Shown: positions 1-64,000 of the stretch, piece after piece
Layout of the letters: each line of letters begins with the position of its first letter
Position numbering within the stretch: the stretch's first letter is position 1
Source of the DNA: Cyanidioschyzon merolae
Taxonomy: Eukaryota
DNA length: 64,000 bases
NCBI GenBank assembly: GCA_000091205.1
Contig: AP006485.2
Direction: 5' to 3' (one strand)
The notes under the pieces: model-generated
What the model saw: only the letters and a program-made list of their open reading frames with translations
Told to the model about the DNA's origin: nothing
Database searches by the model: none
Position numbers and translations under genes: made by a program

Positions 1-1638
1 CGAGCAAGTCGTGGGCGCAGCAGTGCACCCCGCCGTATTGGCGAGGAAAACGCGTAGTGTCGTTCGTTGATGACTTGCTCACAAGCTCATGCCGAACGGT
101 CACCGAACTCGTTACGTCAAATAACCGATTCCATTCGAAAGCCAAATTTTCCTCTCTTCGAGATCATCCCTGAGACGGCACTCGGCAGCAGCACGGTAAT
201 GCGCTAGAGGTATGCTTCAAGAGGCTCCCGTCTCTTCTGTTTACGTGGGGCAGTGGACTTTTTCCGGACCGCGGTCATCGCAGCTATCGCTTCCAATCGA
301 CAGGGCGCAACCGCTTTGCATGAAGAGAGCGTAGACGATTCGACATTCCCTGACTTGCTGTCCCGCCCGGAATTTCGTCCTGGTACGCACTTCATTATGG
401 ATAACAGCGCGTTCGATGAATCCTCTGTCGGGCGGCACAACAAATGCTAGCGTAAACGACGGATTCGGTATGCACGAGGCGCGGTTGCACAGAAAAAGCA
501 GGGGATCCGAGGATGAAGCATCCGGCGCAATAGCGATGGAGAGAAGCGAGGTTAGCCTTCGCAACTAGCTACACGTATGCGTCGAGCGATGAAACAATCC
601 TGGAAGCATGGCACGGGCGGTGCTGTAGGAAGGCATTGTGATGGGCATTCAGGAACACCTGACCACAGTTACTTGTAACAATTACGAAGGGCGCAACGAG
701 GCTGCACGCGAACAAATTGAAAATACCAAGCACGGGTCCTAACCTCCACCTGTGCATGCAACGAATCGACAACAGCAGGATGCTGCGAAATCAAGACTTG
801 CACAGGGCAAACGATACATTCGATTGCCGACAGTGGAGCTGGCGTCACCGGAGTGACCGACTTATGTTAGGCACGATACTAGAGAGAGAGAGCAAAAGGA
901 TTCAGTTGCAGAAAAAACCGACACAGGCTTTTTCTCATGATAATAGTACAACCACCAGCGTTCACAATCGACGCCCGAACTCGCCGAGCGGACCTCTTCC
1001 ATGCAATGCGCTTATGAATGTACTCATGTTCGGCGCGCGAGGCCCCGATTCAAAACAGGAGCTTTCAAGTCGCTTTTCGATACCTGATTCGCCCCCGAGA
1101 TGGACCTGAAGTCACGTGCCTCTCGCGACTTTACTGCTGCATCCCAGCAATCGCTCCTCCAAGCGGTGCGTATCGCAAATCGACTCTGCACAGAAGGCGT
1201 TTTTGCACCCTTGCCCCTTTGCGTACGGGAACGCTCGCCTCTTGGCATCCTGCGCGAACGCCTCCGGACTCCTGGGCGTACACGTTTGCTCCGCGTTCCA
1301 CTGCCACGAGTCTGAAGCACCACCAAAGCCAAAAGCTGAAACACATCCATAACGAATATGACGTAGCGAGATCGCTTGCGAGATGCACAGCGTACCTGTA
1401 CCGACTTGTGCAAACAAGCCTGGCGGCGTCGTGGTGCACTGCCTCGGCACGCGCGTCCTCGAGCCGACGCCCTCTGTATTATAGAAAAGCAGTTCTGCCC
1501 TGGTGCAGCAACCGCACCGGCGCTATAGACGCCATTGCGGTCGCGTTCGGCAGGCACTAGGCAAAAGATAGGACGTATCAAACGATCAGACTATCCGAGA
1601 AGAGGTTTAATTCATGTAACTTGGACGAAGAGGGTTTG

Positions 1639-3891
1639 ATGGATACCTCACCGTGCACTGGAAAAGAAAAGAAAAGAAAGAGCGCATCATCTGAGAACGC
1701 TGGCCTAAGTAAACGTTTTGTCAATGAACGTGAAAAATCGCTTGGGGCACCGCCCTGCACGAGATACCCATGTTCTCGAGCTCTGTTGAAACTCGAATTG
1801 CGCTTGCCTCTGAGAATGGCGAACCAGCGACGAGCCCGTAAAAATCAAAGTAAAACAAATCAAAGGATAAACAGGGATAACAAACACAGCAGGGAAAGCG
1901 CTGAGGAAGAGGAAACGCTCAACTGTACCTGCCAGCGTCCGTACGTAGACGGAGAGCTGGTCGTCTGCTGCGACGCCTGCACGGAGTGGTTCCATCCGAC
2001 TTGTGTCGCTCTTTCGCACGAGGAAGCTGAAGCGTTACCGGTGTTCGTGTGTCCAGGGTGTTTGGAGGAAGCGGCTGCTGCCACAGCATCTGCAGAGAAA
2101 CGCAAGCTTGCGAACAAGTTTCGCGAAGCACACCTGCGCTACGTGCAGCAGAAGCGTCAACGTCGGTACGAGCACCGGCAATCCGTTGAGGCAGCAGCTG
2201 CTGCTGCTCTGCAAACGCACCAGAGCAGCTCGAGCAGTAGTAGCGGACTTGCAGAGGACCCGCTCGTCTCCAGATGTGGGGTCTCAGTACCGCCCGAGCG
2301 CGTTGTTTCGGAGACAGCGTCGGCTCCGAAGAAGCGCCGCCGTCCGAGCGCAAACGAAGCATCTCCTGCTTCTGAGCCGGGGCCGGCTCCCGAGCAGGAG
2401 TCGACGCCCGTATCCCCGAAGAAGAAGCGGGTGAGCGGGGATGGAAAACCTGTAGAGCCCATACGGCAAAAGGCACGCCAAATGCTGTATGAAGCGCTAC
2501 GTTCCCCAGTTGCCTATGAAATAGAATCGGCCTTATTTGAGCTCATGGATCACAAGGTTCACGATGACTACCGTGCTCGTTTACGGAACCTCGTGGCCAA
2601 CCTGCGCGACCAGCGAAACGACGAACTTCGCGAAGCCGTGATCAGTGGCTCGATATCTCCGTCCACACTATGCCAGATGAACTCAGAGGAGCTGGCTTGC
2701 AAGGAGCTTCGCATCAAGCGCCAAGAACAGCTAACACGTGCAGAAAAGCTCCGCGTCATTGAGAGCGCTGAACAAGTTGGTCTCATTTTCAAAGAGGTTC
2801 CGCCAGCGAATGCACGTGATTCAGATGACCCCGAAACGATTCACGCTCTTGATGCAAACATAGATACTCGAGAAAATTCGAGTGAAGCGCCCAAAGTGCT
2901 ACCATCCGCGGAAACTGCAGAGCAAGGCAGCGCGACCCGGACATTGTCTCCCGATGCGCCGCTTTCACCTGCACAGAACGACATGATCGCGCACGCCAAG
3001 GATACCACTGAACCGCTGAGCGCTGCCGATTGCCCCTCTACACAGACCGACACGACCACTGTTCACGAAACAACGTCAGCAACGACTTTGCAGGCGGAGC
3101 AGACGCATCTCCCGCCGCGACTCCCCGCAGATTTGGAACCCGTTCGATGCTTTCAGGAGAACGCTTTTACGGTCTACGAGGCGGAGCCGCTGGAAGCTGC
3201 ACACACACCGGACGACACGTCGACGCCCGAATCTGATCCATACATGCCCGTAACCCAGCCAGCACCATCATATGCAAAGCTCGAAAGCGAAACGCCTGCA
3301 TTGCCGTCATCCTTGCAGGTCTTCCAGTGGCACGGCAAGATCGCCACCGGTGCTGCCCCAGCATTTAAACCTGTTCTTTACGTGGGTCGAAACTATCCTG
3401 CGTCCATGAGCGAGCTCACCCGGCTCGCAGAGCTTCTGGGTGGCCACACCGTGCAACTCAACGAGATGGCACGAATACGTCAGCGAGACGCACTTGCCTT
3501 CATTCGCGACGTTCGGGAGCGTTCCAGCTCCCGGCGGTTGCTTTTGTTTCACGTTGGCTTGAATGCGATGGATACCGATGCCGCGGCTCGTTGCCTCAAA
3601 GCCGTGAACGAATTTCGGAAGCGAGATCGTGCTTCCTTGTTGATGCGAAATGATGTGCTGGAGTTGTACTTGTTGCCAGTCACGGACGACACCGCAGCCT
3701 ATGTAGACGAGGTCTGCAATCCGGACGGAGCGCTTCTCGCTTGTGTCGTTCGTCGAGACGCGCTCGAGGCACCGCTGCGCTCCGGAATGAATGTCGACGC
3801 GGGAGGCGCCTCAGCAGAGGTCGCTCAACCGCCGGGCTTTGACATCAGTCTCGCTTTGCAGATCCTCAGTCGACAATATCGCCCTTCATAA
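1639..3891 (+). CDS. PHD finger / TFIIS-central / SPOC domain protein (PHF3/DIDO/Bye1-like)
   Basis: Long ORF whose listed start is TTG; the first ATG is at 1639. It has a C4HC3 PHD signature (CTCQRPY...CCDACTEWFHPTCV...CPGC). A TFIIS-M-like block follows (ARQMLYEALRS...LRNLVANLRD...). The C-terminal region resembles the SPOC domain of PHF3/DIDO. Confidence 0.55.
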   Translation: MDTSPCTGKEKKRKSASSENAGLSKRFVNEREKSLGAPPCTRYPCSRALLKLELRLPLRMANQRRARKNQSKTNQRINRDNKHSRESAEEEETLNCTCQRPYVDGELVVCCDACTEWFHPTCVALSHEEAEALPVFVCPGCLEEAAAATASAEKRKLANKFREAHLRYVQQKRQRRYEHRQSVEAAAAAALQTHQSSSSSSSGLAEDPLVSRCGVSVPPERVVSETASAPKKRRRPSANEASPASEPGPAPEQESTPVSPKKKRVSGDGKPVEPIRQKARQMLYEALRSPVAYEIESALFELMDHKVHDDYRARLRNLVANLRDQRNDELREAVISGSISPSTLCQMNSEELACKELRIKRQEQLTRAEKLRVIESAEQVGLIFKEVPPANARDSDDPETIHALDANIDTRENSSEAPKVLPSAETAEQGSATRTLSPDAPLSPAQNDMIAHAKDTTEPLSAADCPSTQTDTTTVHETTSATTLQAEQTHLPPRLPADLEPVRCFQENAFTVYEAEPLEAAHTPDDTSTPESDPYMPVTQPAPSYAKLESETPALPSSLQVFQWHGKIATGAAPAFKPVLYVGRNYPASMSELTRLAELLGGHTVQLNEMARIRQRDALAFIRDVRERSSSRRLLLFHVGLNAMDTDAAARCLKAVNEFRKRDRASLLMRNDVLELYLLPVTDDTAAYVDEVCNPDGALLACVVRRDALEAPLRSGMNVDAGGASAEVAQPPGFDISLALQILSRQYRPS

Positions 3892-4113
3892 TGCCGAAAG
3901 CCGGTGCGTTCGAGTCAAATAGCGACCTAGTCAAGAAGCGACTTGGACAGCATCCGCTGGGAGACCAGGTGCCCGGGTGAAGCGCACAGCGGCGTACGAC
4001 GCCAGCAGCTGTGCGCAGAACGCTCCAAAAGCCATGAACTGGTGATCGATCGCGCGCTGCACTGAACAACGATGATGAGGATGAGGATGAGAATGAGAGG
4101 CATCGAGCATTTG

Positions 4114-7100
4114 TCAACAGAACCCGGATTCGGTACATACGACATTGCACGCCCGAAGTAACGCGAGCACTTGGGACAGTTGCTTTTCTGCGGGGAGTTT
4201 TCCTGTGCCGCGCAGTAGGATTTGCGTTCCCTGGATACTCGATCGACAGGAGATATGTTCGATGTTCAGAGCTGAGAGCGCTCGCGACCTTGTACTCATC
4301 TGCCTCAGCTCGTCCAGAATCTGCTTCCAGATGTGGACTGGTGCTGGACTCTGTAGGACGGTGTCCGATCCTTCGGAGCTAATCCGCAAAACGCCCAGCT
4401 GCCGCGCATACAACCTTGTCTTCATCATTAATACAAGGTGTTGAAGAGGTTTGGGCATGGGCCGTCCGCGCAAAACGTCGGCAAATTCTTCATCAAGCTC
4501 AGATTCACTGCCCACGGAAGTGAGGTCACGGTAGACCTGGGCCCTCTGTTGCGAGTCCGGAATGAGATAACGCGGTATAGCTGGTGAGAGTCCCTGCAGC
4601 GCAAATTCGCAGACACACATGTACTCTCGAAGGGATGGCGATGGCGCCGACGAGTCGGCGAACGTCCTCTCCCTCTTCTGTTTGTACTGCAGATGCTTGA
4701 TCGCTTCTCGTAACATTTTCGTGAAGAGCTCTGGCCCCAGATTCCATTGTGTTCCAGACTGGCTTGCTCCGAGCAAGTCGCCTGCTCCGCGAATCTCCAG
4801 GTCTCTTTGGGCGATCCGCAGTCCGACAGAACGCGGGTTGCGCTTTTGTGCGGATCGCTCTTGCGTAAGTTCCCGCAAAGCCTGCAACCGCATCTGTGCG
4901 TCCTGGTTGTCCTCGATCACCCTCGAATCAAATAAGTAGAGGCAGTATGCCTGGAGATTAGCGCAGCGACCTACACGTCCTCGCAGCTGGTACAGCTGGG
5001 CGAGGCCGAACTTGTGCGCGCTCTCCACGATCATCGTTCCAGCCGATGGAATGTCGATGCCGTTCTCGACAATCGTTGTCGACAAAAGTATTCTACCACG
5101 ACCAGAAGCGAACGAAACCATGACATCTTCCAAGCGACTCGTTCGACTGTGCCCGACCAGGATCGGGTAGTGTACCACCTCCAGTTTCTTGGACGCGAGC
5201 GATGCCTTGATGCGCTCGTAGGCGGCTGGAATGTCCGCGATGCGCGGCACGACGTAAAAGACTTGACCTCCTCGTCTCAATTCATGAGCGATTGCCTTGG
5301 CTACTAGCAATTCGCTCTCCGGACCTTGCGCAAGAATGAACGTGCGGACTGGTAAGCGAGACGCCGGTGCTCGATGAATCATGCTAACATCCCGGATGCC
5401 GGAAAGCGCCATGTAGAGTGTCCGCGGAATGGGTGTTGCACTCAGAGTCAGCACATCAACGGCAATATCGTCGGCATAAAACGACCTCGTTTGATCGAGA
5501 ATTTTGATCTTTTCCTTGTGCGTTACGCCGAATCGCTGCTCTTCATCGATGACGAGCAGCAGGCCATCGCGAGCAATCCGCGGAGCATTGCCCGATGCAG
5601 GGGTCAGTGTTGGTGACCCACTCCGACTCCGAGCGGCCGCAGCTGCAGTTGCGTCTGCCGCTGTCTGCGCATCGTTCACATGCCGTCGGCGCAAATGGAA
5701 GCGCACGCGCTCATTGAGCAGGGCATGCGTCCCCACCAGAATATCTATCTTGCCTGAAGCAACGTCTTCAAGCACTTGGCGTGCCTCCCTTGTGGAGACA
5801 TCGCGATACAGGGCCCCAATACGCACGTATTCGGGCATACGTCGCCGCAGCGTCCGCAGGTGCTGGGCGGCGAGCGTTGTGGTTGGTGCCAAGACTGCTA
5901 CCTGCCGGTTGTTCAAGATTGCTAAAAATATCGCACGCATCGCGACCTCGGTCTTGCCCACACCCACATCTCCACAAATCAAGCGGTCCATCGGCAGATC
6001 CCTCTCACAAAGATCGGAGAAAACGTCAGCAACGCACCTTTGCTGATCCTCTGTGAGACCGCCCGCCCTGTTGTACTCGAAAGCGCTATCAAAATCTACG
6101 TATAACGGATCTTTCGGATCAAATCGATAACGCGGACGCTTCACCGACTTTCGAAGCGCCTCAATTTGCAGGATATCTATTGCTGCCTTTTGGACGGCCT
6201 TGAAGGCACGGTTCCGTCGCTGCTCCCAGTTACGCGTCCGGCTGATGGCGTCTAGCCGAGGTTTGCCGCCAAGCGCTCGTTTTTTCACTCTCGAGGCTTT
6301 GCCTGAGCCTGGCTTTCGACCCCGCACCGACCTTGATGTCTCTACCTCTTCGTATGGCAGTTCACTATCTTCATCAGTGTCCTCGTCGACGTCCAAAACA
6401 CCGGACTGAAGCCGAGACAACAGTTCTACTTGGTCCACGGGTACGCGAAGGATCCCGTCGGCGTACTGCAACACAATGAACTCCTGCAACTCCGTGGCGT
6501 TTCCTGTGCTGTTATTGAGAATTCGTCTTCGTAAGAACTCCAAACCGAGATACTTCCCCACGCCGTACGTGTTGTGCACAACGTAGTCATTCGGAAATAT
6601 GTCTCCGAGCGGGACTGCTCGAAGCTTTCCTTCCTCAGGGTCGCTTTCCTCTGGTTGACTCGGATGAATCGAGGGTACCACCAACGCCGACTGAACGCTC
6701 AAGCGCTTCCATAGTGCCGGCGAGCCTGTCCGTGAAAACGCTCCCCGACACAGGCGATGCACAAAGCCTCTTCGTATTGAGACGTGCCTCGTATGCCAAG
6801 CACCTACCACCGTTGCTTTGGGGCATGATACCTGCTTTCGCGAAGCTAAAGCACAGTAGAGCCACATTTCATAGCCTCCTCCGCTCGGCCACTCAATAGC
6901 CTGGAAAGGAGAAGCAGCTTGCGTTCCTTTCCAAGGCGCTCCAGTAGCACGCGTTCGAGGTCGAGTACCGGAGCGCTGCGATCGCCCAGCGCCGACGTCG
7001 GTACCAGGGCACCGCCACCGCTGGTGATCTGCGTACTGGGCATTGCGCACGAGTTGCAGCACAATGTGTATCTCTCCCTGAGTGTATGTGTGTGTGTGTT

Positions 7101-7122
7101 TGAGTTTGAGTATCGACTGCAA
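4114..7122 (-). CDS. Mfd / transcription-repair coupling factor homologue (RID + RecG-like helicase + TRG region); 5' start uncertain
   Basis: CarD/TRCF RNAP-interacting motif DYVVHNTYGVGKYLGLEF...LQYADGILRVPVDQVELLSRL. SF2 helicase motifs are present (GDVGVGKTEVA Walker A, DEEQRFGV, SAT, QLRGRVGR). The maximal ORF begins inside a (GT)n microsatellite, so the true start is probably downstream, for example M86 near 6867. The N-terminal extension is S/R-rich and may be an organellar presequence. Confidence 0.6.
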   Translation of the reverse strand: MQSILKLKHTHTYTQGEIHIVLQLVRNAQYADHQRWRCPGTDVGAGRSQRSGTRPRTRATGAPWKGTQAASPFQAIEWPSGGGYEMWLYCALASRKQVSCPKATVVGAWHTRHVSIRRGFVHRLCRGAFSRTGSPALWKRLSVQSALVVPSIHPSQPEESDPEEGKLRAVPLGDIFPNDYVVHNTYGVGKYLGLEFLRRRILNNSTGNATELQEFIVLQYADGILRVPVDQVELLSRLQSGVLDVDEDTDEDSELPYEEVETSRSVRGRKPGSGKASRVKKRALGGKPRLDAISRTRNWEQRRNRAFKAVQKAAIDILQIEALRKSVKRPRYRFDPKDPLYVDFDSAFEYNRAGGLTEDQQRCVADVFSDLCERDLPMDRLICGDVGVGKTEVAMRAIFLAILNNRQVAVLAPTTTLAAQHLRTLRRRMPEYVRIGALYRDVSTREARQVLEDVASGKIDILVGTHALLNERVRFHLRRRHVNDAQTAADATAAAAARSRSGSPTLTPASGNAPRIARDGLLLVIDEEQRFGVTHKEKIKILDQTRSFYADDIAVDVLTLSATPIPRTLYMALSGIRDVSMIHRAPASRLPVRTFILAQGPESELLVAKAIAHELRRGGQVFYVVPRIADIPAAYERIKASLASKKLEVVHYPILVGHSRTSRLEDVMVSFASGRGRILLSTTIVENGIDIPSAGTMIVESAHKFGLAQLYQLRGRVGRCANLQAYCLYLFDSRVIEDNQDAQMRLQALRELTQERSAQKRNPRSVGLRIAQRDLEIRGAGDLLGASQSGTQWNLGPELFTKMLREAIKHLQYKQKRERTFADSSAPSPSLREYMCVCEFALQGLSPAIPRYLIPDSQQRAQVYRDLTSVGSESELDEEFADVLRGRPMPKPLQHLVLMMKTRLYARQLGVLRISSEGSDTVLQSPAPVHIWKQILDELRQMSTRSRALSALNIEHISCRSSIQGTQILLRGTGKLPAEKQLSQVLALLRACNVVCTESGFC
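7079..7110. repeat. (GT)n/(GAGTTT) microsatellite
   Basis: The run tgtatgtgtgtgtgtgtttgagtttgag is visible directly. Confidence 0.8.
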
Positions 7123-7276
7123 AGCACGCGCTGCGACGCTACCCTACACCCGTGTCAGGTGAAAGGAGCATACTAAAGTGCTCGGTGTTCCTGGATATCG
7201 ATTTTGTCTGAAAGCTTTTTGGTTTGTGGAATATGTATTCTACCATTGTAACAGGAAGGGCATGAGGTTTCATATG

Positions 7277-8487
7277 TAATTAAGGGATTCTCGGCCGTCT
7301 TTTCTGACATGCTTGTTCGACGCTCTGCCGTCGAAACGCAGGGAGGCTCGGGAGCCAAGACGATTTGCAACGAAATCGAGCTAGGGCTGGTAAAACAAGC
7401 GTTAGCACGATTTAATGCATACATACAAGCCTTTTGCATGTGCGTACCCTTCCGTGCAGCACGCTCGATTCACGCATGCTTCCAGTTTTCGACCGCTCTG
7501 TTTCAGGGCTGCTCGTGCGCGCACCAATACCTACTGCGTATGCGGCTCGGCGAAGTGCTCAACGCCATCTCTTGACGGGCTGTTCGCAAACTCGTGCCGA
7601 ACACTCACCGGACCTGTCATCTTCAGATGATCATCGATTTCGTTCGATAGACAAACTCGCACCTCGTACCCGCCATCGACGAGGCGTCATTCCGCAGCAG
7701 CTGCATATCCCGCACGGAATATGCTCACAGAAGCGCTCCCGTCTCTTCGGGTGCATCGAAGGGCGTCACGGAGTCGGACGTTGGTCGTCGCTGCGATGGA
7801 TTTCATAGGAGAGCGCGTACACGCTTTTCAGTGGGAAGGCGTCGGGCGGTCGAAGTCCTGCGACTTGTCCTCCAGCCAGGGGACTCGCTCCGGTGTATTT
7901 TGCATCGCGGATAGCATTGCATTCCAGAAACCCTCGATCGATTGGAACGTCGTTCGCCTGCGTGTCCAGCGCGCAGAGTACTCGCTGAGCGGACAGCGCA
8001 GAAGACGCCCCTAGTCGCAGGGTACGCCAACAGGCGCTGAAACGTGTGATGGCATGCGAGGGAAGCTTTCCTCGCCCGTCGAGTGCATATACCTATGCGA
8101 TGAAGCGTACCCTCCGGAGCCTCAGGGCGGTTCTCCGCGGAGGAGGTTTGGTCGACATATAGGACAACGCAACCAGGCACCAGTCGCATATCTGGAAGAA
8201 GGTGCGTCGACGCAGTGTACAACGAACGTGAGAGTGGAAAGCGATGCGTAGGACACAACCAGCGCCTGCACATGAAATGCGTCGCTCTTTGCTGCAATCG
8301 GTGAACTCGTGGCTTGAATGGTGCCAGCACCACCGTTGGACGGCTTCCAAGAGAGCTGGAGGAAAAACATGAACCATTGTATGTAAAGCCGAAGATAAGA
8401 GAGAGAGAGACAGAGTAGGGAAGCAGTCGCAGAGGAAGCCAGCAAAGGCTGGTGTCGTTGACAATTGGAAGAGACCCAAACTTTAGA
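7277..8487 (+). repeat. RepA copy 1 (1.2 kb dispersed direct repeat, unknown class)
   Basis: Near-identical to 16091..17298; identical ORF translations recur at 7309/16122, 7434/16178 and 7803/16616. It contains a (GA)n tract at about 8396. No recognisable protein domain. Confidence 0.85.
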
Positions 8488-9032
8488 ACGTGCGCCCCAG
8501 TCAGGTATGCGGATCCGTTCCGTTCTATTCCCCCGTGGGTGTAGCAGGGAGGCCGTAGGAGTTCTGGTTGTTTAAAAATATTTTGATGCAAGCCGTGTGT
8601 CGCCGAGAGTTTATCCGTACTTGTTCCGTCATATGCATGCGTACCGCGGCATAGATTTCATGCGGACGTCCACAGTGCTTGCAAGTTCATGCTTCCTACT
8701 CTGGGTGTGAAACGAACCACACAACGGTACCACGGATGGCAAACGTTCTCGGAATCACCCACCCACTGAGCGGGCATCGGGTTTCAGGACGCGAGTCCAC
8801 GATTCCACACCGACTTGCGGCTCAGTCGAAGGGGCGCAACAAATACCTCGGAGGTTTTTACGGATGCATAGGATCCCCAGACTGATACAGCGACTCCATG
8901 GTACGGCCGTCTCACGTCACAAAATTGTGGAGCGGAAAACAGTCTATTGAAAGCATCAGCTTCGAAACTTGAGTTGCTGTATCCATCTGATGGCTGAAGC
9001 TATCTTGGTAATCCTTCAGCAAGCACGACAAC

Positions 9033-9677
9033 TCTGCGATATCTCCTATGCGCTCATAGCGTTAAACAAGGCGTTGTGCATTCGAGCGGTGTTAGGTCCC
9101 CTGTCAAGGAGCCCTGTGCAGAGTACCGCGGACGCACCACACAAAGGATACTGGCAAGCCGCAGAGGACGCTACGAGCGGGCAGCGTTTAAGGCGCGAGT
9201 CGCCCGCTCACGGACGCTCGAGGCACACTTCCCGAACCGGATACGGCTGCTAGCGAAGTATCGCTCCGTCGAAGTACTATGTCGTACTGCTGCACGCTCG
9301 TTCAGTTTCTCCTTTACCAGTCTTTGGTGCCTCGGAAATCGGATCGCCTGCCTAGCGTGCCGTTTATTGTCTGATCGGGTGGCGGTCGTCGACGACTACG
9401 CCCTACTGGAAACTACGGTTGCGGCATCTGTTGTTGTGGTTGTCGACGTAGTCGTCGTCGCTCACGCTGCTCATTACCGTGGATTACTGCAGTGCACTCT
9501 GCTGCATTGCACTGCAGATCGAGCCGCTGCTGCGCGACGTAGTGCATACCAGGAGGCACGAGGCCGTCGGCGTGCGCACGAACACGAGGCTGTGCACAGC
9601 ATAACTGTTTACGTAGGGCGTTGGTGCCAGGAGCGTTGTCTCGTCCAGGTGGTGAGCGGCTGTTCGCGACACTAGGT
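9033..9677 (+). repeat. RepB copy 1 (0.65 kb repeat, unknown class)
   Basis: Near-identical to 61068..61718; the ORF translations at 9076..9675 and 61023..61709 are shared. It contains a perfect 10 bp inverted repeat, ctgcagtgca-N11-tgcactgcag. Confidence 0.85.
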
Positions 9678-9766
9678 CGAACTGGTGAAGGTCTTCTTCA
9701 TGGGCGCATACCTGGTCTCGAACCGCCCCTCTCAAGCGTGACCTTATCGCGCCTGCGACATAAGTC

Positions 9767-11506
9767 ATGAAAACCGAAGTTGTTGCTTCATGGCCGCTGT
9801 ATCTGATCAACACAAATATCGACGAATTTCTCGAAGAAGGCAGCGACACTTCACAAAACCTTGTCGAGCCTTTTCAGATCGGTAGACAGCTGCGTCACAT
9901 AGAAAGCCTGGAACCTAATGAGAGCTACACAGAAGACCTACTTCTAGAATTCGACTTTTTGCAAGGTGGCAACGCAACCGTTGCGAGTCAACTTTTTCCG
10001 TTGAAAGCGAAAGACTCAAGCATCGCAGGTGTGCGCTGGAAGGTTTCGCAGCAAGAGCTAGAAATATGGCACCGTCCACGAACTGCGCACTACGCCCACC
10101 CTGCACTAGACTCGCTTCGATACCCCGCCGCACCAGCACAGTTGACAGCTCAAGCGGAGCGCCCACTTGCAACCTCTCCACTGGCAGGTGATGCAGCAAA
10201 ACGCGTGCACCGACCGGAAGGCGATCACAGCACTAGCAGGCACCAACCCAGTCCGCTGTCTGATGCAGCAGCGAGTTCCAGCGCCCCACGAATCCACTAT
10301 TTAGCGGCCAAGCGTGAGCGTGGCGAGTACAACACCGTTCTGCTGCGAAGAGTTGTCATACCGGGCCAAGGAACTGCTTTTGTTTTGGTGCCCGTGCACG
10401 CTGTCTTGCATATGCTTCCTTCCGGTCTGGTTGATCCCTCGACATCTGGGAGCTTGCAGGGAGGTGAGCCCCTAAGTGATCACCGCGATGTACCGGTCGA
10501 AGTAGATATCGTCTTCCGAAGGAGCGAGCAGAGCAAGACGACCAACGCTAGCGACCTTCTGACGTCACAGCGACGTTTACTCGCAGGCGCAGATCCGTGG
10601 GTGCTCGTGCGTTACGAATCGACAGCAAATGAAGTGAATATTGAAGGAATAAGGCCCGAGCAACTGGATGCTCTCTCTAATGCACCACAAGCGCGTTTCC
10701 TACAGCGGGCTGAGCTCCGAGATCGCTTTGCACCAACAGCAGCGCAGCGCTGTTTCGTGTCGGAGAAATACCAGATTGATTCCGAGACTCTCGGACGGGG
10801 CATTGTGCTGGCAATGGATCGATGGACTGGTGGTCTTGAGCATCTGGGCCCGTCATCACCTCAACTTCGAAAAGCGGATCGATTGCACGCCATCAGCGAT
10901 TACATAGTGAAGCTGCTCCGTCACGCTCAAGTTGTACCGTTTGAACGCCTGTATTCAGTTGTGAATGCGCGCTTCCCTTGCGAAGAGACTGAGCTTGTCG
11001 ACATTTTAGCAGATCAGACGTTTCTTGTCCGTGGCGCTCTCGTGCTAGATAGCGAAATTTTCTTCAATGCTCCCGCAGAAGGATCCCAGTCTTTTCGGCA
11101 ATTGTCTGCGACCAGTGAGCGCGACGAGCTGGTGATGGTGAGAAATCTCGTGCTCGCTCTCTTTGATGAAGCACAGCCCGATGGCACCGTAACTTTGATG
11201 GAGCTTGCCATGCTCAGAGGTCGTACTACGCCAAAACGACTAGCTCGGATTATGAACGGCCTCGCTCGGACAGGTGCCCGTGGTGCGTTCCAATTCCTAG
11301 TCAAGAGATGCAACGACTTGGGCGAAAAATTTCCCGACACAGCCAGCAGGCTATCCGCGCGACTTCGAGGAGCTGCAGAGTTGGCTCGAGCGCGAATCTT
11401 TCTCGGTAATAACTGCAGTAGGACCCATATCCGGACCCAGGCAAAAGCTACCATGACCGCTGGCGATAGAGAGAGGCGCCCGGGTGCAAAGCGACGCCGC
11501 ACTTGA
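9767..11506 (+). CDS. hypothetical protein (579 aa, basic C-terminus with KRRR NLS-like tail)
   Basis: Long ATG-initiated ORF with protein-like composition. I recognised no domain with confidence. Confidence 0.35.
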   Translation: MKTEVVASWPLYLINTNIDEFLEEGSDTSQNLVEPFQIGRQLRHIESLEPNESYTEDLLLEFDFLQGGNATVASQLFPLKAKDSSIAGVRWKVSQQELEIWHRPRTAHYAHPALDSLRYPAAPAQLTAQAERPLATSPLAGDAAKRVHRPEGDHSTSRHQPSPLSDAAASSSAPRIHYLAAKRERGEYNTVLLRRVVIPGQGTAFVLVPVHAVLHMLPSGLVDPSTSGSLQGGEPLSDHRDVPVEVDIVFRRSEQSKTTNASDLLTSQRRLLAGADPWVLVRYESTANEVNIEGIRPEQLDALSNAPQARFLQRAELRDRFAPTAAQRCFVSEKYQIDSETLGRGIVLAMDRWTGGLEHLGPSSPQLRKADRLHAISDYIVKLLRHAQVVPFERLYSVVNARFPCEETELVDILADQTFLVRGALVLDSEIFFNAPAEGSQSFRQLSATSERDELVMVRNLVLALFDEAQPDGTVTLMELAMLRGRTTPKRLARIMNGLARTGARGAFQFLVKRCNDLGEKFPDTASRLSARLRGAAELARARIFLGNNCSRTHIRTQAKATMTAGDRERRPGAKRRRT

Positions 11507-12552
11507 GGATATCTTCACGTCAATATTTTCTCAGATGGATCAAACTGAACCTGGGCGGGCTCTTGGGAGGAAAGTTTCACAAGGATCCCCCACGAACGAT
11601 GTTTCGATTTCTTTTCTTGACGGATTCTGTTTCGCGGGGGGCTTGACGACGCTGATTTCGATACCGCAAAGCCCCGGGTCGCGAAAAGGACGCGCGAACG
11701 TCACACGCGTCGCACCGCCCCTGTTTTGTGACCGCAGTTGGACAGAGCGCCGGGAGTTGAAAGAAAAAGCCTTGTGTTCACATTGTGTGCATATCGGCGG
11801 CCGCGGGCAGGTTTCAATGCTTCGAAAGGCTGTTCACATTCCCTGCGCGCTTCTTTGAAGTTCACTGCGCCCTTTCGAAACGGACTCAGTTTGGCGATGA
11901 ACATACAGGAGACATCGCGAGAAACACTGGTTTTGATACGCACTCGGAGGTACAGGATTTCTTTTGCCGATGCGGCCCGTATTAGCAGCCTTTCGAAGCT
12001 GCCCGCATGGATATTCGTACATATCCATTCGCTTGCTGCAAAAAGTGAAGCAGAATCGTACATAGCTTTAGGTTAAAAACCGTCACGCTTCCCGGGAGTG
12101 ATAAGATGTATTTGGTGTCATTTCCATGAACCTACCGCATCACCACCTTGTCTAGAAGCATACGTGGTCACATTATGGAAGCAATTCTCACTGCTCCAGT
12201 GAAACCGTTTCTCCTCGGTGAGCGCATCAATGAGGTTACCCCGTTGATCACGAACTGGACAACATCTCGTCCAAATTCGGGGATGAACCCTGCGATGTAC
12301 GGTGCACTCCGTCGACTTGTGCATAAGTGCAACCAGGGGCGGCATCGCATATTCTCCGTCACCACAGTTTCAGAAAAATGTCTCGGGAATGCATATTCCA
12401 AGTCCAGCGCTTCAGCTGGTTCAATCTGCACCAACATGATGAGATACCCCAGCGCGCACATTGCACATCAAAGTCGCAAAACAAGCCACCGTGTCCAGGC
12501 AAAATGGACAGCCATAGAGGCCCAGCATCGTCCAGAGCTCTGCCTCTGTTTC

Positions 12553-13746
12553 TTACTTCCACATCTTTTCAATAGAGAGATTTTTCTCTGAGTCCTGGCG
12601 CATTACTTTTGCGACTGCCATCTCGAAATCCTCCTGAGTAACATGCGTTCGGCGCTCGCGCAGCGCAAACATCCCTGCCTCTGTGCAGACCGCCTTCAGA
12701 TCTGCACCGCTAGCCCCGTTCATTTTCGCAGCGATCGCTCGAAGGTCGATGCTCCGCACTAGGTTCATTCGTCTAGAGTGGATACGCAGAATGTCCAAAC
12801 GTGCGTCTTCATTTGGATGGGGGAATTCTATTTTCCGATCAATCCGGCCAGGCCGCAAAAGCGCCTCGTCCAAAATGTCGATCCGGTTTGTTGCCATCAA
12901 CACTTTGATGTTTGTCGTTGGCTCAAAGCCATCCAGCTGGTTCAGTAGCTCCAACATCGTGCGTTGTACTTCAGAGTCACCGCCGCCACGACTGTTGTCG
13001 ATGCGTGCGGAGCCGATGGAATCGACTTCGTCCATGAAAATGATGCTAGGAGCGTGTTCACGTGCCAACGCGAACACAGATCGAATGAGCTTGCTGCCCT
13101 CGCCGATGTATTTTTGCACCAGCTCACCACCAGACACACGGATGAAGGTACAGTCGGTATGGTGCGCAACCGCTCGAGCTAACAAAGTCTTTCCTGTGCC
13201 AGGCGGTCCGTACAGCAGGACGCCCTTGGGCTGCGCAATCCCCAACGCATCGAATAGCTCTGGATGCTTGATTGGCAGCTCGATCACTTCTTTAATCTGT
13301 TTGATCTGCTCATCGAGCCCTCCAATCATGTCATAAGTGGAGTCTGGAACTTTCTCCACCTTCATCAGAGAGACCAGAGGATCAAACTTTGACGGCAAGA
13401 CGAGGTGCAGAGCGTACGAGTCGTTTCGAAGCGCAACGCGAGCACCGGGCTTCACACTCGACGCAGCCACCTGCTTCTCCACATCAACGATATACTTTCC
13501 TTCGGGATGGACTTTCACAAGCGCTTTGTTCTTACCGACTGGCTTGACAACTTCACCCACGTAGGAGCCGGGCTCTTGAAGTAGTTGGAGTTCTTCACGC
13601 AAACCGCGAACTCTCCCATTGAGTTCATTTCTTTGCGCCTCCAAACGCCGCACTGTTTCCGCCTTTTCTTGGATTAAAGACTCAAACTCGTCGATTTTTG
13701 TCTGATAATACAAACGTAGACCAGAAGATCCAGCCGAAGTAGCCAT
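12553..13746 (-). CDS. RPT6: 26S proteasome regulatory ATPase subunit Rpt6 (PSMC5)
   Basis: Near-colinear match to Rpt6 along its length: LRQYY...[10 protein letters not shown]...GSYVGEVV...[11 protein letters not shown] Walker [28 protein letters not shown], and the C-terminus [15 protein letters not shown]. The ORF's listed start is upstream; MATSAGSS (ATG at 13744-13746) is the likely real start. Confidence 0.9.
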
Positions 13747-13914
13747 TTCGCAGGGCCGCTTGCCACAACTCCTGCACGCCCCCAGCTGAAACCGTGGCTG
13801 GAAACCGAAATCCGAATTGCCTCGTGCGCATAACACCGCAGTGCGACCTACACAGTGCAGGTGGTACTTGCGCGAGCAGAGGAACGCGTTTCGAAAGCGC
13901 GTGTTCATCTCTGT

Positions 13915-15714
13915 ATGGACGCGTCGATTATTGTCTTATCTGACTCAGAGCCGGCTTCGGATGTGCCTGAATGGGTCTCTGGCGATGATGTAGCTTCTAC
14001 AATTGGCGCAGACAACGAGTCGGTCGGGTTTCGCCGCGAGCGACCCTCACCGGTGTGCCACGAGGCGCAAGTTGCGCGGTGCTCCGCAGCGCTTCGCGGC
14101 GAGTCCTCGGCAGACCAGGAGCATTTGAGGGAAGATCATCCTCGGTGGTTGACAGAATTGTCGAAACGCCTTGAACTCTACTTGAACCTGGACTTTCAGC
14201 GACGCGTCGAAGAAGACGAGCTGCCTTCCAGCGACCTCGAAGGTGAGTTTTCGGCTCTTTCGCTCGATGTGCGCCCGGAAAAAAGTCAAACGGACCAACT
14301 CGCTTTGGAACTAGCTCAGTCACGTACACAATCTGCCAGTAAGACGCAAAAGACGTATGAGTGGGAAACCGATCGCTACGAGATCAACACCGCGTTGCGA
14401 GATCGAAGCTTTTCGTCGCCCACACGCTTGGAGCATTCGCAATACACTGATACCTCTGTTGCCTTTCAACTGGGAATGTGTGAGCATGCCTCACAAGAAT
14501 CAGTTGCGAAGCGAAAGTATGCACGAGAACATTATGCGAAAGGTTGCGTACAAGAGTGCCTCGCTGGTGTCCGCAAAATTGGTACCAGGACGCCTGTTTC
14601 CGACACCAGCCTTTCCACGATGTGTCGGTCGGGGAGCATCGTCATGCCGCATACGGCAATCAGATGGAAAACTTCACACATGACCATGATCATCCGCTGC
14701 ACCGAGCCGACCCAGAAGCTTTATAAGGAACTCGTGCCTCCGACCGGATCGCGCCTCTTCATGGAACCGCTGCCAGTCGAGATGGATTCCAGCGTGGTTG
14801 CAGTAATTCAATGGCAAGCGAATGCTCTGAAAAGTGCTTCATCTTCCGCGCATGGGAGCACAAAACACGCGATCGTGGAAACCTTGCTTCCTTTCGTGGT
14901 GATCTGCGTAGAAGGCACTGGGTTCTTGGCGCGTGGCGCTGATCGAACGCACGTACGGACCCTGGTGAAGGCCGTTACGCACATGTGCGTCGAGGGCACC
15001 AAAACAGAGATACTCATCAGATATACGAATCCGAGTGAGAGTCTCGCCCGAAGTGTACAACCCCCGAGGAGAGGACGGCATGCACACCGTCAGGGGACGA
15101 GCGCCGCTCCCAGTCGGGGTTGCGGCATGACACGCCAGTTGGTCGAGATGCAGTTTGTGAAACTTTCAACCTATTTCGTTGAAGAGTGCGGCATTGATCT
15201 TACCTGTGTGACAAGCATCGACCATGAACTCGAGTATATCTCGGCGCTCTCGGAGGCGCTTTTAGAGTTGCCCCTTGAGCTGGAGCCTCAACCCAATGGT
15301 GCCTTCCGGATCCAGTACGCTCCTGAAGATCTGGACTTGCAAGCGGCCGCACGCTCTGACTCGTTGCGGCGTAAGAAGAGTGTCCTCAGGGAGAGACAGC
15401 CCTCTGAAACGGAACTGGAATGCATGCCGAACATTGACAAGCGCATATTACTGCAGCTCTTCTTGTCTTCGATTCCATTCGTCTCTGAGGACACTGCAAA
15501 CGCCATTTCAACAGCGTATCCTTCGCTGGGTGCGCTCTACAGGGCCTATGAATCGTGTCCCGATGACCAAACCAGGCGGGCGTTGCTTGCGAAGATTCCT
15601 GTCCAGAGGAGCATCGGCGCCGGGCGAGTGCGACGGATTGGCCCGGCACTTTCAGGTCGAATTTTCGAACTTATTTGGCGCAAAAGGGGGGAATCGTTGG
15701 TTTCTCTTCGTTGA
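13915..15714 (+). CDS. ERCC4-domain protein, EME1/MMS4-like (non-catalytic Mus81 partner), with C-terminal HhH2
   Basis: ERCC4-like core ([24 protein letters not shown]) lacking the ERK catalytic motif. The C-terminal tandem helix-hairpin-helix region ([24 protein letters not shown]...[13 protein letters not shown]) is typical of the Mus81/Eme1 family. The listed start is GTG; the first ATG is at 13915. Confidence 0.45.
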
Positions 15715-16090
15715 CAAGTATTTGCTCGGCTCGCAAAGCACGTATTCTTGTCTGATCTAGCCTATCACGCAGCATTGCCCGAGCTCACAGAACGATTCAG
15801 TCTTGGGCGTCGGCACAAAGCATCGCCTCGAGAGCATGCGTTGGAACGCCACGTCGCTTGCGTACTCGACGAAAAGATGAAGTCGCTTGTCCTTCGCCCC
15901 ATCAGCAATGCCATGCCACAAATGGACACGTCATTTCCACAGGCAGAGCGCGTTACCTGCCACAAAGACGCAATTCTTGATCCTGCTATACATGCATTGA
16001 ACTCCACAGTACTCGGGTATTTCGAGAATAAAGTAGTTGGAAGGAGACATGTGGGCGACATGCATTGCAGCACATTTCGTATTCTTACGT

Positions 16091-17298
16091 AATTTAGGGA
16101 TTCTCGGCCGTCTTTTCTGACATGCTTGTTCGACGCTCTGCCGTCGAAACGCAGGGAGGCTCGGGAGCCAAGACGATTTGCAACGAAATCGAGCTAGGGC
16201 TGGTAAAACAAGCGTTAGCACGATTCAATGCATACATACAAGCCTTTTGCATGTGCGTACCCTTCCGTGCAGCACGCTCGATTCACGCATGCTTCCAGTT
16301 TTCGACCGCTCTGTTTCAGGGCTGCTCGTGCGCGCACCAATACCTACTGCGTATGCGGCTCGGCGAAGTGCTCAACGCCATCTCTTGACGGGCTGTTCGC
16401 AAACTCGTGCCGAACACTCACCGGACCTGTCATCTTCAGATGATCATCGATTTCGTTCGATAGACAAACTCGCACCTCGTACCCGCCATCGACGAGGCGT
16501 CATTCCGCAGCAGCTGCATATCCCGCACGGAATATGCTCACAGAAGCGCTCCCGTCTCTTCGGGTGCATCGAAGGGCGTCACGGAGTCGGACGTTGGTCG
16601 TCGCTGCGATGGATTTCATAGGAGAGCGCGTACACGCTTTTCAGTGGGAAGGCGTCGGGCGGTCGAAGTCCTGCGACTTGTCCTCCAGCCAGGGGACTCG
16701 CTCCGGTGTATTTTGCATCGCGGATAGCATTGCATTCCAGAAACCCTCGATCGATTGGAACGTCGTTCGCCTGCGTGTCCAGCGCGCAGAGTACTCGCTG
16801 AGCGGACAGCGCAGAAGACGCCCCTAGTCGCAGGGTACGCCAACAGGCGCTGAAACGTGTGAGGGCATGCGAGGGATGCTTTCCTCGCCCGTCGAGTGCA
16901 TATACCTATGCGATGAAGCGTACCCTCCGGAGCCTCAGGGCGGTTCTCCGCGGAGGAGGTTTGGTCGACATATAGGACAACGCAACCAGGGACCAGTCGC
17001 ATATCTGGAAGAAGGTGCGTCGACGCAGTGTACAACGAACGTGAGAGTGGAAAGCGATGCGTAGGACACAACCAGCGCCTGCACATGAAATGCGTCGCTC
17101 TTTGCTGCAATCGGTGAACTCGTGGCTTGAATGGTGCCAGCACCACCGTTGGACGGCTTCCAAGAGAGCTGGAGGAAAAACATGAACCATTGTATGTAAA
17201 GCCGAAGATAAGAGAGAGAGAGACAGAGTAGGGAAGCAGTCGCAGAGGAAGCCAGCAAAGGCTGGTGTCGTTGACAATTGGAAGAGACCCAAACTTTT
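16091..17298 (+). repeat. RepA copy 2
   Basis: See RepA copy 1; about 99% identical, in the same orientation, 8.8 kb downstream. Confidence 0.85.
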
Positions 17299-17454
17299 TG
17301 TCTATCCAACCGAGTTCGTTAAGTTGACCTACTCCAGAATATTCTAATACGCTCGTATGACTGACGAGCACTCTGACCCTCTGGTGCTACTCTTGGTCTT
17401 CAGCGCCGCGCCCGTTGTCACCTTCTCGTGTGGAGAAAGTGTCTATTTGCAGTA

Positions 17455-18231
17455 ATGGAAGGCCCAGCCGCGGAGTCAGCAACTGCTCGTGAAAAGCTTT
17501 CTTTCGAAAGGAGGCTCTCCCTGAGCAGGGAGGCGAAGGAACGTGGGAACGCGCTCGTCCACGAAAAGAGTTACAACGAAGCAAAGCGTGCCTACGACGA
17601 AGCGTTCGTATACATGTTCTACTCCCAAGAAGAATACGAGTACGAGTTGACTCAAACAGAAAAGGAAATTTACCAAGACTTTCTGCTAACGCTGCACCTA
17701 AACCGTGGGTTGTGCAAGCTGAAGTTGCGAGACTTCGACGGCGCCAAGTGGGACTTCGACGAGGCCCAGCGCTATGCGAAAGCGCGCTGCGTCCACGGCG
17801 GTGTGGGTCACCCGAAAGCGCTTTATCGCAGAGCCCTCACCCTAATGGAGATGGTACGAGTGGAGCTTGAAAAGGCCGCACGACGCGAGTACTGGGATGA
17901 TGATCGGACACTGCAATGGTGCAGCGCAAGCGAGACAGACCTAAGGGACGCCCTCAGCCTAGCGCCTGCTGATAGAGCCATACCATTGGCACTCCAAGAA
18001 CTCAGCAACCTACGCATGCAGATCGTAGAACTTCAGAAAGCTCAACGCGCGCGATCCAAGGCACTCTTCGCGAAACTTGGAAGCCGAACGATGAAACCAG
18101 ACAGCAATGCGCGAAAGAGCCATACATGTCCGTCGACGGATTCAGGAACGAACGCTTCCACTCAACCAGTGACAAACGAGGAATGCATACAAGCTTCTCT
18201 TCCAGCATTAGAACGCGTACGTATCTACTAA
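17455..18231 (+). CDS. TPR-repeat protein
   Basis: Tetratricopeptide-like repeats (EAKERGNALVHEKSYNEAKRAYDEA...LNRGLCKLKLRDFDGAKWDFDEA...). The listed start is GTG; the first ATG (MEGPAAE) is at 17455. Confidence 0.4.
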   Translation: MEGPAAESATAREKLSFERRLSLSREAKERGNALVHEKSYNEAKRAYDEAFVYMFYSQEEYEYELTQTEKEIYQDFLLTLHLNRGLCKLKLRDFDGAKWDFDEAQRYAKARCVHGGVGHPKALYRRALTLMEMVRVELEKAARREYWDDDRTLQWCSASETDLRDALSLAPADRAIPLALQELSNLRMQIVELQKAQRARSKALFAKLGSRTMKPDSNARKSHTCPSTDSGTNASTQPVTNEECIQASLPALERVRIY

Positions 18232-18731
18232 TTTTTGACATTTTTCGTGTGCTGTGGCATTCAAGAATCCATGTCTCTTCAACGCAACGAGCCGCGCATC
18301 CACGTCTCAGTGAACCCATGCTTTCCCGGACGAAGATATCCATCGCACAGTCTGGGATCCCTGGCCTGTTGAAATGCTCTGTCAAACAACACCGTGCGCT
18401 AGCCTCTCATCCGAGAGTCACTTTGTTCCATTGCACGCGCACACTTGACTCGCCCTGAGGCAGCTGCTGTGTGCGGCTATGTTGCGGCGTCATAAACGCG
18501 CTTCATGCGACATCTCTCCTCGTGGCAATCATTCAACAGCAATAGCGTTTGTTTGTATCGCAGAAAGCGTTTCAAACAGATTCTAGTGACTTATGGACGC
18601 CAGGAGCACCCTATATCTCGGATGCATAGAGCCTTATGTATCTAGGAATGCGCTGCAGTGCCTGCTTCTTGTACCAGCTGGGTGGTGATCGCGAATATCA
18701 GAGCACTACGGGACACTTTTGGGGACGCGGC

Positions 18732-20012
18732 TCAACGCGCCTTGGCTGAACGCTGCGGAGGGCTCTCCAATATCTTCATCCGGGTGGCATCCACGGGCGC
18801 GTTGGCGTCGCTAGACCTGAGATAGGAGCGTATAGCAGCAGTTTTGGCGTCGGGCATGGCATCCCTATTGGTGTGCGCGCCGGCTGTCGCGGCTGCGGAC
18901 CTCGCTCCAAGTGGCGGACATCCGAGCCATCTACGAACTCTCTGGTGTCGAAGCGCAAACGCCTGGAGCATGGAGAAGAGGTTGTTCGGTAACCAGTAGC
19001 AAAAAAGAATGGCAGGAAACTGTGCAGTCAGCGGTAGTAGGATCAGAGCGAAGATTCGCATCAAATTCAGCGCAAAAGGAGGCAGCTGGGCTCCGCCAGT
19101 CTCCGTGCCCATTTGAATCATGAATAGCATGGTGGCACTGGTCAGCGCCGGCAGTCCATAGAAGGGATCCGGCAGGGAGAGGTCTCGGAACCATCCCAGA
19201 CCGCCATTCCGTAGCTCATCTGGGTAGATCTTAGCTATTTTCCGAAGTCCCAGAAAGAATGAGATAAAAAGCGGCATCTGCACCAGAGGATTCACCAGGC
19301 TACGTAGAGGAGATATCTGGTTCTCCCGCAAGAGCCTAAAGACTTGTTGTTGAAGGGCACGGATTCGCTGCTGGTCACCACTGTGCATGGCAGCCTGCAT
19401 CCGCTCTTTGATTGCATCAACATCTGGTTTGATACTCTGCATTCGAGCAGCGTTTCGGAACGTATTCAGCGTTAGAGGTAGCACGAGTATGCGAGCGAGG
19501 ACGGTCACGGCAGCTACTGTGGCCCACCAGGGAAGATCGGTGTACTCCTGGAACATTATGATGCCTTGAACGACTGGATCGTACCAGTTCCTTTCAGCTG
19601 AGAGTGCGGCTTCCGCTGCTTCAGATGCAAGGTCCGTCGACGCAGCATTTGAAGAGGCCCGGAGATCATCAGCAATTTTCGCTGTGGCCTCCGAGTCGAC
19701 AGTGGTTGTACCAGGCCCAGTCGACTTCGGACTTTCCGCACCGAGCACTGCGGTGGCGCTTTCGGCGCGTCCAACTGCCCTCGATGACTCACTTTGGAGC
19801 CTTCGAACCTGCAGTTTTCCGAGATCTATGCAGTCCAGTCTGCGAAAAGGGTCTCGCTGTACCAACGTAGCACCGGGAGTGCTAGCTCGCGTAACAGGCA
19901 GTGCGTGTGCTGCTCGTGCGTGTATACCTCGAGCGAGGAAACGAGAGGCATTTTTGAGGCCTTGCTCACCAGAGAGGAGCCGACCCACCCCGAACAAACA
20001 CTGACGAAGCAT
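18732..20012 (-). CDS. YidC/Oxa1/Alb3-family membrane insertase with organellar presequence
   Basis: Conserved insertase core: WWATVAAVTVLARILVLPLTLN...QQQVFRLLRENQISPL...NPLVQMPLFISFFLGLR...GGLGWFRDLSLPDP. The listed start is TTG. The in-frame ATG at 20010-20012 gives an Arg-rich amphipathic presequence (MLRQCLFGVGRLLSG...). Confidence 0.65.
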   Translation of the reverse strand: MLRQCLFGVGRLLSGEQGLKNASRFLARGIHARAAHALPVTRASTPGATLVQRDPFRRLDCIDLGKLQVRRLQSESSRAVGRAESATAVLGAESPKSTGPGTTTVDSEATAKIADDLRASSNAASTDLASEAAEAALSAERNWYDPVVQGIIMFQEYTDLPWWATVAAVTVLARILVLPLTLNTFRNAARMQSIKPDVDAIKERMQAAMHSGDQQRIRALQQQVFRLLRENQISPLRSLVNPLVQMPLFISFFLGLRKIAKIYPDELRNGGLGWFRDLSLPDPFYGLPALTSATMLFMIQMGTETGGAQLPPFALNLMRIFALILLPLTAQFPAILFCYWLPNNLFSMLQAFALRHQRVRRWLGCPPLGARSAAATAGAHTNRDAMPDAKTAAIRSYLRSSDANAPVDATRMKILESPPQRSAKAR

Positions 20013-20572
20013 CTCTACCTGAGAAGGGCCATGAGCAAAGACGGTATGCTGTCGCACGCGACACAAGACTGCTTGAACGAGCCTGCTGCGTACCTTGTCA
20101 CCGATGCCTTGCGGGTGGACGCGCCTTGCCTCGTGCGATCGATGATGCCGTGTGGCGGGCGTGCCGACGTTGTCCCAGTGCCGATGCTCGAACGTATCTA
20201 GCAAGTTTTATTTCTGATCATGTACCTGGAGGGTGAGCAAATCATCGTTTCCCATTACTTCGAAGGTCAATACGGCTGCCGTTTTTATATTATCTGTAGC
20301 TGATTCAGCGCAACGAGCCGGGAAACGTTTGAGATGCTCTGTTACAACACCGCATCCGGTTCGTATTTGCTGGGAACACAGTAATATAGAATCGTGGAAC
20401 AACGATACCGTTCATCAATCGCAAAGAAGCATCATTTTCATTGTGTGTATACGTGTGTATGGTTATCCAGCGTTTCTGGATCGCTGACGGTACCATTCAA
20501 TTGTCATTTTTGATCAGCGTTTTTATGCTGCGTCCTCTTGCTTTGGACTTGCGGCGACCGCCATCATGCCTT

Positions 20573-21560
20573 TCAGCTCGGACCGATGAACACCTTGGAT
20601 TCCTTCTCTTCATCCGCCTTGAACGGTTCGAAATGTTTGTCGCTGCTCAACTGAGGCATACGTTTCATGAAATACATGTAGACTGATATACCATCGTGCT
20701 CACTTGTCCGTTTAGTCATCACTTCAGTTCCGCCGCGCGCACGAGAATCCTTGAACCAGTGCCGCCAATGTTCACAGCGAAGTTGTACGCATACTGCATA
20801 CCTGATCGCCGAGACCAGCAGTTGTTCAAAGAGCACGTGATGATATACAGTACGCAAGTGTCTACAGTGACATGTCGAAATGTACCATGGGAATTTGGAC
20901 AGGTGGCAGCCCTGCGCCCGGCACTCCTACAAACAGTTGCTCGACGAATTGCTTCAAGTCGAGGAAAGCTACGCGAAACATCCCAAAGCGAAAGGCTACG
21001 CGATCCCGAATGACGTTCAGCATCTCACGGTACGGAAGTTTCTCCCTGCCAGTGTGTTTCAGTGCCCAAACGACGATAACATTTTGAGATGGAATTTTTT
21101 GCCAGAACAGTTTCTCGTTCGCCGCCCTTCTTGTCCTCTGTTCCGGCGGATTTGAACCTTCTTTGTCTTGTGGATTCTTCTCCTTCTCTGCTACTTGGTG
21201 CAGTACCATGTCTACGTTCACTGGACTCTGCGTGTGCTTTCTTCCGCGGCAGTGAGAAGGCTCTGGTGGACGGTGGTGCTCAAATACGCATTCTCGATGT
21301 ATACATCTATTCTGCCTTACGTATCTTCTCGTCATATTCTCCGTGGTGAGCATGCCCACAGGCCGAGGCGAGCATTCCTTCACCTGTCCGGGCAAGAGCA
21401 CACAAGCTACAAAGCAGTTCAGGGCTGGTGAATGTAGAACAAGATTTGTGGAAAATGACACGCTGGAGAACGGTGTCATGGATGTGAACGGATCCACGAT
21501 CGATACGTGAGCGTAAAAATAGTTTTGACGACATAGAATACTCCTTCTACTGGACTGCAC
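20573..21560 (-). CDS. hypothetical gene (two adjacent minus-strand ORFs, possibly split by a short intron or frameshift near 20858-20862)
   Basis: Two ORFs sit end-to-end on the minus strand (20862..21560 and 20573..20857). No domain recognised. Confidence 0.2.
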
Positions 21561-23346
21561 AGCGGAGATTACAGTGGAATGAAAAGCAGGCCAACGTCAG
21601 AGTCAGCCCCGCAATACTTGACCGTCTTTGAGTGCTGGAAAGCGACTTTGCCGTTGGGCATGATAGAAGAATGTGCGACAGTGAAGCCACTCAGTAGCTC
21701 TACGATGGATGAGGCTTTGAACGATTCGGTCTTTTGGGCGATTTGTGGTCGACTAGAGGATCGAATCGCAGCCAGGGCTGATGTTTTCGGAGTTCTCGTG
21801 CGTGCCTCCTGTGCGATTCGTATTGTCGGCTCTTCGAATGCCCGTGTACAAGTCCACCATATCTCCCGAACAATGTGTCATCAAGTGAGACGAACACAAG
21901 TCCGTCCAGCTATAAGCGTTCGCGTTTCCGCATAAGACCAATCAAGTACTCTTGGACGCACCACTGTCCAGTACAGAACCGTTTTTACTGCGTTATCCAT
22001 CGGTGTCTGTTCAGTACTGTTCTTATTAACCGAACGCAAATATGGCATCCTGTGGCCACCTCGGTAGTCTTCCGTAGAGTACGCCTGCAATGAAAGGTAT
22101 TGACGATGAGAAAGTCTTACAACAAGAGTCCAATTAGTTCTGCTTTGTGCGTATGTAGCATAGGATAAGGTCTTCGAGAACTTGAGCTCATTCACCATCT
22201 AACGGTAGGATGACTGATTTGAGTACGGAAATCCGTTTTTCGCGAAGTATGACTGACGTCTTAAAGTGCTTCTACGATATTTCTTTAATCTTTGGGACGC
22301 ATCTTTTTTTACTGGTTACAAGCGAGAGAAAAAACAAAAGCATAAAGAGCGTGCTCGTTAAGATGTTCTAAAATGCGCTGCTATGACTATCAAGTCCTGC
22401 GGTTTCTCAGCGTCTGTGTGGGAAACACACAAATTGAAAAAAAAGTGCAGTGCTAGTTGTGCAGGAGCATGCCCGGACTTGAGTATGGGTAATGCTTTTG
22501 TCGAGAAAGACAGATACGCTATTTGCCTGTTGTACGCAAGCCACATCCGGTACTGTAGGCGACAAGAAATGTAGAAACACATTTGGAGTTCGTTTGAACT
22601 TCATTGCACAACTCCAACCGACTTCTTCCTAACAAGCTGAATGGTTTTATCACCGGCATGGTGGATCAGCCTCGACTGAGCGACTCGCAAACGGATTTGG
22701 TACAGATTCGTTCACTGGAGAAACTGTCTCTTCGCTAGACGCATTATGTTCACGTTGCTGCATTTATGTATGCAATTTCACGTCCATACCCATAGCAGGG
22801 TTACTTGAGGAAGAGTCTGTTACCCAGATGGCTGGCTGCCGCCCACATGAACCCAGGGTAAGGCTCTCGATGTTGTAGGGTCGATGCAGAACTCCCCGCA
22901 TTCCTCGAGAGACACGACTGTGGCCGACAAGGAACGAATCCGCAGAAGTTGTCGCAAGCGCATGCGTTTTGCTGTTGCGTTGCTGTCCAAAGTATGCGTC
23001 CCGCCCTGTCCGCAGGGCGCTTGGACGCAGAGGGCCGCGTGCAGCTGCCTTGCCCATTGAAAGGTCCTGTCGGAAGCAGAAAAACTACTAAAATTTAGCG
23101 CGCTTCAATCCTGTCAGCTTCAGAAAAAAAAGCGACCGCAACCTGCATCGCAAGAGGTCGCCGCCAGGAGAACCGGCGAGCCTCATATCCCCCGTACTTC
23201 GCAGTGGAAATTCGCTGTTCGAGGCTGCGACACCGCTGGCACGACTCAGATAACTTCTGCAAAGCCATTATCTCCTGTCGAGATCTATGCTATAGCAGGT
23301 GCTCGAAGCGCCTCCGAGCGCTCACTAGAGCACAATCTTTCGCTTT

Positions 23347-24450
23347 TTATCGCTTCGTGCAAGTACGGGCACGCGAGAACGATCGACTGGGAAAATGCGC
23401 CTCGCAACAAGGCAAGGAGACATAAAATGCACCACCGTGAGCCTCGCGACGACCACAAATGCCGAGCATTGCCATCCGCTCATTGACGACCTGAGCAAGT
23501 CGAGCCTTCCGAGTACGGTTGTGGCAACCACGGCCAACGATGACGCGAAATTGAAGTGATTCGCCTCCGTGATCCAGAATCCATTGATGAGCGGCTCGAA
23601 TTCTCCTCTCAAGAATCATTTCTGCAGCCCGCATAGTCATACCGTGGAGATCCAAATCCTCATCGAGGGGCTCAAGCAGCGTAAGCTCCACAAGTTCGTT
23701 TTCAATCGCTCTCGCATGTTCTACAAATCCGTGCATTGCTTCGAGATATTTTCTCTGAGCTGCTGTAGGTCCGCCGATGGCAGCAGCTGTACGAGCACAC
23801 CGACTTGCGAGCGCAAAGCAGTCATGCATGTCGCGAAGTTTGTTGGCTCGGGCGGCCGCTCCTGTGGTTCCATGTAGCATGGCGTCAGAATTTTCTGCTA
23901 AAACTGAATTAGAATGAGCGCGAAACGCATTACGATTCCATAAACCCGACAGGGCGCGAGTCTGGCTGGCTCCATTGCACCGCGCAGTGCCGACTTCAAA
24001 CCACAACTGGCTCGGAATCAAGTCCGCATTCTGACCTGGAAAGCGCGACTCCTCACCTCCCTCTCTATTCGCAGTAGCCGCAACTGGCGGTTCAGGTATG
24101 AACGCGCAGGAGTGACCGGAAGGACGCCAGGGAGGCACCTCAAGACGTCCAGAAACGATGCTTCTTGCCGGTTGTAAAATTGTCGTTTGGGGAGCGGTAC
24201 GTTCTAGTATGCCGACTCCAGAACCTTTGTCCTTTTCCTTAACCATCTTTCGCGCAGGCCCGAGCGAAAGCACTGCTCTATACGTTTCTTTTGCAGGCCT
24301 GCTACACGTTATAGCCGACTCCGCAGCTTTCGCCGCTGCGATTTCCTCGAGAAACGAGAGCGCGTTCACATCGGGAACAGCAGCTTCCTGAAGCACTGCC
24401 CCCACAAGATCTTCTCCCAGCTGCTCACAGAGTCGCTGCAGCTCCTTCAT
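23347..24450 (-). CDS. DUF1771-Smr domain protein (Cue2/N4BP2-like Smr endonuclease family)
   Basis: C-terminal Smr domain: DLHGMTMRAAEMILERRI...FRVIVGRGCHNRTRKARLAQVVNERMAM. A DUF1771-like helical segment precedes it (ANKLRDMHDCFALASRCARTAAAIGG...KYLEAMHGFVEHARAIENELVEL). The ORF start is GTG; the first ATG (MKELQRL) is at 24450. Confidence 0.55.
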   Translation of the reverse strand: MKELQRLCEQLGEDLVGAVLQEAAVPDVNALSFLEEIAAAKAAESAITCSRPAKETYRAVLSLGPARKMVKEKDKGSGVGILERTAPQTTILQPARSIVSGRLEVPPWRPSGHSCAFIPEPPVAATANREGGEESRFPGQNADLIPSQLWFEVGTARCNGASQTRALSGLWNRNAFRAHSNSVLAENSDAMLHGTTGAAARANKLRDMHDCFALASRCARTAAAIGGPTAAQRKYLEAMHGFVEHARAIENELVELTLLEPLDEDLDLHGMTMRAAEMILERRIRAAHQWILDHGGESLQFRVIVGRGCHNRTRKARLAQVVNERMAMLGICGRREAHGGAFYVSLPCCEAHFPSRSFSRARTCTKR

Positions 24451-24530
24451 GCTCGAGTCACAACATGGGTCGGAATGGAAAACAAACACGTAAACCGAAC
24501 CAATAACGCTTCTTCACGCGCCGCATCAAC

Positions 24531-25526
24531 ATGCGGGACTGCATTGTATGCAGTTTCGCACCGCTCAGCTTCTCTGTCGCAGCAGGCATGATCCCTCTGT
24601 CTCACTGCACGGGCTTTCTCTGTTCCACGACCTCAATAGGTGCCTGCCGGAACCTCTTTTGTTTGGGAAACAGGGTGCCCTTTTTACAAAATCGGTGCAG
24701 CGGCCAGGAGCGCCGTCCTCAAAGAAAACGAGCGAGTTGCTATCGTGTGTGCTCTGGGGCAGTTCTTCAGCTTGCGATGGCCACTGACGACGAGCTCTGT
24801 ATTTACCAAACAAAAGATGCTTTGGCTGCTCGCCTGTCGAAAGAGATTCTCTCTTTAGTACAGGATTCAAGGGGTTTGCAAGCCTCCGAGAACGAACAAG
24901 TTTTTGTTGTCGCAGTGTCAGGTGGCTCAATGCCGAGCCTCCTCAGAACAGCCCTCAGTGATCAGCCGGAAGCGATGACTCGATTATCTCGTGCACTGTG
25001 GATCTTGGTAGATGAACGGGTCGTGCCCCGCGACCATCCAGACTCTAACTTCCGTGCGGTCCGGGACGCTCTAGAGGGACTAGTGTGTTCTGAACGGATT
25101 CTGGGCTTTCCGCCGGACTCAATCGCTCTTGACACGAGCTCCATTGCTGACGCGTATGCTGAGCTACTTCGCTCTAAGGGTATTAAGCCAGAGAACATTG
25201 ATTTGGTCCTTCTCGGAATGGGTGAGGACGGGCACACGGCCTCTCTCTTTCCCAACGACGAAGCAAACCTACGATCTGCACCCGAGGCAAAGTTCTACAT
25301 TGGAATCGACAACTCTCCCAAGCCGCCGCCCCGACGGATAACGCTGAGCATGACAGCTATCCAGGCAGCAAAGAGACGAATTTTTGTGGTGACAGGTAAG
25401 GGCAAAGCGAAAGCGCTGTCACATATTTTTCAGGAGGGTAACACAAAGCGTCTACCAGCTGGTCTCGTACAGAACGCGCTCTGGCTGGTAGACGCAGACG
25501 CCGCCAGTGAAATTTCATATCGTTAA
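24531..25526 (+). CDS. 6-phosphogluconolactonase (possibly with N-terminal transit-peptide-like extension)
   Basis: PGLS core: VFVVAVSGGSMP...WILVDERVV...DLVLLGMGEDGHTASLFPN...RITLSMTAIQAAKRRIFVVTGKGKA. An alternative start MATDDE at 24777 gives a canonical protein of about 249 aa. The upstream 82 aa are Cys/Ser-rich and could be a targeting peptide. Confidence 0.7.
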   Translation: MRDCIVCSFAPLSFSVAAGMIPLSHCTGFLCSTTSIGACRNLFCLGNRVPFLQNRCSGQERRPQRKRASCYRVCSGAVLQLAMATDDELCIYQTKDALAARLSKEILSLVQDSRGLQASENEQVFVVAVSGGSMPSLLRTALSDQPEAMTRLSRALWILVDERVVPRDHPDSNFRAVRDALEGLVCSERILGFPPDSIALDTSSIADAYAELLRSKGIKPENIDLVLLGMGEDGHTASLFPNDEANLRSAPEAKFYIGIDNSPKPPPRRITLSMTAIQAAKRRIFVVTGKGKAKALSHIFQEGNTKRLPAGLVQNALWLVDADAASEISYR

Positions 25527-26167
25527 TGCTGTGGAAGGCTTTTCTCTGCCAAAATGCTCGGTTTGGATATCGAGTGTATATACTTGAATCCAGCAGTGCT
25601 TGCGCATCCATGAAGAAGCAGTCCATTGGCCCGAGATGCATCACGTGCAAGTGATCGCTCCTGGGTCCGCATGTGCTTGATGCGGGTGCCGAGGAACGAC
25701 AGCGCTCACATACTTGATGAGCAACTGCCATGCTACGGAGAGGCAGACCATTCAAGGTCAGCCCGGCGCGCTGGGACTAATGCATTGGCAGCGCTAAATT
25801 CTTTTATGATATCACGGCAAATTATCATCTTTATCGGCACGAATGGGGCTATAAACATATGGTGCTCCACCGCGAGGCATTCTCTGTTTAAAAGCGTGAA
25901 ATGCTTAGAGTATGCTAGAGCTTCAGCGAGCATCGCTGGAGCAGCAATCGCTTCTGGTGCAATCGTAGGTCGCATCGTGGCCCGCAGCATACGATCTTCC
26001 GGCGAGTCAGGATACCGTTTCCAGAGAGCGACCAAACATCGTTTTTCGCTCCGAAATCCTCACATCCAGGATCGATCCAGGAAAATAAGCACAACCTTCC
26101 GGCAAGGAGCTCGTCTCGACCATCCCATACAGCGAGTTCTATGCCCCTTTTTATTGGAGAGAATTGT

Positions 26168-28006
26168 TCAGAAGAGCACCTTTTCGAGAGGACTCAAATC
26201 AAGTACTGATGCAAAGCGTGGCGCTGCCCAGTCGTAGAGTATTCTAGCGATTCGCTTAACACCGCCCTGTGTCTCACTTTCAACATTTAGCGGCAGCAGT
26301 GGATCATGCAGCGACTGACGCAGCAGCAACCAACCCGCTCTCCCGTTGCCTTCATCGACTGCCACGCGCCATCCTTCATAATTCTCTTTTTCCAAACGCC
26401 AATTTGGCGGGGCCTCTGCGCTTGTCACGAAATCATGAAAGGCCTCAACGATCATCTTACCTGTCTCCTTGTAATTTTCGGTCAGCAAGTTCAAGCGGAA
26501 TTCCTTCTCTTCCAACGGCTCCGCGAGACCATCGAGCAAACTGTCGATGCCACGGTGATCCCCCTGACGCTGCAGGTTGATAAGTTCAGACACAATCTTG
26601 ACTGCGAGGTACGCACCATCATCTAACATGTAGTTTTCGCGCATTGCTCCGTGCCCGGAGGTTTCGATTGCCAAGGGACAATCAACTCCTGACTGGTTCA
26701 GCTCGATACCCTTATCGATAATGTTCTTGTAGCCTTTGCGGTAGCGGAAGTGGTGCCCACCACGCTTTCTGATAAACTCAGCGAGGCCGTTGCTCGTCAC
26801 CGAGTCGGTGAGAATCGTCGCGCCAGGGTGCTCACGGAGAACAATGGCCGAAAGCACCGCAATCAATCGATTGCGGTTCATGGGCTTGCCGTCGCGATTG
26901 ACGAATCCACACCGATCCCCGTCGGTATCGAAGACAATACCCAGATCTGCTCCGGATTTCAAAACAGCCTCTGACGCCATCTTCATCGCCTGTTGATCCT
27001 CCGGATTCGGCACGTGATTTGGAAACGTTCCGTCTGGTTCAAGAAACTGACTTCCCTGGATGTCAGCTCCGAGTGGAGCAAGAACATCGGTCGCAAAAAA
27101 TCCAGCTGATCCGTTGCCCGCGTCAACGATAATATGCGCTCCGTCTAGCGGCTTCAATGGGTTCTTCGCATTTCGAATCCCCTTTTCGATGCAGCTTCGC
27201 AAGTATGCTGCATAGGCCGCCATCAGGTCGGCTTTCTTCGCCAGAGCGCCGCTGTGTTGTCGATTTTCAATGGAATATGCGTCTCGACTCTGCGAGTGCT
27301 CAAACGCGTTCTCGAGCAACATGCGAACCTCCCTCTTATCCGTGCCGCCGCGTTCTGTAAAGAATTTTAGGCCATTCCGATCTGGAGGGAGATGCGAGGC
27401 TGTAAGCATCAGTGCACCATCAAACTTGAACTCCTCTAACACAGTGGACATAAACATTGCCGGTGTTGTGGCGAGACCGACGTCGTAGACGTCGCAGCCC
27501 TCGCTGGCGAGCGCGAGTATCACCGCGTCGCGGAGCGCAGGACCAGAGAGCCTCGGATCGCGTCCGACAGCTACGCGAAACACACCGCCTCGTACTGCGT
27601 CGTGCTGCTCGCGTCGGTCAGTGGAAGCTTTCAACCAACGGGCAAAGGCGCCGGCGATCTCCGCAGCTCTTTCCGGTGTGAGTGTAACCAGCGTCCGAGA
27701 GCCCTCCGTGGCCAACGCAACGCCTCGCACATCACTCCCGTTTTGAAGCTCCAGATAGATCGCTTTCTCTTCGGTTTCGGTGTCTAGTGCACTGCGCAAT
27801 CCGAGCGGGCACTGACACGGAGAAGAGTCAGTGGGTACGTAGCGTTCCCGTGAAGTTCGCAGAAACGCAGTTCGAGCGCGCTGGCGAGGTTGTAGCAGGG
27901 CGGGCGCCCGTCCCTCGTAGGGCCGCGAATGCTTCCGACGTCCACCCTGGAACGATCCTGAGGTACGAGCGTGCAGATCAGTGAGCGCAATATTTTGGCA
28001 GAACAT
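26168..28006 (-). CDS. phosphoglucomutase/phosphomannomutase-family enzyme (alpha-D-phosphohexomutase) with long S/R-rich N-terminal extension
   Basis: Active-site loop TASHLPPDRNGLKF (TASHNP-type) with LQNGSDVRGVA. Metal-binding region FDTDGDRCGFV. C-terminal domain GHGAMRENYMLDDGAYLAVKIV. The maximal ORF runs to 28195 (ATG), only 11 bp from the divergent gene at 28207. The internal ATG at 28006 leaves a roughly 200 bp promoter gap and is preferred. Confidence 0.65.
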   Translation of the reverse strand: MFCQNIALTDLHARTSGSFQGGRRKHSRPYEGRAPALLQPRQRARTAFLRTSRERYVPTDSSPCQCPLGLRSALDTETEEKAIYLELQNGSDVRGVALATEGSRTLVTLTPERAAEIAGAFARWLKASTDRREQHDAVRGGVFRVAVGRDPRLSGPALRDAVILALASEGCDVYDVGLATTPAMFMSTVLEEFKFDGALMLTASHLPPDRNGLKFFTERGGTDKREVRMLLENAFEHSQSRDAYSIENRQHSGALAKKADLMAAYAAYLRSCIEKGIRNAKNPLKPLDGAHIIVDAGNGSAGFFATDVLAPLGADIQGSQFLEPDGTFPNHVPNPEDQQAMKMASEAVLKSGADLGIVFDTDGDRCGFVNRDGKPMNRNRLIAVLSAIVLREHPGATILTDSVTSNGLAEFIRKRGGHHFRYRKGYKNIIDKGIELNQSGVDCPLAIETSGHGAMRENYMLDDGAYLAVKIVSELINLQRQGDHRGIDSLLDGLAEPLEEKEFRLNLLTENYKETGKMIVEAFHDFVTSAEAPPNWRLEKENYEGWRVAVDEGNGRAGWLLLRQSLHDPLLPLNVESETQGGVKRIARILYDWAAPRFASVLDLSPLEKVLF

Positions 28007-28206
28007 ATGCTGTGCTTGCTGGAAAACTCTGACGAGCAAACAAGCCGAGGAGCTCTCTCGGGGCGAACCCAACGCTTCGGAAAGCCGAGCTCCGCGTCGT
28101 GAATCAGAAGCGCAGCATGTCCACTGCACATGCCGTTGCTGAGCGTATTCTGGTAGATGCAAACGCCTCGTCGGTCTCGTGAAAGGTTTACACATGCTTC
28201 CTAGAA

Positions 28207-29316
28207 ATGCCCTTAAACTACTACTTCCGAGTAGAGATAGACGATAGTAGTGAGAGCAGCCAGGCTTCTCTTCAGGGTAGAGTCGAGCGTAAAGCTGCAG
28301 AGATCGAACAACGGCTGGAGAGCGTCTGGGGCTCCTGTTTCTGCGGAAGTTTCGAAGTAAGTTGTCACAAATACGCGCGTTCCGGCGAAATCTACCGGCA
28401 TCAGAGCGATATTAAGGACGTGCAACGCGAGTTGCCTGCTCTTGAGGCCTTTTACACTTTATCCGTACAACCGAGTGGTGTTTTCGCAGATCCCGTCATA
28501 GATGCCTTCGCCAGCGCTTCAGGCGCCTTGGACGGGGTTCGGCGGTCCTCGCTTGGAACAAAGCGGAACTATGCAGTTTCGCTAATCCCGACTTCTACCG
28601 AAACAGCAAAACGTGAGGGGCATAGCTTCGAACTTGCTGTTTTGGAGTGTGCGGAGAACTTCCCGGGATTCATGGAACAGTACACTGCTTCGCTTCCGCA
28701 GCGACCTCATGGCCCAGGAGACGCACAGAAAAATCTCTGGCAGATACGTATGACGAGGAGCGCCAGCATTTTCGAGTACCGCATAGAGGTAGAAAAGGAT
28801 GCTTTAGGCCCGCTCTTCTCAAGGGAGGGAAATCCGCCGTTCAGAGTTGGTCACTCGCGCCCTGAAGAAGCATGCCACCGTAGCACATGGGGCGCATCGT
28901 GTGATCATCTTCAGAGAAGCGACCTTTTCATTGCCATGATCCGCATGATATTAACTTACGAACGGCCGAGGGAGTCGGGTCGGGCATCCAGCCTTTTTAT
29001 TGAGCTGGAGATCCCGTCCCCGGAACAGGGAACCAGCTCCGGGGCTGGTCAGAAATGCGATGATATTTCGCCCGCTCCACGTCTTTGTGCCGATGGCTCT
29101 CTGGAACATCGATTCCTTAAGGCTTTCATAGATAGCATGTTACCCACACGCCTCGTCGAGTATCAGTCTACACTGCAGCTTTGTTCTCTTCGCAGAAAAT
29201 TCGCCCGCGTGCTGCTCGACTTCAAGATTGTCGATGGGAGTCATGAACTGCCCCCAGACGTGGGTCGTCCTACGCCTCTTCGCATCGCAATGTGCTGGCA
29301 GATGCTATTCAGCTAA
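28207..29316 (+). CDS. hypothetical protein (369 aa)
   Basis: ATG-initiated long ORF. No domain recognised. Confidence 0.3.
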   Translation: MPLNYYFRVEIDDSSESSQASLQGRVERKAAEIEQRLESVWGSCFCGSFEVSCHKYARSGEIYRHQSDIKDVQRELPALEAFYTLSVQPSGVFADPVIDAFASASGALDGVRRSSLGTKRNYAVSLIPTSTETAKREGHSFELAVLECAENFPGFMEQYTASLPQRPHGPGDAQKNLWQIRMTRSASIFEYRIEVEKDALGPLFSREGNPPFRVGHSRPEEACHRSTWGASCDHLQRSDLFIAMIRMILTYERPRESGRASSLFIELEIPSPEQGTSSGAGQKCDDISPAPRLCADGSLEHRFLKAFIDSMLPTRLVEYQSTLQLCSLRRKFARVLLDFKIVDGSHELPPDVGRPTPLRIAMCWQMLFS

Positions 29317-29389
29317 AAACTCGACGATGAACATTGACGATGGCATCGACGTGTCTCGATGCCTTTGCGGCAGCTAGTGGCACTCGAGA

Positions 29390-30850
29390 TTGGCGTACTG
29401 GTCGCTTCCCATATCGAACATACACTCACTATCAGTGAAACAAGAATCTTTTCACGACCATGGAGGGTAAATATATCTACCCACGCGCAGACGCCTCCCA
29501 GTGTTTTTTGACCGGCCTCCTGCTATAGGTTTGAGTTTCTCCTTGTACACTTCGAGCAGCAGAGGCTGGCCCACAAAGTTCGCTCTTGTCAACTCCGCGG
29601 GTCTCTTCTCCGGCACCAAACATTTCCTGATATTGATAGCAGCGTTGGAGTCCTGGTTCGCGAATTCCATGCGTTTATAGCCTCTGGTTGAACTCACCAA
29701 TGCAAGCTGTCCTCGAACTCGCGCCTTCAGAGCCATTTGGTGCTGCTTCAGCTCTCCGTACTTTTCTATCGCCGAAGCGCCCCGCTGGCTGCCCTCCAGC
29801 ACGACCGTCTGAAGTGTACACCCAAGCTCACCCCCTGGATTTTTTACTTTTGAACATGGAAGCGCATCTTCGAGGCCTAGGGTGGGGACCTTCCCGAAGC
29901 GAGAAGGTCTTGTGGAAGAAAGTCGACATGTGCCCCCAGGCTCACCGTGTACTGAATGTTTCAGCGATTCGCCCAGTGGAGTGATCATTACTTTTCAGAA
30001 TACAAAAGACTCCTTCTATGGGGATGAAACACAGAGTCTTCCGAGTAATGAAAAGCAGCTTTGCCCCGACAGAATTCGCATAAACTCGAACGCGTATGGG
30101 CTCGCGAAATGCCATGTCGTTCAATAGTAGAAAGTTGCCGGATGTAAGAGGAAAAGTCTTCAATGATTCGACAAATTGGGTGCTGTTGTATGAACCTTCT
30201 TTACGAGCGGAACTGAGGCCGCCGAAGGAATGCATTCCAGCTTGAACAGATGATGATACCCATGTTCTCTTCAAGCTCGATCGTGCATTCCACGGGCTGC
30301 CTGCTCTACGAATACCAATATACGCCTCGACTGTTTCATTCGAAGCAAGTCTCATCCACTAAAATAACAAACTGACGCTCCTCTGCTTTATTAGCCTCGC
30401 GAAGTACCAGGAACACCGTCGTTAAAATATCGGTGGAAGATGGCCCTGAATGGGATTGGACTTTTTTCGACTGTATCTAGTGATTGCATGACCGCAAGAA
30501 CATACTGTTCAGAAACAGAAACGCCCGTGGTGGCAACTACCTCGCTTTTGCTGCCTGCAATGTGATCAACGAGTCGCCTTCTAATACTCACCCGCAAGCG
30601 GTCTTTGAGAATCCCGGTTTTCGGCAATGAGCGCATCTATTCGTTTCTTTCCGTGTTCCTCAACCACTTGCGTACCGTCGTACGACTGACCAGAATGCAT
30701 AATGTAGTTCTCGTTGCTCTTTTAGTAAAGAATATATCCTACAGGCGATGCGTCAGCGATCTATACAGTAAATTGCATTGTGATGTCGATCTCCTGCTAT
30801 ATACCACAGCAGGGATGGAACAAATCTGAGTAGAGAGTCTGTAAGCGAGC
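29390..30850 (-). mobile_element. F1: pseudogenised TnpB/Fanzor-like element (IS200/IS605-superfamily RuvC nuclease + Zn ribbon), about 1.45 kb
   Basis: Three minus-strand frames (30391..30636, 29942..30355, 29452..29988) together encode about 395 aa. A RuvC-I-like YIGIRRAG has the Asp replaced by Arg. A RuvC-II-like FIPIEGVF is present. Cys pairs (TCRLSS...PCSKV) precede an intact RuvC-III KRMEFANQDSNAAINIRKC. The left-end region at 30700-30845 is homologous to F3 at 51400-51515. Confidence 0.55.
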
Positions 30851-31020
30851 CTGTTGGCATACGAACACTATGTCGGATGCGCGAGGTATTCGCTTCCCTC
30901 AATGGTGAAACGGTTTTCGGTGCAAAGGCGTGTGTGCGCTGTAGCTCTTGCAACGGATGCGTCTATTGATTGCATGTGTGTTTACGTCACTGTCGTCGTA
31001 ACTGATTCATTGAACGCTGC

Positions 31021-33012
31021 CTAGTGCAGCGCAGAAATGGTTTCTTGGAATGGTTTCGTGAGCCGTTGACCAGCCTGGTCATAATTATGTATTTCTGATT
31101 CAAGCATTTTCATTTCAGACTCGTAATTGATCTTCTCCGCCCCGACAACCATGTGACGGAACGTCATCTCATCTTGGTAGGTATCGCTGCGGACGCGAAC
31201 ACGAAACAGAAACTCACCAAAATGTGCTTGTTCCAGGATTCTCTGGTACTCCTCAGAATCTGTTTCTTTGATTCTTTTCAGTTCCTCTGCGCTGTAGCCT
31301 CCGAAAATGATAGGACCTACTTCGTCGTAACAGTTAAGCCAGTGGCTTCCGGTAGCGTCCATTGCTTGAATGCTGAATATATAGCGGGGGGTAGGTTTCA
31401 CGAGCTTATCGCAGCGCTCACATCGATACATATCTGGAGACTCTTCAATAACTTTTTTCTTGCAGTCTGGACAGCTCAGATACCATGGTGGGCGTTCTTC
31501 ATCCTGTTTGATGTGGCTTATAGTAGCGCGAACCGTGTAGTATGACGCACCGGGTGCAGAGTGAGGATCCTCACCGATGTGCTCGCTCTGCACTTGGGCG
31601 AAGGTTTTGCGTTCACTGTTTCGGATACGACTCTCTGTTCGTGCTCCACCAAGCGGTGTGCCGCCAAGATCCTGAAACTCAGCGCCATGCCCTTCCGAAT
31701 CGAACCAGCCCCGCAGCTCGAAGGCCTCACGGATGTTAGGATTCACCTCGACGTGAGAGCTGGGTGTTGTACTGAGGCTGACGCCATTGAAATCACCGCG
31801 TTTTGCGGATTTGACGAGCAACACGGGACGGTCATCTTCATTGGAAAAGAGAGAACGAGCTCGCTCACCCCAAATCGTTAACGCAACACTGCATCCAGTA
31901 TCATCAATCAGTTTGACTTCCCGTTTTGCAACCGGCAGGCCTGTCGTCTTGGAGCTGATTTCTCCAACTTCACCGATGTCCAAAGCGATGCCAATGACAT
32001 CAACCACTTTCCCGACAGGAACATCCATTAGATCACGTATCTTGACAAAGTCGAACGAGACGCGTTGAATCATATTATCATCCGGAAGCTGGGTGATGAC
32101 CGAGTTCTGGTCCAAGATCATCTCAAAAGAATGACCCGTATGATTGAACTGAGCGTTTGCTGGTTTCAAGCTCGCACCTGCAATACTGTAAATCCCGTTC
32201 AGCTCAATGCGTTGATGTGCCTCGAGGGCCTTTTCACGAAACGCCGTAACGCGCATATTCCCTGTTTCGTCGGCTATTTCGAAAGAAAAGAGTTTCCCTT
32301 CGCCTTTGGCGTTCGAATACGTACGCAGTTCTCCCTTCTGCACCACGCGACCCCTTATGATCACGTTGTTCTGATACGGGTTGGCGGCGCTGATCTTTGT
32401 GTAGCCACCCGGCGGTGCTAGAGTTTCCACTGATGATCCCAGACCTTGGTCAAACCGCACTACGGGGCCAGCAGCTGCAGATTTAACAGGTGGCGGTACG
32501 GACACTGGAGGCGCGCCGGGTGTTACCCGCGGCGGTGGAGGCTTATGTTCGACACCGGCTGAGACCGCCTGCCTTTTTCTTGCCGTTTCCGTTGAATCAT
32601 CATCAAAGCTATGCGAGCTTAATGCGGTATCCGTGCTCGCCCTGGGATCAAACGCTTTCGGGTTGCCAACAGTGGGCGCATTTCGCTCCAAAATCTCCAG
32701 GTTGATGATAATGGCAACAACTCGGTCTTGAACTTTGTTCGGTTGATAGTCGACCAACCGAACGATTGATCCTTTATCGAGATCCCCACTCAAAACGAAC
32801 GAGTTCAGTTGGGCCATGAGCACGCAGTGTAGCAAGTGCTCGCCATCCGATAGAACCACTCGATAACGATCACCGCTGGTTGTAGCCTGTGCCTGCTGCG
32901 CTACACTGGGCTGTAGCTTCCTTACCTCCTGTACCTGAAGCACAGGCCGCGACACGGTGTTCATGCCATAAATGCTTTTCACTGCACCACGACTGAGTGC
33001 TGTGCTCGCCAT
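31021..33012 (-). CDS. RPA1: Replication protein A large subunit (RPA70/RPA1)
   Basis: RPA70N-like N-terminus (PVLQVQEVRKL...YRVVLSDGEHLLHCVLMAQLN). OB-fold DBDs follow. The DBD-C zinc ribbon is C-x2-C...C-x2-C (WYLSCPDCKKKV...YRCERCDKLV). The maximal ORF begins upstream; MASTALSRG (ATG at 33010-33012) is the likely start. Confidence 0.8.
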   Translation of the reverse strand: MASTALSRGAVKSIYGMNTVSRPVLQVQEVRKLQPSVAQQAQATTSGDRYRVVLSDGEHLLHCVLMAQLNSFVLSGDLDKGSIVRLVDYQPNKVQDRVVAIIINLEILERNAPTVGNPKAFDPRASTDTALSSHSFDDDSTETARKRQAVSAGVEHKPPPPRVTPGAPPVSVPPPVKSAAAGPVVRFDQGLGSSVETLAPPGGYTKISAANPYQNNVIIRGRVVQKGELRTYSNAKGEGKLFSFEIADETGNMRVTAFREKALEAHQRIELNGIYSIAGASLKPANAQFNHTGHSFEMILDQNSVITQLPDDNMIQRVSFDFVKIRDLMDVPVGKVVDVIGIALDIGEVGEISSKTTGLPVAKREVKLIDDTGCSVALTIWGERARSLFSNEDDRPVLLVKSAKRGDFNGVSLSTTPSSHVEVNPNIREAFELRGWFDSEGHGAEFQDLGGTPLGGARTESRIRNSERKTFAQVQSEHIGEDPHSAPGASYYTVRATISHIKQDEERPPWYLSCPDCKKKVIEESPDMYRCERCDKLVKPTPRYIFSIQAMDATGSHWLNCYDEVGPIIFGGYSAEELKRIKETDSEEYQRILEQAHFGEFLFRVRVRSDTYQDEMTFRHMVVGAEKINYESEMKMLESEIHNYDQAGQRLTKPFQETISALH

Positions 33013-33574
33013 CCTTGCGCAGCTGTGTTGTGCGTTTCCAGAAGACACCCACCACTCAGTAAAAGGCCACACGAACGTTAAGATGCGTTGGCGCCATTTC
33101 GCAGCGCTGCGCCACAGGGATGGACAGTTTATGGAATTATTGTCCAGTCTTCCGCGGGGCGTTCCCGCTCTTTGAGCAGCACCACGCTCGAGACGGACGC
33201 GCCATGTACTGCACGCACTGCGTGTGCTGTCTCCATGCTGTGCTCTGCGCCGATCATTGCCCGAAAAGTAGCTGCAAACGTCGCAGTAGGTACAAACTAA
33301 TCCACCTCGTGTCTTGTTCTTCCGTCTCTTCGAAATAACCGAATGTATATCAAATTCATGGATGCTCGTTGCAAGCTCCCGGTCGATTGAGCTTTTTTGC
33401 ACAGACGCCAGTAACATTTATTTCCCAAGTTGCTAATCGTTTCGCTTCCTCCGCAGTTCTAATGGCACTCCATATAGCACATCAGAGCTCAGATAGTACT
33501 CCTCATATTCTCCCAGGTTGCAGAGAAGCGCTGAGGAATCTTTTCTCATGGGGCTTCCAGTAACTACACCGGTA

Positions 33575-34138
33575 TCAGATCCAAACTGAACACTGAACTG
33601 TTCACTCACATCCTCTCTACCAGGTTTTCCGAGTATTTTACGTGGACAGCCCCGCCGTGCAACGAGCACCAACAACAGCTTACACATTCATGCACAGCTC
33701 AAGGATTCCCGATCGCCTCTTCAACGATAATTACCCGACGTCATCGCTCGGCGGCATCCTCTCAAGCTTATGCCGAAATTCCACTGATCTTGTCACGCCA
33801 AAGAATAACCCATTCCGTTCTAGAGACAAACCCTCATCCGCTCTTCGCTGCCGTCCACCATACACCGTTCCACTCCAGAATGATGCGCCTCACGGGGTCC
33901 GCGCCCTCGAGCGCAACCCGAACCGTTTAAAGGTCGACGCTAAGGCAGCCATGAGCACCCTTCGACTGCTGCCAGGGTGCCGGAGGGACGCAAGAGCCCA
34001 GCTCATAGAAAGCCGGATTTGGGGGCAGGAACGAGGATTATGAACAGAAGCTGAAAGAGACCGGAAATGCTGGTTAGGATGGTAACGGGAAGCGATCCCA
34101 GCTGTAGAATGTGTGCCCAAGATAGGTGAGTGGACGTG
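33575..34138 (+). mobile_element. RepC copy 1: miniature internally deleted TnpB/Fanzor-derived element (about 565 bp)
   Basis: One of four near-identical copies. Its 133 aa ORF aligns to F1: the N-terminal part to ...RYFNDGVPGTS (RepC: RLFNDNYPTSS), and the C-terminal part to the Zn-ribbon plus RuvC-III region (RepC LKVDAKAAMSTLRLLPGCRRDARAQLIESRIWGQE against F1 ANQDSNAAINIRKCLVPEKRPAELTRANFVGQP). The 5' end has the hairpin TGAACA-CTGAAC-TGTTCA. The 3' end is ...gataggtgagtggacgtg. Confidence 0.6.
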
Positions 34139-34275
34139 TTCCATTTTAGTTTGATCTTGGTCTGAAGCTCAGCCAGAGCTTTGTATCGTCTGCGCCGAGT
34201 CTCCGATTCTGATTCGGAATCTGTGTTGGCTAAAGCCTCACCGTTCAAAACTGAAATCTAGCTAGTCTTGCGTCT

Positions 34276-35463
34276 ATGCGCAAGCGTGTTCGGGAGACAT
34301 CCCCCAAGGATGCTCCTAAAGAAGACCCAGAAAGTGCACTCACACGGCACGAAGCAGAGGTTTACGATCGACAGCTTAGGCTCTGGGGACACGGCGCTCA
34401 ATGGCGACTCTCACAGAGCTGTGCCTTGATGGTTGTTCTTTCGAGGGGCACATCCGATCTTCTTTGGTTCGAACTCGCTAAAAACCTTGTGCTTGCCGGT
34501 ATTGGACACCTGACTGTCAGCGCTTGGCTTTCGAACCCTGGAAAGTACGAAGGGACCACCGAGAGCGACTCTTGTGCTGTGTGCGGAGAAGGATTGGCAC
34601 CTATTTCAGAGACGCAGGCTTTTAGAGATATCAAGGAAATGAACCCTTTTGTTACAGTGGAGCCTGGACCAGATGCGGGGTCGCTTCTGAAGAGCGTGGA
34701 AAACCTGGTTAACTTGAACGCGAACTGCGTCTGCATCGTTTCACCCGATTTTGAAGAACCGAACCCGCCTTCATCGAATACATCGGATGACATGACCCCA
34801 TGCACACGCCTTGCGGAATTCTGTGCTGAACTGAACATTCCCTGCTTCATTGCTGCGAGCATTGGATACTGTTGCGGTTTCTTCGTCAGCGAACCGGAAG
34901 AAAACGAACACTCGTGTATCCAAGTGGCAGAGGCCTCAAACAAGAGAACGTCTCCGGGAGGCATGCGTTTTCGTAGAGCCGAACAGCATGCAAAACCTGC
35001 GGCCGTACAGGATCCTTCTCAGAATCATCCGCGATGGAAGTCGACCTATGGGAATATTCTGGCCAAATTACGCGACGTATCGCAGGACGACGCTTCTTTG
35101 AATATCGCGAATGAAGACGCATGGCGTCCGTTTCTCAGGTGGATGACGTTCCGGCGGATGCGGATGCCTCATCCCCTCTATAAGGTAATCGGCGCGACAG
35201 CGAGGAGCGCTCTTTTCGCCGAGAATGATGACTCGATCCCAACAAGTGGAAACGTCGTCGATGCGTTGGGCTGGAACTTTCCGCCACTAGCCAAAGTTAT
35301 CGGTGGAATCTGGTCTCTGGAAGTCATCAAAATGCTTGCTGGTATAGATCATACTCAGTATTTCGGGAATTTCTTTTTCTTCGACGGTATGACCGCATGC
35401 GGTGCATTCACTAAGCTCGTTACGAGCGATATTTCGATCGAACCAAGTCGGGCAGATCCATAA
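34276..35463 (+). CDS. SUMO-activating enzyme subunit 1 (SAE1/Aos1), ThiF-family E1
   Basis: YDRQLRLWGHGAQWRL...VLSRGTSDLLWFELAKNLVLAGIGHLTV at the N-terminus, and ...IGGIWSLEVIKMLAGID...NFFFFDGMTACGAF at the C-terminus. Both are characteristic of Aos1/SAE1. Confidence 0.7.
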   Translation: MRKRVRETSPKDAPKEDPESALTRHEAEVYDRQLRLWGHGAQWRLSQSCALMVVLSRGTSDLLWFELAKNLVLAGIGHLTVSAWLSNPGKYEGTTESDSCAVCGEGLAPISETQAFRDIKEMNPFVTVEPGPDAGSLLKSVENLVNLNANCVCIVSPDFEEPNPPSSNTSDDMTPCTRLAEFCAELNIPCFIAASIGYCCGFFVSEPEENEHSCIQVAEASNKRTSPGGMRFRRAEQHAKPAAVQDPSQNHPRWKSTYGNILAKLRDVSQDDASLNIANEDAWRPFLRWMTFRRMRMPHPLYKVIGATARSALFAENDDSIPTSGNVVDALGWNFPPLAKVIGGIWSLEVIKMLAGIDHTQYFGNFFFFDGMTACGAFTKLVTSDISIEPSRADP

Positions 35464-37005
35464 CTCTCCAGCCATGCACGCTCAGTCTGAGGAGAAGACT
35501 GGGATAGCGAATGTTAAAAGCAGTATAATGGTATTCTTTTCGAATCAAGCTCCAACAGGGGCGTCTCATTATGTGATGTTGTCTATTCGTTTCCCGATCG
35601 ATATGCGCCGCGCACAAAACCCACGAGGTTGCTCAGAGCATATGTACCTTTGTCTACATGCCATTCGCAGCTTCCTGATGTTCCTAACAGTTCGCATAAG
35701 GCTAACGGCCGCTCTAACTGCACAGCGGATGAATGCATACGAAGCAGCGGACCGCACTGGGCCGTCTCACGTGTAGAGCAGCGCGAAACTAAGATGCAAA
35801 ATTGGTGTCCAATTCCAGGAACCGGCCTTGAAAACCTGTCCGCTCTGATGTAGGTCGCAAAACGTAACTGAGAGCCCAGCAACCCGTCATATGTCGCCCA
35901 GTTCATGCTGAATAATATTGATTGCCCCTGCGGGTGCAGATGTGTGCATGGTTTGGACAGAGCTTCTATCAGAAACAAATCGTATTGTTTAATCAGGTTG
36001 AACGTCCTTCTTCGTCGCTGACTGTGCAAGCGCATTGTGTGAAAACGAACCAAAAGCATAAAATCTCTCCAAAACCGGAATGTGAATTAAATATTTGTTT
36101 CTGCACAGCACTGTCATGGAGCACTGAGCTTGCTAAGAAATTTTGTGAGAAGTATGGTGCACAGGTTACTTTTTTATTTCGGGACCCATGACGCGCGACG
36201 CTCCCATCCGAATGAATATTTTTAACTCGGGAAGATTGCGACCTCGATGCTTTCCAGCGAGATAACAGTAGACATAGACATTTAAACCAATATAAACGAC
36301 CCCGGGATGTCGCGGATCCGGTGCATTTGAAGATGCAGCGATGTGAATTTGCTTTCCAAGAAAAGTAAATCTAGTTCCACAGATGCGAATACTCTCGGTT
36401 TCATCAGGCTACGAGTATATCTTTTGGATGCGGAGCAAGTCTTGAATAATGCGTTCAGCAGACACAACACAAGTCGGCGCAGCGCCCTTCAGGAATCTTC
36501 ATGGCATGGACCTATTACGTGCTGTGGTAACCTCGCAGAAGCAGCCGGGAGTGGCCGCCACAAGCCCCGGAACTGGAGCTCTTATGGGCTCCTTTCGTTG
36601 CCTCCATGTAGCAAGTAGCATTATGACAACCGCTCTTGTTAAATCTTGCACAACAGAGCATCCATATAAGTAACAGTGAGAAGGAACCAGAGTCTCGAAG
36701 GCACACGGCAAAAGCTGGCCGATATCCAGCAAATTCTTGTGGCTTCTTTAACTGCATCTCGTTACTGAGTGCTAGGGAGCTCCGACATCCTGTTTACGCC
36801 TTCACAGAGACCGAGCAGAAAAAAGTCGTACACGTGCGCATCGAGTGCCGAATGCCCTTGGACCAGGATATTCCACTTGACTCTTTCGCAGTGTGGCTTT
36901 TGATGTAGTTTTTAGAAGGTCCGAGACAAGATGAAGCTATCGAAGCCGTTTGTGCGACTTTCGCGTATGCCAGCTCTGCAAACACGCTGTAACTGCAACA
37001 AACTT

Positions 37006-37570
37006 ATCAGATACAAGCTGAAAACTGAACTGTTCACTCACATCCTTTCTACCAGGTTTTCCGAGTATTTTTCGTGGACAGCCCCGCCGTGCAACGAGCA
37101 CCAACAACAGCTTACACATTCATGCACAGCTCAAGGATTCCCGATCGCCTCTTCAACGATAATTACCCGACGTCATCGCTCGGCGGCATCCTCTCAAGCT
37201 TATGCCGAAACTCCACTGATCTTGTCACGCCAAAGAATAACCCATTCCGTTCTAGAGACAAACCCTCATCCGCTCTTCGCTGCCGTCCACCATACACCGT
37301 TCCACTCCAGAATGATGCGCCTCACGGAGTCCGCGCCCTCGAGCGCAACCCGAACCGTTTAAAGGTCGACGCTAAGGCAGCCATGAGCACCCTTCGACTG
37401 CTGCCAGGGTGCCGGAGGGACGCAAGAGCCCAGCTCATAGAAAGCCGGATTTGGGGGCAGGAACGAGGATTATGAACAGAAGCTGAAAGAGACCGGAAAT
37501 GCTGGTGAGGATGGCAACGGGAAGCGATCCCAGCTGTGGAATGTATGCCCATGATAGGTGAGTGGACATG
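37006..37570 (+). mobile_element. RepC copy 2
   Basis: Identical 133 aa ORF translation (37074..37475) to copies 1 and 4. The terminal ...gtgagtggacATG abuts, and provides, the first ATG of the Hsp78 ORF. Confidence 0.6.
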
Positions 37571-39973
37571 TTCCATATTCAGTCTGACAGCCGCTCTGCC
37601 GCTTTCCGAGAAGCTGCGAGCGCGCGCATTCCGGGTGCGTCGAGATTCGCCGCGAGAATTCCGGCAGGCATCTCACCAGATCGCATTGCGCGAATCGAAA
37701 TTGGTTTTGGGATCAAAATTTGCGTTGGACATGTTCATTCTTCGCTACGAGAAATGCAAGGAAACCAGGACTCGCAACAAGAAGATCCCCTTAAGGTTTA
37801 CGGACGAGATCTGGTCGCCGAGGCTGAGGCAGGTCGACTGGATCCGGTGATTGGTCGCGATGCTGAGCTGCGGCGTGTGATTCAGATCCTGTCAAGGAGG
37901 ACCAAAAACAATCCGGTTCTAATCGGCGAGCCCGGTGTGGGCAAGACAGCAATTGTTGAAGCTCTGGCACAGCGTATCGTACGTGGTGACGTCCCGGAAG
38001 CGTTGTCAGGTACCCGAGTAGTCGCTTTGGATATGGCTGCTTTGATTGCTGGAGCAAAGTATCGGGGCGAGTTCGAGGAGCGTCTGAAGGGTATAATTAA
38101 GGCTGTAAAGGAGTCCGCGGGAAAAATCATTCTATTCATCGACGAAATCCATACTGTTCTCGGTGCAGGCTCCACTAGTGGTGAAAGCATGGATGCAGCG
38201 AATATTCTGAAACCGGCACTCGCTCGCGGCGAGCTCAGATGTATCGGTGCAACTACTGTTGACGAGTATAAGAAGCACGTGGAGAAGGACGCAGCGTTTG
38301 AAAGGCGGTTTCAACAAGTCTACGTATCTGAACCCTCCGTTGAAGAGACGATATCAATTCTGCGGGGCCTTCGACCCGTATACGAGAGTTTCCACGGTGT
38401 TCGAGTAACTGACGCGAGCCTCATCGCAGCAGCACAACTGAGCGATCGGTATATTCGCGACCGCTTTCTACCAGACAAAGCAATCGATCTCCTAGATGAG
38501 GCATGCAGCGCTATCCGGGTACAGCTAGACTCGCAACCAGAAATTATCGATCGCCTCGAAAGGCGGAAGCTGCAGCTCGAGATTGAGGAAACAGCGCTGC
38601 AACGGGAGAAAGACAAAGCGAGCAAGCAACGTCTCGAAAGCGTTCGGGAAGAAATAGCGAAAATAGATGAAGAACTTCGACCCCTGAAGAAGAAGTTTGA
38701 GAAGGAGATGCAGAAGGTGAATGAAGTGCGACACATCAGGTCGAAAATTGAGGAGCTGAAACGAAAAGCGGAGCTTGCCGAGCGGCGTCGGGACCTTGCG
38801 CTCGCCTCTGACCTACGATTTGGTGCGATTCCGGAGTTGCAATCACGACTGAGTCAACTTACGCGAGAAATTGATGAAGAGCGATCCCAGCGAGCATTAC
38901 ATGCGAGTTCGCGACTTTCAGGCACAGAGGCAGAAAGTGCTGTTCTGGTTTCAGAAACAGTGGAGCCCGCGCACATTGCCGAAGTAGTCTCGCGCTGGAC
39001 CGGCATACCCGTGTCGAGACTAACGCAAGGAGAACGAGAACGCCTGCTGCATCTCCGAGAGCGCCTCATGTCGCGAATTGTTGGCCAGGCGCAAGCCATA
39101 TCTGCTATAGCGGATGCGATTCTTCGATCCCGTGCTGGATTTGGCCGTGAGCAACAGCCTATTGGCTCTTTTCTGTTCTTAGGACCCACTGGTGTTGGCA
39201 AGACTGAGACGGCCAAAGCGCTCGCCGTGGAGCTTTTTGACACGGAGAAGAACATTGTGCGCATCGATATGAGCGAATACATGGAGAAACATGCGGTCGC
39301 CCGGCTCATTGGATCACCGCCGGGCTATGTCGGCTACGAAGAGGGCGGCCAGCTCACGGAGGCGATTCGGAGACGTCCTTACTCCGTGGTGCTCCTAGAC
39401 GAGGTGGAAAAGGCGCACCCGGAAGTCTTGAATATACTTCTCCAAGTTCTAGATGATGGAAGGCTCACGGATGGGCACGGGAAGGTCGTCGACTTTAGCA
39501 ACTGCGTCATCATCATGACATCGAATATCGGCAGCAAGTATATCCTCGATCTCAACGGCAGCGCAAAAGATGCTGAACCGTTTGTAATGGAAGAGGTTCG
39601 CCGTACTTTCCGCCCAGAGTTCTTGAATCGGCTGGATGCGATTGTGTTGTATAACGCTCTCGGTGAGGTACAACTAGCTGCAATTGTCCGTTTGCAACTT
39701 GCGGACGTGGGCAAGCGCCTTGCGCGTGAGCAGATTATGCTGCAGTGCACCGATGCTGCTGTAATTCGCATCCTGAATGAGGCGAAGGCGAATCCTGCGT
39801 ACGGCGCTCGGCCTATTCGACGCTTCATCGAGCAAGAGCTCGTGACAGAGTTGAGCCGTATGCATATTTCTGGTGAATTGCTCAGCGGTGGCCGTGTCAT
39901 CGTGGATGTTGATCAGCGTGGGGACTGGATATTCCGGGTCGAAAATCCCAGCCTGATGGATGACGACGAATGA
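37568..39973 (+). CDS. Hsp78/ClpB-type AAA+ disaggregase (organellar; no N-domain, presequence-like N-terminus)
   Basis: Colinear with yeast Hsp78 from [48 protein letters not shown] through both NBDs ([15 protein letters not shown]..., sensor-2 GARPIRR). The listed ORF start is GTG at 37562. The first ATG is at 37568 ([23 protein letters not shown]...). The Arg/Ser-rich start is presequence-like. Confidence 0.85.
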
Positions 39974-40043
39974 TCACGCCCTTCTGTTACCGCACTATGC
40001 AGCCGTTTGAAGCAATATTGGCATAATAATACCTAAACCCTCA

Positions 40044-40607
40044 TCAGATACAAGCTGAACACTGAACTGTTCACTCACATCCTCTCTACCAGGTTTTCCG
40101 AGTATTTTACGTGGACAGCCCCGCCGTGCAACGAGCACCAACAACAGCTTACACATTCACGCACAGCTCAAGGATTCCCGATCGCCTCTTCAACGATAAT
40201 TACCCGACGTCATCGCTCGGCGGCATCCTCTCAAGCTTATGCCGAAATTCCACTGATCTTGTCACGCCAAAGAATAACCCATTCCGTTCTAGAGACAAAC
40301 CCTCATCCGCTCTTCGCTGCCGTCCACCATACACCGTTCCACTCCAGAATGATGCGCCTCACGGGGTCCGCGCCCTCGAGCGCAACCCGAACCGTTTAAA
40401 GGTCGACGCTAAGGCAGCCATGAGCACCCTTCGACTGCTGCCAGGGTGCCGGAGGGACGCAAGAGCCCAGCTCATAGAAAGCCGGATTTGGGGGCAGGAA
40501 CGAGGATTATGAACAGAAGCTGAAAGAGACCGGAAATGCTGGTTAGGATGGTAACGGGAAGCGATCCCAGCTGTAGAATGTGTGCCCAAGATAGGTGAGT
40601 GGACATG
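40044..40607 (+). mobile_element. RepC copy 3
   Basis: 133 aa ORF at 40111..40512 with one substitution (TFTHSS). Same termini as the other copies. Confidence 0.6.
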
Positions 40608-40868
40608 ATCTATTTTTCTTCTGACACAGTTGCAGCTGCTGCGCGAAAACAGCGCGTAAACAGAGTGGCCTCGCTTTCAAAGAGCTACGTCAGACACTGT
40701 GATTTTAGGCGCTCGATATCTTAGCGCATAACTTAAGCTTCATAAACTTAGTGGGTAACTGCACACGAGCGCAGTAGCGTGCCCACGTAGCAGCCTGCTG
40801 CAGGCACGAATAGTTCACGAGAGGCAGCGTTTGCTTCGAGTGCTCGCACAAACGAGGCGTCAGGCCTC

Positions 40869-41501
40869 ATGGGAGGCCGCCAAAGCAAACCGCACAGCAG
40901 CTCTCCGCCTGGAGCCAAGCAGCGACACACGGCACTGGAGCAGAGCTTGGTGCAACCTAGAGCCTACACAGACAATGAGTGGGACGAGGTTATTTCACGC
41001 GTTCGCGCTCACGAGCGGCAGCTATTCTCCAAGAAACAACAGCTCTTTGAGGCGGCAAGTACCGCATACAAAAAAGGACAGGGAGCAGAGGCAAAGCGGC
41101 TCTCTCGAACTGCTCATCAAACCGATGAGAAGTATCGGAGGGCACGTCAGGAAGCCTCGGTAACAATTTTGCACCTAAGGAACCATGGGAAACCTGCGGA
41201 TACTTTAGACCTACATGGCCAATATGTTGAGGAGGCTCTCTCGTTCACCAAACAACGACTCAAGGAGCTGCGGAATATAAACAATGCGCAACGTACATCG
41301 AGTCTGTTGATCATAACAGGTGCCGGACACCATAGCGAAGACGGTCGAGCGAAAATTCGGCCGGCAGTACTGAATTTTCTCCGGAAGAAGGGATATTCCT
41401 TCAAAGAAGAAGGTCCTGGGGCTTTCAGGGTTCATTTGGGCGCGGAAAGCACAGAGGGATGCTTCGCGTCTCTACTTCGGATGCTGGGCCTGAAAAAGTG
41501 A
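40869..41501 (+). CDS. DUF1771-Smr domain protein (second paralogue), N-terminal MGxxxS myristoylation-like start
   Basis: Smr domain: TLDLHGQYVEEALSFTKQRL...LLIITGAGHHSEDGRAKIRPAVLNFLRKKGYSF. A preceding DUF1771-like helix (EAKRLSRTAHQTDEKYRRARQEA) is present. The ATG is at 40869. Confidence 0.55.
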   Translation: MGGRQSKPHSSSPPGAKQRHTALEQSLVQPRAYTDNEWDEVISRVRAHERQLFSKKQQLFEAASTAYKKGQGAEAKRLSRTAHQTDEKYRRARQEASVTILHLRNHGKPADTLDLHGQYVEEALSFTKQRLKELRNINNAQRTSSLLIITGAGHHSEDGRAKIRPAVLNFLRKKGYSFKEEGPGAFRVHLGAESTEGCFASLLRMLGLKK

Positions 41502-41532
41502 AGCCTATGGCAGTCATCATCAATGGACCTGG

Positions 41533-42282
41533 TCAGTGCATATCCTGGTGAACGGATGGATTCAATGTCAGGTCATATGCCATGTCGGGATCCTCAGACT
41601 CGTGGTCGCCGCAAGGAACGAAAGCAGGTATCGCAGTTAGCTCTTCTCGAGAGCTCGCGTACGAACGCCCTACTGTGAAACCTCTACACACGATGAAACT
41701 CTCAAGGCTTGAATTACGGCTCGAACGGGGTTTTGCGATATACAGTTCCCGAAAATAGGGACGTATACGAGCATAGAGAAGCGCCGACTCATAGCCGCGA
41801 AATATTTTTGCGACGAACTTACCGCCTTCCGCAAGCATGGCTACGCAGAAACGGAGAGCAGCTTGAACAAGTTCGCACTGCACGTATTCGTCAAGATCGT
41901 GCAGACCTGTAACGTCAGGGGCACCGTCGCTAAGTACCAGATCAGCTCTGCGACCACCGAGTGCGCAACGAACACGCTCCAGCGTATCTTCCTGAGTGAT
42001 GTCTCCTTGCAGGGTACAGACTCCTGGAATGGGAGCTATGTCCTGCAGATCAACAGCAACGGCACAGTTTCCCTCCGAAGCGCTCTCTGGCAGACGGAGC
42101 TTCTGACTTACAACCTGCGACCAACTTCCAGGGGCTGCACAAAGATCAGCAACGGTGCGAACACCGGTAAAAATCCCAAACTCATCGTCCAGCTGAAGTA
42201 GCTTGAAAGCGGAACGAGCCCGGAAGCCTTCCTCTTTTGCTTTTCGGTAGTAAACATCCCGCTTATCCTTACTTCTCGTCAT
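41533..42282 (-). CDS. FtsJ/RrmJ-family 2'-O-ribose RNA methyltransferase (Trm7/FTSJ1-like)
   Basis: MTRSKDKRDVYYRKAKEEGFRARSAFKLLQLDDEF...DLCAAPGSWSQV matches the Trm7/FtsJ N-terminus and SAM-binding motif. The listed start is TTG; the ATG is at 42280-42282. Confidence 0.75.
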   Translation of the reverse strand: MTRSKDKRDVYYRKAKEEGFRARSAFKLLQLDDEFGIFTGVRTVADLCAAPGSWSQVVSQKLRLPESASEGNCAVAVDLQDIAPIPGVCTLQGDITQEDTLERVRCALGGRRADLVLSDGAPDVTGLHDLDEYVQCELVQAALRFCVAMLAEGGKFVAKIFRGYESALLYARIRPYFRELYIAKPRSSRNSSLESFIVCRGFTVGRSYASSREELTAIPAFVPCGDHESEDPDMAYDLTLNPSVHQDMH

Positions 42283-43372
42283 ACTATGAGCTGCGTGTGC
42301 AGGACTCGACAAGTAGGTCTACAACCAGAGCATTTGTTTGAATGTGCTGCGTCGCAGCCTTGCGACAGATGAGAAATTTCAGCTCTTCGTTGCAGGTTCC
42401 GCCGTGTCATGTCGTCTGTTGCATCTGCTATCCGATAAGCAGTGCATCTCATCATCACAGCTGGCCCAACCAGAATCGTTGAAGTTGCGCTACTCACTAG
42501 GAACGAAGTGCTCATACGAGTAGCCACGTCCCAGCTGACAAGCATTTATGGCACAGCCTTCGTGACTCATTCCTTTGTCCCCTACAAGTGCTTGAACATT
42601 ATCGCCTTAAGATGAAAAAAACACAAACGCGCCTGTGAAATACTGGTACCCTTCCTGAACCTGTGAGTTGGACACATATCGAGAGTTAGTCCACTGACGG
42701 TTGGGCACTCTGCCTCTGATACATAGTGGTGAATTGAACGATTCACCGCTCCGCGCCTTGGAACGCAGGAATAGCGCAGTAGCTATCCCTTTCCATCTTA
42801 TTTTTAGGTGCATGGGCGCGTGTTTAGTGCTAGAGCAGCTCAACAGCGTCAATTCGATACGAACAAGGTAGTCGCACTTCAGGGGTCATAAAGGTCTGTA
42901 AGGTTCGCGGTACTGTCGCGACGGCACTCGAGGTACGCTTTGACATCGTAGAGCTGCAAAGCCTAATCGTTGGTTCGAAGGGATAGCTAAATCGGTGTAG
43001 TACTCCATCACGATACGCAGCTCCAAATATACTCGCTAGACGGCTACAGTTGCGTCGTTGTAGCGGCATTGCAGGCCAACACAGGCAGTTCAGCATCAAT
43101 ATACACCGTCTTTGCGAGCAAGGCGGACTTGTCTTACCTACCGGCACGGATGCTTCGAGGCTTTGTGGTAATGCTGGGCGTTTCGGCATCTGCGACGAAG
43201 CGCCGATATGCACCGGGGGGCGTCGCCGCTTAGTAGAACAAATAAAGATTCAAATCTTGCACTCCACAGAACAATGCGTTGCACTAGCAGGTGATAAACT
43301 AGCGGAGTTGCAGGCTGGAACCGAAAGCTTCCATGAAAAATATGCGAATCAGAACGAAACGCTATACCTGTA

Positions 43373-43936
43373 CCGGATCCAAACTGAACACTGAACTGTT
43401 CACTCACATCCTCTCTACCAGGTTTTCCGAGTATTTTTCGTGGACAGCCCCGCCGTGCAACGAGCACCAACAACAGCTTACACATTCATGCACAGCTCAA
43501 GGATTCCCGATCGCCTCTTCAACGATAATTACCCGACGTCATCGCTCGGCGGCATCCTCTCAAGCTTATGCCGAAACTCCACTGATCTTGTCACGCCAAA
43601 GAATAACCCATTCCGTTCTAGAGACAAACCCTCATCCGCTCTTCGCTGCCGTCCACCATACACCGTTCCACTCCAGAATGATGCGCCTCACGGAGTCCGC
43701 GCCCTCGAGCGCAACCCGAACCGTTTAAAGGTCGACGCTAAGGCAGCCATGAGCACCCTTCGACTGCTGCCAGGGTGCCGGAGGGACGCAAGAGCCCAGC
43801 TCATAGAAAGCCGGATTTGGGGGCAGGAACGAGGATTATGAACAGAAGCTGAAAGAGACCGGAAATGCTGGTGAGGATGGCAACGGGAAGCGATCCCAGC
43901 TGTAGAATGTGTGCCCAAAATAGGTGAGTGGACATG
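43373..43936 (+). mobile_element. RepC copy 4
   Basis: 133 aa ORF at 43440..43841 identical to copy 2. The 5' junction is ...ccggatccaaactgaacactg; the 3' end is ...taggtgagtggacatg. Confidence 0.6.
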
Positions 43937-44940
43937 ATCCTTTTTCTTCTGGCATCAGAGTAGCCGGCTGATGTATGCGAGTCACCTTCGACCGCAACAA
44001 TTCCGATTTATGCAATGCTGTAAATGGAGCATGCATGAGCGACTGCAGTGGGAGCACCTATCAGTCGAGCAAGCGTTCTTCTTTAGAGCTTTTATGCAGC
44101 ACACGGGGCCTCTTTTGCTGATGACTGCTTCTGTCGGAGATCTTTTGAGCTGGGCTGAACCTGCACAGCGGGAACGTTTAGAGGAATGTTGCGCAGACCA
44201 TTACCCGGATTTTGAGACTAGCGTAGCTGCTCCAAATAGATGCCATTGGTGAATATTGTGTTCCAACTCAATTTCGTTTCAATTCCGCTGCGGAGTATAA
44301 CAGGAAATCGAAATCACTATGCAATGTATGGATTAGAGCGCAGACGAATTTCCTAAAGGATGTATTCTTTATCGAGCAGTGCGATGAGGACTGCACTCCT
44401 TGTTCAGGTTATTCATGCCCCAGTACTCAGATGCCAGGGAACACTGAAAGAAACGAGTAGATGCGCTTCAGGCAGAAAACCGATTCTCTCGAAGACTGCT
44501 TGCAGGTCAATGGTAAGAAAAGACATGTTGATCACGTAATGGTAAGCAAAGCGCGACGACTGCAGACGCCACTGGCGTCTCTTTTTCTCAACAGCCTGTC
44601 CGCGTGGTCCTGCAAACACCGGGATGAAGTCCCAAAAAAGTCCCACTTCACTCACGGCCATCTTCCATCGAAATCGCAAAGACAGATTATCATGATATTC
44701 GCGATCCGCATGGAGCAGAGGAACGTCGATTTGTTTTCTCAGACGATGATAGTTCCTTCGGCAGAGGTAGTCCGAGCGTATACGTTGTTTCTCGGAGATG
44801 TGGCCTTTGTATGTAAGATCGAACTTGAAGTGAACTCCGACATCATCTGTTCTAGCTGCAGTGGATTCTTTTAGAGGCCCCAACTTCGCTCATAGAGAAG
44901 GCTTATACAACAGCGTCCACGTTGTCGAATTATTCAAAAC

Positions 44941-45159
44941 TTGTACTTGACTTCTGGGGACGTCCATCTTTTAGACTACCTGGCAAGTGGCCATTACCCT
45001 TGCGTTCGAGCTATTGCGGATTCTGTCCGTTTTGAACTGCCTTCTTTCTCTCTTTACACTTCGTTTTACAACCCTATCGAAGGAGTATTTTGTATCCAAA
45101 AACGCAATGATCGCTCCGTTGCGCGAACCGGCCAGGCGTTCAGAATGGTGGCACACTAG
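44941..45159 (+). mobile_element. F4: short fragment of the TnpB/Fanzor-like family (RuvC-II region)
   Basis: YNPIEGVFCIQKRNDRSVARTGQAF against F1 FIPIEGVFCILKSNDHSTGRIAETF. Confidence 0.4.
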
Positions 45160-45666
45160 AGCACATTTCGTCTTCTCCCGCAAGTTCTTCTTGCCCCGGG
45201 GAAGTCCTCACCTGAACATATGAAGAAGTTCGTTCATTTTCAAATGTAATCTGGATAAGGGAAAGTAAGGGTATGGAAGGTGAGGATCCTGGAAGGCTGA
45301 CGTCGACCGCTGCTAGAAAAAGACGAAAAACAGTTTTAAACCCGGAAGAACAAGACAATACGAAGAAGCAAATAGAGAGGTCAGACTTCAAAGGCTGCAC
45401 AAAAGGCGACATTACGACGAGACGGTGGTGGAAGCAAGTCTTATTGGACATATCAAGGGTCTCCACGAGCCAAATTTGCAAGAGGCCATCACGAACTGTT
45501 CTGAGTCGTGCTCCAGTAATATTTGCAACGCTTCTTCAGGTCTGATGCATTTGGTCAGGGAGATGTATCGCGACGTGACGCATGTGGAAGCGGTTGAGAT
45601 TCCGGACGAGTTCTTCGACAAGACCTTTATTCGTCACCTAATATTTGGCACAGGAGGAACCTCGAC

Positions 45667-47440
45667 GTGAGACAATCGCTTGCTCGCCTTCTACGAATAT
45701 CACGCCGAATGCCGCTCCGACGGTACTCGATACAGGGGTTACCGGGATATTTACAGCCATGGAGCGATGGATTACCTCACGAACCTCAAGAACCATTTGA
45801 CAATGAACCTCGAAAGCTTCATGATTCGCTCCACCTTTGCATTCTACCGGGACCTGTCTCGCAAAGGAATATGGGCCATCATCGGTGTCATCACGAACGA
45901 CCCCATCATGAGGATGAGATCGAATTCCTAGACAAGAAGACGCCATTCTGGAGAACTAATGAAGGTTCTGTAATCCGTGTGGCTCTCGACGACCACCGTG
46001 CGGTACTTGGACTGGCGAATCCAGTAGAAAAGGCATCAGATATGCTAAAAGATGAAAAAATATTACCCCCTCATCCTGCACTCTTTCGTGATCCTGAACT
46101 GAGAGCTCGAACGCAAGGCCGGAATGGAGCACGGCCTGAAAGCAGATAGAGACGAAGAAGCGGAAGGGTTTTCTGCACGAGAAGCTTTAACTTCGTCCCA
46201 TTTTTCACAATCAAGTCATACTTTGTGACAATCGACTTGTGAGTCCTTTATGGCACAATGGAATCTGTCCGAAGTTCGATGTAAGCAGGGAGGAATTTAT
46301 AGGCGAGAACAGGGAGCCTTATTGGAAGAATATCTTCGATTTCAAATGTCTCGAAACGAGCAGGAAAACTTATTTGCCGGGACAATCGAACACGATGGAG
46401 TATGCAAACGTGTTCACTGTAGTAGCTTGAAGGTGGATCGTCGTATTTTGTCTTCGTTGTCGCCCATGAAGAGCCATGTAGGAAACAAGGAGGCGGGCTC
46501 TACTACGCAGGAAGTGCAGAAGAACGACTTCATTGTAAGCGTGGACCCAGGGAACACGAATATCGTTACCATCGCGGCATCCAAGTGCCGAAAAGATGGC
46601 GTCGATGGCAACTTATGCCAGAAAGACATGCGTCTTTTAAAGTTCTCGAGAGCGAGAAAACACGGAGAATCGGGAATAATGAATGCAAGGAAGAAAAGTG
46701 AGACGTGGGACACAGGAATGAAAGAGCATCTGGAAGCGATCATCCAGGTGACGAGTCGTGGAGCGGACTTTGAAGTTTTGCGAGAATTCATAAAATTTCA
46801 GAATGCTCATGACGAGGAGCTGTGGAAAGAGGATACAAAGCCGCTATGGGCTCGTCAGCGACTGAATCTGCTCGGAGGGAGGCAGCGTGCATTCGCCAAC
46901 TTTTTTCAATGAGTTGAGCGCCCTCAAGGAGGACAAGAGTCAAAGCTTGGTGATAGCATACGGAGCAGGGCACTGGGTGACCCAAAAGGGGAGCATACCA
47001 GCTCCATCGAAAAGAGCGCACAAGGAGTGCGCACTCCCTTTCGAAGTGATACCGGTGTATAAATTCCGAACCACATACCTGCATCATGAGGTGGGATGCA
47101 CAATTCAGAGGGGCGAAATAGAGAAAAGCAAGCGGAGCGCTGATAGAGCAGGAAATAGCACAAGGGGCACGAGTTCGAGAACCTCTTCCATTAGTCAGGT
47201 CAAGCAGCGGCAGGAAACGAATGGAATTCGTGAATTGAGACTTGAAACTACCTATAATATCAGGAGATGTGCGGTGCTTGAAGGGAGATCTCCGGAGCTG
47301 ACGCGAACGAACTTTGTGGAGCAGCCTCCGGGGCTCAATTTGTATTAGGAGAAGCTGAAGCCGGCAGCACGGCTGCGGACGAAACAGGTAGGGAGGTGCC
47401 TGCAGCTAGATACTAATTTCGCTTCCATGGTTGCGAAACT
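45667..47440 (+). mobile_element. F2: pseudogenised TnpB/Fanzor-like element (plus strand), frameshifted
   Basis: N-terminal homology VLGLANPVEKAS (compare F1 VLAVMQSLDTVEKS). RuvC-I with the Asp retained (FIVSVDPGNTNIVTIA). A frameshift lies near 46900 (AFANFF | NELSALK...VIAYGAGHW). The Zn-ribbon region is KFRTTYLHHEVGCTIQRG. A degenerate RuvC-III is split over two frames (MEFVN / TYNIRRC). The C-terminal LTRTNFVEQP matches F1 and F3. Sequence 3' of the stop resembles the RepC right end (agaagctgaa..ccgg..cagctagatact). Confidence 0.5.
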
Positions 47441-47570
47441 TTTTCGTTTCGAGAGGAGTTGACTCGCTGCGGTTTTTTCGCCAAAATCGTGGCTGCGAAG
47501 TCTCCGGAGAGCAGGCATTTTCAATAGTAAATTTAACAGCTTCCAAAGGTCCGACAGTTCCTTTCGCGGA

Positions 47571-50027
47571 ATGGAGTCGGACGACGAAGTGATAACTTGC
47601 GATGGACGGAGTGCGCTTCCTTCCTTAGCAGCGTACTCAGACGTTTCGGAGCATGTTGAACCGCTCATCAGATCGAAAGCTCTCCGTTTATACGAAGACC
47701 TGTTTTTGGCCTGCTCGGAGTGTCCGGATAGGTTTCCTTTCAACATCGCGATGGGCCTTCACGACTTGTATGTTTCGATTTTTCGGGCTCTAGCGGAAAC
47801 AGCCTCGGATCCAGGAGACTCTAGCGAACTCGGGAAATTACTTGCAGACCTGAGGTCTCAGCGTAATCTCTGGCTCTTATTGCACATCATGGACAACGCT
47901 GATTGTGAAGCTCGTAGAACAGTTTCTCAAAAACGTATGTCGCCCATGTGCACTCGGAGAGAGCGTCCTGCTGCTATCGACCAGCTCTCACGACAGATCT
48001 CGATTGATGGAAGCGGGTTCCTACCAAATCCGCTCGAAACGCTCCCCATGGTCACTTCCTGTCGTCGAGTGCTGGAGTGGCTGGAGCGTACGTCTGCACT
48101 GGACCTCGACTCCTCCATGGGGGCACACTATGCTGCACTGGCTGAGCTGGGAAGTCTGTGGGATCCGTCATATCGCTGGGGGCTCTCCCTGACCAACGGC
48201 ACTGCATTTGACATGGACGCTCCGTTTCGTGGTGATCTGCGGCTAGCTGATGAGGATTTAGAGGCCGATGAGCGAATCTGCCGGGCTTGCTTTGGCCTTC
48301 TCCGCTGCGGTCGACTAGAGCATGCTCTAGAGCTGCTGCGACGCACTGGTCAGCACTGGAGGGCGGCGCTTTTCCAGGGAGGCCATTCTGCAGCCCTGGA
48401 AGCGGCCGACGGATCAGATGGTTCGCACTGGATTCTTTGGCGAAAGATGGCTCGTGACATCTCGAAGCTGGATGTGCAGAACTTTTGGGAGCGTTCAATA
48501 CTCTGCCTGCTCTCGGGAGGAGCGGTGCCAGTATCTCTGCTTGACGCACCATCCATGGAGGATCGGTTATGGGTTCGACTTTGGAGCCTTTTAGATGAAT
48601 TCATCGGAAGTCGATTGGCCATCCTGTTGCGAGCCAGTACCAACCAAAGCACGTACTTGGAATCTCAGAAGCCGTCGAGCATTACATCATCCGAGGAGAC
48701 AATTTTTTCAACTGCTTCGGACATTCCAAACGAAAGTTTGTTTAAGGCTATCAAGGAAAGTGGGACTCGGGCAGACTCATCAAGGGCCGCGCAGCTTTTC
48801 GCCATTTTGCCACTAATAGTCGATCCGAGCACACGCTCGCAGGAAGAAATCCTTCGCACTTTACTGAAGAATGCCCGTGACACGTCAGAGTCACCGTCAG
48901 ATTTTCCGGATGATTCGAGCGATGAGCGGATTGTAAGCGACCTATCCCATTTTTCGCTCTGCATTGCCACTCATCTCCATTGGTATCTAACCGCTTCGAA
49001 ATCGGATGGTTGCTGCTCGGAGACGCACCTTTTAGGGGACTTACTTCTATGTGCTTTTATTCAACGGTTAAGAGAGTTTAGCGGGAAATGTGAATCATTT
49101 CTCGACTTACTGGCGCGTTATACTTTGGCCATTTCTGCAAAAGAGCTGCGAATTAGGGCAGTTATCCGTCTCTTATGGAACAGTCCCATCGCTGAAATCC
49201 GTGACATAATTTCTGCGGTTGATGAAGTTTCGCGTTCTAATGAAGAGGCCGAAATATTCGCAGATATTGTTCTTGAGTTTTGGAGCTTTGCTTGGACGCA
49301 TGTTCGGGAACAGCTGCGCTCTGGAGTGGGATCCGTCGATGAAAAGGACCTCCACAGGCTAGAGTATTGCCTCGATCTGCTCAAGGAACTTGGTGATAAC
49401 TTTGCTAGCGTCCACGCTTCCAGTTTAATGCAGGTTATAAGAGAATTTTACTCAAAAGATCAAATTTCAGCTACGAAATCGATGATACGGAGAGAGCGCG
49501 AGAGTGGCCATCCAAATATAAGGCTCCAAGAGGACGCAGAGTGGCAGTGCTGGTGCGCGCTTCTTGAAACAGAGGATCTCTACCTGCAGTGGACGGACTA
49601 TATGTTCGACCGAGGCCCCACTCGAAGACCCCGAAGACCGCAGAGTGACGACATCTCCGAGCTTGAATCGTACGAGATATCATTGCGTGAGTGGCTCAAG
49701 GGAGTTGATGATCTTGCTCTCCAAGCACTACACAGCTGCTTGAACTTGCTGCATGCAATTGCCTATCTTATACACGACCGGAATCTCGAATCCAGCTCGT
49801 CCGATCTAAGTTTTTGTGTCCGAATATGGTGCTCAAATCTTCTCTCCAACGTCTACGAAATCTCACAGAACCCAACGGCGTGTCGAGTCTTACCGCGTCG
49901 CGCAGACGTTTTTGTGGACTTGATGAGCTTCATTCCCCCCGAGACGCTTCGCTTATTGACGCAAAGATTAGGTCATGCTTGGACTGTCGTCAGGACGCGA
50001 AAGGAGCTGTCCATGTATGATCAATGA
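47571..50027 (+). CDS. Nucleoporin Nup107/Nup84-family protein
   Basis: 818 aa alpha-solenoid ORF. The segment ...CRACFGLLRCGRLEHALELLRRTGQHWRAALFQGG resembles the conserved Nup84/Nup107 GQxWRAA(T)L core. ATG at 47571. Confidence 0.45.
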   Translation: MESDDEVITCDGRSALPSLAAYSDVSEHVEPLIRSKALRLYEDLFLACSECPDRFPFNIAMGLHDLYVSIFRALAETASDPGDSSELGKLLADLRSQRNLWLLLHIMDNADCEARRTVSQKRMSPMCTRRERPAAIDQLSRQISIDGSGFLPNPLETLPMVTSCRRVLEWLERTSALDLDSSMGAHYAALAELGSLWDPSYRWGLSLTNGTAFDMDAPFRGDLRLADEDLEADERICRACFGLLRCGRLEHALELLRRTGQHWRAALFQGGHSAALEAADGSDGSHWILWRKMARDISKLDVQNFWERSILCLLSGGAVPVSLLDAPSMEDRLWVRLWSLLDEFIGSRLAILLRASTNQSTYLESQKPSSITSSEETIFSTASDIPNESLFKAIKESGTRADSSRAAQLFAILPLIVDPSTRSQEEILRTLLKNARDTSESPSDFPDDSSDERIVSDLSHFSLCIATHLHWYLTASKSDGCCSETHLLGDLLLCAFIQRLREFSGKCESFLDLLARYTLAISAKELRIRAVIRLLWNSPIAEIRDIISAVDEVSRSNEEAEIFADIVLEFWSFAWTHVREQLRSGVGSVDEKDLHRLEYCLDLLKELGDNFASVHASSLMQVIREFYSKDQISATKSMIRRERESGHPNIRLQEDAEWQCWCALLETEDLYLQWTDYMFDRGPTRRPRRPQSDDISELESYEISLREWLKGVDDLALQALHSCLNLLHAIAYLIHDRNLESSSSDLSFCVRIWCSNLLSNVYEISQNPTACRVLPRRADVFVDLMSFIPPETLRLLTQRLGHAWTVVRTRKELSMYDQ

Positions 50028-51520
50028 AACGAAAATGTTCTGACCATACAGTGCATAAATACATCCACTTCCAAACGCCTCCGAGCCTCGTTTGACGGCC
50101 CCCGGCTACCTGCTTGAGCTTTCCCTTGAGCAAATCGAGCGTGAGAGGCTGCCCTACAAAATTTGACCGCCCCAGCTCCTCGGGGCTCGTATTCTGCACC
50201 ACACGTCGTCTGATATGGATGGACGCAATGAAGTCTCGGCTCTCGAACTCCACACGTTTATTGCCTCTGGTGGAACTCGCAATTGCAAGGATAGGTAGAC
50301 CTCGTGCACTCTGTGCCACTGCGGCTTCGTCATGCTCTCATTGCGCGAACACATTTCCCCACCTATCTCCCCTTTTCTTACCCTTCTTCTTCGTCACTTG
50401 CTCTTCTTCGCTCGATTGCCGGCGAGAAGAGGATTTTTCGTCCATCCCCGACTACCGAAGATAACCGCATTCCGGGGCCCACGAGTTGCGTATCGATACC
50501 GTTCCCTTGGAATTTTCGTTTCTTCAACTGAAGACACTGCTCTATGCCGTTAGGTGAGGACCTTCCCGCACCGAGCAGCACATGCGGAAGAAAGACAAAA
50601 TGCGCCCCGATGTGTCACCGTGCGCTGAATGCTTCAGCGATTCGCCCGGTGGAACGGTCATTAGGTCTCACGATAGAAAACATTCCGCCGATGCAGTTGG
50701 AACACGGAGCGCACGGAGGAATGAAAAGCAGCTTTGCCCCGAGAGAATCAGCAAAAGCTCGACCGCAAGGGTAATAATGAAATGTCACGCTGTCCAAGAG
50801 AAGAATATCGCCAGACGCCAGGGGAAAAGTCTTTTGTGATTTGACGAAGTGGTTGGTGCTGCTGTATGAGCCTTCTCTACGAGCGAAAACCGAGGCATCC
50901 AAATGAATCCACTCTAGCGAGAAGAGATTGGTCCGCGCTCTCTTCGGGTTCGATCGTGGATACATGGGGCTCCCTGCCCCGCGAATACCCATGTACATTC
51001 CGACCGATTCTTCTGGAACAAGTCTCATTGGCTGGAAAAATGAACCGACGTCCCTAAGGATCATACCGATTGAGACGTTCTAGGAACACTGTAGATGCGA
51101 TTTTGGTGCAAGATGGCCGTGACTGACGTTGGAACTTTTCTGCGATTGTACCCATCGTTTTCAGGATCAGACGAATTTGCTGTTAAGAAACAGAGATGCC
51201 CCAGGTGGCTTCGATTGAGGGTTTTACTTTCAGCAAAAGATTATCAATGATCCGTTTTCTACCATTTACAGAAACCAGTCCTTGAGAATGATAGTTTTTG
51301 AGCGCAGCTCGTATACTTGTTTCGTTCAGTGGCCCTCGACCATCTGGTTTCTGTGGTGTGACTGACCTTAATGTGGAAACCAGTCTTTCTTGCATTATTA
51401 TGTAAAGAATCTATTCTACAGGCGATTAATCTAAGATCTATGAGGTACGTTCGATAGTGACTTCGATCTCCCGCTAAATACCGCAGTAATTTGGAAAAGA
51501 ATTGAGCTAGAAGAGTCGAA
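49990..51520 (-). mobile_element. F3: pseudogenised TnpB/Fanzor-like element (minus strand)
   Basis: N-terminal ORF 51183..51395 (…SIRAALKNY, compare F1 SIRRRLVDH). YMGIRGAGSP is a RuvC-I with the Asp lost. FADSLGAKLLFI is present. A degenerate RuvC-III KRVEFESRDFIASIHIRRR is followed by LGRSNFVGQPLTLDLLKGKLKQVAGGR. The left-end DNA at 51400-51515 is colinear with F1 30700-30845. Confidence 0.5.
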
Positions 51521-51545
51521 TAATATTACAAAAGCGCGCCACTGG

Positions 51546-52415
51546 ATGACGCCTTTCAAAAACCTCTTGGCAGCTTTTCTTCCAGCGGTAATGGACTTTA
51601 GCGCTGCTTCAGGAGGAGACGACCACTTGAATCATTTATATGAGAAAGGCCTGCTCGTGAGGCCCGGAGATTTGCGTAGAGTTTTGAACGAAACTTCTCA
51701 GTGTACTCCCAACGGTCTCTACCAAGCTGATGGTACGGGCATAGTACGCTCGGCCCGAGTACAGCAGAGAAGGCTTATAGTGTTGTTGCCCGCAATCCTG
51801 CAGATTGAGACAGTAAAGGGAACCGGAAACGATGAGTCGGACAAGTTGCTGACTTTTGGTTGGATAACGGGAATGAAAACAGCCACACCGCACTTGAACT
51901 TTCTCCGCACAGATGGACGTCACGTATGTCTTAGAGGACGTTTTATCCGTCCAAGAAATACAATTTTGATCCTGAAAAATATGAGTGGATTCCAAAGAAA
52001 GCGTCTACTTCGAGTAGAAGATGTCATCGAGGAAGTTCTTGTTTTTGATGGGCAATTGATAGAGACGGATGATCAAGGTCATCCTTCAGATAGACCAGAG
52101 CACATAAGGGCAGTGCGTCGCATAGCGTGCGCTACACCGAAAATTGTGGTGACTGCAGATAATGCAGCACCTGGCCAATCCGGAGGTCCTAGCGTACCAG
52201 AAAATATGCAAGGAAGACATGTGGGGCAGGCGCTTGAGTGTACCTTAGTCTGCGAGGAAATGCGCGCCCGTGGTGAGCTATCACGAATCCCTGCCGGAGG
52301 TTTGACTGGACATCTCTCTGAGGAGGAGCAACTTCAACTGAGTGAACAGCATAAGAGGCTCTATACGGTGATAGAGGAAACGTTTGCTGCCCATGCTATG
52401 ATTGATATGAACTGA
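51546..52415 (+). CDS. hypothetical protein with a trypsin/HtrA-like GxSGGP motif (VVTADNAAPGQSGGPSV)
   Basis: ATG ORF of 289 aa. The motif resembles the Deg/HtrA TDAAINPGNSGGP loop, but the rest of the catalytic triad is not evident. Confidence 0.2.
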   Translation: MTPFKNLLAAFLPAVMDFSAASGGDDHLNHLYEKGLLVRPGDLRRVLNETSQCTPNGLYQADGTGIVRSARVQQRRLIVLLPAILQIETVKGTGNDESDKLLTFGWITGMKTATPHLNFLRTDGRHVCLRGRFIRPRNTILILKNMSGFQRKRLLRVEDVIEEVLVFDGQLIETDDQGHPSDRPEHIRAVRRIACATPKIVVTADNAAPGQSGGPSVPENMQGRHVGQALECTLVCEEMRARGELSRIPAGGLTGHLSEEEQLQLSEQHKRLYTVIEETFAAHAMIDMN

Positions 52416-53890
52416 ATTACGCAAGACATTGCTGTCATCGGGATGTCGCATCATATGGCACGGAAGCTTCCCATTAAGGACTCATGAGACAAATCACAAT
52501 TGCTGCTTCATTAACTGGGCCATAACGTGTGCCATTTTCAGCTGTTTGGACATCCGTAAGGCGCAGCAGCAAAAGTGCCTGCCGAGGGAGACGCTTGTCC
52601 AAATACGAGGCAGTAGACCAAACGAGAATTACGTTTCCATCTCGGTCGCATGCCAATTTCGTCCTGAGCGTTTTTTTAAACATGATGCAGACGACGTTTT
52701 GTACTTTCTGGGAGATGGTGGCCGTGGAAAGCTCTGAAACGAGTTTGAGAATCAGGGAGCGTGTATCATTTATTTCGTCGTTCCTCTCATTATCTGGAAT
52801 TGAGTGTCTTATGTGCGCATCTAAGAGCATGAATGTAATATATAAGAATGGGTCGAATCAACTTCGCAAGACCGGAGAACTACTGGGCGACAGCAAATTA
52901 CGATTTCTTTCAGAGTCCGGCGTAGTTGTGGACTAAGTGTGGGACGCCCGCAGATCTTTGTCAAAAGGTGCCTCTACATTTGATTTATGCACAGCTATGC
53001 GGAACTGTTTGCAAACAGTGAAGAATATAGCGGATTATAAGAGGCTGAGAGCAGATAATCTTTTGCTTAAAATGCTTAATCAGAACGGACCACGCGAAAT
53101 TTCAGACAAGCTTTGTGGTTGCAAAGAGAAGTGGACCACCGTGATCGGATCTTACGCAGGCCAAATTCGAGTTCGCAGCAGGGCACGGAAATTTGGCTGT
53201 TTCATTACGTAAAGGTTAGTGAAGGGGATGCACCCCTCTGAGTTACATTCATTCAGACTGTGGGGTTTATAGCTTGACTGTGACAGTAAGAAAGTAAGTC
53301 CGAAAGCTGCGTGTGCGTTTTCGTCGCAGAGAAGGGCGATTCATAAACAAATATGTTTCTTGCCAGATATTGTGACGTATTCGAGATACACAGAAACCGC
53401 GATCTTCTTCCTTCTAAACCAGCTTCCATGAAGCGAGCGAACAACGTGTCCCTCTGAGCCTGGATAGCAGCGTTCATGGTTTGCATCAAGAATCACTCAG
53501 TGCCAAGAGAGCGTGATGAGCAACTCGCACTTCGTGGATTGATGATAATGGAGGCCCTTATTCGATCAAACGCAAAGATGTACATTTGCAAAGTGGAGGA
53601 CTCGTACACCTAAATATTTTTCACTGTTCAGCGAGTATGTTGCGCCAAGTGAGCATACAAATCAAAAAAAATGCGTGAAAAAATTGCCGCATCCATCTTC
53701 AAGGCGACCAACATTGGCGTATAACGATGCGCATAAGTGCAATGGCGGGAAACGCAGAAATCAGCTGTCCCTACAGATATTCCCTTTTAAAGCAAACAGA
53801 ACAGAGGGAGGAAATGGCATGAAATCTGCAAGGGTAACAGTGTAGGGGCAGGACCCTGTGGGTACCATTTGCTCACGCGCTAGGGTACCG

Positions 53891-54488
53891 AAGTCAGCAC
53901 TAAATGGAAAAGATCTACGCAGACTGACACCGGCGTACATTCTCGTGTTTGGGTTGCTTCCCAATGAAGTCCAAACCAGCCTTTGAAGTATTTTTCTCTA
54001 CATCCGCTTCCTTCTTGCTCGATCCTGGTACCGACTTTAAATACGCTTGTTTCACATACAACTCCAGTTTTGATGGTAGCAGCCGAAAGATGTTGATGGC
54101 AGTGTTAGGGTCCCTGTTTCGGTGCCTCCGCCTGTAGTCCCAGCATTTGATGCTCATATGGCATTTGCCATCTGCGTTGAGCTCGCCAGTTTTATAATCG
54201 CTGTACATTGCCTCGTTGCGCTCTTCGTGGATGTGAAACTATTCTGCGGTTAGGTGTTCCTATGCGTCCACCACAGCTCGCAATCCGTGGGCGGCCCTGT
54301 GGCGCTTGAATGCTTGCGTCAGCGTATGGTCCACGTCGTTGATGGGTACAGAAGGCTCTCCTCGGTGCCGTCCGCCAATTCCGCGCCCGATACCGTACCC
54401 AGCAATCAGGAGCTTTTTCCGCACGACAACCTCAACGAGTGTTCTGTCCGGCGCACACGCAAGTTTATGGTCTTATTTTTCGTAAGGG
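53891..54488 (-). mobile_element. RepD copy 1: second TnpB/Fanzor-like family, 3' portion (Zn ribbon + RuvC-III)
   Basis: Minus-strand ORF 53915..54208: ...GKCHMSIKCWDYRRRHRNRDPNTAINIFRLLPSKLELYVKQ matches the C-x6-C...R-D-x-N-x-A-I-N-I signature. An upstream frame encodes KKLLIAGYGIGRGIGG...TQAFKRH. The copy is truncated relative to copy 2 at about 54488. Confidence 0.5.
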
Positions 54489-54784
54489 CACCATTCGGAA
54501 CGCTGGAGGGGTCCTATTCTCCCCTGACGAGAAGACCGGATCACGTGCTGGGATCAAATTGAAATTGGCGTTGCGATTTTGCGCTTTGCCGACAAATTAA
54601 ATTCGATGGCCGAAACCATTTCCGAAAGTTTGCGCATTGCCCGCTGGTATTCACAGAAATTTACTAGAATATTGTTCGGAGAAAGAGTCATTTTTATTGT
54701 AAAATGCTTTACGTTCGCATCGATATTATTCCCGACGGATAATTTACTTCAGGAAATGTTTGGCACGCCTCTACCGCGCGGTCT

Positions 54785-55699
54785 CTAGATTTCATGGAAG
54801 ACTATATCATGCTTTTCGTGCTTAAATAGATACTTCCGGTCACCTTCTGCTTCATCTGTTGGTTTCAATATTTTTAAAATCCCTGTGGCATGACGAGAAT
54901 GGCCGGATGCAAATCTCTCAACGCAGAATATCCGATCCGCTCGACTTCGTAGTTGCACGAGATTAGCCCTCTTTTCCATATCTTTATGAACCGCCAAAAG
55001 GATCGCAAGCGAGGGAACAGGAATCTCATTCGATTCCCTTCTGACCCAGTCCAAAAAGGAGATAACTGACGTCGTGTCGTCATCGACGAGCCGTTGGACA
55101 CCTGTTACACTGTGAATCACAAGCAGCGTACTACTCGTACGCGAAACGCTTTCTTGTTGGTGATATCCAACAACAAAGTGCAAGAATTCTTCAATACTAC
55201 TCCAGTGTTCTTTCGCATTGCGCACCTCCTCCGTTGTAGTTCTCACTGTGCACAGCTGTGGACCATCCGGCAGGCTTTGCCAGCTGTCAATGACGAGACG
55301 AGGCGTTGACACTGGAGCAGTGGAGGAATCCCTCCCTGAATAGTCGCAGGAAAAGCGGAAGAAACGCAATCTCGAAAGCGGCCTGGAGTTAGAGTCCTGT
55401 ACTTTGACCGCAGCACTTCCGTGTTGCCTTCCTGAATCTCGAGTAAAGAAGCTGGCGATTTCTTCCGTATCCACAACAACTATTTCAAGGTTTGAAAAGC
55501 CCGTGGCTTCTTGCAAAACCTTGACCACAAAAGGGGTTGCCGAACACTGCGCCTCGTCTTCAAGGAGAGTCACAAGTAACCGAGATACGCTTTGATCAGT
55601 GCAGGTTTCGTACTGGCTCCACCAAAAACTTGGAAATCCACAAGCCGCCGCCGTTGTCTTGTCCCAGCCAATCGTACTGGCCAAAAAGTCGCGCTCCAT
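54785..55699 (-). CDS. hypothetical protein (304 aa)
   Basis: Long minus-strand ORF with protein-like composition. No domain recognised. Confidence 0.3.
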   Translation of the reverse strand: MERDFLASTIGWDKTTAAACGFPSFWWSQYETCTDQSVSRLLVTLLEDEAQCSATPFVVKVLQEATGFSNLEIVVVDTEEIASFFTRDSGRQHGSAAVKVQDSNSRPLSRLRFFRFSCDYSGRDSSTAPVSTPRLVIDSWQSLPDGPQLCTVRTTTEEVRNAKEHWSSIEEFLHFVVGYHQQESVSRTSSTLLVIHSVTGVQRLVDDDTTSVISFLDWVRRESNEIPVPSLAILLAVHKDMEKRANLVQLRSRADRIFCVERFASGHSRHATGILKILKPTDEAEGDRKYLFKHEKHDIVFHEI

Positions 55700-55913
55700 A
55701 TCCAGTACGAGAGTCTGGCACTTTTAAGTGCATTCCCAATCCACGCAGGCGTCGGAATTCGCTCTTCCCCAGGAGGATCGTCACCCCGATTGATGTAGTG
55801 TCCCGTGAGGCAGTTTCCTTACGGCCGCGTTCTCGCTTAACGTGGTTCGCAACGAACGTTGATTCTGCAACACTGAGTCTATTATGATTGCACTGACTTA
55901 GAAAATCTCTAGT

Positions 55914-57149
55914 ATGCAAAGAGCGGCACAGATCCGATCATTGCTTAAGCGAGAGCAACTTACCAACGCAGGAGTTAGTTGCCCTGCCCGTGGCCTGGCA
56001 GAGTGTCTGCTTGGGAGAAACTCAAGCAGTTTTTCCCGGCAAACTGCCGTTATTGTCGGAGCATCTATGCGTTCGTTTTCTACAGAAGATGGCTTTTGTC
56101 GGGACGGGCAGCTCTCCCTGAACAACATTAGAGACCTGCCAGGCGCTCGAAAGCCGAAGAAACGTGTCGGTCGTGGTCGAGGCTCTGACTCCGGAAAGAC
56201 CTGTGGCCGGGGGCACAAGGGGCAGCATGCACGTTCTGGATCTTCTCTTCCCAGCAGGTTCTTTGAAGGCGGTCAGACGCCGCTAGTGCGCCGGATACCA
56301 AAGCGTGGCGGGTTTCCGCTAGTTGCACAAAGGGACCCGCTTCCTCTCAACTTAAGCCTCATCCAAAGTCTACTTGATAAGGGTCGCCTCCGCGTGAGCA
56401 AAGACGGTACTATTACCATGAAGTCGCTTTACGATTCGGGTGGAATCCTTCGATGCAGCAGAGCGAGGTTTAAGCTGTTCAACTATGGAGTCAAGCTGCT
56501 AGGTGGCGGTGCTAGGCAGTTCAGTGCACCTCTTCATTTCGAAGTTACGGACGTGAGTTCTTCTGCTCTCAGAAGGATACATGAATGCGGTGGCAGTGTA
56601 ACACTGGTGTACTACAATAGACTTGGACTACGGGCACTACTGAAACCCGAAAAATTTGACCACTGGACTGTCTTCCGCAGCGATTTGACGCATTTTCAAG
56701 GAGCAAACATCGATCCAAACACAAATCAGGCGATTGTTGTCTACGAGTATGACGATGTGCTCGAAAATGATGCATTATGGCCTCGTGGCGAACCGCTGCC
56801 GATTGAAGAGCAGTTCTCGCTTGATTTTGGAGCAACTTCGACCGATGAGAGCAAAACAGACCGGTTCACGCTGCCTTCCGACGAGCGTTTTTTTCGTATT
56901 TTAAGAAAGCTTTTCCATGATGATGAGAAGCTCATGTCGGAATTTCTCGCCAACACGCCGATGGATTTGGGCTCGATTCCATCGCAATCTACCCGACCGG
57001 TCATCGTGAAACGGCGAGTTCGCCTGCTTCCGAATCATGCGCGACCTCCTCCGAGGCTTCTTCTGCGCTATCCAGAATTCGATGCTTATGGCAGATCAGT
57101 GAATTTCTTGAAGCCGCGAGTGCCACTCGAGCATCAGGGAGCTCAATGA
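55914..57149 (+). CDS. organellar ribosomal protein uL15 (L15/MRPL10-type) with long C-terminal extension
   Basis: uL15 signature [34 protein letters not shown]...[21 protein letters not shown] at 55914. Confidence 0.7.
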
Positions 57150-58488
57150 AAAGGTATATCTGGTGGAATCAAGCGATACCTTCGCTCGTTATGTTAAAGC
57201 CCAACACAAAATTGACTGGTGCAGTTCTTGCTTGCGCTATTTCATCCAGAATGCGGTTGAAATCCGCAGCTGTGCATCCTTGGCATATCCGAGAGAGCCT
57301 GGCTGGAGACCCGTTTACGGTGCGTGAATTGTGTGGGTCTTATCAGGTGCATCGGTCGGAAGGTTTAGGTTCCCCAAATCAATCTTTCCTTTTTCCAATG
57401 TGAGTCATTGTTGTGTCACATGACTCGATTCTGTATCTTAAACACCTATCCATATTCAACTCTGGGTTGTCATTTCTGGATGCCGACTGATTGCGATAAA
57501 CATCCTCGCCAGGAGAAGGTTCCTGGGTTCCCGTAACAATTCTGTCGTTTGGATTTTCACGTATTCTAAACCGTATATCACTCATGCGAAATCTGGGAAG
57601 ATCGAAACTAAGAGCTCTATGCATTATGAGGCAAAAATTAGGCCATGTTGATCGTCCATAAAGGAAGCCGATGCACTTCTTGTATCATTCGCTGCTTGAA
57701 AATTGGTCGAAGAGTTCAACCTTCATTTTTGAGAGTGCATCATTCAGCGGGCGGTCATTCCGCAGTTTCGTTGCGTCACGGATTCGACGGATCGTTTGCG
57801 ATCCGTCGAATGGTATTCTTAGTGATGGAAACCATGAGCATGCCAGATCGTCTCAACTTGCTGAATGCGGAAGAATCATTTCTCTTTCAGATCAGAGAAC
57901 TTTCGAATTTATTTAACGTCGCCACCTCTAGAATCCCAGAGACTCGTGTGTTCGCGATTGACCTATCTGGCTGCCAGTTTTATTTATTCAGCTCATAAAT
58001 CTATGCAGCTGGCAAATGAGATGCCTTCCAATTGGCGAGATGGTCGCAAGCAATTGAGAATTGCGATGATATCTGTAAGCACTTTTGAGCTCTGTGGGTG
58101 TACGTATGAAATACCTCATTTGACGAGGATAGAGACGCACCACCGCATAACCTTGTGCGCTGTACAAGCCAGCACATTCTGCAGACCGTGATACCATCTG
58201 GCATGCGCTTTCTCATCGGAGTATTTAAGCTTCTGCCTGCAACAAAGTTTCGTTTTTTCTTCTGGGCCGCGTCCGCCAACGAAAGGAGACCACGACGAGA
58301 AATGTTGTCACGTTCGCATAGCGGGGAAGAGATGTTTGAACTCTGCGAAGATGCTTCATCGTGAATGATTTGATAAGTAGGAACTCTCTTAAATATACAC
58401 CTCTCACGGCGAGCGGATTCGACGTCTCTGCCCCAGACACCTGCAGAGCACGCAAGCAGCAGTCGCTGCGAACTGCTCGATCCATCAA

Positions 58489-59450
58489 AGTCAGCACTAA
58501 ATGGAAAAGATCCACGCAGACTGACACCGGCGTACATTCTCGTGTTTGGGTTGCTTCCCAATGAAGTCCAAACCAGCCTTTGAAGTATTTTTCTCTACAT
58601 CCGCTTCCTTCTTGCTCGATCCTGGTACCGACTTTAAATACGCTTGTTTCACATACAACTCCAGTTTTGATGGTAGCAGCCGAAAGATGTTGATGGCAGT
58701 GTTAGGGTCCCTGTTTCGGTGCCTCCGCCTGTAGTCCCAGCATTTGATGCTCATATGGCATTTGCCATCTGCGTTGAGCTCGCCAGTTTTATAATCGCTG
58801 TACATTGCCTCGTTGCGCTCTTCGTGGATGTGAAACTATTCTGCGGTTAGGTGTTCCTATGCGTCCACCACAGCTCGCAATCCGTGGGCGGCCCTGTGGC
58901 GCTTGAATGCTTGCGTCAGCGTATGGTCCACGTCGTTGATGGGTACAGAAGGCTCTCCTCGGTGCCGTCCGCCAATTCCGCGCCCGATACCGTACCCAGC
59001 AATCAGGAGCTTTTTCCGCACGACAACCTCAACGAGTGTTCTGTCCGGCGCACACGCAAGTTTATGGTCTTATTTTTCGTAAGGGCTCTGTGGAAAGCGG
59101 TGTCGTCCTTGATAAAGCGAGTACCGGAAGGAAAATCATCAAATTCGAAGATCAAGTCTGGAAGTTTCGACCCGAGAACGCTCTCTTTATGCAACCTGGC
59201 GACGCATTCTCCTGTGAAAGTGACTGCCACGATGACTGGAGTCCATCTCAAAGACCCTTTTCCAAGCACACGGCAGAGACGAGGGCCCCTTGGGGCATAC
59301 TCCGTGGTGCGTGTCATGCTGCAGGCGAATGCTGTTTCGTCGATGACCGCAAAAGAGTGGCGGGATTTGTCCCTCGAACGGGATCGATTATCAGAAGTGA
59401 CAAGTTCGGTGAACGCTCTGCATGATGTTGTGAGCAAGTCGTCAAAGGAC
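58489..59450 (-). mobile_element. RepD copy 2 (longer): TnpB/Fanzor-like family 2
   Basis: 58489..59087 is near-identical to copy 1, with the same ORF translations at 58497..58805 and 58546..58734. It extends upstream on the minus strand through ORF 59003..59437 (…SFAVIDETAF…), which may cover the RuvC-II region. Confidence 0.45.
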
Positions 59451-60054
59451 TAGGTTGCGTGCTTTTCCTCACCAATCCAACCGCGCGAATTGCTGCACCC
59501 ACGAGATGACCTGGAACAGAGTGATCAACAACTTGAAGAGCGCCTGGTTTGAGCATGCTGCGCATGAGGAAATGAGAAGAGTGGAGAATTATACGTCTGC
59601 ACTGAATAATGAGGTTGCTTATGTTCTTTTACGAACCATTGCTCGAGTGCTCTGCGAATCATCTTGATTGCGGCAAGGTAAAGAATTCCAGCGGCAAATA
59701 GTTGATGGAGCCACTTCGGAAAGACGACAGAGAATTCTAGAGCTACTTATGAATCCGTGCATCCTTATGGCTGCACTTTGAATGTCACGGCTGTACATCT
59801 AACAGAGGTTTGGAAAGATATCGAGAGGAAAAAGCTCCATCTAGTTCAGTGCTCCATGTTGATCTGACATGGGCGTCGTCGTCGAATGAACTCGTATCAC
59901 CGCTGTGCGCGTATCGGGGCCCGTGACTACGCGAGCTCGGGTTCCGCGCCGGCGAAGTTCAGACCGCGAGCTCCGTATTGGTTAATCCATCTTCGAGAGC
60001 CGCGACAAAGAAAGCTTTTCCAGGATAACTTTTGAGGCCGAATCTCGTACAGAA

Positions 60055-60708
60055 ATGTTTGTGACTAGCTTCCAACTGCAACCAAAGGGTAAAGGATCGT
60101 TCCTGGCGCGCTCGGCTGGCTCGCGGAGTAGCCTCTCGCATTGTGGCAACTCGGGAGGCACTGTAGCGAAGCTAGAGAACGCCGCATTGGACAGAAGGCA
60201 GTTGTTACAGGGGCTTTTGGTCGCGGCGGTTGCCGTGTTCGCAGGGAAGGCGCAGCCAGCTCATTCAGGCAGTGAGCCTAAAATGAGTTTCTTCGGAGCG
60301 GACGCGCCATCTAGCCCGTTTAGTTACAACGAGTCGCAGAAGGAGCCTCTTTTCAAGGGAATCACCCCCGAGCTCCTCGAGGAATACCGGCTTGCAATCA
60401 GCGAGGCAAAGAAGCGAATCGAAGACTCGGGTGAAGCGATATCGACGAAATCGTGGGAAGACGTGCGAAGTGCGCTAAGACTTGCGCTTGGAACCTTGCG
60501 GAGCGTCTGCAGCAAAGTAAACGCTTATGCAGCGGCCGAGGCGACGAAGCAGGAGAAGAAGAAGATAGAGAAAGCGTATCGTGACTTCTTGAAAACAATC
60601 GAGGATATGGACTATGCAGCTCGTATGAAAGACCCGGATCGTGCAGAACGGCTTCGTACCGCGAGTATTGCTGCGCTCGATAATTGGATGTCCACTGTTG
60701 GCATCTAA
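60055..60708 (+). CDS. PsbQ-family protein (PSII oxygen-evolving complex extrinsic subunit, PsbQ/PsbQ'-like) with transit peptide + twin-arginine lumenal signal
   Basis: An S/R-rich N-terminus is followed by DRRQLLQGLLVAAVAVFAGKAQPA (an RR-x-LL Tat motif, hydrophobic core, AxA). The mature part fits the PsbQ four-helix pattern (KSWEDVRSALRLALGTLR...YRDFLKTIEDMDYAARMKDPDRAERL). ATG at 60055. Confidence 0.5.
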   Translation: MFVTSFQLQPKGKGSFLARSAGSRSSLSHCGNSGGTVAKLENAALDRRQLLQGLLVAAVAVFAGKAQPAHSGSEPKMSFFGADAPSSPFSYNESQKEPLFKGITPELLEEYRLAISEAKKRIEDSGEAISTKSWEDVRSALRLALGTLRSVCSKVNAYAAAEATKQEKKKIEKAYRDFLKTIEDMDYAARMKDPDRAERLRTASIAALDNWMSTVGI

Positions 60709-61067
60709 TTGTGGAATTATTAGAGGGCTGGCGCTCGTCGCAAGAATTTCACCACATTACTCCAGGTTGCGGCCACCGCTTAATGGGAAGTTTCCACAGG
60801 AGCAAGAGAGTTGATAGGTTTTTTCATTCGCATAAAATGAGAGTCGTGTTAAACATTCAACTCTAATGAACGGATATTCGAATTGTCGGAGATGTAGAAC
60901 GTGTTCGTCGATTTCTGTTTGAGGTAGCTTCGCACTCTGCGTGAACCAAGCTTTCAGGGTAGTTCTCCAGAAACGCAGAGCGCACAAAGCTGGGTAGTAA
61001 ATGTCCCGTCAGCGGGCGAGTTGTGGTTTTATGTTGCTCTCATGAGTATCAAAAACCTGGACCGGTT

Positions 61068-61718
61068 CTGCGATATCTCCTATGCGCTCATAGCGTTAAA
61101 CAAGGCGTTGTGCATTCGAGCGGTGTTAGGTCCCCTGTCAAGGAGCCCTGTGCAGAGTACCGCGGACGCACCACACAAAGGATACTGGCAAGCCGCAGAG
61201 GACGCTACGAGCGGGCAGCGTTTAAGGCGCGAGTCGCCCGCTCACGGACGCTCGAGGCACACTTCCCGAACCGGATACGGCTGCTAGCGAAGTATCGCTC
61301 CGTCGAAGTACTATGTCGTACCGCTGCATGCTCGTTCAGTTTCTCCTTTAGCAGTCTTTGGTGCCTCGGAAATCGGATCGCCTGCCTAGCGTGCCGTTTA
61401 TTGTCTGATCGGGTGGCGGTCGTCGACGACTACGCCCTACTGGAAACTACGGTTGCGGCATCTGTTGTTGTGGTTGTCGACGTAGTCGTCGTCGCTCACG
61501 CTGCTCATTACCGTGGATTACTGCAGTGCACTCTGCTGCATTGCTCTGCAGATCGAGCCGCTGCTGCGCGACGTAGTGCATACCAGGAGGCACGAGGCCG
61601 TCGGCGTGCGCACGAACACGAGGCTGTGCACAGCATAACTGTTTACGTAGGGCGTTGGTGCCAGGAGCGTTGTCTGGTCCAGGTGGTGAGCGGCTGTTCG
61701 CGACACTAGGTCGAACTG
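61068..61718 (+). repeat. RepB copy 2
   Basis: See RepB copy 1. It lies about 160 bp upstream of the NSA2 start, in the same orientation. Confidence 0.85.
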
Positions 61719-61875
61719 GCTTATTCAAGACGGCAGCCTCACTGCCTGATTTGCTGAAGAGTTTCTGGTCGCGTTTCCCACTGGAGCTTTCGCGTGACAA
61801 ATCCAAGTGCGCATCCGCTGGACCTCATAAGAGAGGAGCATCTTACGCTCCGACAGCCTTTAAATACGTTTGAAA

Positions 61876-62670
61876 ATGCCACAGGGAGACTATATAGAAG
61901 AGTTTCGGAGACGTTTTGGTGAGCGGCCCGATCAACGCGAAAAGGAGCGGAAACGCCGCGCCCGGGAACCGCACAAAGTTGCTGTCAGATCTAAGGAGTT
62001 AAGGGGATTGAAGGCAAAGATTTTCCATCGTGAGCGTTTCAAAGAAAAGATACGTCTACGAAAAGAGGAACGGGCCCTCAAACTCAAAGATGCAGTAGCG
62101 AAGAAGAACGACACAGGAGAAGATCGACTCAAGAACGCGATTCCCGCGTACCTGCTCGATCGTGAAGATTCCGTTCGAGCTAAGGCTCTCACGAACACAA
62201 TAAAACAAAAGAGAAAGGAGAAAGGTGGAAAGTGGGATGTACCTCTGCCGAAGGTGCGACCACTTCCAGATGACGAGGTCTTCCGGGTCATAAAGACAGG
62301 AAAAAAGGCAAAGCAGAAGGAATGGAAGCGTATGGTGACCAAAGTGACCTTTGTTGGCGATGGGTTCACGAGACGACCACCGAAATACGAACGTTTCATC
62401 CGACCAATGGCTCTCCGTATGCGCAGGGCCAACGTTACTCATCCCGAACTCAATGTAACTTTTTCTCTAGAGATTCTTGGGGTCAAGAAAAACCCCAGCA
62501 GTCCGCTTTACAGCCAGCTGGGGGTCATTACTCGTGGCACCATTATAGAGGTGAATGTGAGTGAACTAGGACTTGTTACAACTTCTGGGAGAGTTGTTTG
62601 GGGAAAGTATGCCCAGGTGACGAATCAGCCAGAGCTCGATGGAACTATCAACGCGGTAATGCTTGTGTGA
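61876..62670 (+). CDS. NSA2: Ribosome biogenesis protein NSA2 (TINP1)
   Basis: Colinear with NSA2: MPQGDYIEE...RGLKAKIFH...AYLLDRED...[11 protein letters not shown]...[39 protein letters not shown]...[31 protein letters not shown]...[25 protein letters not shown]. The listed start is TTG; the ATG is at 61876. Confidence 0.9.
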
Positions 62671-64000
62671 CAGAGGACTCGTACACATTCTCATGCGTAT
62701 TCACATCACATTCGGAGGTGAAGCCCGCCCCGTAGTCTTTTCATCAAGTGCTCTCTTGGAACAAAGTTGTTTCAGTAATAATCATAAGAGATTGAAATTT
62801 TGCGGCACTCCACATCATACGGCTCTGGACGAAAGCCGAGTGTTCCGTGCATTTTGTTTGCATAATCGCAGCATTCCGATGAATCTGAAGCGTGTGCCGA
62901 AAGCTCGCAAAAATGGGTCTTACAGTGATATGGGTCACAATTCGCGAATTCATCGCGACCATGGAGCCGGCCATTTCAGTGGGCGCCACGAATGAATACT
63001 TTGCAGCGTTGGACAGAATACGGAAGCAGTCTCGCTTGGACACGATGAAGCCGACCGAAGACCCTCCTGCGGGCGCTAGCAATGATGGCTACATTTTTTG
63101 GGAGGGAATCGACATACATTCTCAGTAACTTTGTAGAATGGAACAAAAACATCGTTCACCAATGGCCCGGAAATCCGTTGCCGTAGTGCGAATAAGCGCC
63201 CTAGCCACGCTGGATTGCTGTACTCCACCATACTAGTGCCTTGTTCTAGGCAAGTATCCGTCTCCTCTTTTTTAGGCACTGTTTTTTTCATCGTGAGTCT
63301 TCAACGTTTCAGAATAATGTCTAAACTGAGTACCAAACGATTCTCTCGATTGTTTGCGCAAAACGAAGCCGCCATATGCTCTGGAACCACGTAACATCTC
63401 TGCATGTTGATCGACGCGTTCCATTCTCGGTACAGCAAGTGCTTTTACGTATTTCTGTTGGTAGAATCTCACCAAAGCATGCTGTTTACCTTAGATTGCC
63501 TCGCCGTCTGAGGTTGGGCGAGATACGAACCACTTTCTTGCACATCCATTTCTGTTTCAAAATATTCTTCTCTGAAAGTTTCAGCGTGTACCCACGCTCG
63601 CGAAGCGTGCTTGTCGTCTTGAAAGTCTTGACGGGAATCGCACAGAATCAATTCCTGCTTGGGCTGTGTGGTCTCATAGAACGAAGTGATGTGCAGGCAC
63701 TGCGCGCTGCAGCAAGTCTAGTGCCATAGCCTACAGTCAATCAACGAGATTGATAAGCTATTTCTTTTCTAACAACTTTGAAGAACTTTTCGATTGCAAG
63801 CATCATGTCGCCGTACAAACGAAACCGTTGGTGACTGCAGCCTGCTCTCGTGTACTCCGCCATAGGATCGTCTGCATAAGCTATTTTCACACGCACGTAC
63901 TCTCTGAATGAAGCGTGCAGCACATCGCAGTCTCCTCGAATCGGAGCATAGAGCGTGCAGATGGGTCCTGAAACCGGAATTCCCCTCGGTGGTACGCTTC

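Follow-up and report, generated by a model that had tools for sequence, protein, structure and literature searches.

A disrupted Tc1/IS630-type transposase gene adjoining the end of a Fanzor1 gene in Cyanidioschyzon merolae: a probable internally deleted, defunct copy of an old composite transposon

Structure of the locus

The window analyzed here, a single stretch of 64,000 nucleotides, belongs to chromosome 3 of Cyanidioschyzon merolae 10D; two of its ORFs, at 28207-29316 and 51546-52415, agree exactly with CYME_CMC122C and CYME_CMC130C, respectively. The relic under study (copy A) reads on the minus strand as a 5' leader, a transposase pseudogene, a spacer, a Fanzor1 C-terminal remnant, and a 3' end. 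In it, a Tc1/IS630-type transposase gene that is no longer intact runs into the last ~125 codons of a known Fanzor1 gene; the ORF of the relic is absent from the NCBI annotation. The features of copy A and of the two related copies in the window are as follows.

29432-30841, minus strand: whole short ("S1-type") relic, copy A, delimited by end-to-end alignment with copy C, L052, L074, L018, L082, and L090
30637-30830, minus strand: conserved non-coding 5' leader, with conserved blocks in 3-copy and 8-copy alignments
30451-30636, minus strand: remnant of the transposase N-terminus (putative helix-turn-helix), MRSLPKTG...ATTGVSVSEQ, matched by the copy consensus in tblastn at 68% identity
29942-30470, minus strand: DDE_3 transposase catalytic-core pseudogene with frameshifts and stops (Pfam DDE_3 on the consensus, alignment, and tblastn)
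29831-29941, minus strand: spacer, corresponding to the interval that separates the transposase stop from the Fanzor ATG (local DNA alignments)
29452-29830, minus strand: Fanzor1 C-terminal remnant, equal to CMe-1 residues ~611-734, with 54% identity to CMe-1
29432-29456, minus strand: 3' terminal segment with a weak hairpin, GTGAAA...TTTCAC, overlapping the stop codon, at a position conserved among the short (S) and long (L) copies
44266-47438, plus strand: copy B, long ("L") form (blastn within the window; tblastn to CMe-1, E = 3e-178)
50020-51512, minus strand: copy C, second short form ("S2-type"; blastn within the window and tblastn to CMe-1)

Similarity among the copies begins at ~30841-30830 and ends at ...GTTTCACTGA (29432), and the leader contains conserved blocks such as ATAGCAGGAGATCGA.ATCAC.ATGCAAT. 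Several further relics of both gene families were detected elsewhere in the window by tblastn with intact proteins.

The earlier note had joined 30636->29452, which amounts to 395 codons over three minus-strand frames, into one compact TnpB/Fanzor2-sized protein of ~395 amino acids. The peptides it quoted are present on the minus strand (IGIRRAG at 30319-30299, FIPIEGVF at 30028-30005, and KRMEFANQDSNAAINIRKC at 29676-29620), and its recognition of a transposon relic with a genuine RuvC-III of the TnpB superfamily (Fanzor) and with related derivatives nearby (copies B and C) is borne out. On the evidence of the alignments, the listed motifs divide between two different genes: the 395 codons combine parts of both, and the parent Fanzor1 protein measures 734 amino acids. 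For both parts, the similarity to known proteins far exceeds what chance would give.

Transposase remnant

Positions 30636-29942 are, by alignment and profile matching, a frameshifted IS630/Tc1-mariner DDE_3 transposase with DD35E spacing, a pseudogene that occupies the N-terminal two thirds of the earlier reading. When a majority consensus was reconstructed from three and then six copies, Pfam DDE_3, whose cutoff is 28.6 bits, matched at E = 1.7e-10 (41 bits) and E = 2.1e-14 (54 bits), respectively, a Pfam assignment that depends on this reconstruction. HTH_33 matched the 6-copy consensus weakly and below its cutoff (E = 0.0068). Pfam scans of the raw ORF pieces and of the stitched copy-A translation matched no family, and a homologue search with the stitched copy-A transposase found none. 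The support from the raw sequence is that of tblastn, in which intact IS630/Tc1-type transposases matched the window at 30283-29891 with E values of 1e-10 to 5e-9. The consensus itself had 19 homologues, including proteins of 292-297 amino acids with DDE_3, HTH_33, and HTH_Tnp_IS630, and one of them (P0280) carries precomputed PF01710 and PF13592 matches.

The catalytic residues could be placed by alignment with the intact transposases P0275, P0280, and P0281. The first Asp lies in VDETCF (30356-30354), the second has been replaced by Asn in LLLND (30121-30119), and the catalytic Glu lies in FIPIEGVF (30016-30014), 35 residues after the second position; in the intact relatives, the two distances are 77 and 35 residues. 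The layout of the triad is therefore present in copy A, yet the triad has been inactivated. FIPIEGVF, which had been described as RuvC-II-like, is thus the catalytic-Glu motif of DDE_3. The supposed dead RuvC-I, IGIRRAG, is an out-of-frame reading of the YGxSxxG region of the transposase, where the ancestral frame reads ...VYWYS*SRQP....

Fanzor1 remnant, spacer, and junction

The 178-aa ORF at 29988-29452 matched the published CMe-1 Fanzor1 protein with E values of 2e-46 (blastp) and 1e-39 (tblastn), and the family, which the earlier note could not assign from sequence alone, is thereby placed as CMe-1 (PMC3627910). The Fanzor coding homology starts at 29830, where ELGCTLQ corresponds to CMe-1 residue 612. 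Within it, the RuvC-III motif NQDSNAAINI (29658-29629) aligns with NRDFNAAINI of CMe-1, with the RuvC-III Asp retained (29652-29650) and the Arg of the "RD" pair replaced by Gln; the Fanzor1 relatives P0122 and P0134 also matched 29760-29548 in tblastn. By these alignments the RuvC-III segment is genuine, and it is the sole one of the three RuvC segments retained in the relic. RuvC-I, the DE-x-x-TS glutamate, REC, and WED have all been deleted from copy A. Specifically, the RuvC-I catalytic Asp falls in the deleted part (D431 in GADPG of CMe-1, and VSVDPGNTNI in copy B). The Glu of CMe-1, E603 in VDEFRTS, lies upstream of the junction and is absent from the relic; the rearranged RuvC-II Glu motif of Fanzors has been described as D-E-x-x-[TS]-[TS] (PMC3627910, PMC10530073). 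The two Cys pairs of the earlier reading were not found, as neither the relic ORF nor CMe-1 (HHELGC...EKC) contains a CxxC pair. The Cys residues of the relic ORF are isolated (GGTCRL, LPCSKV, and LGCTLQ), the spacer being the source of the first two. For the C4 zinc finger expected between RuvC-II and RuvC-III (OrfB_Zn_ribbon/Cas12f1-like TNB), PF07282 gave sub-threshold matches (E = 0.002-0.34) in five of the 10 distant relatives.

The spacer-derived part of the 178-aa ORF is spurious. Positions 29933-29844 of copy A match the spacer of copy B, 29851-29832 match the L018 spacer, and 29873-29839 match the CMe-1A leader directly upstream of the Fanzor ATG; translation of this spacer yields the spurious "LGLEDALPCS..." within the ORF. 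A gapped tblastn extension to CMe-1 residue 582 had made "LGLEDALPCS" a candidate RuvC-II remnant, which was rejected when the DNA alignment identified it as spacer. The 178-aa ORF is a chance open frame over the spacer and the Fanzor tail, and the junction lies at 29831/29830, where the spacer from upstream of the Fanzor ATG is joined to Fanzor codon ~611.

The CMe-1 parent family and its fold

No repeat of C. merolae is more abundant than the CMe-1 Fanzor1 lineage. The protein itself was described as a C. merolae Fanzor1 by Bao & Jurka 2013 (Mob DNA 4:12, PMC3627910), who reported CMe-1A as a unit of ~3.2 kb that carries Fanzor alone behind a TE-N2_CMe-like 5' leader, with ~80% identity to the consensus and ~150 copies in C. 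merolae; its transposon class was published as "unknown", and the element as lacking TIRs. The 5' end of the CMe-1A consensus coincides with the ends of the abundant Fanzor-only units mapped here. In related genomes, no transposase lies within 6 kb of most of the CMe-1A Fanzor units, and the link to a transposase is therefore confined to the older lineage of the window copies. A distance tree on the tail, short and noisy as that alignment is, places the tails of the relic copies outside the tight CMe-1A cluster.

Profile and structure comparisons, which the earlier note had proposed as checks, support the parent family; the structural one was made on an intact family member, not on the relic. 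A CMe-1 family profile found 1260 relatives, and a profile built from 47 of them matched the solved Fanzor1 chains 9CF0 (E = 1.3e-19), 8GKH (7.8e-11), and 9CER (2.5e-5), whereas PDB sequence searches with the copy B Fanzor and with a shallow 20-member profile gave no Fanzor/TnpB match. An AlphaFold model from a shallow alignment (pLDDT 34) was discarded. The AF2 model of the intact member P0004 (pLDDT 83.6) had PpFz, SpuFz, and GtFz as its top Foldseek matches (E = 9e-12 to 1.5e-8), followed by Cas12 proteins and ISDra2 TnpB (1.8e-3). On profile and predicted-structure grounds, the CMe-1 family is linked to the solved Fanzor1 structures.

Other copies and recurrence of the layout

Copy B contains the same transposase pseudogene (~44461-45141), immediately followed by a frameshifted, near-full-length Fanzor1 (45273-47408, CMe-1 residues 4-728), whose stitched translation had 171 homologues. 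The ~1.9 kb of Fanzor in copy B separates the two halves that adjoin in copy A; the long form is known from this one copy, which is itself decayed. In copy C, the transposase pseudogene is succeeded by the initial codons of Fanzor and then by its tail (CMe-1 650-723). The short layout is found again in copy C, L052, L074, L018, L082-L089, and L090, including at least five copies from related strains, and the transposase-spacer-tail arrangement, alignable end to end, was observed at at least seven independent loci across strains. The S1 and S2 junctions differ, and neither can be derived from the other; the S2 copies retain Fanzor start codons directly after the transposase.

Element ends, decay, and selection

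Tc1/IS630 elements are expected to have terminal inverted repeats and TA duplications. At the ends of these heavily decayed copies, no long or clear inverted repeats were found, and a short TCAGT...ACTGA motif was the only one seen. Copy A has a TA on both flanks (30832-30831 and 29431-29430), within the limits that the decay of the copies sets on reading a target-site duplication. Folding z-scores of the 3' hairpin were non-significant in the S and L copies (-0.1 for copy A), and the corresponding position in CMe-1A forms a strong hairpin. The 3' segment may represent what is left of the transposon right end or of a guide-RNA scaffold.

The DNA of the relic evolves like intergenic sequence, without selection. 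Among seven copies, the tail gave a dN/dS of 0.89 and the transposase one of 0.78, and nucleotide conservation in the tail was no higher than in the transposase part. Between the relic ORF and the orthologous locus L091, 12 of 537 nucleotides differ, 11 of them nonsynonymously (tail dN/dS 3.75), and the flanking genes differ from that locus at 2 of 1110 and 3 of 2028 positions. Constraint on the tail ORF was rejected on these dN/dS values.

Alternative explanations

The locus could be read as the earlier note read it, as one frameshifted nuclease with a dead RuvC-I, a RuvC-II, a zinc ribbon, and an intact RuvC-III, and the order of look-alike motifs and the total length are indeed as it described, with a genuine RuvC-III among them. 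We give this reading almost no credence. The 30470-29942 segment is a DDE_3 core whose D, D(N), and E are spaced as DD35E, IGIRRAG stands outside the ancestral frame, CxxC pairs are absent, and Fanzor homology is confined to the part from 29830; the real RuvC-I (D431) and Glu (E603) belong to the 1.9 kb that is missing here and present in copy B. Homologue searches, moreover, returned no intact ~400-aa protein spanning both parts. A new compact TnpB-like protein is thus excluded, and the relic is ordinary junk DNA. It is also extremely improbable that a CMe-1A Fanzor fragment came by chance to lie beside an unrelated older transposase relic, the two never having formed one element. With ~150 CMe-1A copies in the genome (PMC3627910) and several other relics of both families in the window, insertions into or beside one another would be plausible at the outset; against this stand the end-to-end alignable arrangement at no fewer than seven independent loci, the Fanzor start codons immediately 3' of the transposase in the S2 copies, the uninterrupted transposase-Fanzor arrangement of copy B, and the position of the tails outside the tight CMe-1A cluster, albeit in a short, noisy tree. 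In addition, the tail flanks in different copies show no independent CMe-1A-type ends or target sites.

A functional tail would be either a mini-protein made of RuvC-III and the C-terminal region or a guide-RNA (fRNA) gene and right end that uses CMe-1A Fanzor1 in trans. Two independent deletions kept the last ~330-400 bp, the tail reading frame has stayed open in copy A (178 aa) as well as in L090 (183 aa) and 28 of 29 orthologous sequences, a hairpin is present at the 3' end, and Fanzor guide RNAs are encoded at the ORF 3' end and the element right end (PMC10530073). Nevertheless, dN/dS values of ~0.9 among paralogues and 3.75 between orthologues disfavor the mini-protein version, nucleotide conservation does not exceed that of the transposase part, the hairpin z-scores are non-significant, and any transposable deletion derivative is expected to keep both ends. 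We consider a function of the tail, in either version, very unlikely. With high probability, the locus is a defunct copy of an old composite DNA transposon of C. merolae that has suffered an internal deletion.

Proposed origin and significance

The alignments and substitution counts show what the two gene remnants are, where they join, that the layout recurs, and that constraint is lacking; how and in what sequence the events took place, and that the two proteins were once active, we infer as follows. The ancestral element, as suggested by copy B, would have encoded an IS630/Tc1-mariner DDE transposase (DD35E) for cut-and-paste transposition and, directly downstream, a ~730-aa CMe-1-family Fanzor1 as cargo. 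By analogy with characterized Fanzors, this cargo would have been an RNA-guided RuvC nuclease with a guide RNA transcribed from the element 3' end, and it would have aided retention of the transposon. An internal deletion would then have joined Fanzor codon ~611 to the spacer that immediately precedes the Fanzor ATG, with loss of REC, WED, RuvC-I, and the catalytic Glu; the transposase gene would have survived, as would the RuvC-III segment and the 3' end. Such internal deletions are typical of abortive gap repair in cut-and-paste elements, which may also be the source of the deletion in copy A. The S1 form and the independently deleted S2 form (e.g., copy C) would have spread to several sites, and all copies decayed.

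Copy B and the short copies may thus be fossils of an ancestral autonomous element, and CMe-1A may be a later chimera in which the transposase was swapped for the TE-N2 leader. That the CMe-1 lineage began as cargo of an IS630/Tc1-mariner (DD35E) element is a tentative proposal. More speculative still is the idea that the short forms repeatedly kept the Fanzor 3' end as guide-RNA scaffold and right end, which would let them exploit a Fanzor1 supplied in trans; in its entirety, we regard this scenario as rather doubtful.

The relic itself is dead DNA of little importance. What it documents is an older branch of the CMe-1 Fanzor that was physically coupled to a Tc1/IS630-type transposase and that appears to have lost the Fanzor body at least twice with the transposase and 3' end kept. 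This offers a candidate origin for a transposon still listed as of unknown class, and it would be another natural example of a Fanzor cargo dispensable for the spread of its carrier. It also illustrates a pitfall, in that reading motif order across frames makes a DDE transposase (D..., ...NPIEG...) resemble a RuvC nuclease.

Comparison with known systems

The parent family shares its predicted fold and RuvC layout with SpuFz (8GKH), PpFz (9CF0/9CF1), GtFz (9CER), and ISDra2 TnpB (8H1J), although at an identity of only 12-18%, and the CMe-1 clade lacks the canonical CxxC zinc-finger pairs; the relic keeps only the RuvC-III strand/helix and the C-terminal extension. Its transposase part resembles IS630/Tc1-mariner transposases in its DDE_3 match and in a triad with 35 residues from the second Asp to the Glu, as in P0275, P0280, and P0281, and differs in being frameshifted, in having Asn as the second Asp, and in having TIRs and a TA duplication that are at best putative. 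The relic shares with CMe-1A/CMe-1 its genome, its protein family, and a homologous 3' portion of the element. Over CMe-1 residues ~611-729, the relic tail shows 54% identity; copy B spans residues 4-728. The window copies differ from CMe-1A as an older lineage, ~70% identical in nucleotide sequence, with an IS630/Tc1-type transposase gene as the 5' part, and the relic lacks >80% of the Fanzor gene.

An association between a transposase and the CMe-1 Fanzor in C. merolae was not reported in the Fanzor literature searched. "Chimeric" Fanzor-bearing elements, in which one part is shared and the other differs, are a described theme. Mariner/Tc1 elements with Fanzor1 include PUl-1, PUl-2, and PGv-1 (Bao & Jurka 2013, PMC3627910), and Mariner/Tc1-Fanzor1c associations were described by Jiang et al. 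2023 (PMC10530073). Those elements belong to other hosts and another transposase lineage and, unlike the copies described here, have clear TIRs and TA duplications, but they share the same architecture, namely, a transposase gene followed by a Fanzor1 cargo.

Two further copies and the architecture of copy A

Self-comparison of the window revealed two further copies, at approximately 68% identity, of the short minus-strand relic at 29390–30850 (copy A). Three consecutive open stretches, each in another frame, were found in copy A.

30636–30391, minus: copy A, open stretch 1 (81 aa)
30355–29942, minus: copy A, open stretch 2 (137 aa)
29988–29452, minus: copy A, open stretch 3 (178 aa)
51512–50020, minus: copy C, short layout as in copy A
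44266–47438, plus: copy B, the long form, with ~1.9 kb between halves that stand ~110 bp apart in copy A

The extra 1.9 kb of copy B holds VSVDPGNTNIVT, then ...QRLNLLGGRQRAFANFF, and also IAYGAGHW...KGSIPAPSK...VYKFRTT, and has the look of the region from RuvC-I to RuvC-II of Fanzor1. The peptides quoted in the earlier note are all present on the minus strand of copy A, where they had been read as one compact TnpB/Fanzor-like nuclease gene. A Pfam scan of the raw pieces and stitched translation of copy A gave zero matches, so that neither this reading nor any alternative could be decided from copy A alone.

The upstream part matches a DDE_3 transposase

Majority consensus sequences of the three window copies, and then of six copies, which strip private mutations, matched Pfam DDE_3 with 41.4 and 54 bits, respectively (cutoff 28.6), covering profile positions 4–136 of 146. 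The 19 homologues of the transposase consensus included intact proteins of 292–297 aa bearing DDE_3, HTH_33, and HTH_Tnp_IS630, and intact transposases matched even the raw window sequence at 30283–29891 (E 1e-10). The aligned triad consisted of D (VDET), D (LLLDN), and E (NPIEG) with spacings of 77 and 35 residues (DD35E); in copy A, the second Asp has become Asn (LLLND). These alignments identify the upstream part of copy A as a transposase, not RuvC. The triad alignment means that FIPIEGVF, proposed as RuvC-II-like, is the transposase Glu motif. IGIRRAG, taken for a dead RuvC-I, is a wrong-frame reading of the YGxSxxG region, whose ancestral frame is VYWYS*SRQP. Neither of the two supposed Cys pairs occurs in copy A.

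Some short-form copies in other strains carry full-length open transposase ORFs of 234–255 aa (L082, 4001–4705, P0270; L090, 180–947, P0269) with mutated catalytic residues (VGETCFG and SVNKTCFG instead of VDETCFG; FSLIDAV instead of NPIEGV). The window also contains IS630/Tc1-type DDE_3 relics at 21506–22302 (minus; P0281 residues 21–260 match 22242–21515, E 2e-11) and, with weaker matches, at 166–429 (plus) and 59655–59798 (minus), all more divergent than the transposase of copy A.

The downstream part belongs to the CMe-1 family of Fanzor1

The stitched translation of the 3′ half of copy B had 171 homologues (55–61% identity) with clean catalytic contexts (GADPGNTNI, IPVDEFRTS, and NRDFNAAIN), and hundreds of such loci in a few JGI metagenomes form ~3.3-kb units with sharp ends. 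Bao & Jurka (2013, PMC3627910) described the CMe-1A element of C. merolae, which encodes the 734-aa Fanzor1 CMe-1: its consensus is 3169 bp long, it is present in about 150 copies, it lacks TIRs, and it is given as "classification unknown". Its published consensus begins with CGATGACAAAACGTTTACATTG, the same 5′ end that we mapped independently on the metagenomic units. The 178-aa ORF of copy A is 54% identical to CMe-1 (E 1e-39, tblastn; 2e-46, blastp), and copy B covers CMe-1 residues 4–728. The window lies on C. merolae 10D chromosome 3 and contains exact matches to CMC122C and CMC130C. Judged by homology, the downstream part of copy A is this known Fanzor1, which supplies the named family (PMC3627910) that the earlier note could not assign.

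Searching with a profile of the CMe-1 RuvC core yielded 1260 relatives, most of them 600–700 aa long. When 47 of these were combined into a profile, it matched Fanzor1 chains of solved structure from Parasitella (E 1.3e-19), Spizellomyces (E 7.8e-11), and Guillardia (E 2.5e-5). PF07282 was detected in 5 of 10 distant relatives, and only below threshold. With a deeper alignment, the AlphaFold model of family member P0004 was confident (pLDDT 83.6), and its top structural matches were those Fanzor1 structures (E 9e-12 to 1.5e-8; TM 0.47–0.60), followed by Cas12 variants and ISDra2 TnpB.

The window holds other fragments of this kind. A divergent Fanzor1 relic at 63379–63911 (minus), matched by P0122 residues 497–673 (E 1e-14), shares only 29% identity with CMe-1 residues 508–621 and hence represents another lineage of Fanzor1; the part upstream of this relic would fall outside the window. 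At 1456–1625, a fragment resembles the CMe-1A 5′ leader (TE-N2_CMe-like part; 66% identity over 170 bp).

Junction and lineage of the short forms

In DNA alignments, 29933–29844 was homologous to the spacer separating the transposase stop from the Fanzor ATG, as found in copy B, L018, and the CMe-1A leader. LGLEDALPCS, considered as a Fanzor DE-x-x-TS motif after tblastn extension to CMe-1 residue 582, is part of this spacer. Fanzor coding homology starts at 29830 (ELGCTLQ, CMe-1 residue 612), so RuvC-I (D431) and the glutamate of Fanzor (E603) are both missing from copy A. RuvC-III is the sole RuvC segment kept, its motif NQDSNAAINI containing the equivalent of CMe-1 D672; the original description was right that this segment is present. 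What had seemed a single gene is a transposase followed by a Fanzor1 tail.

Copies A and C can be aligned over the whole unit, from transposase through spacer and Fanzor tail to the 3′ end, with L052, L074, L018, L082–L089, and L090, all of which come from related strains. The short layout thus represents a lineage rather than a one-off accident. In one junction type (S1; A, L052, and L090), the spacer is joined to codon ~611, and in the other (S2; C, L074, L018, and L082), the first Fanzor codons are kept and the sequence resumes near codon 640. Neither is derivable from the other, indicating at least two losses of the Fanzor body from a long form resembling copy B. In a short, noisy tree of the shared tail, CMe-1A formed a tight cluster, and the short and long copies, on long branches, lay outside it.

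Decay of copy A

Seven short copies gave dN/dS values of 0.89 (tail) and 0.78 (transposase), and nucleotide identity among them was flat along the unit. The NCBI annotation does not include the 178-aa ORF, which is present in 29 near-identical metagenomic orthologues. Compared with the orthologous locus L091 (99.4% identical across 4.4 kb), it differed at 12 of 537 nt, and 11 of these changes were nonsynonymous; divergence was 1.5–1.9% in intergenic DNA and 0.15–0.18% in the flanking genes. The ORF is a chance open frame spanning the spacer and Fanzor tail, and the sequence of copy A gives no sign of present-day function. Over 25952–30360, 10D and this metagenomic strain differ by 1.5–2.2% in non-genic DNA and 0.15–0.18% in coding genes; coding dS is ~0.004–0.006, a large gap between synonymous and intergenic divergence based on small counts.

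Element ends

Long inverted repeats were sought at the element ends and not found. A short TCAGT...ACTGA motif is common to the copies, and copy A has TA at both flanks, but with copies only ~68% identical these features give no firm call of the ends. The 3′ hairpin of CMe-1A is strong; in the short and long copies it is statistically indistinct. In CMe-1A units (L034, L028, L075, etc.; L036 at ~7570–7630), the last ~60 nt contain this subterminal hairpin, GGCGTCGTTCGA-CTT-TCGAACGGCGTT, with a stem of 11–12 bp, and a GC hairpin upstream of it shows apparently compensatory variants. The subterminal hairpin could serve as a signal at the right end or form the final stem of a guide-RNA scaffold. 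Independent CMe-1A insertions (L002, 4337–4342; L034, 1215–1220; L029, ~189–194; L059, ~4304–4309) are all preceded by CGATG or CAATG. Either CMe-1A itself truly begins with these bases or they represent a target/TAM-like motif; CGATG is included in the consensus of Bao & Jurka (PMC3627910).

Comparison with known systems

Characterised systems suggest, by analogy, that the ancestral element moved by DDE cut-and-paste and carried Fanzor1, with a guide RNA encoded at the 3′ end of the element. Jiang et al. 2023 (PMC10530073) described the 3′-end fRNA of Fanzor, the rearranged RuvC-II glutamate, and Mariner/Tc1–Fanzor associations, and Fanzor1 as Mariner/Tc1 cargo was already known (PMC3627910); in the literature searched, we found no report of such cargo in C. 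merolae. Copy A is dead, an ordinary relic of a kind already known. What it adds is modest, namely some information on the ancestry of CMe-1, a family whose class in C. merolae had been left open (PMC3627910).

Follow-up and report, generated by a model that had tools for sequence, protein, structure and literature searches.

Mariner-type elements carrying a Fanzor1 gene have been described as PGv-1, PUl-1 and PUl-4, and derivatives that lack one gene and keep the mariner ends are also on record (Bao & Jurka 2013, PMC3627910). A [TS][TS]-x-x-C4 zinc ribbon followed by the RuvC-III motif RD·N·A·NI constitutes the Fanzor1/TnpB signature (Bao & Jurka; PMC3627910). TE-N2_CMe, published for Cyanidioschyzon merolae, corresponds to a 5' fragment, lacks inverted repeats and is present in ~70 copies (Bao & Jurka 2013, PMC3627910). 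The RepC repeats described here lie in the same organism, a hot-spring red alga, in a stretch of 64,000 nucleotides (GCA_000091205.1 AP006485.2) that is referred to below as the window. They are probably old, non-coding, non-autonomous DNA transposon relics, derived by deletion from a mariner/IS630-Fanzor1 element and homogenised by ectopic gene conversion.

Four RepC copies are found, all on the plus strand, with start-to-start spacings of 3432, 3037 and 3329 bp and pairwise identities of 96.9-98.1% over ~571-587 aligned bp (Table 1). The first-pass annotation had thus correctly recognised four co-oriented, near-identical copies; its length of ~565 bp becomes 580-581 bp when the ends are set at the TCAGA...TCTGA termini. 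These termini belong to imperfect inverted repeats of ~30 bp (TCAGA…/…TCTGA): reverse-complemented, the 3' end (…GTGAGTGGAC[A/G]TGTTCCAT…TCTGA, ~34119-34154) pairs with the 5' repeat. A TA dinucleotide precedes three of five RepC 5' ends and follows none of the 3' ends, the termini being too diverged for a target-site duplication to be judged. When copies and flanks are aligned, the copies match and the flanks are unalignable; the intervening genes are unrelated, which excludes an origin by segmental duplication. A solo LTR, a tRNA or a known RNA family was also dropped as an identity for RepC, since TG…CA ends, Rfam matches and tRNAs are all lacking: a search of the window returned no tRNA and no Rfam match at gathering score.

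Table 1. Coordinates of the RepC copies, of features within them and of related elements in the window
Feature	Coordinates	Strand	Remarks
RepC copy 1	33575..34154	+	580 bp; intergenic, between the divergent RPA1 and SAE1-like genes
RepC copy 2	37007..37587	+	581 bp; upstream of Hsp78
RepC copy 3	40044..40624	+	581 bp; starts 70 bp past the Hsp78 stop
RepC copy 4	43373..43952	+	580 bp; between the FtsJ gene and a dead CMe-1-type Fanzor1 element
5' imperfect terminal inverted repeat	33575..33609	+	RepC copy 1; TCAGATCCAAACTGAACACTGAACTGTTCACTCAC
Homogenised core	33601..34101	+	copy-1 coordinates; 7 variable sites in 501 bp, 4 copies
133-codon GTG-started frame, copy 1	33642-34043	+	117 aa from the ATG at 33690
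133-codon GTG-started frame, copy 2	37074-37475	+	RepC copy 2
133-codon GTG-started frame, copy 3	40111-40512	+	RepC copy 3
133-codon GTG-started frame, copy 4	43440-43841	+	RepC copy 4
Deletion junction	33919..33920	+	metagenome relative L013:9973-11035 has 547 extra bp
L3, larger dead family member	58494..59881	-	~1.39 kb; colinear with RepC
RepA1, larger dead family member	7269..8530	+	99.4% identical to RepA2 across 7269-8484
RepA2, second RepA block copy	16082..17344	+	colinear with RepC
RepD1	53891..54489	-	599-bp duplicate (99.8%) of the L3 3' part at 58488-59086
Short family fragment	49..191	+	matches RepC model positions 190-290

RepC belongs to a deletion series. Relative L013 consists of RepC in register plus 547 bp at a single junction, the extra segment encoding the remaining DDE core, a VIVGDRG strand, T·AMCHWC and CHPC, and nhmmer places RepC colinear with L3, RepA and RepD, the larger window elements, L3 among them, being matched from model position 5 to 587. 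The segment deleted from RepC comprises the greater part of the DDE core beyond the initial strands, together with the Fanzor RuvC-II and zinc ribbon. In L3, the order of motifs is IDETAF…DDTAFH (DDE_3-like), LLIAGYGIG… and NRDPNTAINI (Fanzor1-like). RepC had been annotated as a MITE-like element derived by internal deletion, with both ends kept, which the extra segment of L013 and the colinearity bear out. It had also been described as a Fanzor protein minus RuvC-I/II; here the internal deletion stands, whereas the parent was not a plain Fanzor and the lost part was not RuvC-I/II. Mismatch rates between family members are equal at the three codon positions, which points to neutral decay of the family.

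The ancestry of this lineage appears to be chimeric. The N-terminal half of the parent is predicted to be a DDE transposase of the IS630/Tc1-mariner type. An exhaustive phmmer search gave 32 relatives of the L3 segment, every one a short decayed ORF. Pfam DDE_3, matched by 9 of 28 relatives (best E = 9.2e-7), is the only family to recur; all of these matches fall below the Pfam gathering score and the third catalytic residue is missing, one relative, P0135, reaching 26.4 bits (E = 7e-6) against a cut-off of 28.6 bits. The family consensus IDETAF…GYAPRG·R…VIAAIAS…FIMDNIAFHKS…RTEYSP has the D, DNxxFH and YSP motifs. The DDE domain of the fused frame ends at ~position 121 of 146, and the Fanzor1 part starts at the pre-RuvC-II strand. 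A purely DDE parent, for which the first L3 match was weak (E = 0.18), was later upheld for the N-terminal half only, and for that same half a purely Fanzor parent is ruled out by its DDE_3-like sequence. Among 1.84 billion representative proteins there is no intact autonomous partner or transposase relative.

The C-terminal half of the parent is assigned to Fanzor1 at the level of motifs (RuvC-II, zinc ribbon and RuvC-III), with modest empirical p-values. The C-terminal halves were compared to a profile of Fanzor1 proteins from green algae (supplement 3 of PMC3627910); the alignment is colinear and matches the columns TS··C··C, C··C and RD·N·A·N. Equal scores were obtained by 3/2000 shuffles for L3, 5/2000 for L013el and 3/2000 for P0131, and by 1/2000 for a decayed genuine Fanzor1 used as a control. 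The zinc ribbon/RuvC-III signature is likewise present at motif level, as T·AMCHWC…CHPC…HDSN in L013el, ETSKRCVAC in P0131 and NRDPNTAINI in L3. The RuvC-I aspartate in a G·DPG-type strand is missing 125-275 residues upstream, where the sequence is DDE_3-like (IDETAF); the genuine Fanzor1 of the window carries VSVDPGNTN. The RepC ORF itself scores -1.9 bits against the profile and is equalled by 1014/2000 shuffles. Pfam and NCBIfam gave no TnpB match on the stitched C-termini, nor on genuine Fanzor1 ORFs, no significant alignment to the F family was obtained by hhalign with the C-termini of the RepC lineage, and sequence searches of the PDB yielded spurious matches only. The RepC lineage is unrelated to the CMe-1-type Fanzor1 of the window, a relic at 45276-47408 which matches CMe-1 residues 4-728 at ~50% identity (E = 3e-178): tblastn with CMe-1 has no match on RepC, L3 or RepA. 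Identity of RepC with the published CMe-1A/TE-N2_CMe was rejected as well, the 5' 630 bp of CMe-1A, equivalent to TE-N2_CMe, matching 1456-1625 and not RepC. Every Fanzor1 copy within the window is dead.

Copies 1-3 end upstream of plus-strand host genes, at 121 bp from the ATG of the SAE1-like gene (34276), 166 bp from the true start of Hsp78 (37754) and 244 bp from the start codon of the Smr/DUF1771 gene. The first-pass annotation had claimed such a position for all four copies, but copy 4 points at a dead Fanzor1 element beginning at ~44266; nothing supports the 93-codon ORF at 43971 as a gene, and the nearby FtsJ gene is on the minus strand, with its start at 42282. The start of Hsp78 had also been misplaced at 37568. 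This ATG is located within copy 2, in its 3' terminal repeat, and opens an in-frame, non-orthologous extension of the Hsp78 ORF; the true start is 37754, because the orthologues, of 739 aa, begin at residues matching MQGNQD. Copy 3 sits at a synteny breakpoint relative to Cyanidiococcus.

A scan of metagenomes found RepC at five sites, the four of the window and one other locus, in a search requiring exact 8-residue peptide words, which diverged copies would escape. This is far from the high copy number typical of MITEs and is too few to assess a genome-wide bias of orientation or position. All metagenome strains recovered carry RepC at the same sites. It is missing from the regions that are syntenic in Cyanidiococcus yangmingshanensis and in a second lineage, and the intergenic regions of these outgroups contain a single weak tblastx match to RepC (E = 4e-4) and no other relative. 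No empty-site allele was recovered, exact-protein look-ups of Smr, the SAE1-like protein, RPA1 and ORF 46250-46912 being without a match, so past mobility of RepC is something that we infer rather than see.

The high identity of the copies had been attributed either to mobilisation in trans or to gene conversion, and it is conversion that we favour on the pattern of variable sites. By a conservative count, 13 of 70 terminal positions vary, versus 7 in the 501-bp core, and with the end-registration columns the terminal figure becomes 29 of 80 (Fisher p = 3e-21). The core occurs in two alternating haplotypes, one shared by copies 1 and 3 and the other by copies 2 and 4, and site partitions are incompatible along the repeat, the 5' end giving {14|23}, five core sites {13|24} and the 3' end {12|34}. 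Where an orthologous RepC copy of another strain departs from the window copy, it does so only in patches matching other paralogues, and strain L011, 1.4% diverged, has its own shared variants and a long version at site 1; this cross-strain evidence comes from short-read metagenome contigs which may be chimeric inside repeats, and the L010 and L011 contigs change flank at RepC position ~515. A MITE-like burst, in which an active transposase or Fanzor elsewhere mobilised the four copies in trans within about the last 1-2% of divergence, would account for an overall identity of 97-98% with cores up to 99.8% identical, for the retention of both ends with their imperfect inverted repeats and, through local hopping, for the clustering. 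Nevertheless, we regard it as unlikely. Recent mobilisation is contradicted because the termini are diverged and the same four sites are filled in all strains recovered, including the one at 1.4%; uniform decay after insertion is unable to yield termini far more diverged than the core, and neither the five sites of the metagenome scan nor the lack of an intact transposase relative in the protein set searched fits a burst. The RepA pair, which was considered for the same core-versus-edge comparison, has abrupt block boundaries and is equivocal as an example of conversion.

Present function of RepC seems absent: the analysis yielded no supporting evidence for an RNA, protein or promoter role. 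Co-option as a promoter, upstream element or 5'-UTR of the downstream genes, conversion and selection together keeping the copies alike, would agree with the orientation of copies 1-3 towards start codons 121-244 bp away, with their retention by all recovered strains and with a 3' end where a look-alike of an AG|GTGAGT donor and an ATG that reads outwards are present. It is nonetheless improbable, as copy 4 faces a dead transposon, the orthologous genes in Cyanidiococcus and the second lineage work without RepC, and the larger relatives L3 and RepD are not aimed at gene starts. Moreover, the same orientation of all four copies has a chance probability of ~1/8, and with one gene per 3.4 kb insertions survive almost only in upstream intergenic DNA. 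The specific version in which the copies are common regulatory modules upstream of adjacent housekeeping genes (the SAE1-like gene, Hsp78 and Smr), a transposon-derived promoter cassette maintained by conversion and selection, we consider decidedly improbable. A guide-RNA satellite, with the RepC 3' part as an omega-RNA-like scaffold for a Fanzor1 made elsewhere and the host flank as guide, is harder still to credit. RepC does retain everything from RuvC-III through to the 3' end; this is the usual location of guide RNAs in TnpB and Fanzor elements and the most recognisably conserved part between diverged family members, but its folding energies are no better than those of shuffles (z = +0.51, -0.23, +0.31), five diverged 3' regions give a weak consensus fold (-10.2 kcal/mol) with a covariation term that is a penalty, Rfam has no match and the Fanzor1 copies of the window are all dead; an omega-RNA-like structure was accordingly rejected. 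As for a protein, the ORF of 133 aa annotated earlier is indeed common to the four copies, but only from a GTG, the ATG version having 117 aa. About two thirds of the frame corresponds to the N-terminus of an IS630/Tc1-mariner-type DDE transposase and ~15 codons (NRLKVDAKAAMSTLRLL) to the Fanzor1 RuvC-III region. It would be a fusion relic of a transposase N-terminus and a Fanzor1 RuvC-III tail, with no sign of being a gene. To be a real small gene, e.g. a domesticated transposase DNA-binding domain working as a repressor, it would have in its favour a frame open over 148 codons in all four copies and a 547-bp deletion that happens to leave both parts in frame. Yet the sole early ATG is changed to ACG in copy 3, the five ORF differences among copies are three non-synonymous and two synonymous, no Pfam domain is found, and among 5.8 billion proteins the single matching cluster has all its members from the RepC locus; the lack of codon-position bias in family divergence tells against this highly improbable reading and also argues against the fused DDE-Fanzor1 frame ever having been one working protein.

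Under the relic interpretation, with conversion as the homogenising process, a mariner/IS630-type element carrying a Fanzor1 gene would have lost its middle, fusing the N-terminal two thirds of the transposase to the C-terminal third of Fanzor1. The resulting element of ~1.4 kb, now represented by L3 and RepA, would have spread and then decayed neutrally, while one sublineage may have lost ~250 bp (L013 type, ~1.13 kb) and afterwards another 547 bp to become RepC. Its presence in four consecutive gene-upstream intergenic regions could be due to local hopping combined with the loss of within-gene insertions in a compact genome. Ectopic conversion among the four neighbouring copies would then keep the interiors alike, rarely extending into the last 25-50 bp beside the non-homologous flanks.

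RepC is ordinary mobile-DNA decay and not a new system. It adds a second Fanzor-associated transposon lineage in Cyanidiales, mariner/IS630-linked and distinct from the published CMe-1A, which is of limited importance. It is also a clean small case of old near-identical repeats homogenised by conversion rather than recently mobile, and a caution that repeat identity may mislead in dating transposon activity or inferring an active Fanzor. RepC coincides with structural differences between strains and species and therefore such repeats probably contribute to rearrangement in compact genomes. Concerted evolution of dispersed repeats by ectopic gene conversion is a general phenomenon, and RepC resembles it in its homogenised interiors, diverged edges, mosaic partitions and paralogue variants shared across strains, with nothing distinctive. 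Like Stowaway-like Tc1/mariner MITEs, RepC arose by internal deletion, keeps both termini, has lost its coding capacity and lies near genes; it differs from them in being present in very few copies, in having diverged termini with no clear TA duplication, and in a uniformity stemming from conversion and not from a burst. With CMe-1A/TE-N2_CMe it shares the host group and a Fanzor1-linked element with a short derivative of ~0.6 kb, but RepC arose through internal deletion, has inverted ends and is present in about five copies. A further parallel is with PGv-1, PUl-1 and PUl-4, which also combine a Tc1/mariner-superfamily transposase and Fanzor1 in one element within terminal inverted repeats. 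The latter, however, have oomycete and giant virus hosts, whereas the RepC lineage, whose ends yielded no clear TA duplication and of which no intact member was found, belongs to a Cyanidiales red alga and its two genes survive only as one fused decayed frame.

The four RepC copies, short MITE-like repeats, lie in direct orientation with start-to-start spacings of 3432, 3037 and 3329 bp in a repeat search of the window and with pairwise identities of 96.9–98.1% over ~571–587 bp for all pairs in self-BLAST, confirming the four near-identical direct copies reported in the first-pass annotation. When the copies were aligned together with 270-bp flanks, similarity ended at both element boundaries and the flanks were unrelated; therefore, RepC is not part of a segmental duplication. 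The 133 aa ORF attributed to RepC is present as a frame in all four copies, but its start codon is GTG; the ATG-started version is only 117 aa long and its ATG is lost in copy 3.

A profile of the four copies gives weaker, colinear matches in larger, dead elements of the same lineage, L3 and RepA, and in a partial duplicate, RepD. Metagenome searches with the RepC frame recovered nine loci, eight of which map to the four window sites. The exception, the long-form relative L013, consists of the RepC element at 94–97% identity plus 547 bp located exactly at the equivalent of the 33919/33920 junction. This comparison bears out the earlier proposal of a MITE-like internal-deletion derivative and shows that the deletion was precise. 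RepC retains both element ends, ~100 codons of the transposase N-terminus, ~15 from the RuvC-III region and the 3′ untranslated part. Separately, two copies of a 1216-bp block from a strongly decayed member of the family occur at 7269-8484 and 16082-17297 (99.4% identity); the boundaries of this block are abrupt and lie inside the element, away from its ends.

RepC copies, larger elements of the RepC lineage and CMe-1-family Fanzor1 sequences in the window
Feature	Position	Strand	Basis
RepC copy 1	33575-34154	+	TCAGA…TCTGA termini
RepC copy 2	37007-37587	+	TCAGA…TCTGA termini
RepC copy 3	40044-40624	+	TCAGA…TCTGA termini
RepC copy 4	43373-43952	+	TCAGA…TCTGA termini
L3, larger RepC-lineage element	58494-59881	-	RepC profile match, colinear
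RepA, larger RepC-lineage elements	7269-8530 and 16082-17344		RepC profile match, colinear
RepD, partial duplicate			RepC profile match
CMe-1-family Fanzor1, dead (frameshifts and stops)	45276-47408	+	tblastn, residues 4-728, ~50% amino-acid identity
CMe-1-family C-terminal relic	29479-29940	-	tblastn with CMe-1
CMe-1-family C-terminal relic	50080-50304	-	tblastn with CMe-1
CMe-1-family C-terminal relic	63570-63911	-	tblastn with CMe-1

Sequence comparisons suggest that the parent of RepC is a chimeric mariner/IS630–Fanzor1 element. The longest stop-free segment of L3 (59006-59449, minus strand) was compared exhaustively with 1.84 billion representative proteins by HMMER, yielding 32 relatives, every one a short decayed ORF. 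Pfam DDE_3, the IS630/Tc1-mariner transposase core, was matched by nine of 28 relatives (best E = 9.2e-7), with no other Pfam family recurring among these 28. The strands of the family consensus (IDETAF, GYAPRG·R, VIAAIAS, FIMDNIAFHKS and RTEYSP) are those expected for DDE_3. The DDE_3 match ends at about position 121 of 146, short of the third catalytic residue, and in every member a segment with Fanzor1 hallmarks begins ~10–25 residues further on, in the order LLIAGYGIG…, (E)TS··C··C, C··C and RD·N·A·NI. Because this C-terminal half had no match in curated libraries, in PDB searches or in hhalign comparisons with the window's own Fanzor family, we built a Fanzor1 profile from six green-algal Fanzor1 C-termini (Bao & Jurka 2013, supplement, PMC3627910). 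Sequences of the RepC lineage align colinearly with it at the diagnostic columns. Composition-matched shuffles scored as well in 3/2000 cases for L3, 5/2000 for L013el (a family member of L013), and 3/2000 and 57/2000 for the lineage members P0131 and P0152, respectively, while RepA1 was not significant in this test; a decayed genuine Fanzor1 control was matched by 1/2000 shuffles and a second control was not significant. Motif-level evidence of limited power thus supports a Fanzor1 derivation for the C-terminal half. RepC alone scores nothing against the profile. The Fanzor parentage originally proposed for RepC holds, at motif level, for the C-terminal half of the parent, but the N-terminal half is DDE_3-like and most of RepC is transposase-derived.

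The DDE/Fanzor junction is identical in all family members. Mismatch rates between L3 and RepA1, L013el or L013b (a further family member of L013) are equal at all three codon positions (0.38–0.50; chi-square p = 0.14–0.99), which argues against a once-functional fused DDE/Fanzor frame. Divergence within the RepC family has been neutral, as it would be for a deletion derivative that never had coding function.

The high identity of the copies had been ascribed to either recent mobilisation in trans or gene conversion. Variation among them is very unevenly distributed: only seven variable sites fall in the 501-bp core, against 13 of 70 positions in the terminal 22 and 48 bp when counted conservatively and 29 of 80 when end-registration columns are included (Fisher p = 3e-21, computed on 29/80). 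Parsimony-informative sites support incompatible groupings along the element, uniting copies 1 and 4 against 2 and 3 at the 5′ end, 1 and 3 against 2 and 4 at five core sites, and 1 and 2 against 3 and 4 at the 3′ end. A recent burst followed by uniform decay could not have given rise to such a pattern. Gene conversion between ectopic copies, with tracts that seldom reach the limits of homology, can do so and is the better of the two explanations; the supposed recency is contradicted by the core/edge contrast and by the occupancy of the sites in every strain recovered. Metagenome contigs add support to gene conversion, bearing in mind that assemblies of repeats may be chimeric. In these contigs, the only differences between the window copy and same-site copies from other strains are at positions that define paralogues; site 4 carries site-2-type alleles in the window and site-1/3-type alleles in contig L009; and a strain diverged by 1.4% (L011) has private variants common to its RepC copies and a long form at site 1. 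Contigs from three samples (L010:3535, L011:4391, L013:11035) exit RepC at about position 515, passing from three different upstream contexts into one common flank of at least 5.3 kb, so that either the copies have recombined ectopically or the repeat has given rise to chimeric assemblies.

The window is compact, intron-poor DNA of a photosynthetic eukaryote, with Pfam-assigned genes for RPA1, ThiF/SAE1-like, Hsp78/ClpB, Smr, FtsJ, Nup84, PsbQ and a plastid-type TRCF. Exact matches to its PsbQ protein are present in hot-spring metagenome contigs, and its Hsp78 protein shares 92% identity with the Cyanidiococcus yangmingshanensis protein and 80% with the Cyanidium caldarium protein. RepC occupies all four sites in every strain recovered from the metagenome contigs. 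The gene order PGM, 366-aa gene, RPA1, SAE1, Hsp78 is kept in Cyanidiococcus and a second lineage, and the syntenic regions of both contain no RepC-like sequence. Thus, the insertions predate the sampled strains and postdate the split from these two lineages.

No evidence supports a present function for RepC. RNA folding energies are not distinguishable from those of shuffles (z = +0.51, -0.23 and +0.31), five diverged 3′ regions give only a weak consensus fold, with the covariation term acting as a penalty, and Rfam and tRNA scans were empty. The only protein cluster, among 5.8 billion, that matches the RepC ORF is made up entirely of members from the same locus; the ATG is lost in one copy, and the differences among copies are three non-synonymous and two synonymous. 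Co-option of RepC as a promoter or upstream element of downstream genes has a low probability. The promoter-proximal, co-oriented layout invoked for this, with each copy just 5′ of a plus-strand gene, is real for copies 1–3, but copy 4 points at a dead Fanzor1 element and no gene. The Hsp78 start in the first-pass annotation, 37568, falls within the 3′ terminal repeat of copy 2 and is ruled out as a conserved start by the 739-aa orthologues, which place the true start at 37754 (MQGNQD…); with this revision, copies 1, 2 and 3 have their 3′ ends 121, 166 and 244 bp, respectively, upstream of genuine start codons. Against co-option, the layout has a chance probability of ~1/8, the larger RepC relatives lack it, and in so compact a genome insertions are tolerated almost nowhere but in upstream intergenic DNA. 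The interval 37568-37753 is stop-free and in frame with Hsp78, adding 62 codons, and the resulting 807-aa protein is the one predicted by gene callers in metagenomes.

Direct repeats of 599 bp (53891-54489 and 58488-59086) are 99.8% identical, and the intervening 4.6 kb, with a 304-aa gene and the gene for an L27A-type ribosomal protein, is missing from metagenome contig L003, in what looks like a repeat-mediated deletion or duplication polymorphism. At L003:10072-10146 and L004:5030-5104, the right end of the window (~63960-64000) is followed by 73 bp and then by a 99% match to 20514-27152, representing either a strain structural variant or a large duplicated segment past the window. The genes next after Hsp78 in Cyanidiococcus are S8e(-), TRCF(+) and TFIIS(-), which in the window lie at 61870 (+), 4114 (-) and 1621 (+), respectively. 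RepC copy 3 sits at the resulting synteny breakpoint behind Hsp78, in the interval 39974-40868. A 653-bp repeat (9033-9685 and 61067-61719, 99.2% identity) adjoins the TRCF side (7123-9766) and the S8e side (61067-61869) of the split.

The published C. merolae Fanzor1 family, CMe-1, is also represented in the window, with the best tblastn match at E = 3e-178. A ~950-bp 5′ module common to 29881-30831, 44266-45212 (inverted) and 50553-51486 (66–68% identity) shows that the Fanzor1 copies at ~29.5–30.8 kb and ~50.0–51.5 kb are internal-deletion derivatives too. In the 342-aa metagenome ORF P0136, a CMe-1-type Fanzor1 C-terminus (MEFANKDFNAAINII…) runs directly into an L3-type transposase segment (LLTSSCRKLT…IAIDEAE…); therefore, the two families are adjacent or nested in some related genome. 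The 5′ 630 bp of CMe-1A, the counterpart of the published short element TE-N2_CMe, has short matches at 1456-1625 (-), directly upstream of the TFIIS/PHD gene, and at 18320-18364 (-), with 73–80% identity. Neither this 5′ part nor CMe-1 matches RepC, and CMe-1 likewise gave no tblastn match to L3 or RepA in the window. RepC therefore represents a lineage separate from the published CMe-1A/TE-N2_CMe.

Follow-up and report, generated by a model that had tools for sequence, protein, structure and literature searches.

The N-terminal Clp_N domain of ClpB proteins is dispensable in the known short forms. In E. coli, ClpB80 is a short ClpB isoform produced from an internal start near codon 149. Hsp78, a mitochondrial ClpB-type protein devoid of the N domain, carries a mitochondrial presequence. 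Repeated elements can also supply upstream starts to genes, as described for exonised transposons and other repeats. The genome of Cyanidioschyzon merolae contains 253 copies of a species-specific interspersed repeat with a mean length of 3.2 kb, which is transcribed and carries a truncated WSV486-like ORF (PMC1955436). In the same species, HSP100 has been reported to be very highly expressed (PMC4224343).

In this study we examined a window of 64,000 nucleotides (the whole stretch of DNA that was analysed), the sequence of which matches C. merolae 10D, and in which a ClpB-type gene lies downstream of one of four copies of a repeat, here referred to as RepC. A preliminary description, made from the sequence alone, had named this gene Hsp78 and pointed to an ATG at 37568, at the 3' end of RepC copy 2, as the first in-frame ATG of its ORF. 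That ATG is indeed the first one of the maximal ORF (37562-39973), which is preceded by an in-frame TGA at 37559-37561 and comprises 803 aa counted from its GTG or 801 aa from ATG 37568. The HSP101 coding sequence occupies 37754-39973 on the plus strand and specifies a protein of 739 aa identical to C. merolae 10D BAM79051.1, which is annotated as 'heat shock protein 101' and has the N-terminus MQGNQ.... The start of HSP101 is ATG 37754, 186 bases downstream of 37568, because four independent lines of evidence agree on it, namely orthologues, strain polymorphism, DNA-level conservation and peptide chemistry. Homology limits and the reference annotation likewise fit a start at MQGNQ, so that, of the possibilities raised in the preliminary description, the one left standing is a start at this methionine without any presequence.

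Pfam searches with the ORF product identified AAA (117-245), AAA_lid_9, AAA_2 (530-692) and ClpB_D2-small (698-779), that is, the two AAA+ modules and the D2-small domain by which ClpB/Hsp104/HSP101 disaggregases are recognized. Clp_N (PF02861) was not found by Pfam in the window protein or in its Cyanidiococcus and Cyanidium orthologues, whereas it is present in most of the other top matches; given its dispensability in known short forms, its absence marks a variant and does not exclude the protein from the disaggregases. The nearest relatives are those of Cyanidiococcus (91-92% identity, 739 aa), and the Cyanidium caldarium orthologue is 80% identical (746 aa). Beyond the Cyanidiales, the following matches, with 60-65% identity, are cytosolic plant ClpB1/HSP101 and Hsp104-type proteins of amoebozoans and fungi. 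Judged by their names, the 120 best matches were all ClpB1/HSP101/Hsp104-type, with none called Hsp78, ClpB3 or ClpB4. The best solved structure was plant ClpB1 (9ip0, 904 bits), and the matches to ClpB/Hsp104 structures were near full-length, beginning at residues 64-72 (52-76 at the widest) of the conceptual 801-aa protein; the first matched residues correspond to residue 152 of E. coli ClpB and residue 163 of plant ClpB1. ClpB homology therefore sets in directly after Met63, the methionine of MQGNQ, and residues 1-62 matched neither a solved ClpB/Hsp104 structure nor a Pfam domain. Read from MQGNQ, the protein has an acidic N-terminus, its first 20 aa having a net charge of -2 and its first 40 aa one of -4. 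Other N-domain-less relatives also open with short polar N-termini, one of them being a transcript-based call with a complete ORF. By its best matches, the gene product resembles a cytosolic HSP101/ClpB1 without its N domain and not a mitochondrial Hsp78, in line with the reference name HSP101, and the earlier label finds no support. A C. merolae HSP101 lacking its N domain may be of interest for genome work on Cyanidiales.

As the preliminary description had suggested, we compared the locus with orthologues lacking the insertion. The gene order RPA1 (minus strand), ThiF (plus) and HSP101 (plus) is conserved in the orthologous loci, and the 14 kb surrounding HSP101 contained no RepC relatives in either Cyanidiococcus or Cyanidium. 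In all of them the protein starts at the homologous Met, an in-frame stop being located 21 codons upstream in Cyanidiococcus yangmingshanensis, 3 codons upstream in a second Cyanidiococcus lineage and 12 codons upstream in Cyanidium caldarium; between stop and Met there is no upstream ATG in either Cyanidiococcus lineage or in Cyanidium. The short form is the sole form encoded by the Cyanidiales gene. A literature search yielded nothing usable on C. merolae transcription start sites or on HSP101 in this species.

The comparison of strains was based on 17 fetched loci, corresponding to 16 distinct environmental contigs (one was fetched twice) with 99.4-99.8% identity to the window. RepC copy 2 occupies the same place in all 16. 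A strain-specific 1-nt difference is located at 37704 (plus strand), where the window has G and every other contig AT; TTGATTTTTGGG is found in 16/16 contigs at the place where the window has TTGGTTTTGGG, and the form of the window in 0/16. In the environmental contigs the repeat ATG is consequently 187 nt, not 186, upstream of the HSP101 start and out of frame with it, and opens an ORF of only 75 codons that ends inside HSP101. ATG 37568 is thus in frame with HSP101 because 10D has one base fewer at 37704, a difference sufficient on its own to set the frame. The proposal that the ATG of the element had been adopted as a start fails accordingly, the frame relation existing in this strain only.

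Consistent with this, an 11-member protein cluster contains no form of 801 or 803 aa. Gene calls on the contigs extend HSP101 in a different frame, to 807 aa, from ATGs located deeper in the repeat, and the 90% cluster representative for HSP101 is an 807-aa longest-ORF form of this kind, in a frame different again. No in-frame upstream ATG whatsoever is present in contig L004; it lacks both ATGs of the 807-aa form, since its copy 2 ends at the 3' side in copy 1/3-type sequence. As the 'presequence' shifts frame or vanishes among strains whose mature protein is identical, it is not coding sequence. Moreover, a leader with long upstream ORFs out of frame, as it would have in most strains, sits poorly with the high expression reported for HSP100. 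In three contigs, similarity to the window breaks off 0-13 nt before the HSP101 ATG, and each continues into a different 5' sequence; these junctions could be chimeras formed at the transcript end or assembly artefacts, and the 5' parts of two contigs (L003 and L006) had no match among the sequences compared. The ends of contigs were also considered as transcript ends, a reading that was rejected because they fall inside repeats, as assembly breaks would.

The four RepC copies are direct repeats of ~580-600 nt, 97-98% identical, all on the plus strand. Copy 1 (33561-34160) lies upstream of a ThiF-family gene (34276-35463). Copy 2 (36993-37590) consists of a near-identical core (~37024-37570) followed by weaker family similarity to ~37590. 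Copy 3 (40030-40629) starts 57 nt past the HSP101 stop codon, upstream of an Smr-domain gene (40869-41501), and copy 4 (43359-43958) is truncated and joined to another locus in contig L014. The sequence GGTGAGTGGAC(A/G)TG is common to all four, and the motif GGTGAGTGGACATG (37557-37570 in copy 2, plus strand), found in 4/4 copies with GTG for ATG in copy 1, holds both the in-frame stop TGA (37559-37561) and the upstream ATG (37568-37570). The preliminary description had taken this motif, with its ATG, as the terminus of the copies. The shared motif was confirmed, but the ATG ends the near-identical, homogenised core and not the repeat: similarity among copies and to the older family runs ~20 nt further (TTCCATaTTcAGTCTGAC, ...TTCCATATTCAGTCTGAC, to ~37590). 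It follows that codons 1-7 (MFHIQSD) are still repeat-derived, contrary to the view that the 'presequence' begins directly in non-repeat DNA. In other subfamilies the position of the ATG is occupied by CTT, CCG or CTC, an indication that the ATG was not part of the element ancestrally; on the same grounds, the idea that it represents the ancestral start of a duplicated gene was rejected.

The repeat family to which RepC belongs is species-specific and ~1.2 kb in length; RepC itself has an internal deletion, and its copies undergo gene conversion. In contig L012, which is from another strain, the copy-1 site is occupied by a 1.16-kb version that has 547 additional nucleotides internally, which identifies RepC as an internal-deletion derivative. 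When this full-length sequence was used as an nhmmer query, divergent relatives (~55% identity) were detected within the window at 39-1018, 7531-8539 and 16344-17355 on the plus strand and at 53887-54519 and 58484-59887 on the minus strand, while a 19-mer scan of the metagenome contigs gave matches at the four RepC sites only. The same dimorphic variants occur in different copies in different strains; this movement of variants among copies points to gene conversion and explains the sharp-looking edge of the core at the ATG. Neither terminal inverted or direct repeats nor target-site duplications were found flanking copy 2, and the ends of RepC are fuzzy and without an A-run. In Pfam, neither the repeat-internal ORFs (133 aa on the plus strand, 84 aa on the minus strand) nor the long ORFs of family members had a match, be it to a transposase, a reverse transcriptase or any other domain. 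When subfamilies were compared, the six frames received similar scores, none being favoured, and a conserved TTCCAT considered as the start (ATGGAA) of an antisense gene was dropped on this basis. Between 33000 and 45000, Rfam searches gave no match at E<=1, and the window contained no tRNAs. In some contigs, either copy 3 or copy 4 of RepC is joined to a different locus, and relatives of the element are also located at synteny breaks with respect to Cyanidiococcus. These repeats, a small family that gene conversion has homogenised and that occurs at synteny breaks, may likewise be of interest for work on Cyanidiales genomes.

The 62-codon 'presequence-like' extension (37568-37753, plus strand) is judged to be non-coding, i.e. 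promoter or 5' leader DNA, because its frame is lost in 16 contigs, it has no counterpart in the orthologues and it shows no ClpB homology. It includes a conserved block (37606-37702, plus strand) that aligns with Cyanidiococcus upstream DNA at about -148 to -55 from the ATG and that, by local alignment, keeps its distance to the ATG in both Cyanidiococcus lineages. The alignment scores were 30 and 36, whereas shuffled sequences averaged 10 and never exceeded 18 (0/500 shuffles as high), and the block contains AGAATTCCGG (37655-37664), similar to GAAGAATCCGG of Cyanidium. Mismatches counted on the alignment are distributed over the three codon positions as 3/5/5, with no 3-nt periodicity, and in-frame stops separate the block from the start in Cyanidiococcus; both features identify it as conserved non-coding DNA. 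The preliminary description had also contemplated an insertion exactly at the start codon; with this block interposed, and the element ending ~165 nt upstream of the real start, that scenario does not hold.

On sequence grounds, the block is probably a promoter or regulatory element, most simply a promoter-proximal one. We infer that it belongs to the promoter and not to the 5' leader, and hence that transcription starts downstream of 37568. If functional, a TATA-like CAAAATTT at 37714-37721, together with an initiator-like TCATTCT at 37735-37741, would put the start of the transcript ~17 nt before ATG 37754. A strict scan for heat-shock elements (GAAnnTTCnnGAA or its complement, <=1 mismatch) gave no match in 36900-37760, and the block is therefore not called a heat-shock element; a scan for bacterial promoters and terminators, a method not applicable to eukaryotes, was empty. 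An exact second copy of the 11-mer found at the RepC end, TGGACATGTTC, is located at 37726-37736 (plus strand); it is partly conserved in Cyanidiococcus (contig L007) and contains an out-of-frame upstream ATG (37731), 23 nt before 37754. The position-conserved upstream block of HSP101 may interest those working on Cyanidiales genomes.

The stretch 37568-37753 is GC-rich and free of stops in two plus-strand frames, so that a 1-nt change switches between them. Its conceptual peptide is presequence-like in composition, with 6 Arg and 15 Ala+Ser in 40 aa and a net charge of +3. The codon-usage score of the extension is 0.175 per codon, a value reached by only 3-5% of stop-free non-coding windows, and that of the frame linked to HSP101 in other strains is 0.259. 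We attribute the score to composition, given that the two frames cannot both be coding and that neither shows conservation; codon-usage scoring was abandoned as a test of the extension, as it finds two frames mildly coding-like and does not discriminate. The 300 nt preceding 37754 were subjected to 5000 dinucleotide shuffles; 6% of these produced an in-frame ATG 50 or more codons upstream, and 8.8% produced at least 62 open codons before the HSP101 start. The in-frame repeat ATG is a chance occurrence, unremarkable for a genome of about 4800 genes.

Very probably, then, HSP101 is translated from 37754, the upstream ATG being fortuitous and RepC copy 2 a non-coding repeat upstream of the gene. 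The gene would encode a cytosolic-type disaggregase that naturally lacks the ClpB N domain, and RepC copy 2 would lie upstream of its ancestral promoter-proximal DNA, the four local copies having presumably been homogenised by gene conversion. The ATG at 37568 would be in frame solely through the base missing at 37704 in 10D and the lack of stops in two frames of this GC-rich stretch, and the 'presequence' would be the conceptual translation of ~20 nt of repeat and then of conserved regulatory DNA. While the position of the start, the lack of conservation of the frame, the absence of the extension from orthologues and the DNA-level conservation of the block are established by these comparisons, transcription in 10D from upstream of 37568 that yields a longer protein has a slight probability.

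Such a protein is the subject of one competing reading: the 1-nt deletion of 10D might have created a genuine longer isoform, translated from ATG 37568 on transcripts that begin within RepC or upstream of it, with a new 62-aa leader rich in Arg, Ala and Ser that could target an organelle, so that alternative starts would bring about dual targeting. The open frame, in which 37568 is the first ATG past the in-frame stop, the presequence-like composition, a codon score in the top ~5% of open non-coding windows and the reported transcription of interspersed repeats in C. merolae (PMC1955436) are all compatible with it, but the state is unique to 1/17 sequences, no orthologue has the extension, the leader is a DNA-conserved block without codon periodicity, and the transcript would also carry the out-of-frame ATG 37731, and more if it began upstream of 37545. 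We consider this isoform very unlikely. Equally improbable is its boldest version, a minor 801-aa isoform restricted to 10D, made if transcripts from within or upstream of RepC exist, whose leader was born from non-coding DNA and could direct some disaggregase into an organelle; if true, a targeting peptide would have emerged de novo very recently and at the level of a single strain. The converse possibility, that the real extension is the 807-aa form of environmental strains, initiated at RepC ATGs in the other frame and lost or changed in 10D, draws on the many metagenome gene calls that give this form and on the top codon score of its frame (0.259). These calls take the longest ORF, as inferred from products started with GTG or TTG; the ATGs are missing in contig L004 and protein P0128, which have a copy 1/3-type 3' end of copy 2; they sit in a recent repeat absent from the sister genera; and the frame is broken in 10D. 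This reading is exceedingly improbable.

A different doubt concerns the reference itself, since 16/16 independent contigs from many samples agree against the window at 37704, where a miscalled homopolymer or an AT-to-G error would mean that the ATG of 10D is out of frame as well. An error is unlikely, as the 10D genome was finished to 100% (PMC1955436) and the difference, a substitution plus an indel, is no simple homopolymer slip; if there were one, the main conclusion would be unchanged. Finally, RepC, which precedes the gene and has its orientation, might have landed on or beside the original start codon, replacing the N-terminus or presequence of a mitochondrial Hsp78. With ~165 nt between the end of the repeat and the start, including a block position-conserved with Cyanidiococcus, with orthologues of repeat-free genomes beginning at the same Met and with a protein whose best matches are of the cytosolic HSP101/ClpB1 type, the probability of this event is negligible.

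Our preferred reading, translation of HSP101 from 37754 behind a non-coding repeat, has little biological consequence, in that the GenBank gene model is already right and the repeat donates no start codon. In practical terms it calls for caution, as longest-ORF gene calls on contigs of this kind create false N-terminal extensions.

Compared with known systems, the Cyanidiales protein has the same two AAA+ modules, AAA_lid_9 and ClpB_D2-small as plant HSP101/ClpB1, fungal Hsp104 and bacterial ClpB, the class-1 AAA+ disaggregases, but the ~150-aa Clp_N domain of these proteins is missing in all three Cyanidiales genera examined. Like E. coli ClpB80 it begins at the N domain/NBD1 boundary, at the equivalent of E. 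coli ClpB residue ~151, with the difference that ClpB80 is an alternative product of a longer gene, whereas the Cyanidiales gene encodes the short form only. With mitochondrial Hsp78 it shares the ClpB-type architecture without the N domain; in contrast to Hsp78, the Cyanidiales orthologues have no presequence and the N-terminus of HSP101 is acidic. As in exonised elements, a repeated element supplies an in-frame upstream ATG, yet that of RepC is probably neither part of the mRNA nor used, and is not conserved even among strains. Lastly, RepC recalls the dispersed 253-copy element of C. merolae (PMC1955436) in being species-specific and devoid of transposon hallmarks and in having several divergent relatives in the window, and differs from it in its size (0.6 kb, or 1.16 kb at full length, against a mean of 3.2 kb) and in having no conserved frame or Pfam match.

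All four RepC copies of strain 10D (33561-34160, 36993-37590, 40030-40629 and 43359-43958) share the same internal deletion. In one environmental strain, the counterpart of copy 1 is a full-length element of 1.16 kb (contig L012:1-1045, corresponding to window 33674-34160) that contains 547 nucleotides of extra internal sequence. Divergent relatives of the full-length element, each at about 55% identity, are found at 39-1018, 7531-8539 and 16344-17355 on the forward strand and at 53887-54519 and 58484-59887 on the reverse strand; they include two near-identical pairs (7269-8484 with 16082-17297, and 53891-54489 with 58488-59086). Analysis of these relatives in the window revealed no coding frame and no match to Pfam or to an RNA family.

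Dimorphic variants occur at positions 37507 and 37515 of RepC copy 2 and at the equivalent sites of copies 1, 3 and 4. The same set of variants is present in the different strains, with a copy-by-copy distribution that differs between them (contigs L003, L004 and L016). Because this pattern is mosaic across both copies and strains, the sequences indicate that RepC copies exchange sequence by gene conversion. In some environmental contigs, a PCI/RPN7-like gene is joined to a truncated RepC copy 4 or copy 3 (L014:3535-9080 and L032:2989-6238); such a junction is either structural variation or the product of an assembly path that runs through the repeat. A 256-aa ORF is also present in L014 and, by eye, resembles 3-hydroxyacyl-CoA dehydrogenase; both this ORF and the PCI/RPN7-like gene are absent from the window.

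The genes for RPS8e and an Mfd-like helicase (window regions 61876-62667 and 4132-6651) are neighbours of HSP101 in Cyanidiococcus; in the window they lie 22-33 kb away and are inverted relative to that genus. RPS8e is closely preceded by a 653-nt repeat that occurs in two copies with 99% identity (61067-61719 and 9033-9685). Another family of repeats, ~950 nt long (29881-30831, 44261-45213 on the reverse strand, and 50552-51512) shows 66-68% identity, and a 320-nt pair occupies 29450-29767 and 47122-47438, the latter on the reverse strand.

Two exact copies of the 11-mer TGGACATGTTC lie upstream of HSP101, one at the RepC copy 2 end (37563-37573) and one at 37726-37736, 28 nt ahead of the true start; elsewhere in the window it was found only at the other RepC ends, each differing by one base. 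Three contigs contain the exact HSP101 coding sequence, with 5' ends that become unrelated 0-13 nt ahead of the start codon (L003:1-122, joined at window 37755; L005:1-38, at 37741; and L006:1-117, at 37749). One of these ends is a fragment of HSP101 itself, and the three contigs may be chimeras formed at the 5' end of a transcript.

The representative of the 90%-identity cluster of HSP101 in a large protein collection (P0001, a metagenome gene call) is extended at its N-terminus by 68 aa translated from the repeat and from probable promoter DNA, and the cluster has 807-aa members; this extension is spurious. A 1.5-kb stretch (35500-36990), whose longest ORF is at most 158 aa, separates the ThiF-family gene from RepC copy 2. 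In Cyanidium only 273 nt separate the ThiF-family gene from HSP101. The Clp_N domain is missing from HSP101 in three Cyanidiales genera (window 37754-39973; P0003 and P0004), in which the protein starts at the point equivalent to residue ~151 of E. coli ClpB, a start comparable to that of the short bacterial isoform ClpB80.

Follow-up and report, generated by a model that had tools for sequence, protein, structure and literature searches.

The Fanzor1 elements of Cyanidioschyzon merolae have been described as the family CMe-1A, and their element class was left 'unknown' in that 2013 description (Bao & Jurka 2013, Mob DNA 4:12, PMC3627910). In the same work, Fanzor1 was found 3' of mariner-type transposases in PUl-1 and PUl-2 of Pythium ultimum. 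Fanzor1c is also reported to be associated with Mariner/Tc1 (Jiang et al. 2023, Sci Adv 9:eadk0171, PMC10530073).

The window analysed here is a stretch of 64,000 nucleotides of C. merolae contig AP006485.2 (GCA_000091205.1). It contains copies of a family, F, that match CMe-1A (76% at the nucleotide level to consensus positions 869-3085; tblastn E=3e-178), and a near-identical repeat pair, RepD, that the original prediction took for a second TnpB/Fanzor-like gene family. RepD is very probably not a gene. It would rather be the 3' module of D, a decayed non-autonomous DNA-transposon family of the C. merolae 10D nuclear genome that is a transposase-Fanzor1 chimera born of internal deletion, the near-identity of the pair reflecting recent local copying. 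The features of the pair and of the complete unit D2 are as follows.

58488-59086, minus strand: copy 2, the 3' module of D2 (Fanzor1 C-terminal relic and right end)
53891-54489, minus strand: copy 1, the same Fanzor-derived 3' module, 5'-truncated and without everything upstream
59087-59822, minus strand: 5' part of D2, an IS630/Tc1-mariner-type transposase relic running from the HTH region through the first Asp to the second Asp
58941-59009, minus strand: glycine-rich LLIAGYGIGRGIGGRHRGEPSVP, equivalent in profile alignments to the Fanzor1 motif VVAYGaAkFapGGkGE.SVPT, upstream of RuvC-II
58839-58871, minus strand: degenerate RuvC-II VVDA*EHLTAE, counterpart of VDEFRTT in profile alignments, with a stop inside
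58686-58715 (copy 2) and 54089-54118 (copy 1), minus strand: RuvC-III motif NRDPNTAINI, aligning to NRDlNAAlNI of the Fanzor1 profile

The two copies form a 599-bp direct repeat with a start-to-start spacing of 4597 and a single mismatch (598/599, 99.8% identity), and the flanks are unrelated on both sides. As predicted, both encode GKCHMSIKCWDYRRRHRNRDPNTAINIFRLLPSKLELYVKQ on the minus strand, some 4.6 kb apart (ORFs 53915-54208 and 58497-58805). Further upstream in this frame, beyond 2 in-frame stops, comes the glycine-rich KKLLIAGYGIGRGIGG. The mismatch (offset 25; T at 53916 and C at 58513 on the plus strand) gives copy 1 its stop codon, so the shared sequence extends 24 nt past the stop in copy 1 and only 9 nt in copy 2; the figure of about 24 bp given earlier therefore holds for the former and not for the latter. 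The proposal that the element's right end lies where the repeat ends was borne out, since the repeat stops at the terminus defined by three other diverged copies or at most 2-3 nt from it. Upstream, copy 2 continues through a stretch that carries SFAVIDETAF (59356-59327), and its homology with other family members reaches about 59820. Copy 1 aligned to the nhmmer family model at positions 765-1373 only (54494-53886).

On profile evidence, what the repeat carries is the C-terminal end (~165 residues) of a Fanzor1 gene together with the element's right end. From the AYG...GE.SVP motif, the tail runs through a broken RuvC-II to RuvC-III and the right end, and the upstream glycine-rich frame, noted in the original prediction, belongs to Fanzor as well. 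The D-family consensus reads NRDLNGAINI at RuvC-III and LVDI*EHLTT at the V-D-E-F-R-T-S position, where the place is conserved and a stop or insertion interrupts the segment. The window has a CMe-1-like Fanzor of its own, and 58 full-length homologues of it were used to make a Fanzor1 HMM. Scored against the C-terminal part of this HMM, D2 by itself aligned in a single colinear domain (E=0.036, 10.5 bits, Z=1906), and single RepD copies searched window-wide against the Fanzor profile were marginal (E=0.036-0.2). By hhalign, D2 matched Fanzor1 with P=2.8e-5 and a score of 36.4, the maximum of 200 shuffles being 18.6 and none of them coming within 17 score units; D2 and D3 together gave P=4.6e-6. 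The strong scores depend on consensus reconstruction and grow with the number of lineages included, majority consensuses of three lineages (31.5 bits, E=1.2e-8) and of four diverged lineages (40.3 bits, E=2.4e-11) both matching the Fanzor HMM. The profile match expected of the family was obtained clearly with the consensus and, in the HMM search, only marginally with a lone copy. The four-lineage consensus was aligned by hhalign to CMe-1 residues 544-696 with 97% probability, and in BLASTP the consensus matched residues 479-578 of P0140, an intact 603-aa homologue (E=4e-5). The likeness covers ~130-155 colinear columns and thus goes beyond the motif alone.

Only the C-terminal ~165-190 residues of Fanzor are kept. 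Neither hhalign nor the full-length Fanzor1 HMM aligned any part of D2, D3 or the consensus to profile positions before ~538, and RuvC-I (DPG...N) is absent. The cysteines proposed as a Zn-ribbon pair do not form a C4 zinc ribbon, as CHMSIKC is C-x5-C and not the canonical CxxC and the first pair is missing. In the CMe-1 clade aligned with RepD, canonical CxxC pairs are mostly missing too. The D2 reading frame is interrupted by 2 in-frame stops in the tail (Fanzor frame 59069 to 58500) and changes at the junction, and D3 has many frameshifts. At the right end, folding of the last 233 nt was no better than that of shuffles (z=+0.63), a 36-nt terminal hairpin of D2 was not supported by the three-sequence consensus fold, and no Rfam match was found.

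The region upstream of the repeat in D2 was expected to hold RuvC-I, with SFAVIDETAF as a possible RuvC-II. It is a transposase relic. SFAVIDETAF was rejected as RuvC-II because it contains the first catalytic Asp of an IS630/Tc1-mariner DDE transposase, whose DE motif it forms, and has no similarity to the Fanzor profile. In D2 the first Asp motif is IDE (59341-59339) and the second KDD (59107-59105), the latter being MDN in D3 and in the consensus. Single copies stayed below the Pfam DDE_3 threshold (E=0.068 for D2, 0.0062 for D3) and gave E=0.0012 with NCBIfam IS630, and the four-lineage consensus reached 38.8 bits with DDE_3 (E=1.1e-9; cut-off 28.6) and E=1.3e-5 with IS630 (profile positions 62-237 of 299). 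The third catalytic residue is deleted, the matches ending at profile positions ~102 of 146 (DDE_3) and 237 of 299 (IS630). By hhalign, the upstream part also matched the mariner transposases that accompany Fanzor in PUl-1/2 (P=2e-4), the DE and D(D/N) motifs being in register, and it gave no match to the Fanzor profile (P=0.65-0.71).

RepD had been presented as a family of two copies, a number that proved too low, as a nucleotide family model searched with nhmmer recovered nine D-family pieces in the window. The full unit is ~1.33 kb. D2, on the minus strand from 59822 to 58488, is made of a 5' part of ~740 nt derived from the N-terminal two-thirds of the transposase and a 3' part of ~600 nt holding the last ~165 codons of Fanzor1 and the right end. 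Architecture and junction are common to the four lineages D2, D3, D4 and D5, which are 52-57% identical. Members other than the repeat pair include the following.

1-1013, plus strand: D3, a diverged copy 57% identical to D2, running off the window's left edge (locus L014 carries the first ~285 nt, at 3648-3932)
7171-8547, plus strand: D5, diverged but full-length (covering model positions 10-1379 in nhmmer, E=9e-134; also matched in tblastn by the consensus transposase and tail)
16078-17356, plus strand: D6, a D-family copy 99.4% identical to D5 over 16082-17297 only
33573-34150, plus strand: S1, a further-deleted D derivative of ~590 bp (model positions 392-565 plus 1130-1417)
37005-37585, 40043-40620 and 43370-43950: S2, S3 and S4, sisters of S1

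The differences among S1-S4 are concentrated at both ends, and the 3' ~290 nt are kept in every derivative. Stops and frameshifts were observed in all D copies and RuvC-I in none. Since each copy is a pseudogene, D is no family of potentially working nucleases, and protein and locus searches found no intact member. Nuclease action by any D copy here would be impossible.

D shares with CMe-1A its genome, the Fanzor1 protein family and the C-terminal motifs AYG...GE/T.PT, VDEFRTS (at a position that is interrupted in D), NRDxNAAINI and, in the D consensus, ERP..L; both families are old, diverged and mostly decayed, without clear inverted repeats or target duplications. In contrast, D keeps only Fanzor residues ~538-734, and its 5' end is a transposase relic, whereas the 5' region of the published CMe-1A consensus is unrelated (TE-N2_CMe-like). 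The separation of D from the F (CMe-1A) family, as originally proposed, is upheld. No nucleotide similarity was found between RepD and the CMe-1A consensus or the window F copies by sensitive blastn or with an nhmmer model of the CMe-1A-type 3' end; CMe-1A queries in blastn and nhmmer matched the F copies and not RepD, and the D tail is ~25% identical to CMe-1 at the protein level in the profile alignment. No relationship between the D and F transposase relics was detectable.

With PUl-1 and PUl-2, D has in common the order and orientation of its genes, Fanzor1 lying downstream of an IS630/mariner-like DDE transposase and running to the right end, and its transposase consensus aligns with theirs along the HTH, DE and D(D/N) motifs. 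Unlike D, which is internally deleted and coding-dead, PUl-1 and PUl-2 are intact and have inverted repeats of 24-33 bp as well as TA duplications. At the D ends no inverted repeat was recognisable, the best being a 5-6 nt match (TCAGA...TCTGA), and no TA target-site duplication was seen, the flanking dinucleotides being inconsistent. D further resembles internal-deletion (MITE-like) derivatives in the single deletion junction common to all its lineages, in the ~590-bp S1-S4 that keep both ends and in the location of its copies in intergenic DNA, and differs from them in termini that are not classical inverted repeats and in a mobilisation in trans that is conjectural.

D is thus probably a ~1.3-kb non-autonomous family derived from a mariner-Fanzor1 transposon. 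The chimera probably arose once, through an internal deletion of ~1.9 kb in a composite transposon made of a transposase and Fanzor1. This origin is proposed by analogy with the F element, of which a nearly full-length copy at 44.3-47.45 kb has the composite layout; no full-length D-type parent was found. The deleted derivative, itself non-autonomous, would then have been spread by machinery acting in trans and have later decayed. The 99.8% pair would consist of the Fanzor-derived module of D2 and, 4.6 kb from it, a second copy truncated at its 5' end, the near-identity of the two stemming from very recent local copying and not from selection.

That RepD is a second TnpB/Fanzor-like gene family, with copy 2 reaching RuvC-II, RuvC-I further upstream and intact members possible, is very unlikely. 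The RuvC-III-like motif and the colinear C-terminal similarity on which it draws are genuine, but the transposase match upstream and the absence of RuvC-I from every D copy largely refute it, the RuvC-II equivalent lies within the repeat itself (58871-58839) and no intact relative turned up. Very unlikely too is the converse, that RDxNxAxNI occurs by chance and the tail is the C-terminus of a DDE transposase of which all RepD would be a remnant. It could appeal to the weak single-copy E-values (0.02-0.2) and to a transposase relic that adjoins the tail on the same strand; yet the tail is unlike mariner transposases and the F-family transposase relic (P=0.38-0.39), and its Fanzor match extends over the colinear columns, beats all 200 shuffles and reaches E=2e-11 with the consensus. 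An assembly artefact, a collapsed or mis-joined repeat, is just as implausible. Metagenome contigs do take alternative paths, L006 joining the 59087 side to the 53890 side and L004 the 58487 side to the 54490 side, but this is expected of short-read assemblers at a 599-bp repeat. Moreover, two independent 13-kb contigs (L001, L002) hold both copies in the same arrangement, L003 covers the interval between them, and the window agrees with the finished sequence of C. merolae 10D, three of the window's ORF products being exact 10D proteins (BAM79054, BAM79057, BAM79058).

As for how the copying took place, exchange between neighbouring family members, by gene conversion or ectopic recombination, is favoured because it is directly visible in the sister pair D5/D6, where 99.4% identity over 1216 bp drops to ~50% over the last ~60 nt of D6, which are D-like and match the family model. 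In the pair itself, identity reaches the ends of the homology, a pattern that conversion explains no better than a fresh duplication does. Very recent mobility, with a 5'-truncated copy of D2 inserted 4.6 kb away and trans-acting machinery that would still recognise the D right end, keeps a real if lesser chance. The identity up to the family right terminus between unrelated flanks, the 3' ~290 nt retained by every derivative and the intact Fanzor1 ORFs reported for some CMe-1A copies (PMC3627910) speak for it. Against it, neither target-site duplication nor inverted repeat was found, identity runs 2-3 nt beyond the CTGA(C) terminus common to other copies, no intact D-type transposase was found and conversion is demonstrably active between neighbouring copies. 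It is also conceivable, though improbable, that the right-end module (last ~290 nt), which consists of the C-terminal Fanzor coding remnant and the terminus and is 97-99.8% identical between neighbouring copies, serves in cis as template for an omega/fRNA-like guide RNA used in trans by an intact Fanzor1 elsewhere, the RNA-guided breaks being repaired from a neighbour copy as the conversion seen here. If so, dead relics would be substrates of active eukaryotic Fanzor homing.

D is dead and of a kind of element already known, and is itself a new family. Since nothing intact is present here, it has no bearing on nuclease discovery. It is a second, very divergent Fanzor1-derived family in a genome for which one, CMe-1, has been reported, and together with the F copies it shows that C. 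merolae Fanzor1 elements were linked to IS630/Tc1-mariner transposases. Finally, it is a clean local case in which old transposon relics of a very compact algal genome have evolved in concert.

The window contains a direct repeat of 599 bp, RepD, with copy 1 at 53891-54489 and copy 2 at 58488-59086, whose flanks are unrelated on either side. The two copies differ at a single position (T at 53916, C at 58513), and this mismatch creates the stop codon of copy 1, so that beyond the stop the shared sequence continues for 24 nt in copy 1 and for 9 nt in copy 2. As the original prediction had it, the peptide bearing the RDxNxAxNI motif is encoded on the minus strand of both copies and copy 2 is longer upstream, where SFAVIDETAF is read. 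The glycine-rich KKLLIAGYGIGRGIGG lies upstream of this peptide in the same frame, beyond two in-frame stops.

The neighbouring ORFs, for mitochondrial uL15, PsbQ, Nup107, RPA1, ClpB and eS8, are ordinary nuclear genes, and the products of three are identical to C. merolae 10D proteins (BAM79054, BAM79057 and BAM79058). The element that holds copy 2, D2, probably has no gene annotation, because no protein accession stands between those of the uL15 and PsbQ genes (BAM79057 and BAM79058). Exact-protein look-ups of the RepD ORFs gave matches confined to the same locus, which is found at 99.5-99.9% identity in environmental contigs. Two of these contigs cross the repeat by alternative paths: L006 omits the 4-kb interval with the uL15m gene, and L004 loops round the same interval. 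Most simply these are probably path choices of the assembler; copy-number variation may also lie behind them.

RepD belongs to a decayed transposon family, D. A diverged copy, D3, crosses the window's left edge and continues in locus L014, and a profile search found a decayed copy outside the window, D4 (protein P0184, loci L015/L016). A metagenome scan yielded the D2 and D3 loci alone, in near-identical strains. With D2, D3 and D4 as the basis of an nhmmer model, nine D-family pieces were detected in the window:

3-1070: D3
7171-8547: D5
16078-17356: D6
33573-34150, 37005-37585, 40043-40620 and 43370-43950, plus strand: S1-S4, four deletion derivatives of about 590 bp (at 33.57, 37.0, 40.04 and 43.37 kb)
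54494-53886, minus strand: copy 1
59860-58446, minus strand: D2

D2, D3, D4 and D5 are colinear throughout, with pairwise identities of 52-57%. S1-S4 sit regularly placed in one orientation in four consecutive intergenic regions. Past the right end of D4 (about 1180-1300 of L016), a CMe-1-type Fanzor RuvC-I region (...EADPATQKVHENDFVVSADPGKTKIVTIAASKR) was observed; as it follows directly, D4 appears to lie in or beside a copy of CMe-1A, the known Fanzor1 element of C. merolae, as a nested relic.

The upstream part of D2 is a transposase relic. In the frame SFAVIDETAF...RGPRL...TPVIVAV...FIKDDTAFH, the sole Pfam match is DDE_3, at E=0.068 for D2 and 0.0062 for D3, and NCBIfam returned an IS630 family transposase (E=0.0012). 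With the upstream consensus, DDE_3 scored 38.8 bits (E=1.1e-9) where the curated cut-off is 28.6, covering profile positions 5-102 of 146, and IS630 matched over profile positions 62-237 of 299 (E=1.3e-5); a Tc3-type HTH was also seen upstream in the consensus (E=0.1). In an hhalign comparison with PUl-1/2, mariner-type Fanzor1 transposons, the DE and D(D/N) catalytic motifs align. Pairwise tblastn with the PUl transposases gave nothing significant for RepD, and their matches at 41.0-42.0 kb, which lie within an unremarkable ORF (40869-41501) and run antisense to the 41533-42312 ORF, were judged spurious. The upstream region had no signal against the full Fanzor profile (P=0.65-0.71). Given the DDE_3/IS630 match and this lack of Fanzor signal, the earlier suggestion that SFAVIDETAF might be RuvC-II is wrong, and the supposed Fanzor N-terminal extension of copy 2 is the remnant of a mariner-type transposase.

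The repeated tail has a different affiliation. A phmmer search of 1.84 billion representatives with the window Fanzor ORF at 46250-46909 recovered 311 relatives, and Fanzor profiles were built from 58 full-length relatives aligned with CMe-1, the protein of CMe-1A. Against the C-terminal profile, the RepD frame 59069->58500 gives a single colinear domain (10.5 bits, E=0.036 in a search space of all 1906 six-frame fragments of the window), aligned as follows:

LLIAGYGIGRGIGGRHRGEPSVP on VVAYGaAkFapGGkGE.SVPT
VVDA*EHLTAE on VDEFRTT (RuvC-II)
NRDPNTAINI on NRDlNAAlNI (RuvC-III)

This alignment places the true RuvC-II equivalent inside the repeat. With hhalign, P was 2.8e-5 for D2 and 4.6e-6 for D2 and D3 together. 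The score was 36.4, whereas 200 shuffles peaked at 18.6 and the reversed sequence reached 10.8. For D2 and D3, these profile and hhalign scores are suggestive of Fanzor identity, not decisive. A majority consensus of the lineages, which was made without knowledge of the Fanzor profile and recovers much of the ancestral frames, scored 31.5 bits from three lineages (E=1.2e-8) and 40.3 bits from four (E=2.4e-11), a rise that true homology predicts. The four-lineage consensus was aligned by hhalign to CMe-1 residues 544-696 with 97% probability, and the consensus tail matched residues 479-578 of an intact 603-residue homologue (BLASTP E=4e-5). The added family members make the case for Fanzor identity of the tail decisive.

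Pairwise tblastn with CMe-1 was not significant for RepD, and the stitched RepD protein had no match at E<=0.01 among 5.8 billion proteins. Pfam and NCBIfam returned nothing for the tail alone or its consensus; these libraries lack coverage of this Fanzor1 clade. A reading of the tail as part of the transposase was also considered, and tail-versus-transposase comparisons gave P~0.4; the glycine-rich stretch, tried as the third-motif region of a transposase ('PPYSP.LNPIE') in degenerate form, is placed by the profile alignments on Fanzor AYG...GE.SVPT and the idea was dropped.

D2 (about 59822 to 58488, minus strand) is a chimera of transposase and Fanzor relics. Past the second catalytic Asp the transposase relic stops; the Fanzor relic starts at about residue 538-560 of 734, with the junction between 59071 and 59018, near the inner edge of the repeat (59086), and common to all four lineages. 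The right end is taken as the point where D2, D3 and D4 cease to be homologous, and it falls within 2-3 nt of the outer edge of the repeat. Searches found no RuvC-I in the D copies, and at the element ends neither inverted repeats nor target duplications were convincing; RNA structure at the 3' end was no better than in shuffles and not conserved, and Rfam gave no match. The last 36 nt of D2 (58492-58527, minus strand; 53895-53930 in copy 1) are able to fold as a hairpin that stops 2 nt short of the element end, includes the sole difference between the copies and has no clear conservation in D3 or D4. In the simplest history, a single internal deletion in a transposase and Fanzor1 transposon would have produced a non-autonomous derivative that spread and whose copies then decayed; PUl-1/2 and the F element at 44.3-47.45 kb served as analogues.

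Unlike the D lineages themselves, which are about 55% alike, three sets of same-orientation neighbours are nearly identical: copy 1 and D2 (599 bp), D5 and D6 (1216 bp, 99.4%) and S1-S4 (97-99%). The D5/D6 tract (7269-8484 versus 16082-17297, plus strand) ends some 60 nt short of the right end, and the remainder, about 50% identical, still matches the family model; such a pattern is the hallmark of gene conversion among older copies. S1-S4 differ from one another mainly near their two ends. The tract shared by copy 1 and D2 fills the entire homologous region, as a very recent truncated duplication would also have it, so that this origin and conversion of an old 5'-truncated copy are indistinguishable here. 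Gene conversion of an old truncated copy is slightly favoured, and a recent duplication is slightly less so.

The Fanzor1 of C. merolae was described as one family, CMe-1A, of 3169 bp, with about 150 copies some 80% identical to the consensus, no inverted repeats and an unknown class (Bao & Jurka 2013, PMC3627910). With the consensus and protein from the supplement of that study as queries, window 45226-47404 proved 76% identical to CMe-1A positions 869-3085, and CMe-1 aligns to the window F copy (E=3e-178), which identifies the F family as the known CMe-1A element. Its copies are:

44261-47450, plus strand: near full-length, decayed CMe-1A-type Fanzor1 element
29431-30839 and 50020-51517, minus strand: short copies, with transposase relic and Fanzor residues ~582-734

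The short copies, 64-68% identical mutually and to the long copy, have roughly the same deletion. All three share a 5' part of about 1 kb, missing from the published consensus, that resembles a transposase relic of IS630/Tc1-mariner type (E=6e-4 for Pfam DDE_3) and aligns with PUl-1/2 at the DE, DN and NP.E motifs (hhalign P=8e-4). In the long copy this relic occupies 44261-45225. Such a 5' relic suggests a mariner-type class for the CMe-1A-type element once called 'unknown'. No nucleotide similarity was found between RepD and the F family or the CMe-1A consensus, and no specific relationship was detectable between the D and F transposase relics.

The full-length profile also detected more divergent Fanzor1 relics at 63304-63998 (minus strand, E=9e-6, running off the right side of the window) and 20576-21596 (minus strand, E=6.5e-5). 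In addition, 1456-1723 and 18320-18384 (both minus strand) are 67-74% similar to nt 1-257 of the CMe-1A consensus, a TE-N2_CMe-like 5' region. A 653-bp direct repeat at 9033-9685 and 61067-61719 (plus strand; 99.2% identity, 52 kb apart) was matched by neither the D- nor the F-family model.

The proposal of a second, divergent Fanzor-like family holds for the repeated tail and fails for the whole element, which is a dead chimeric relic without RuvC-I, zinc ribbon or intact frame. No intact relative was found in the stitched-protein search, the metagenome scan or the profile search. Fanzor1 in C. merolae and the association of Fanzor1 with mariner have both already been published (PMC3627910, PMC10530073), and the RepD element is of modest interest for transposon annotators.
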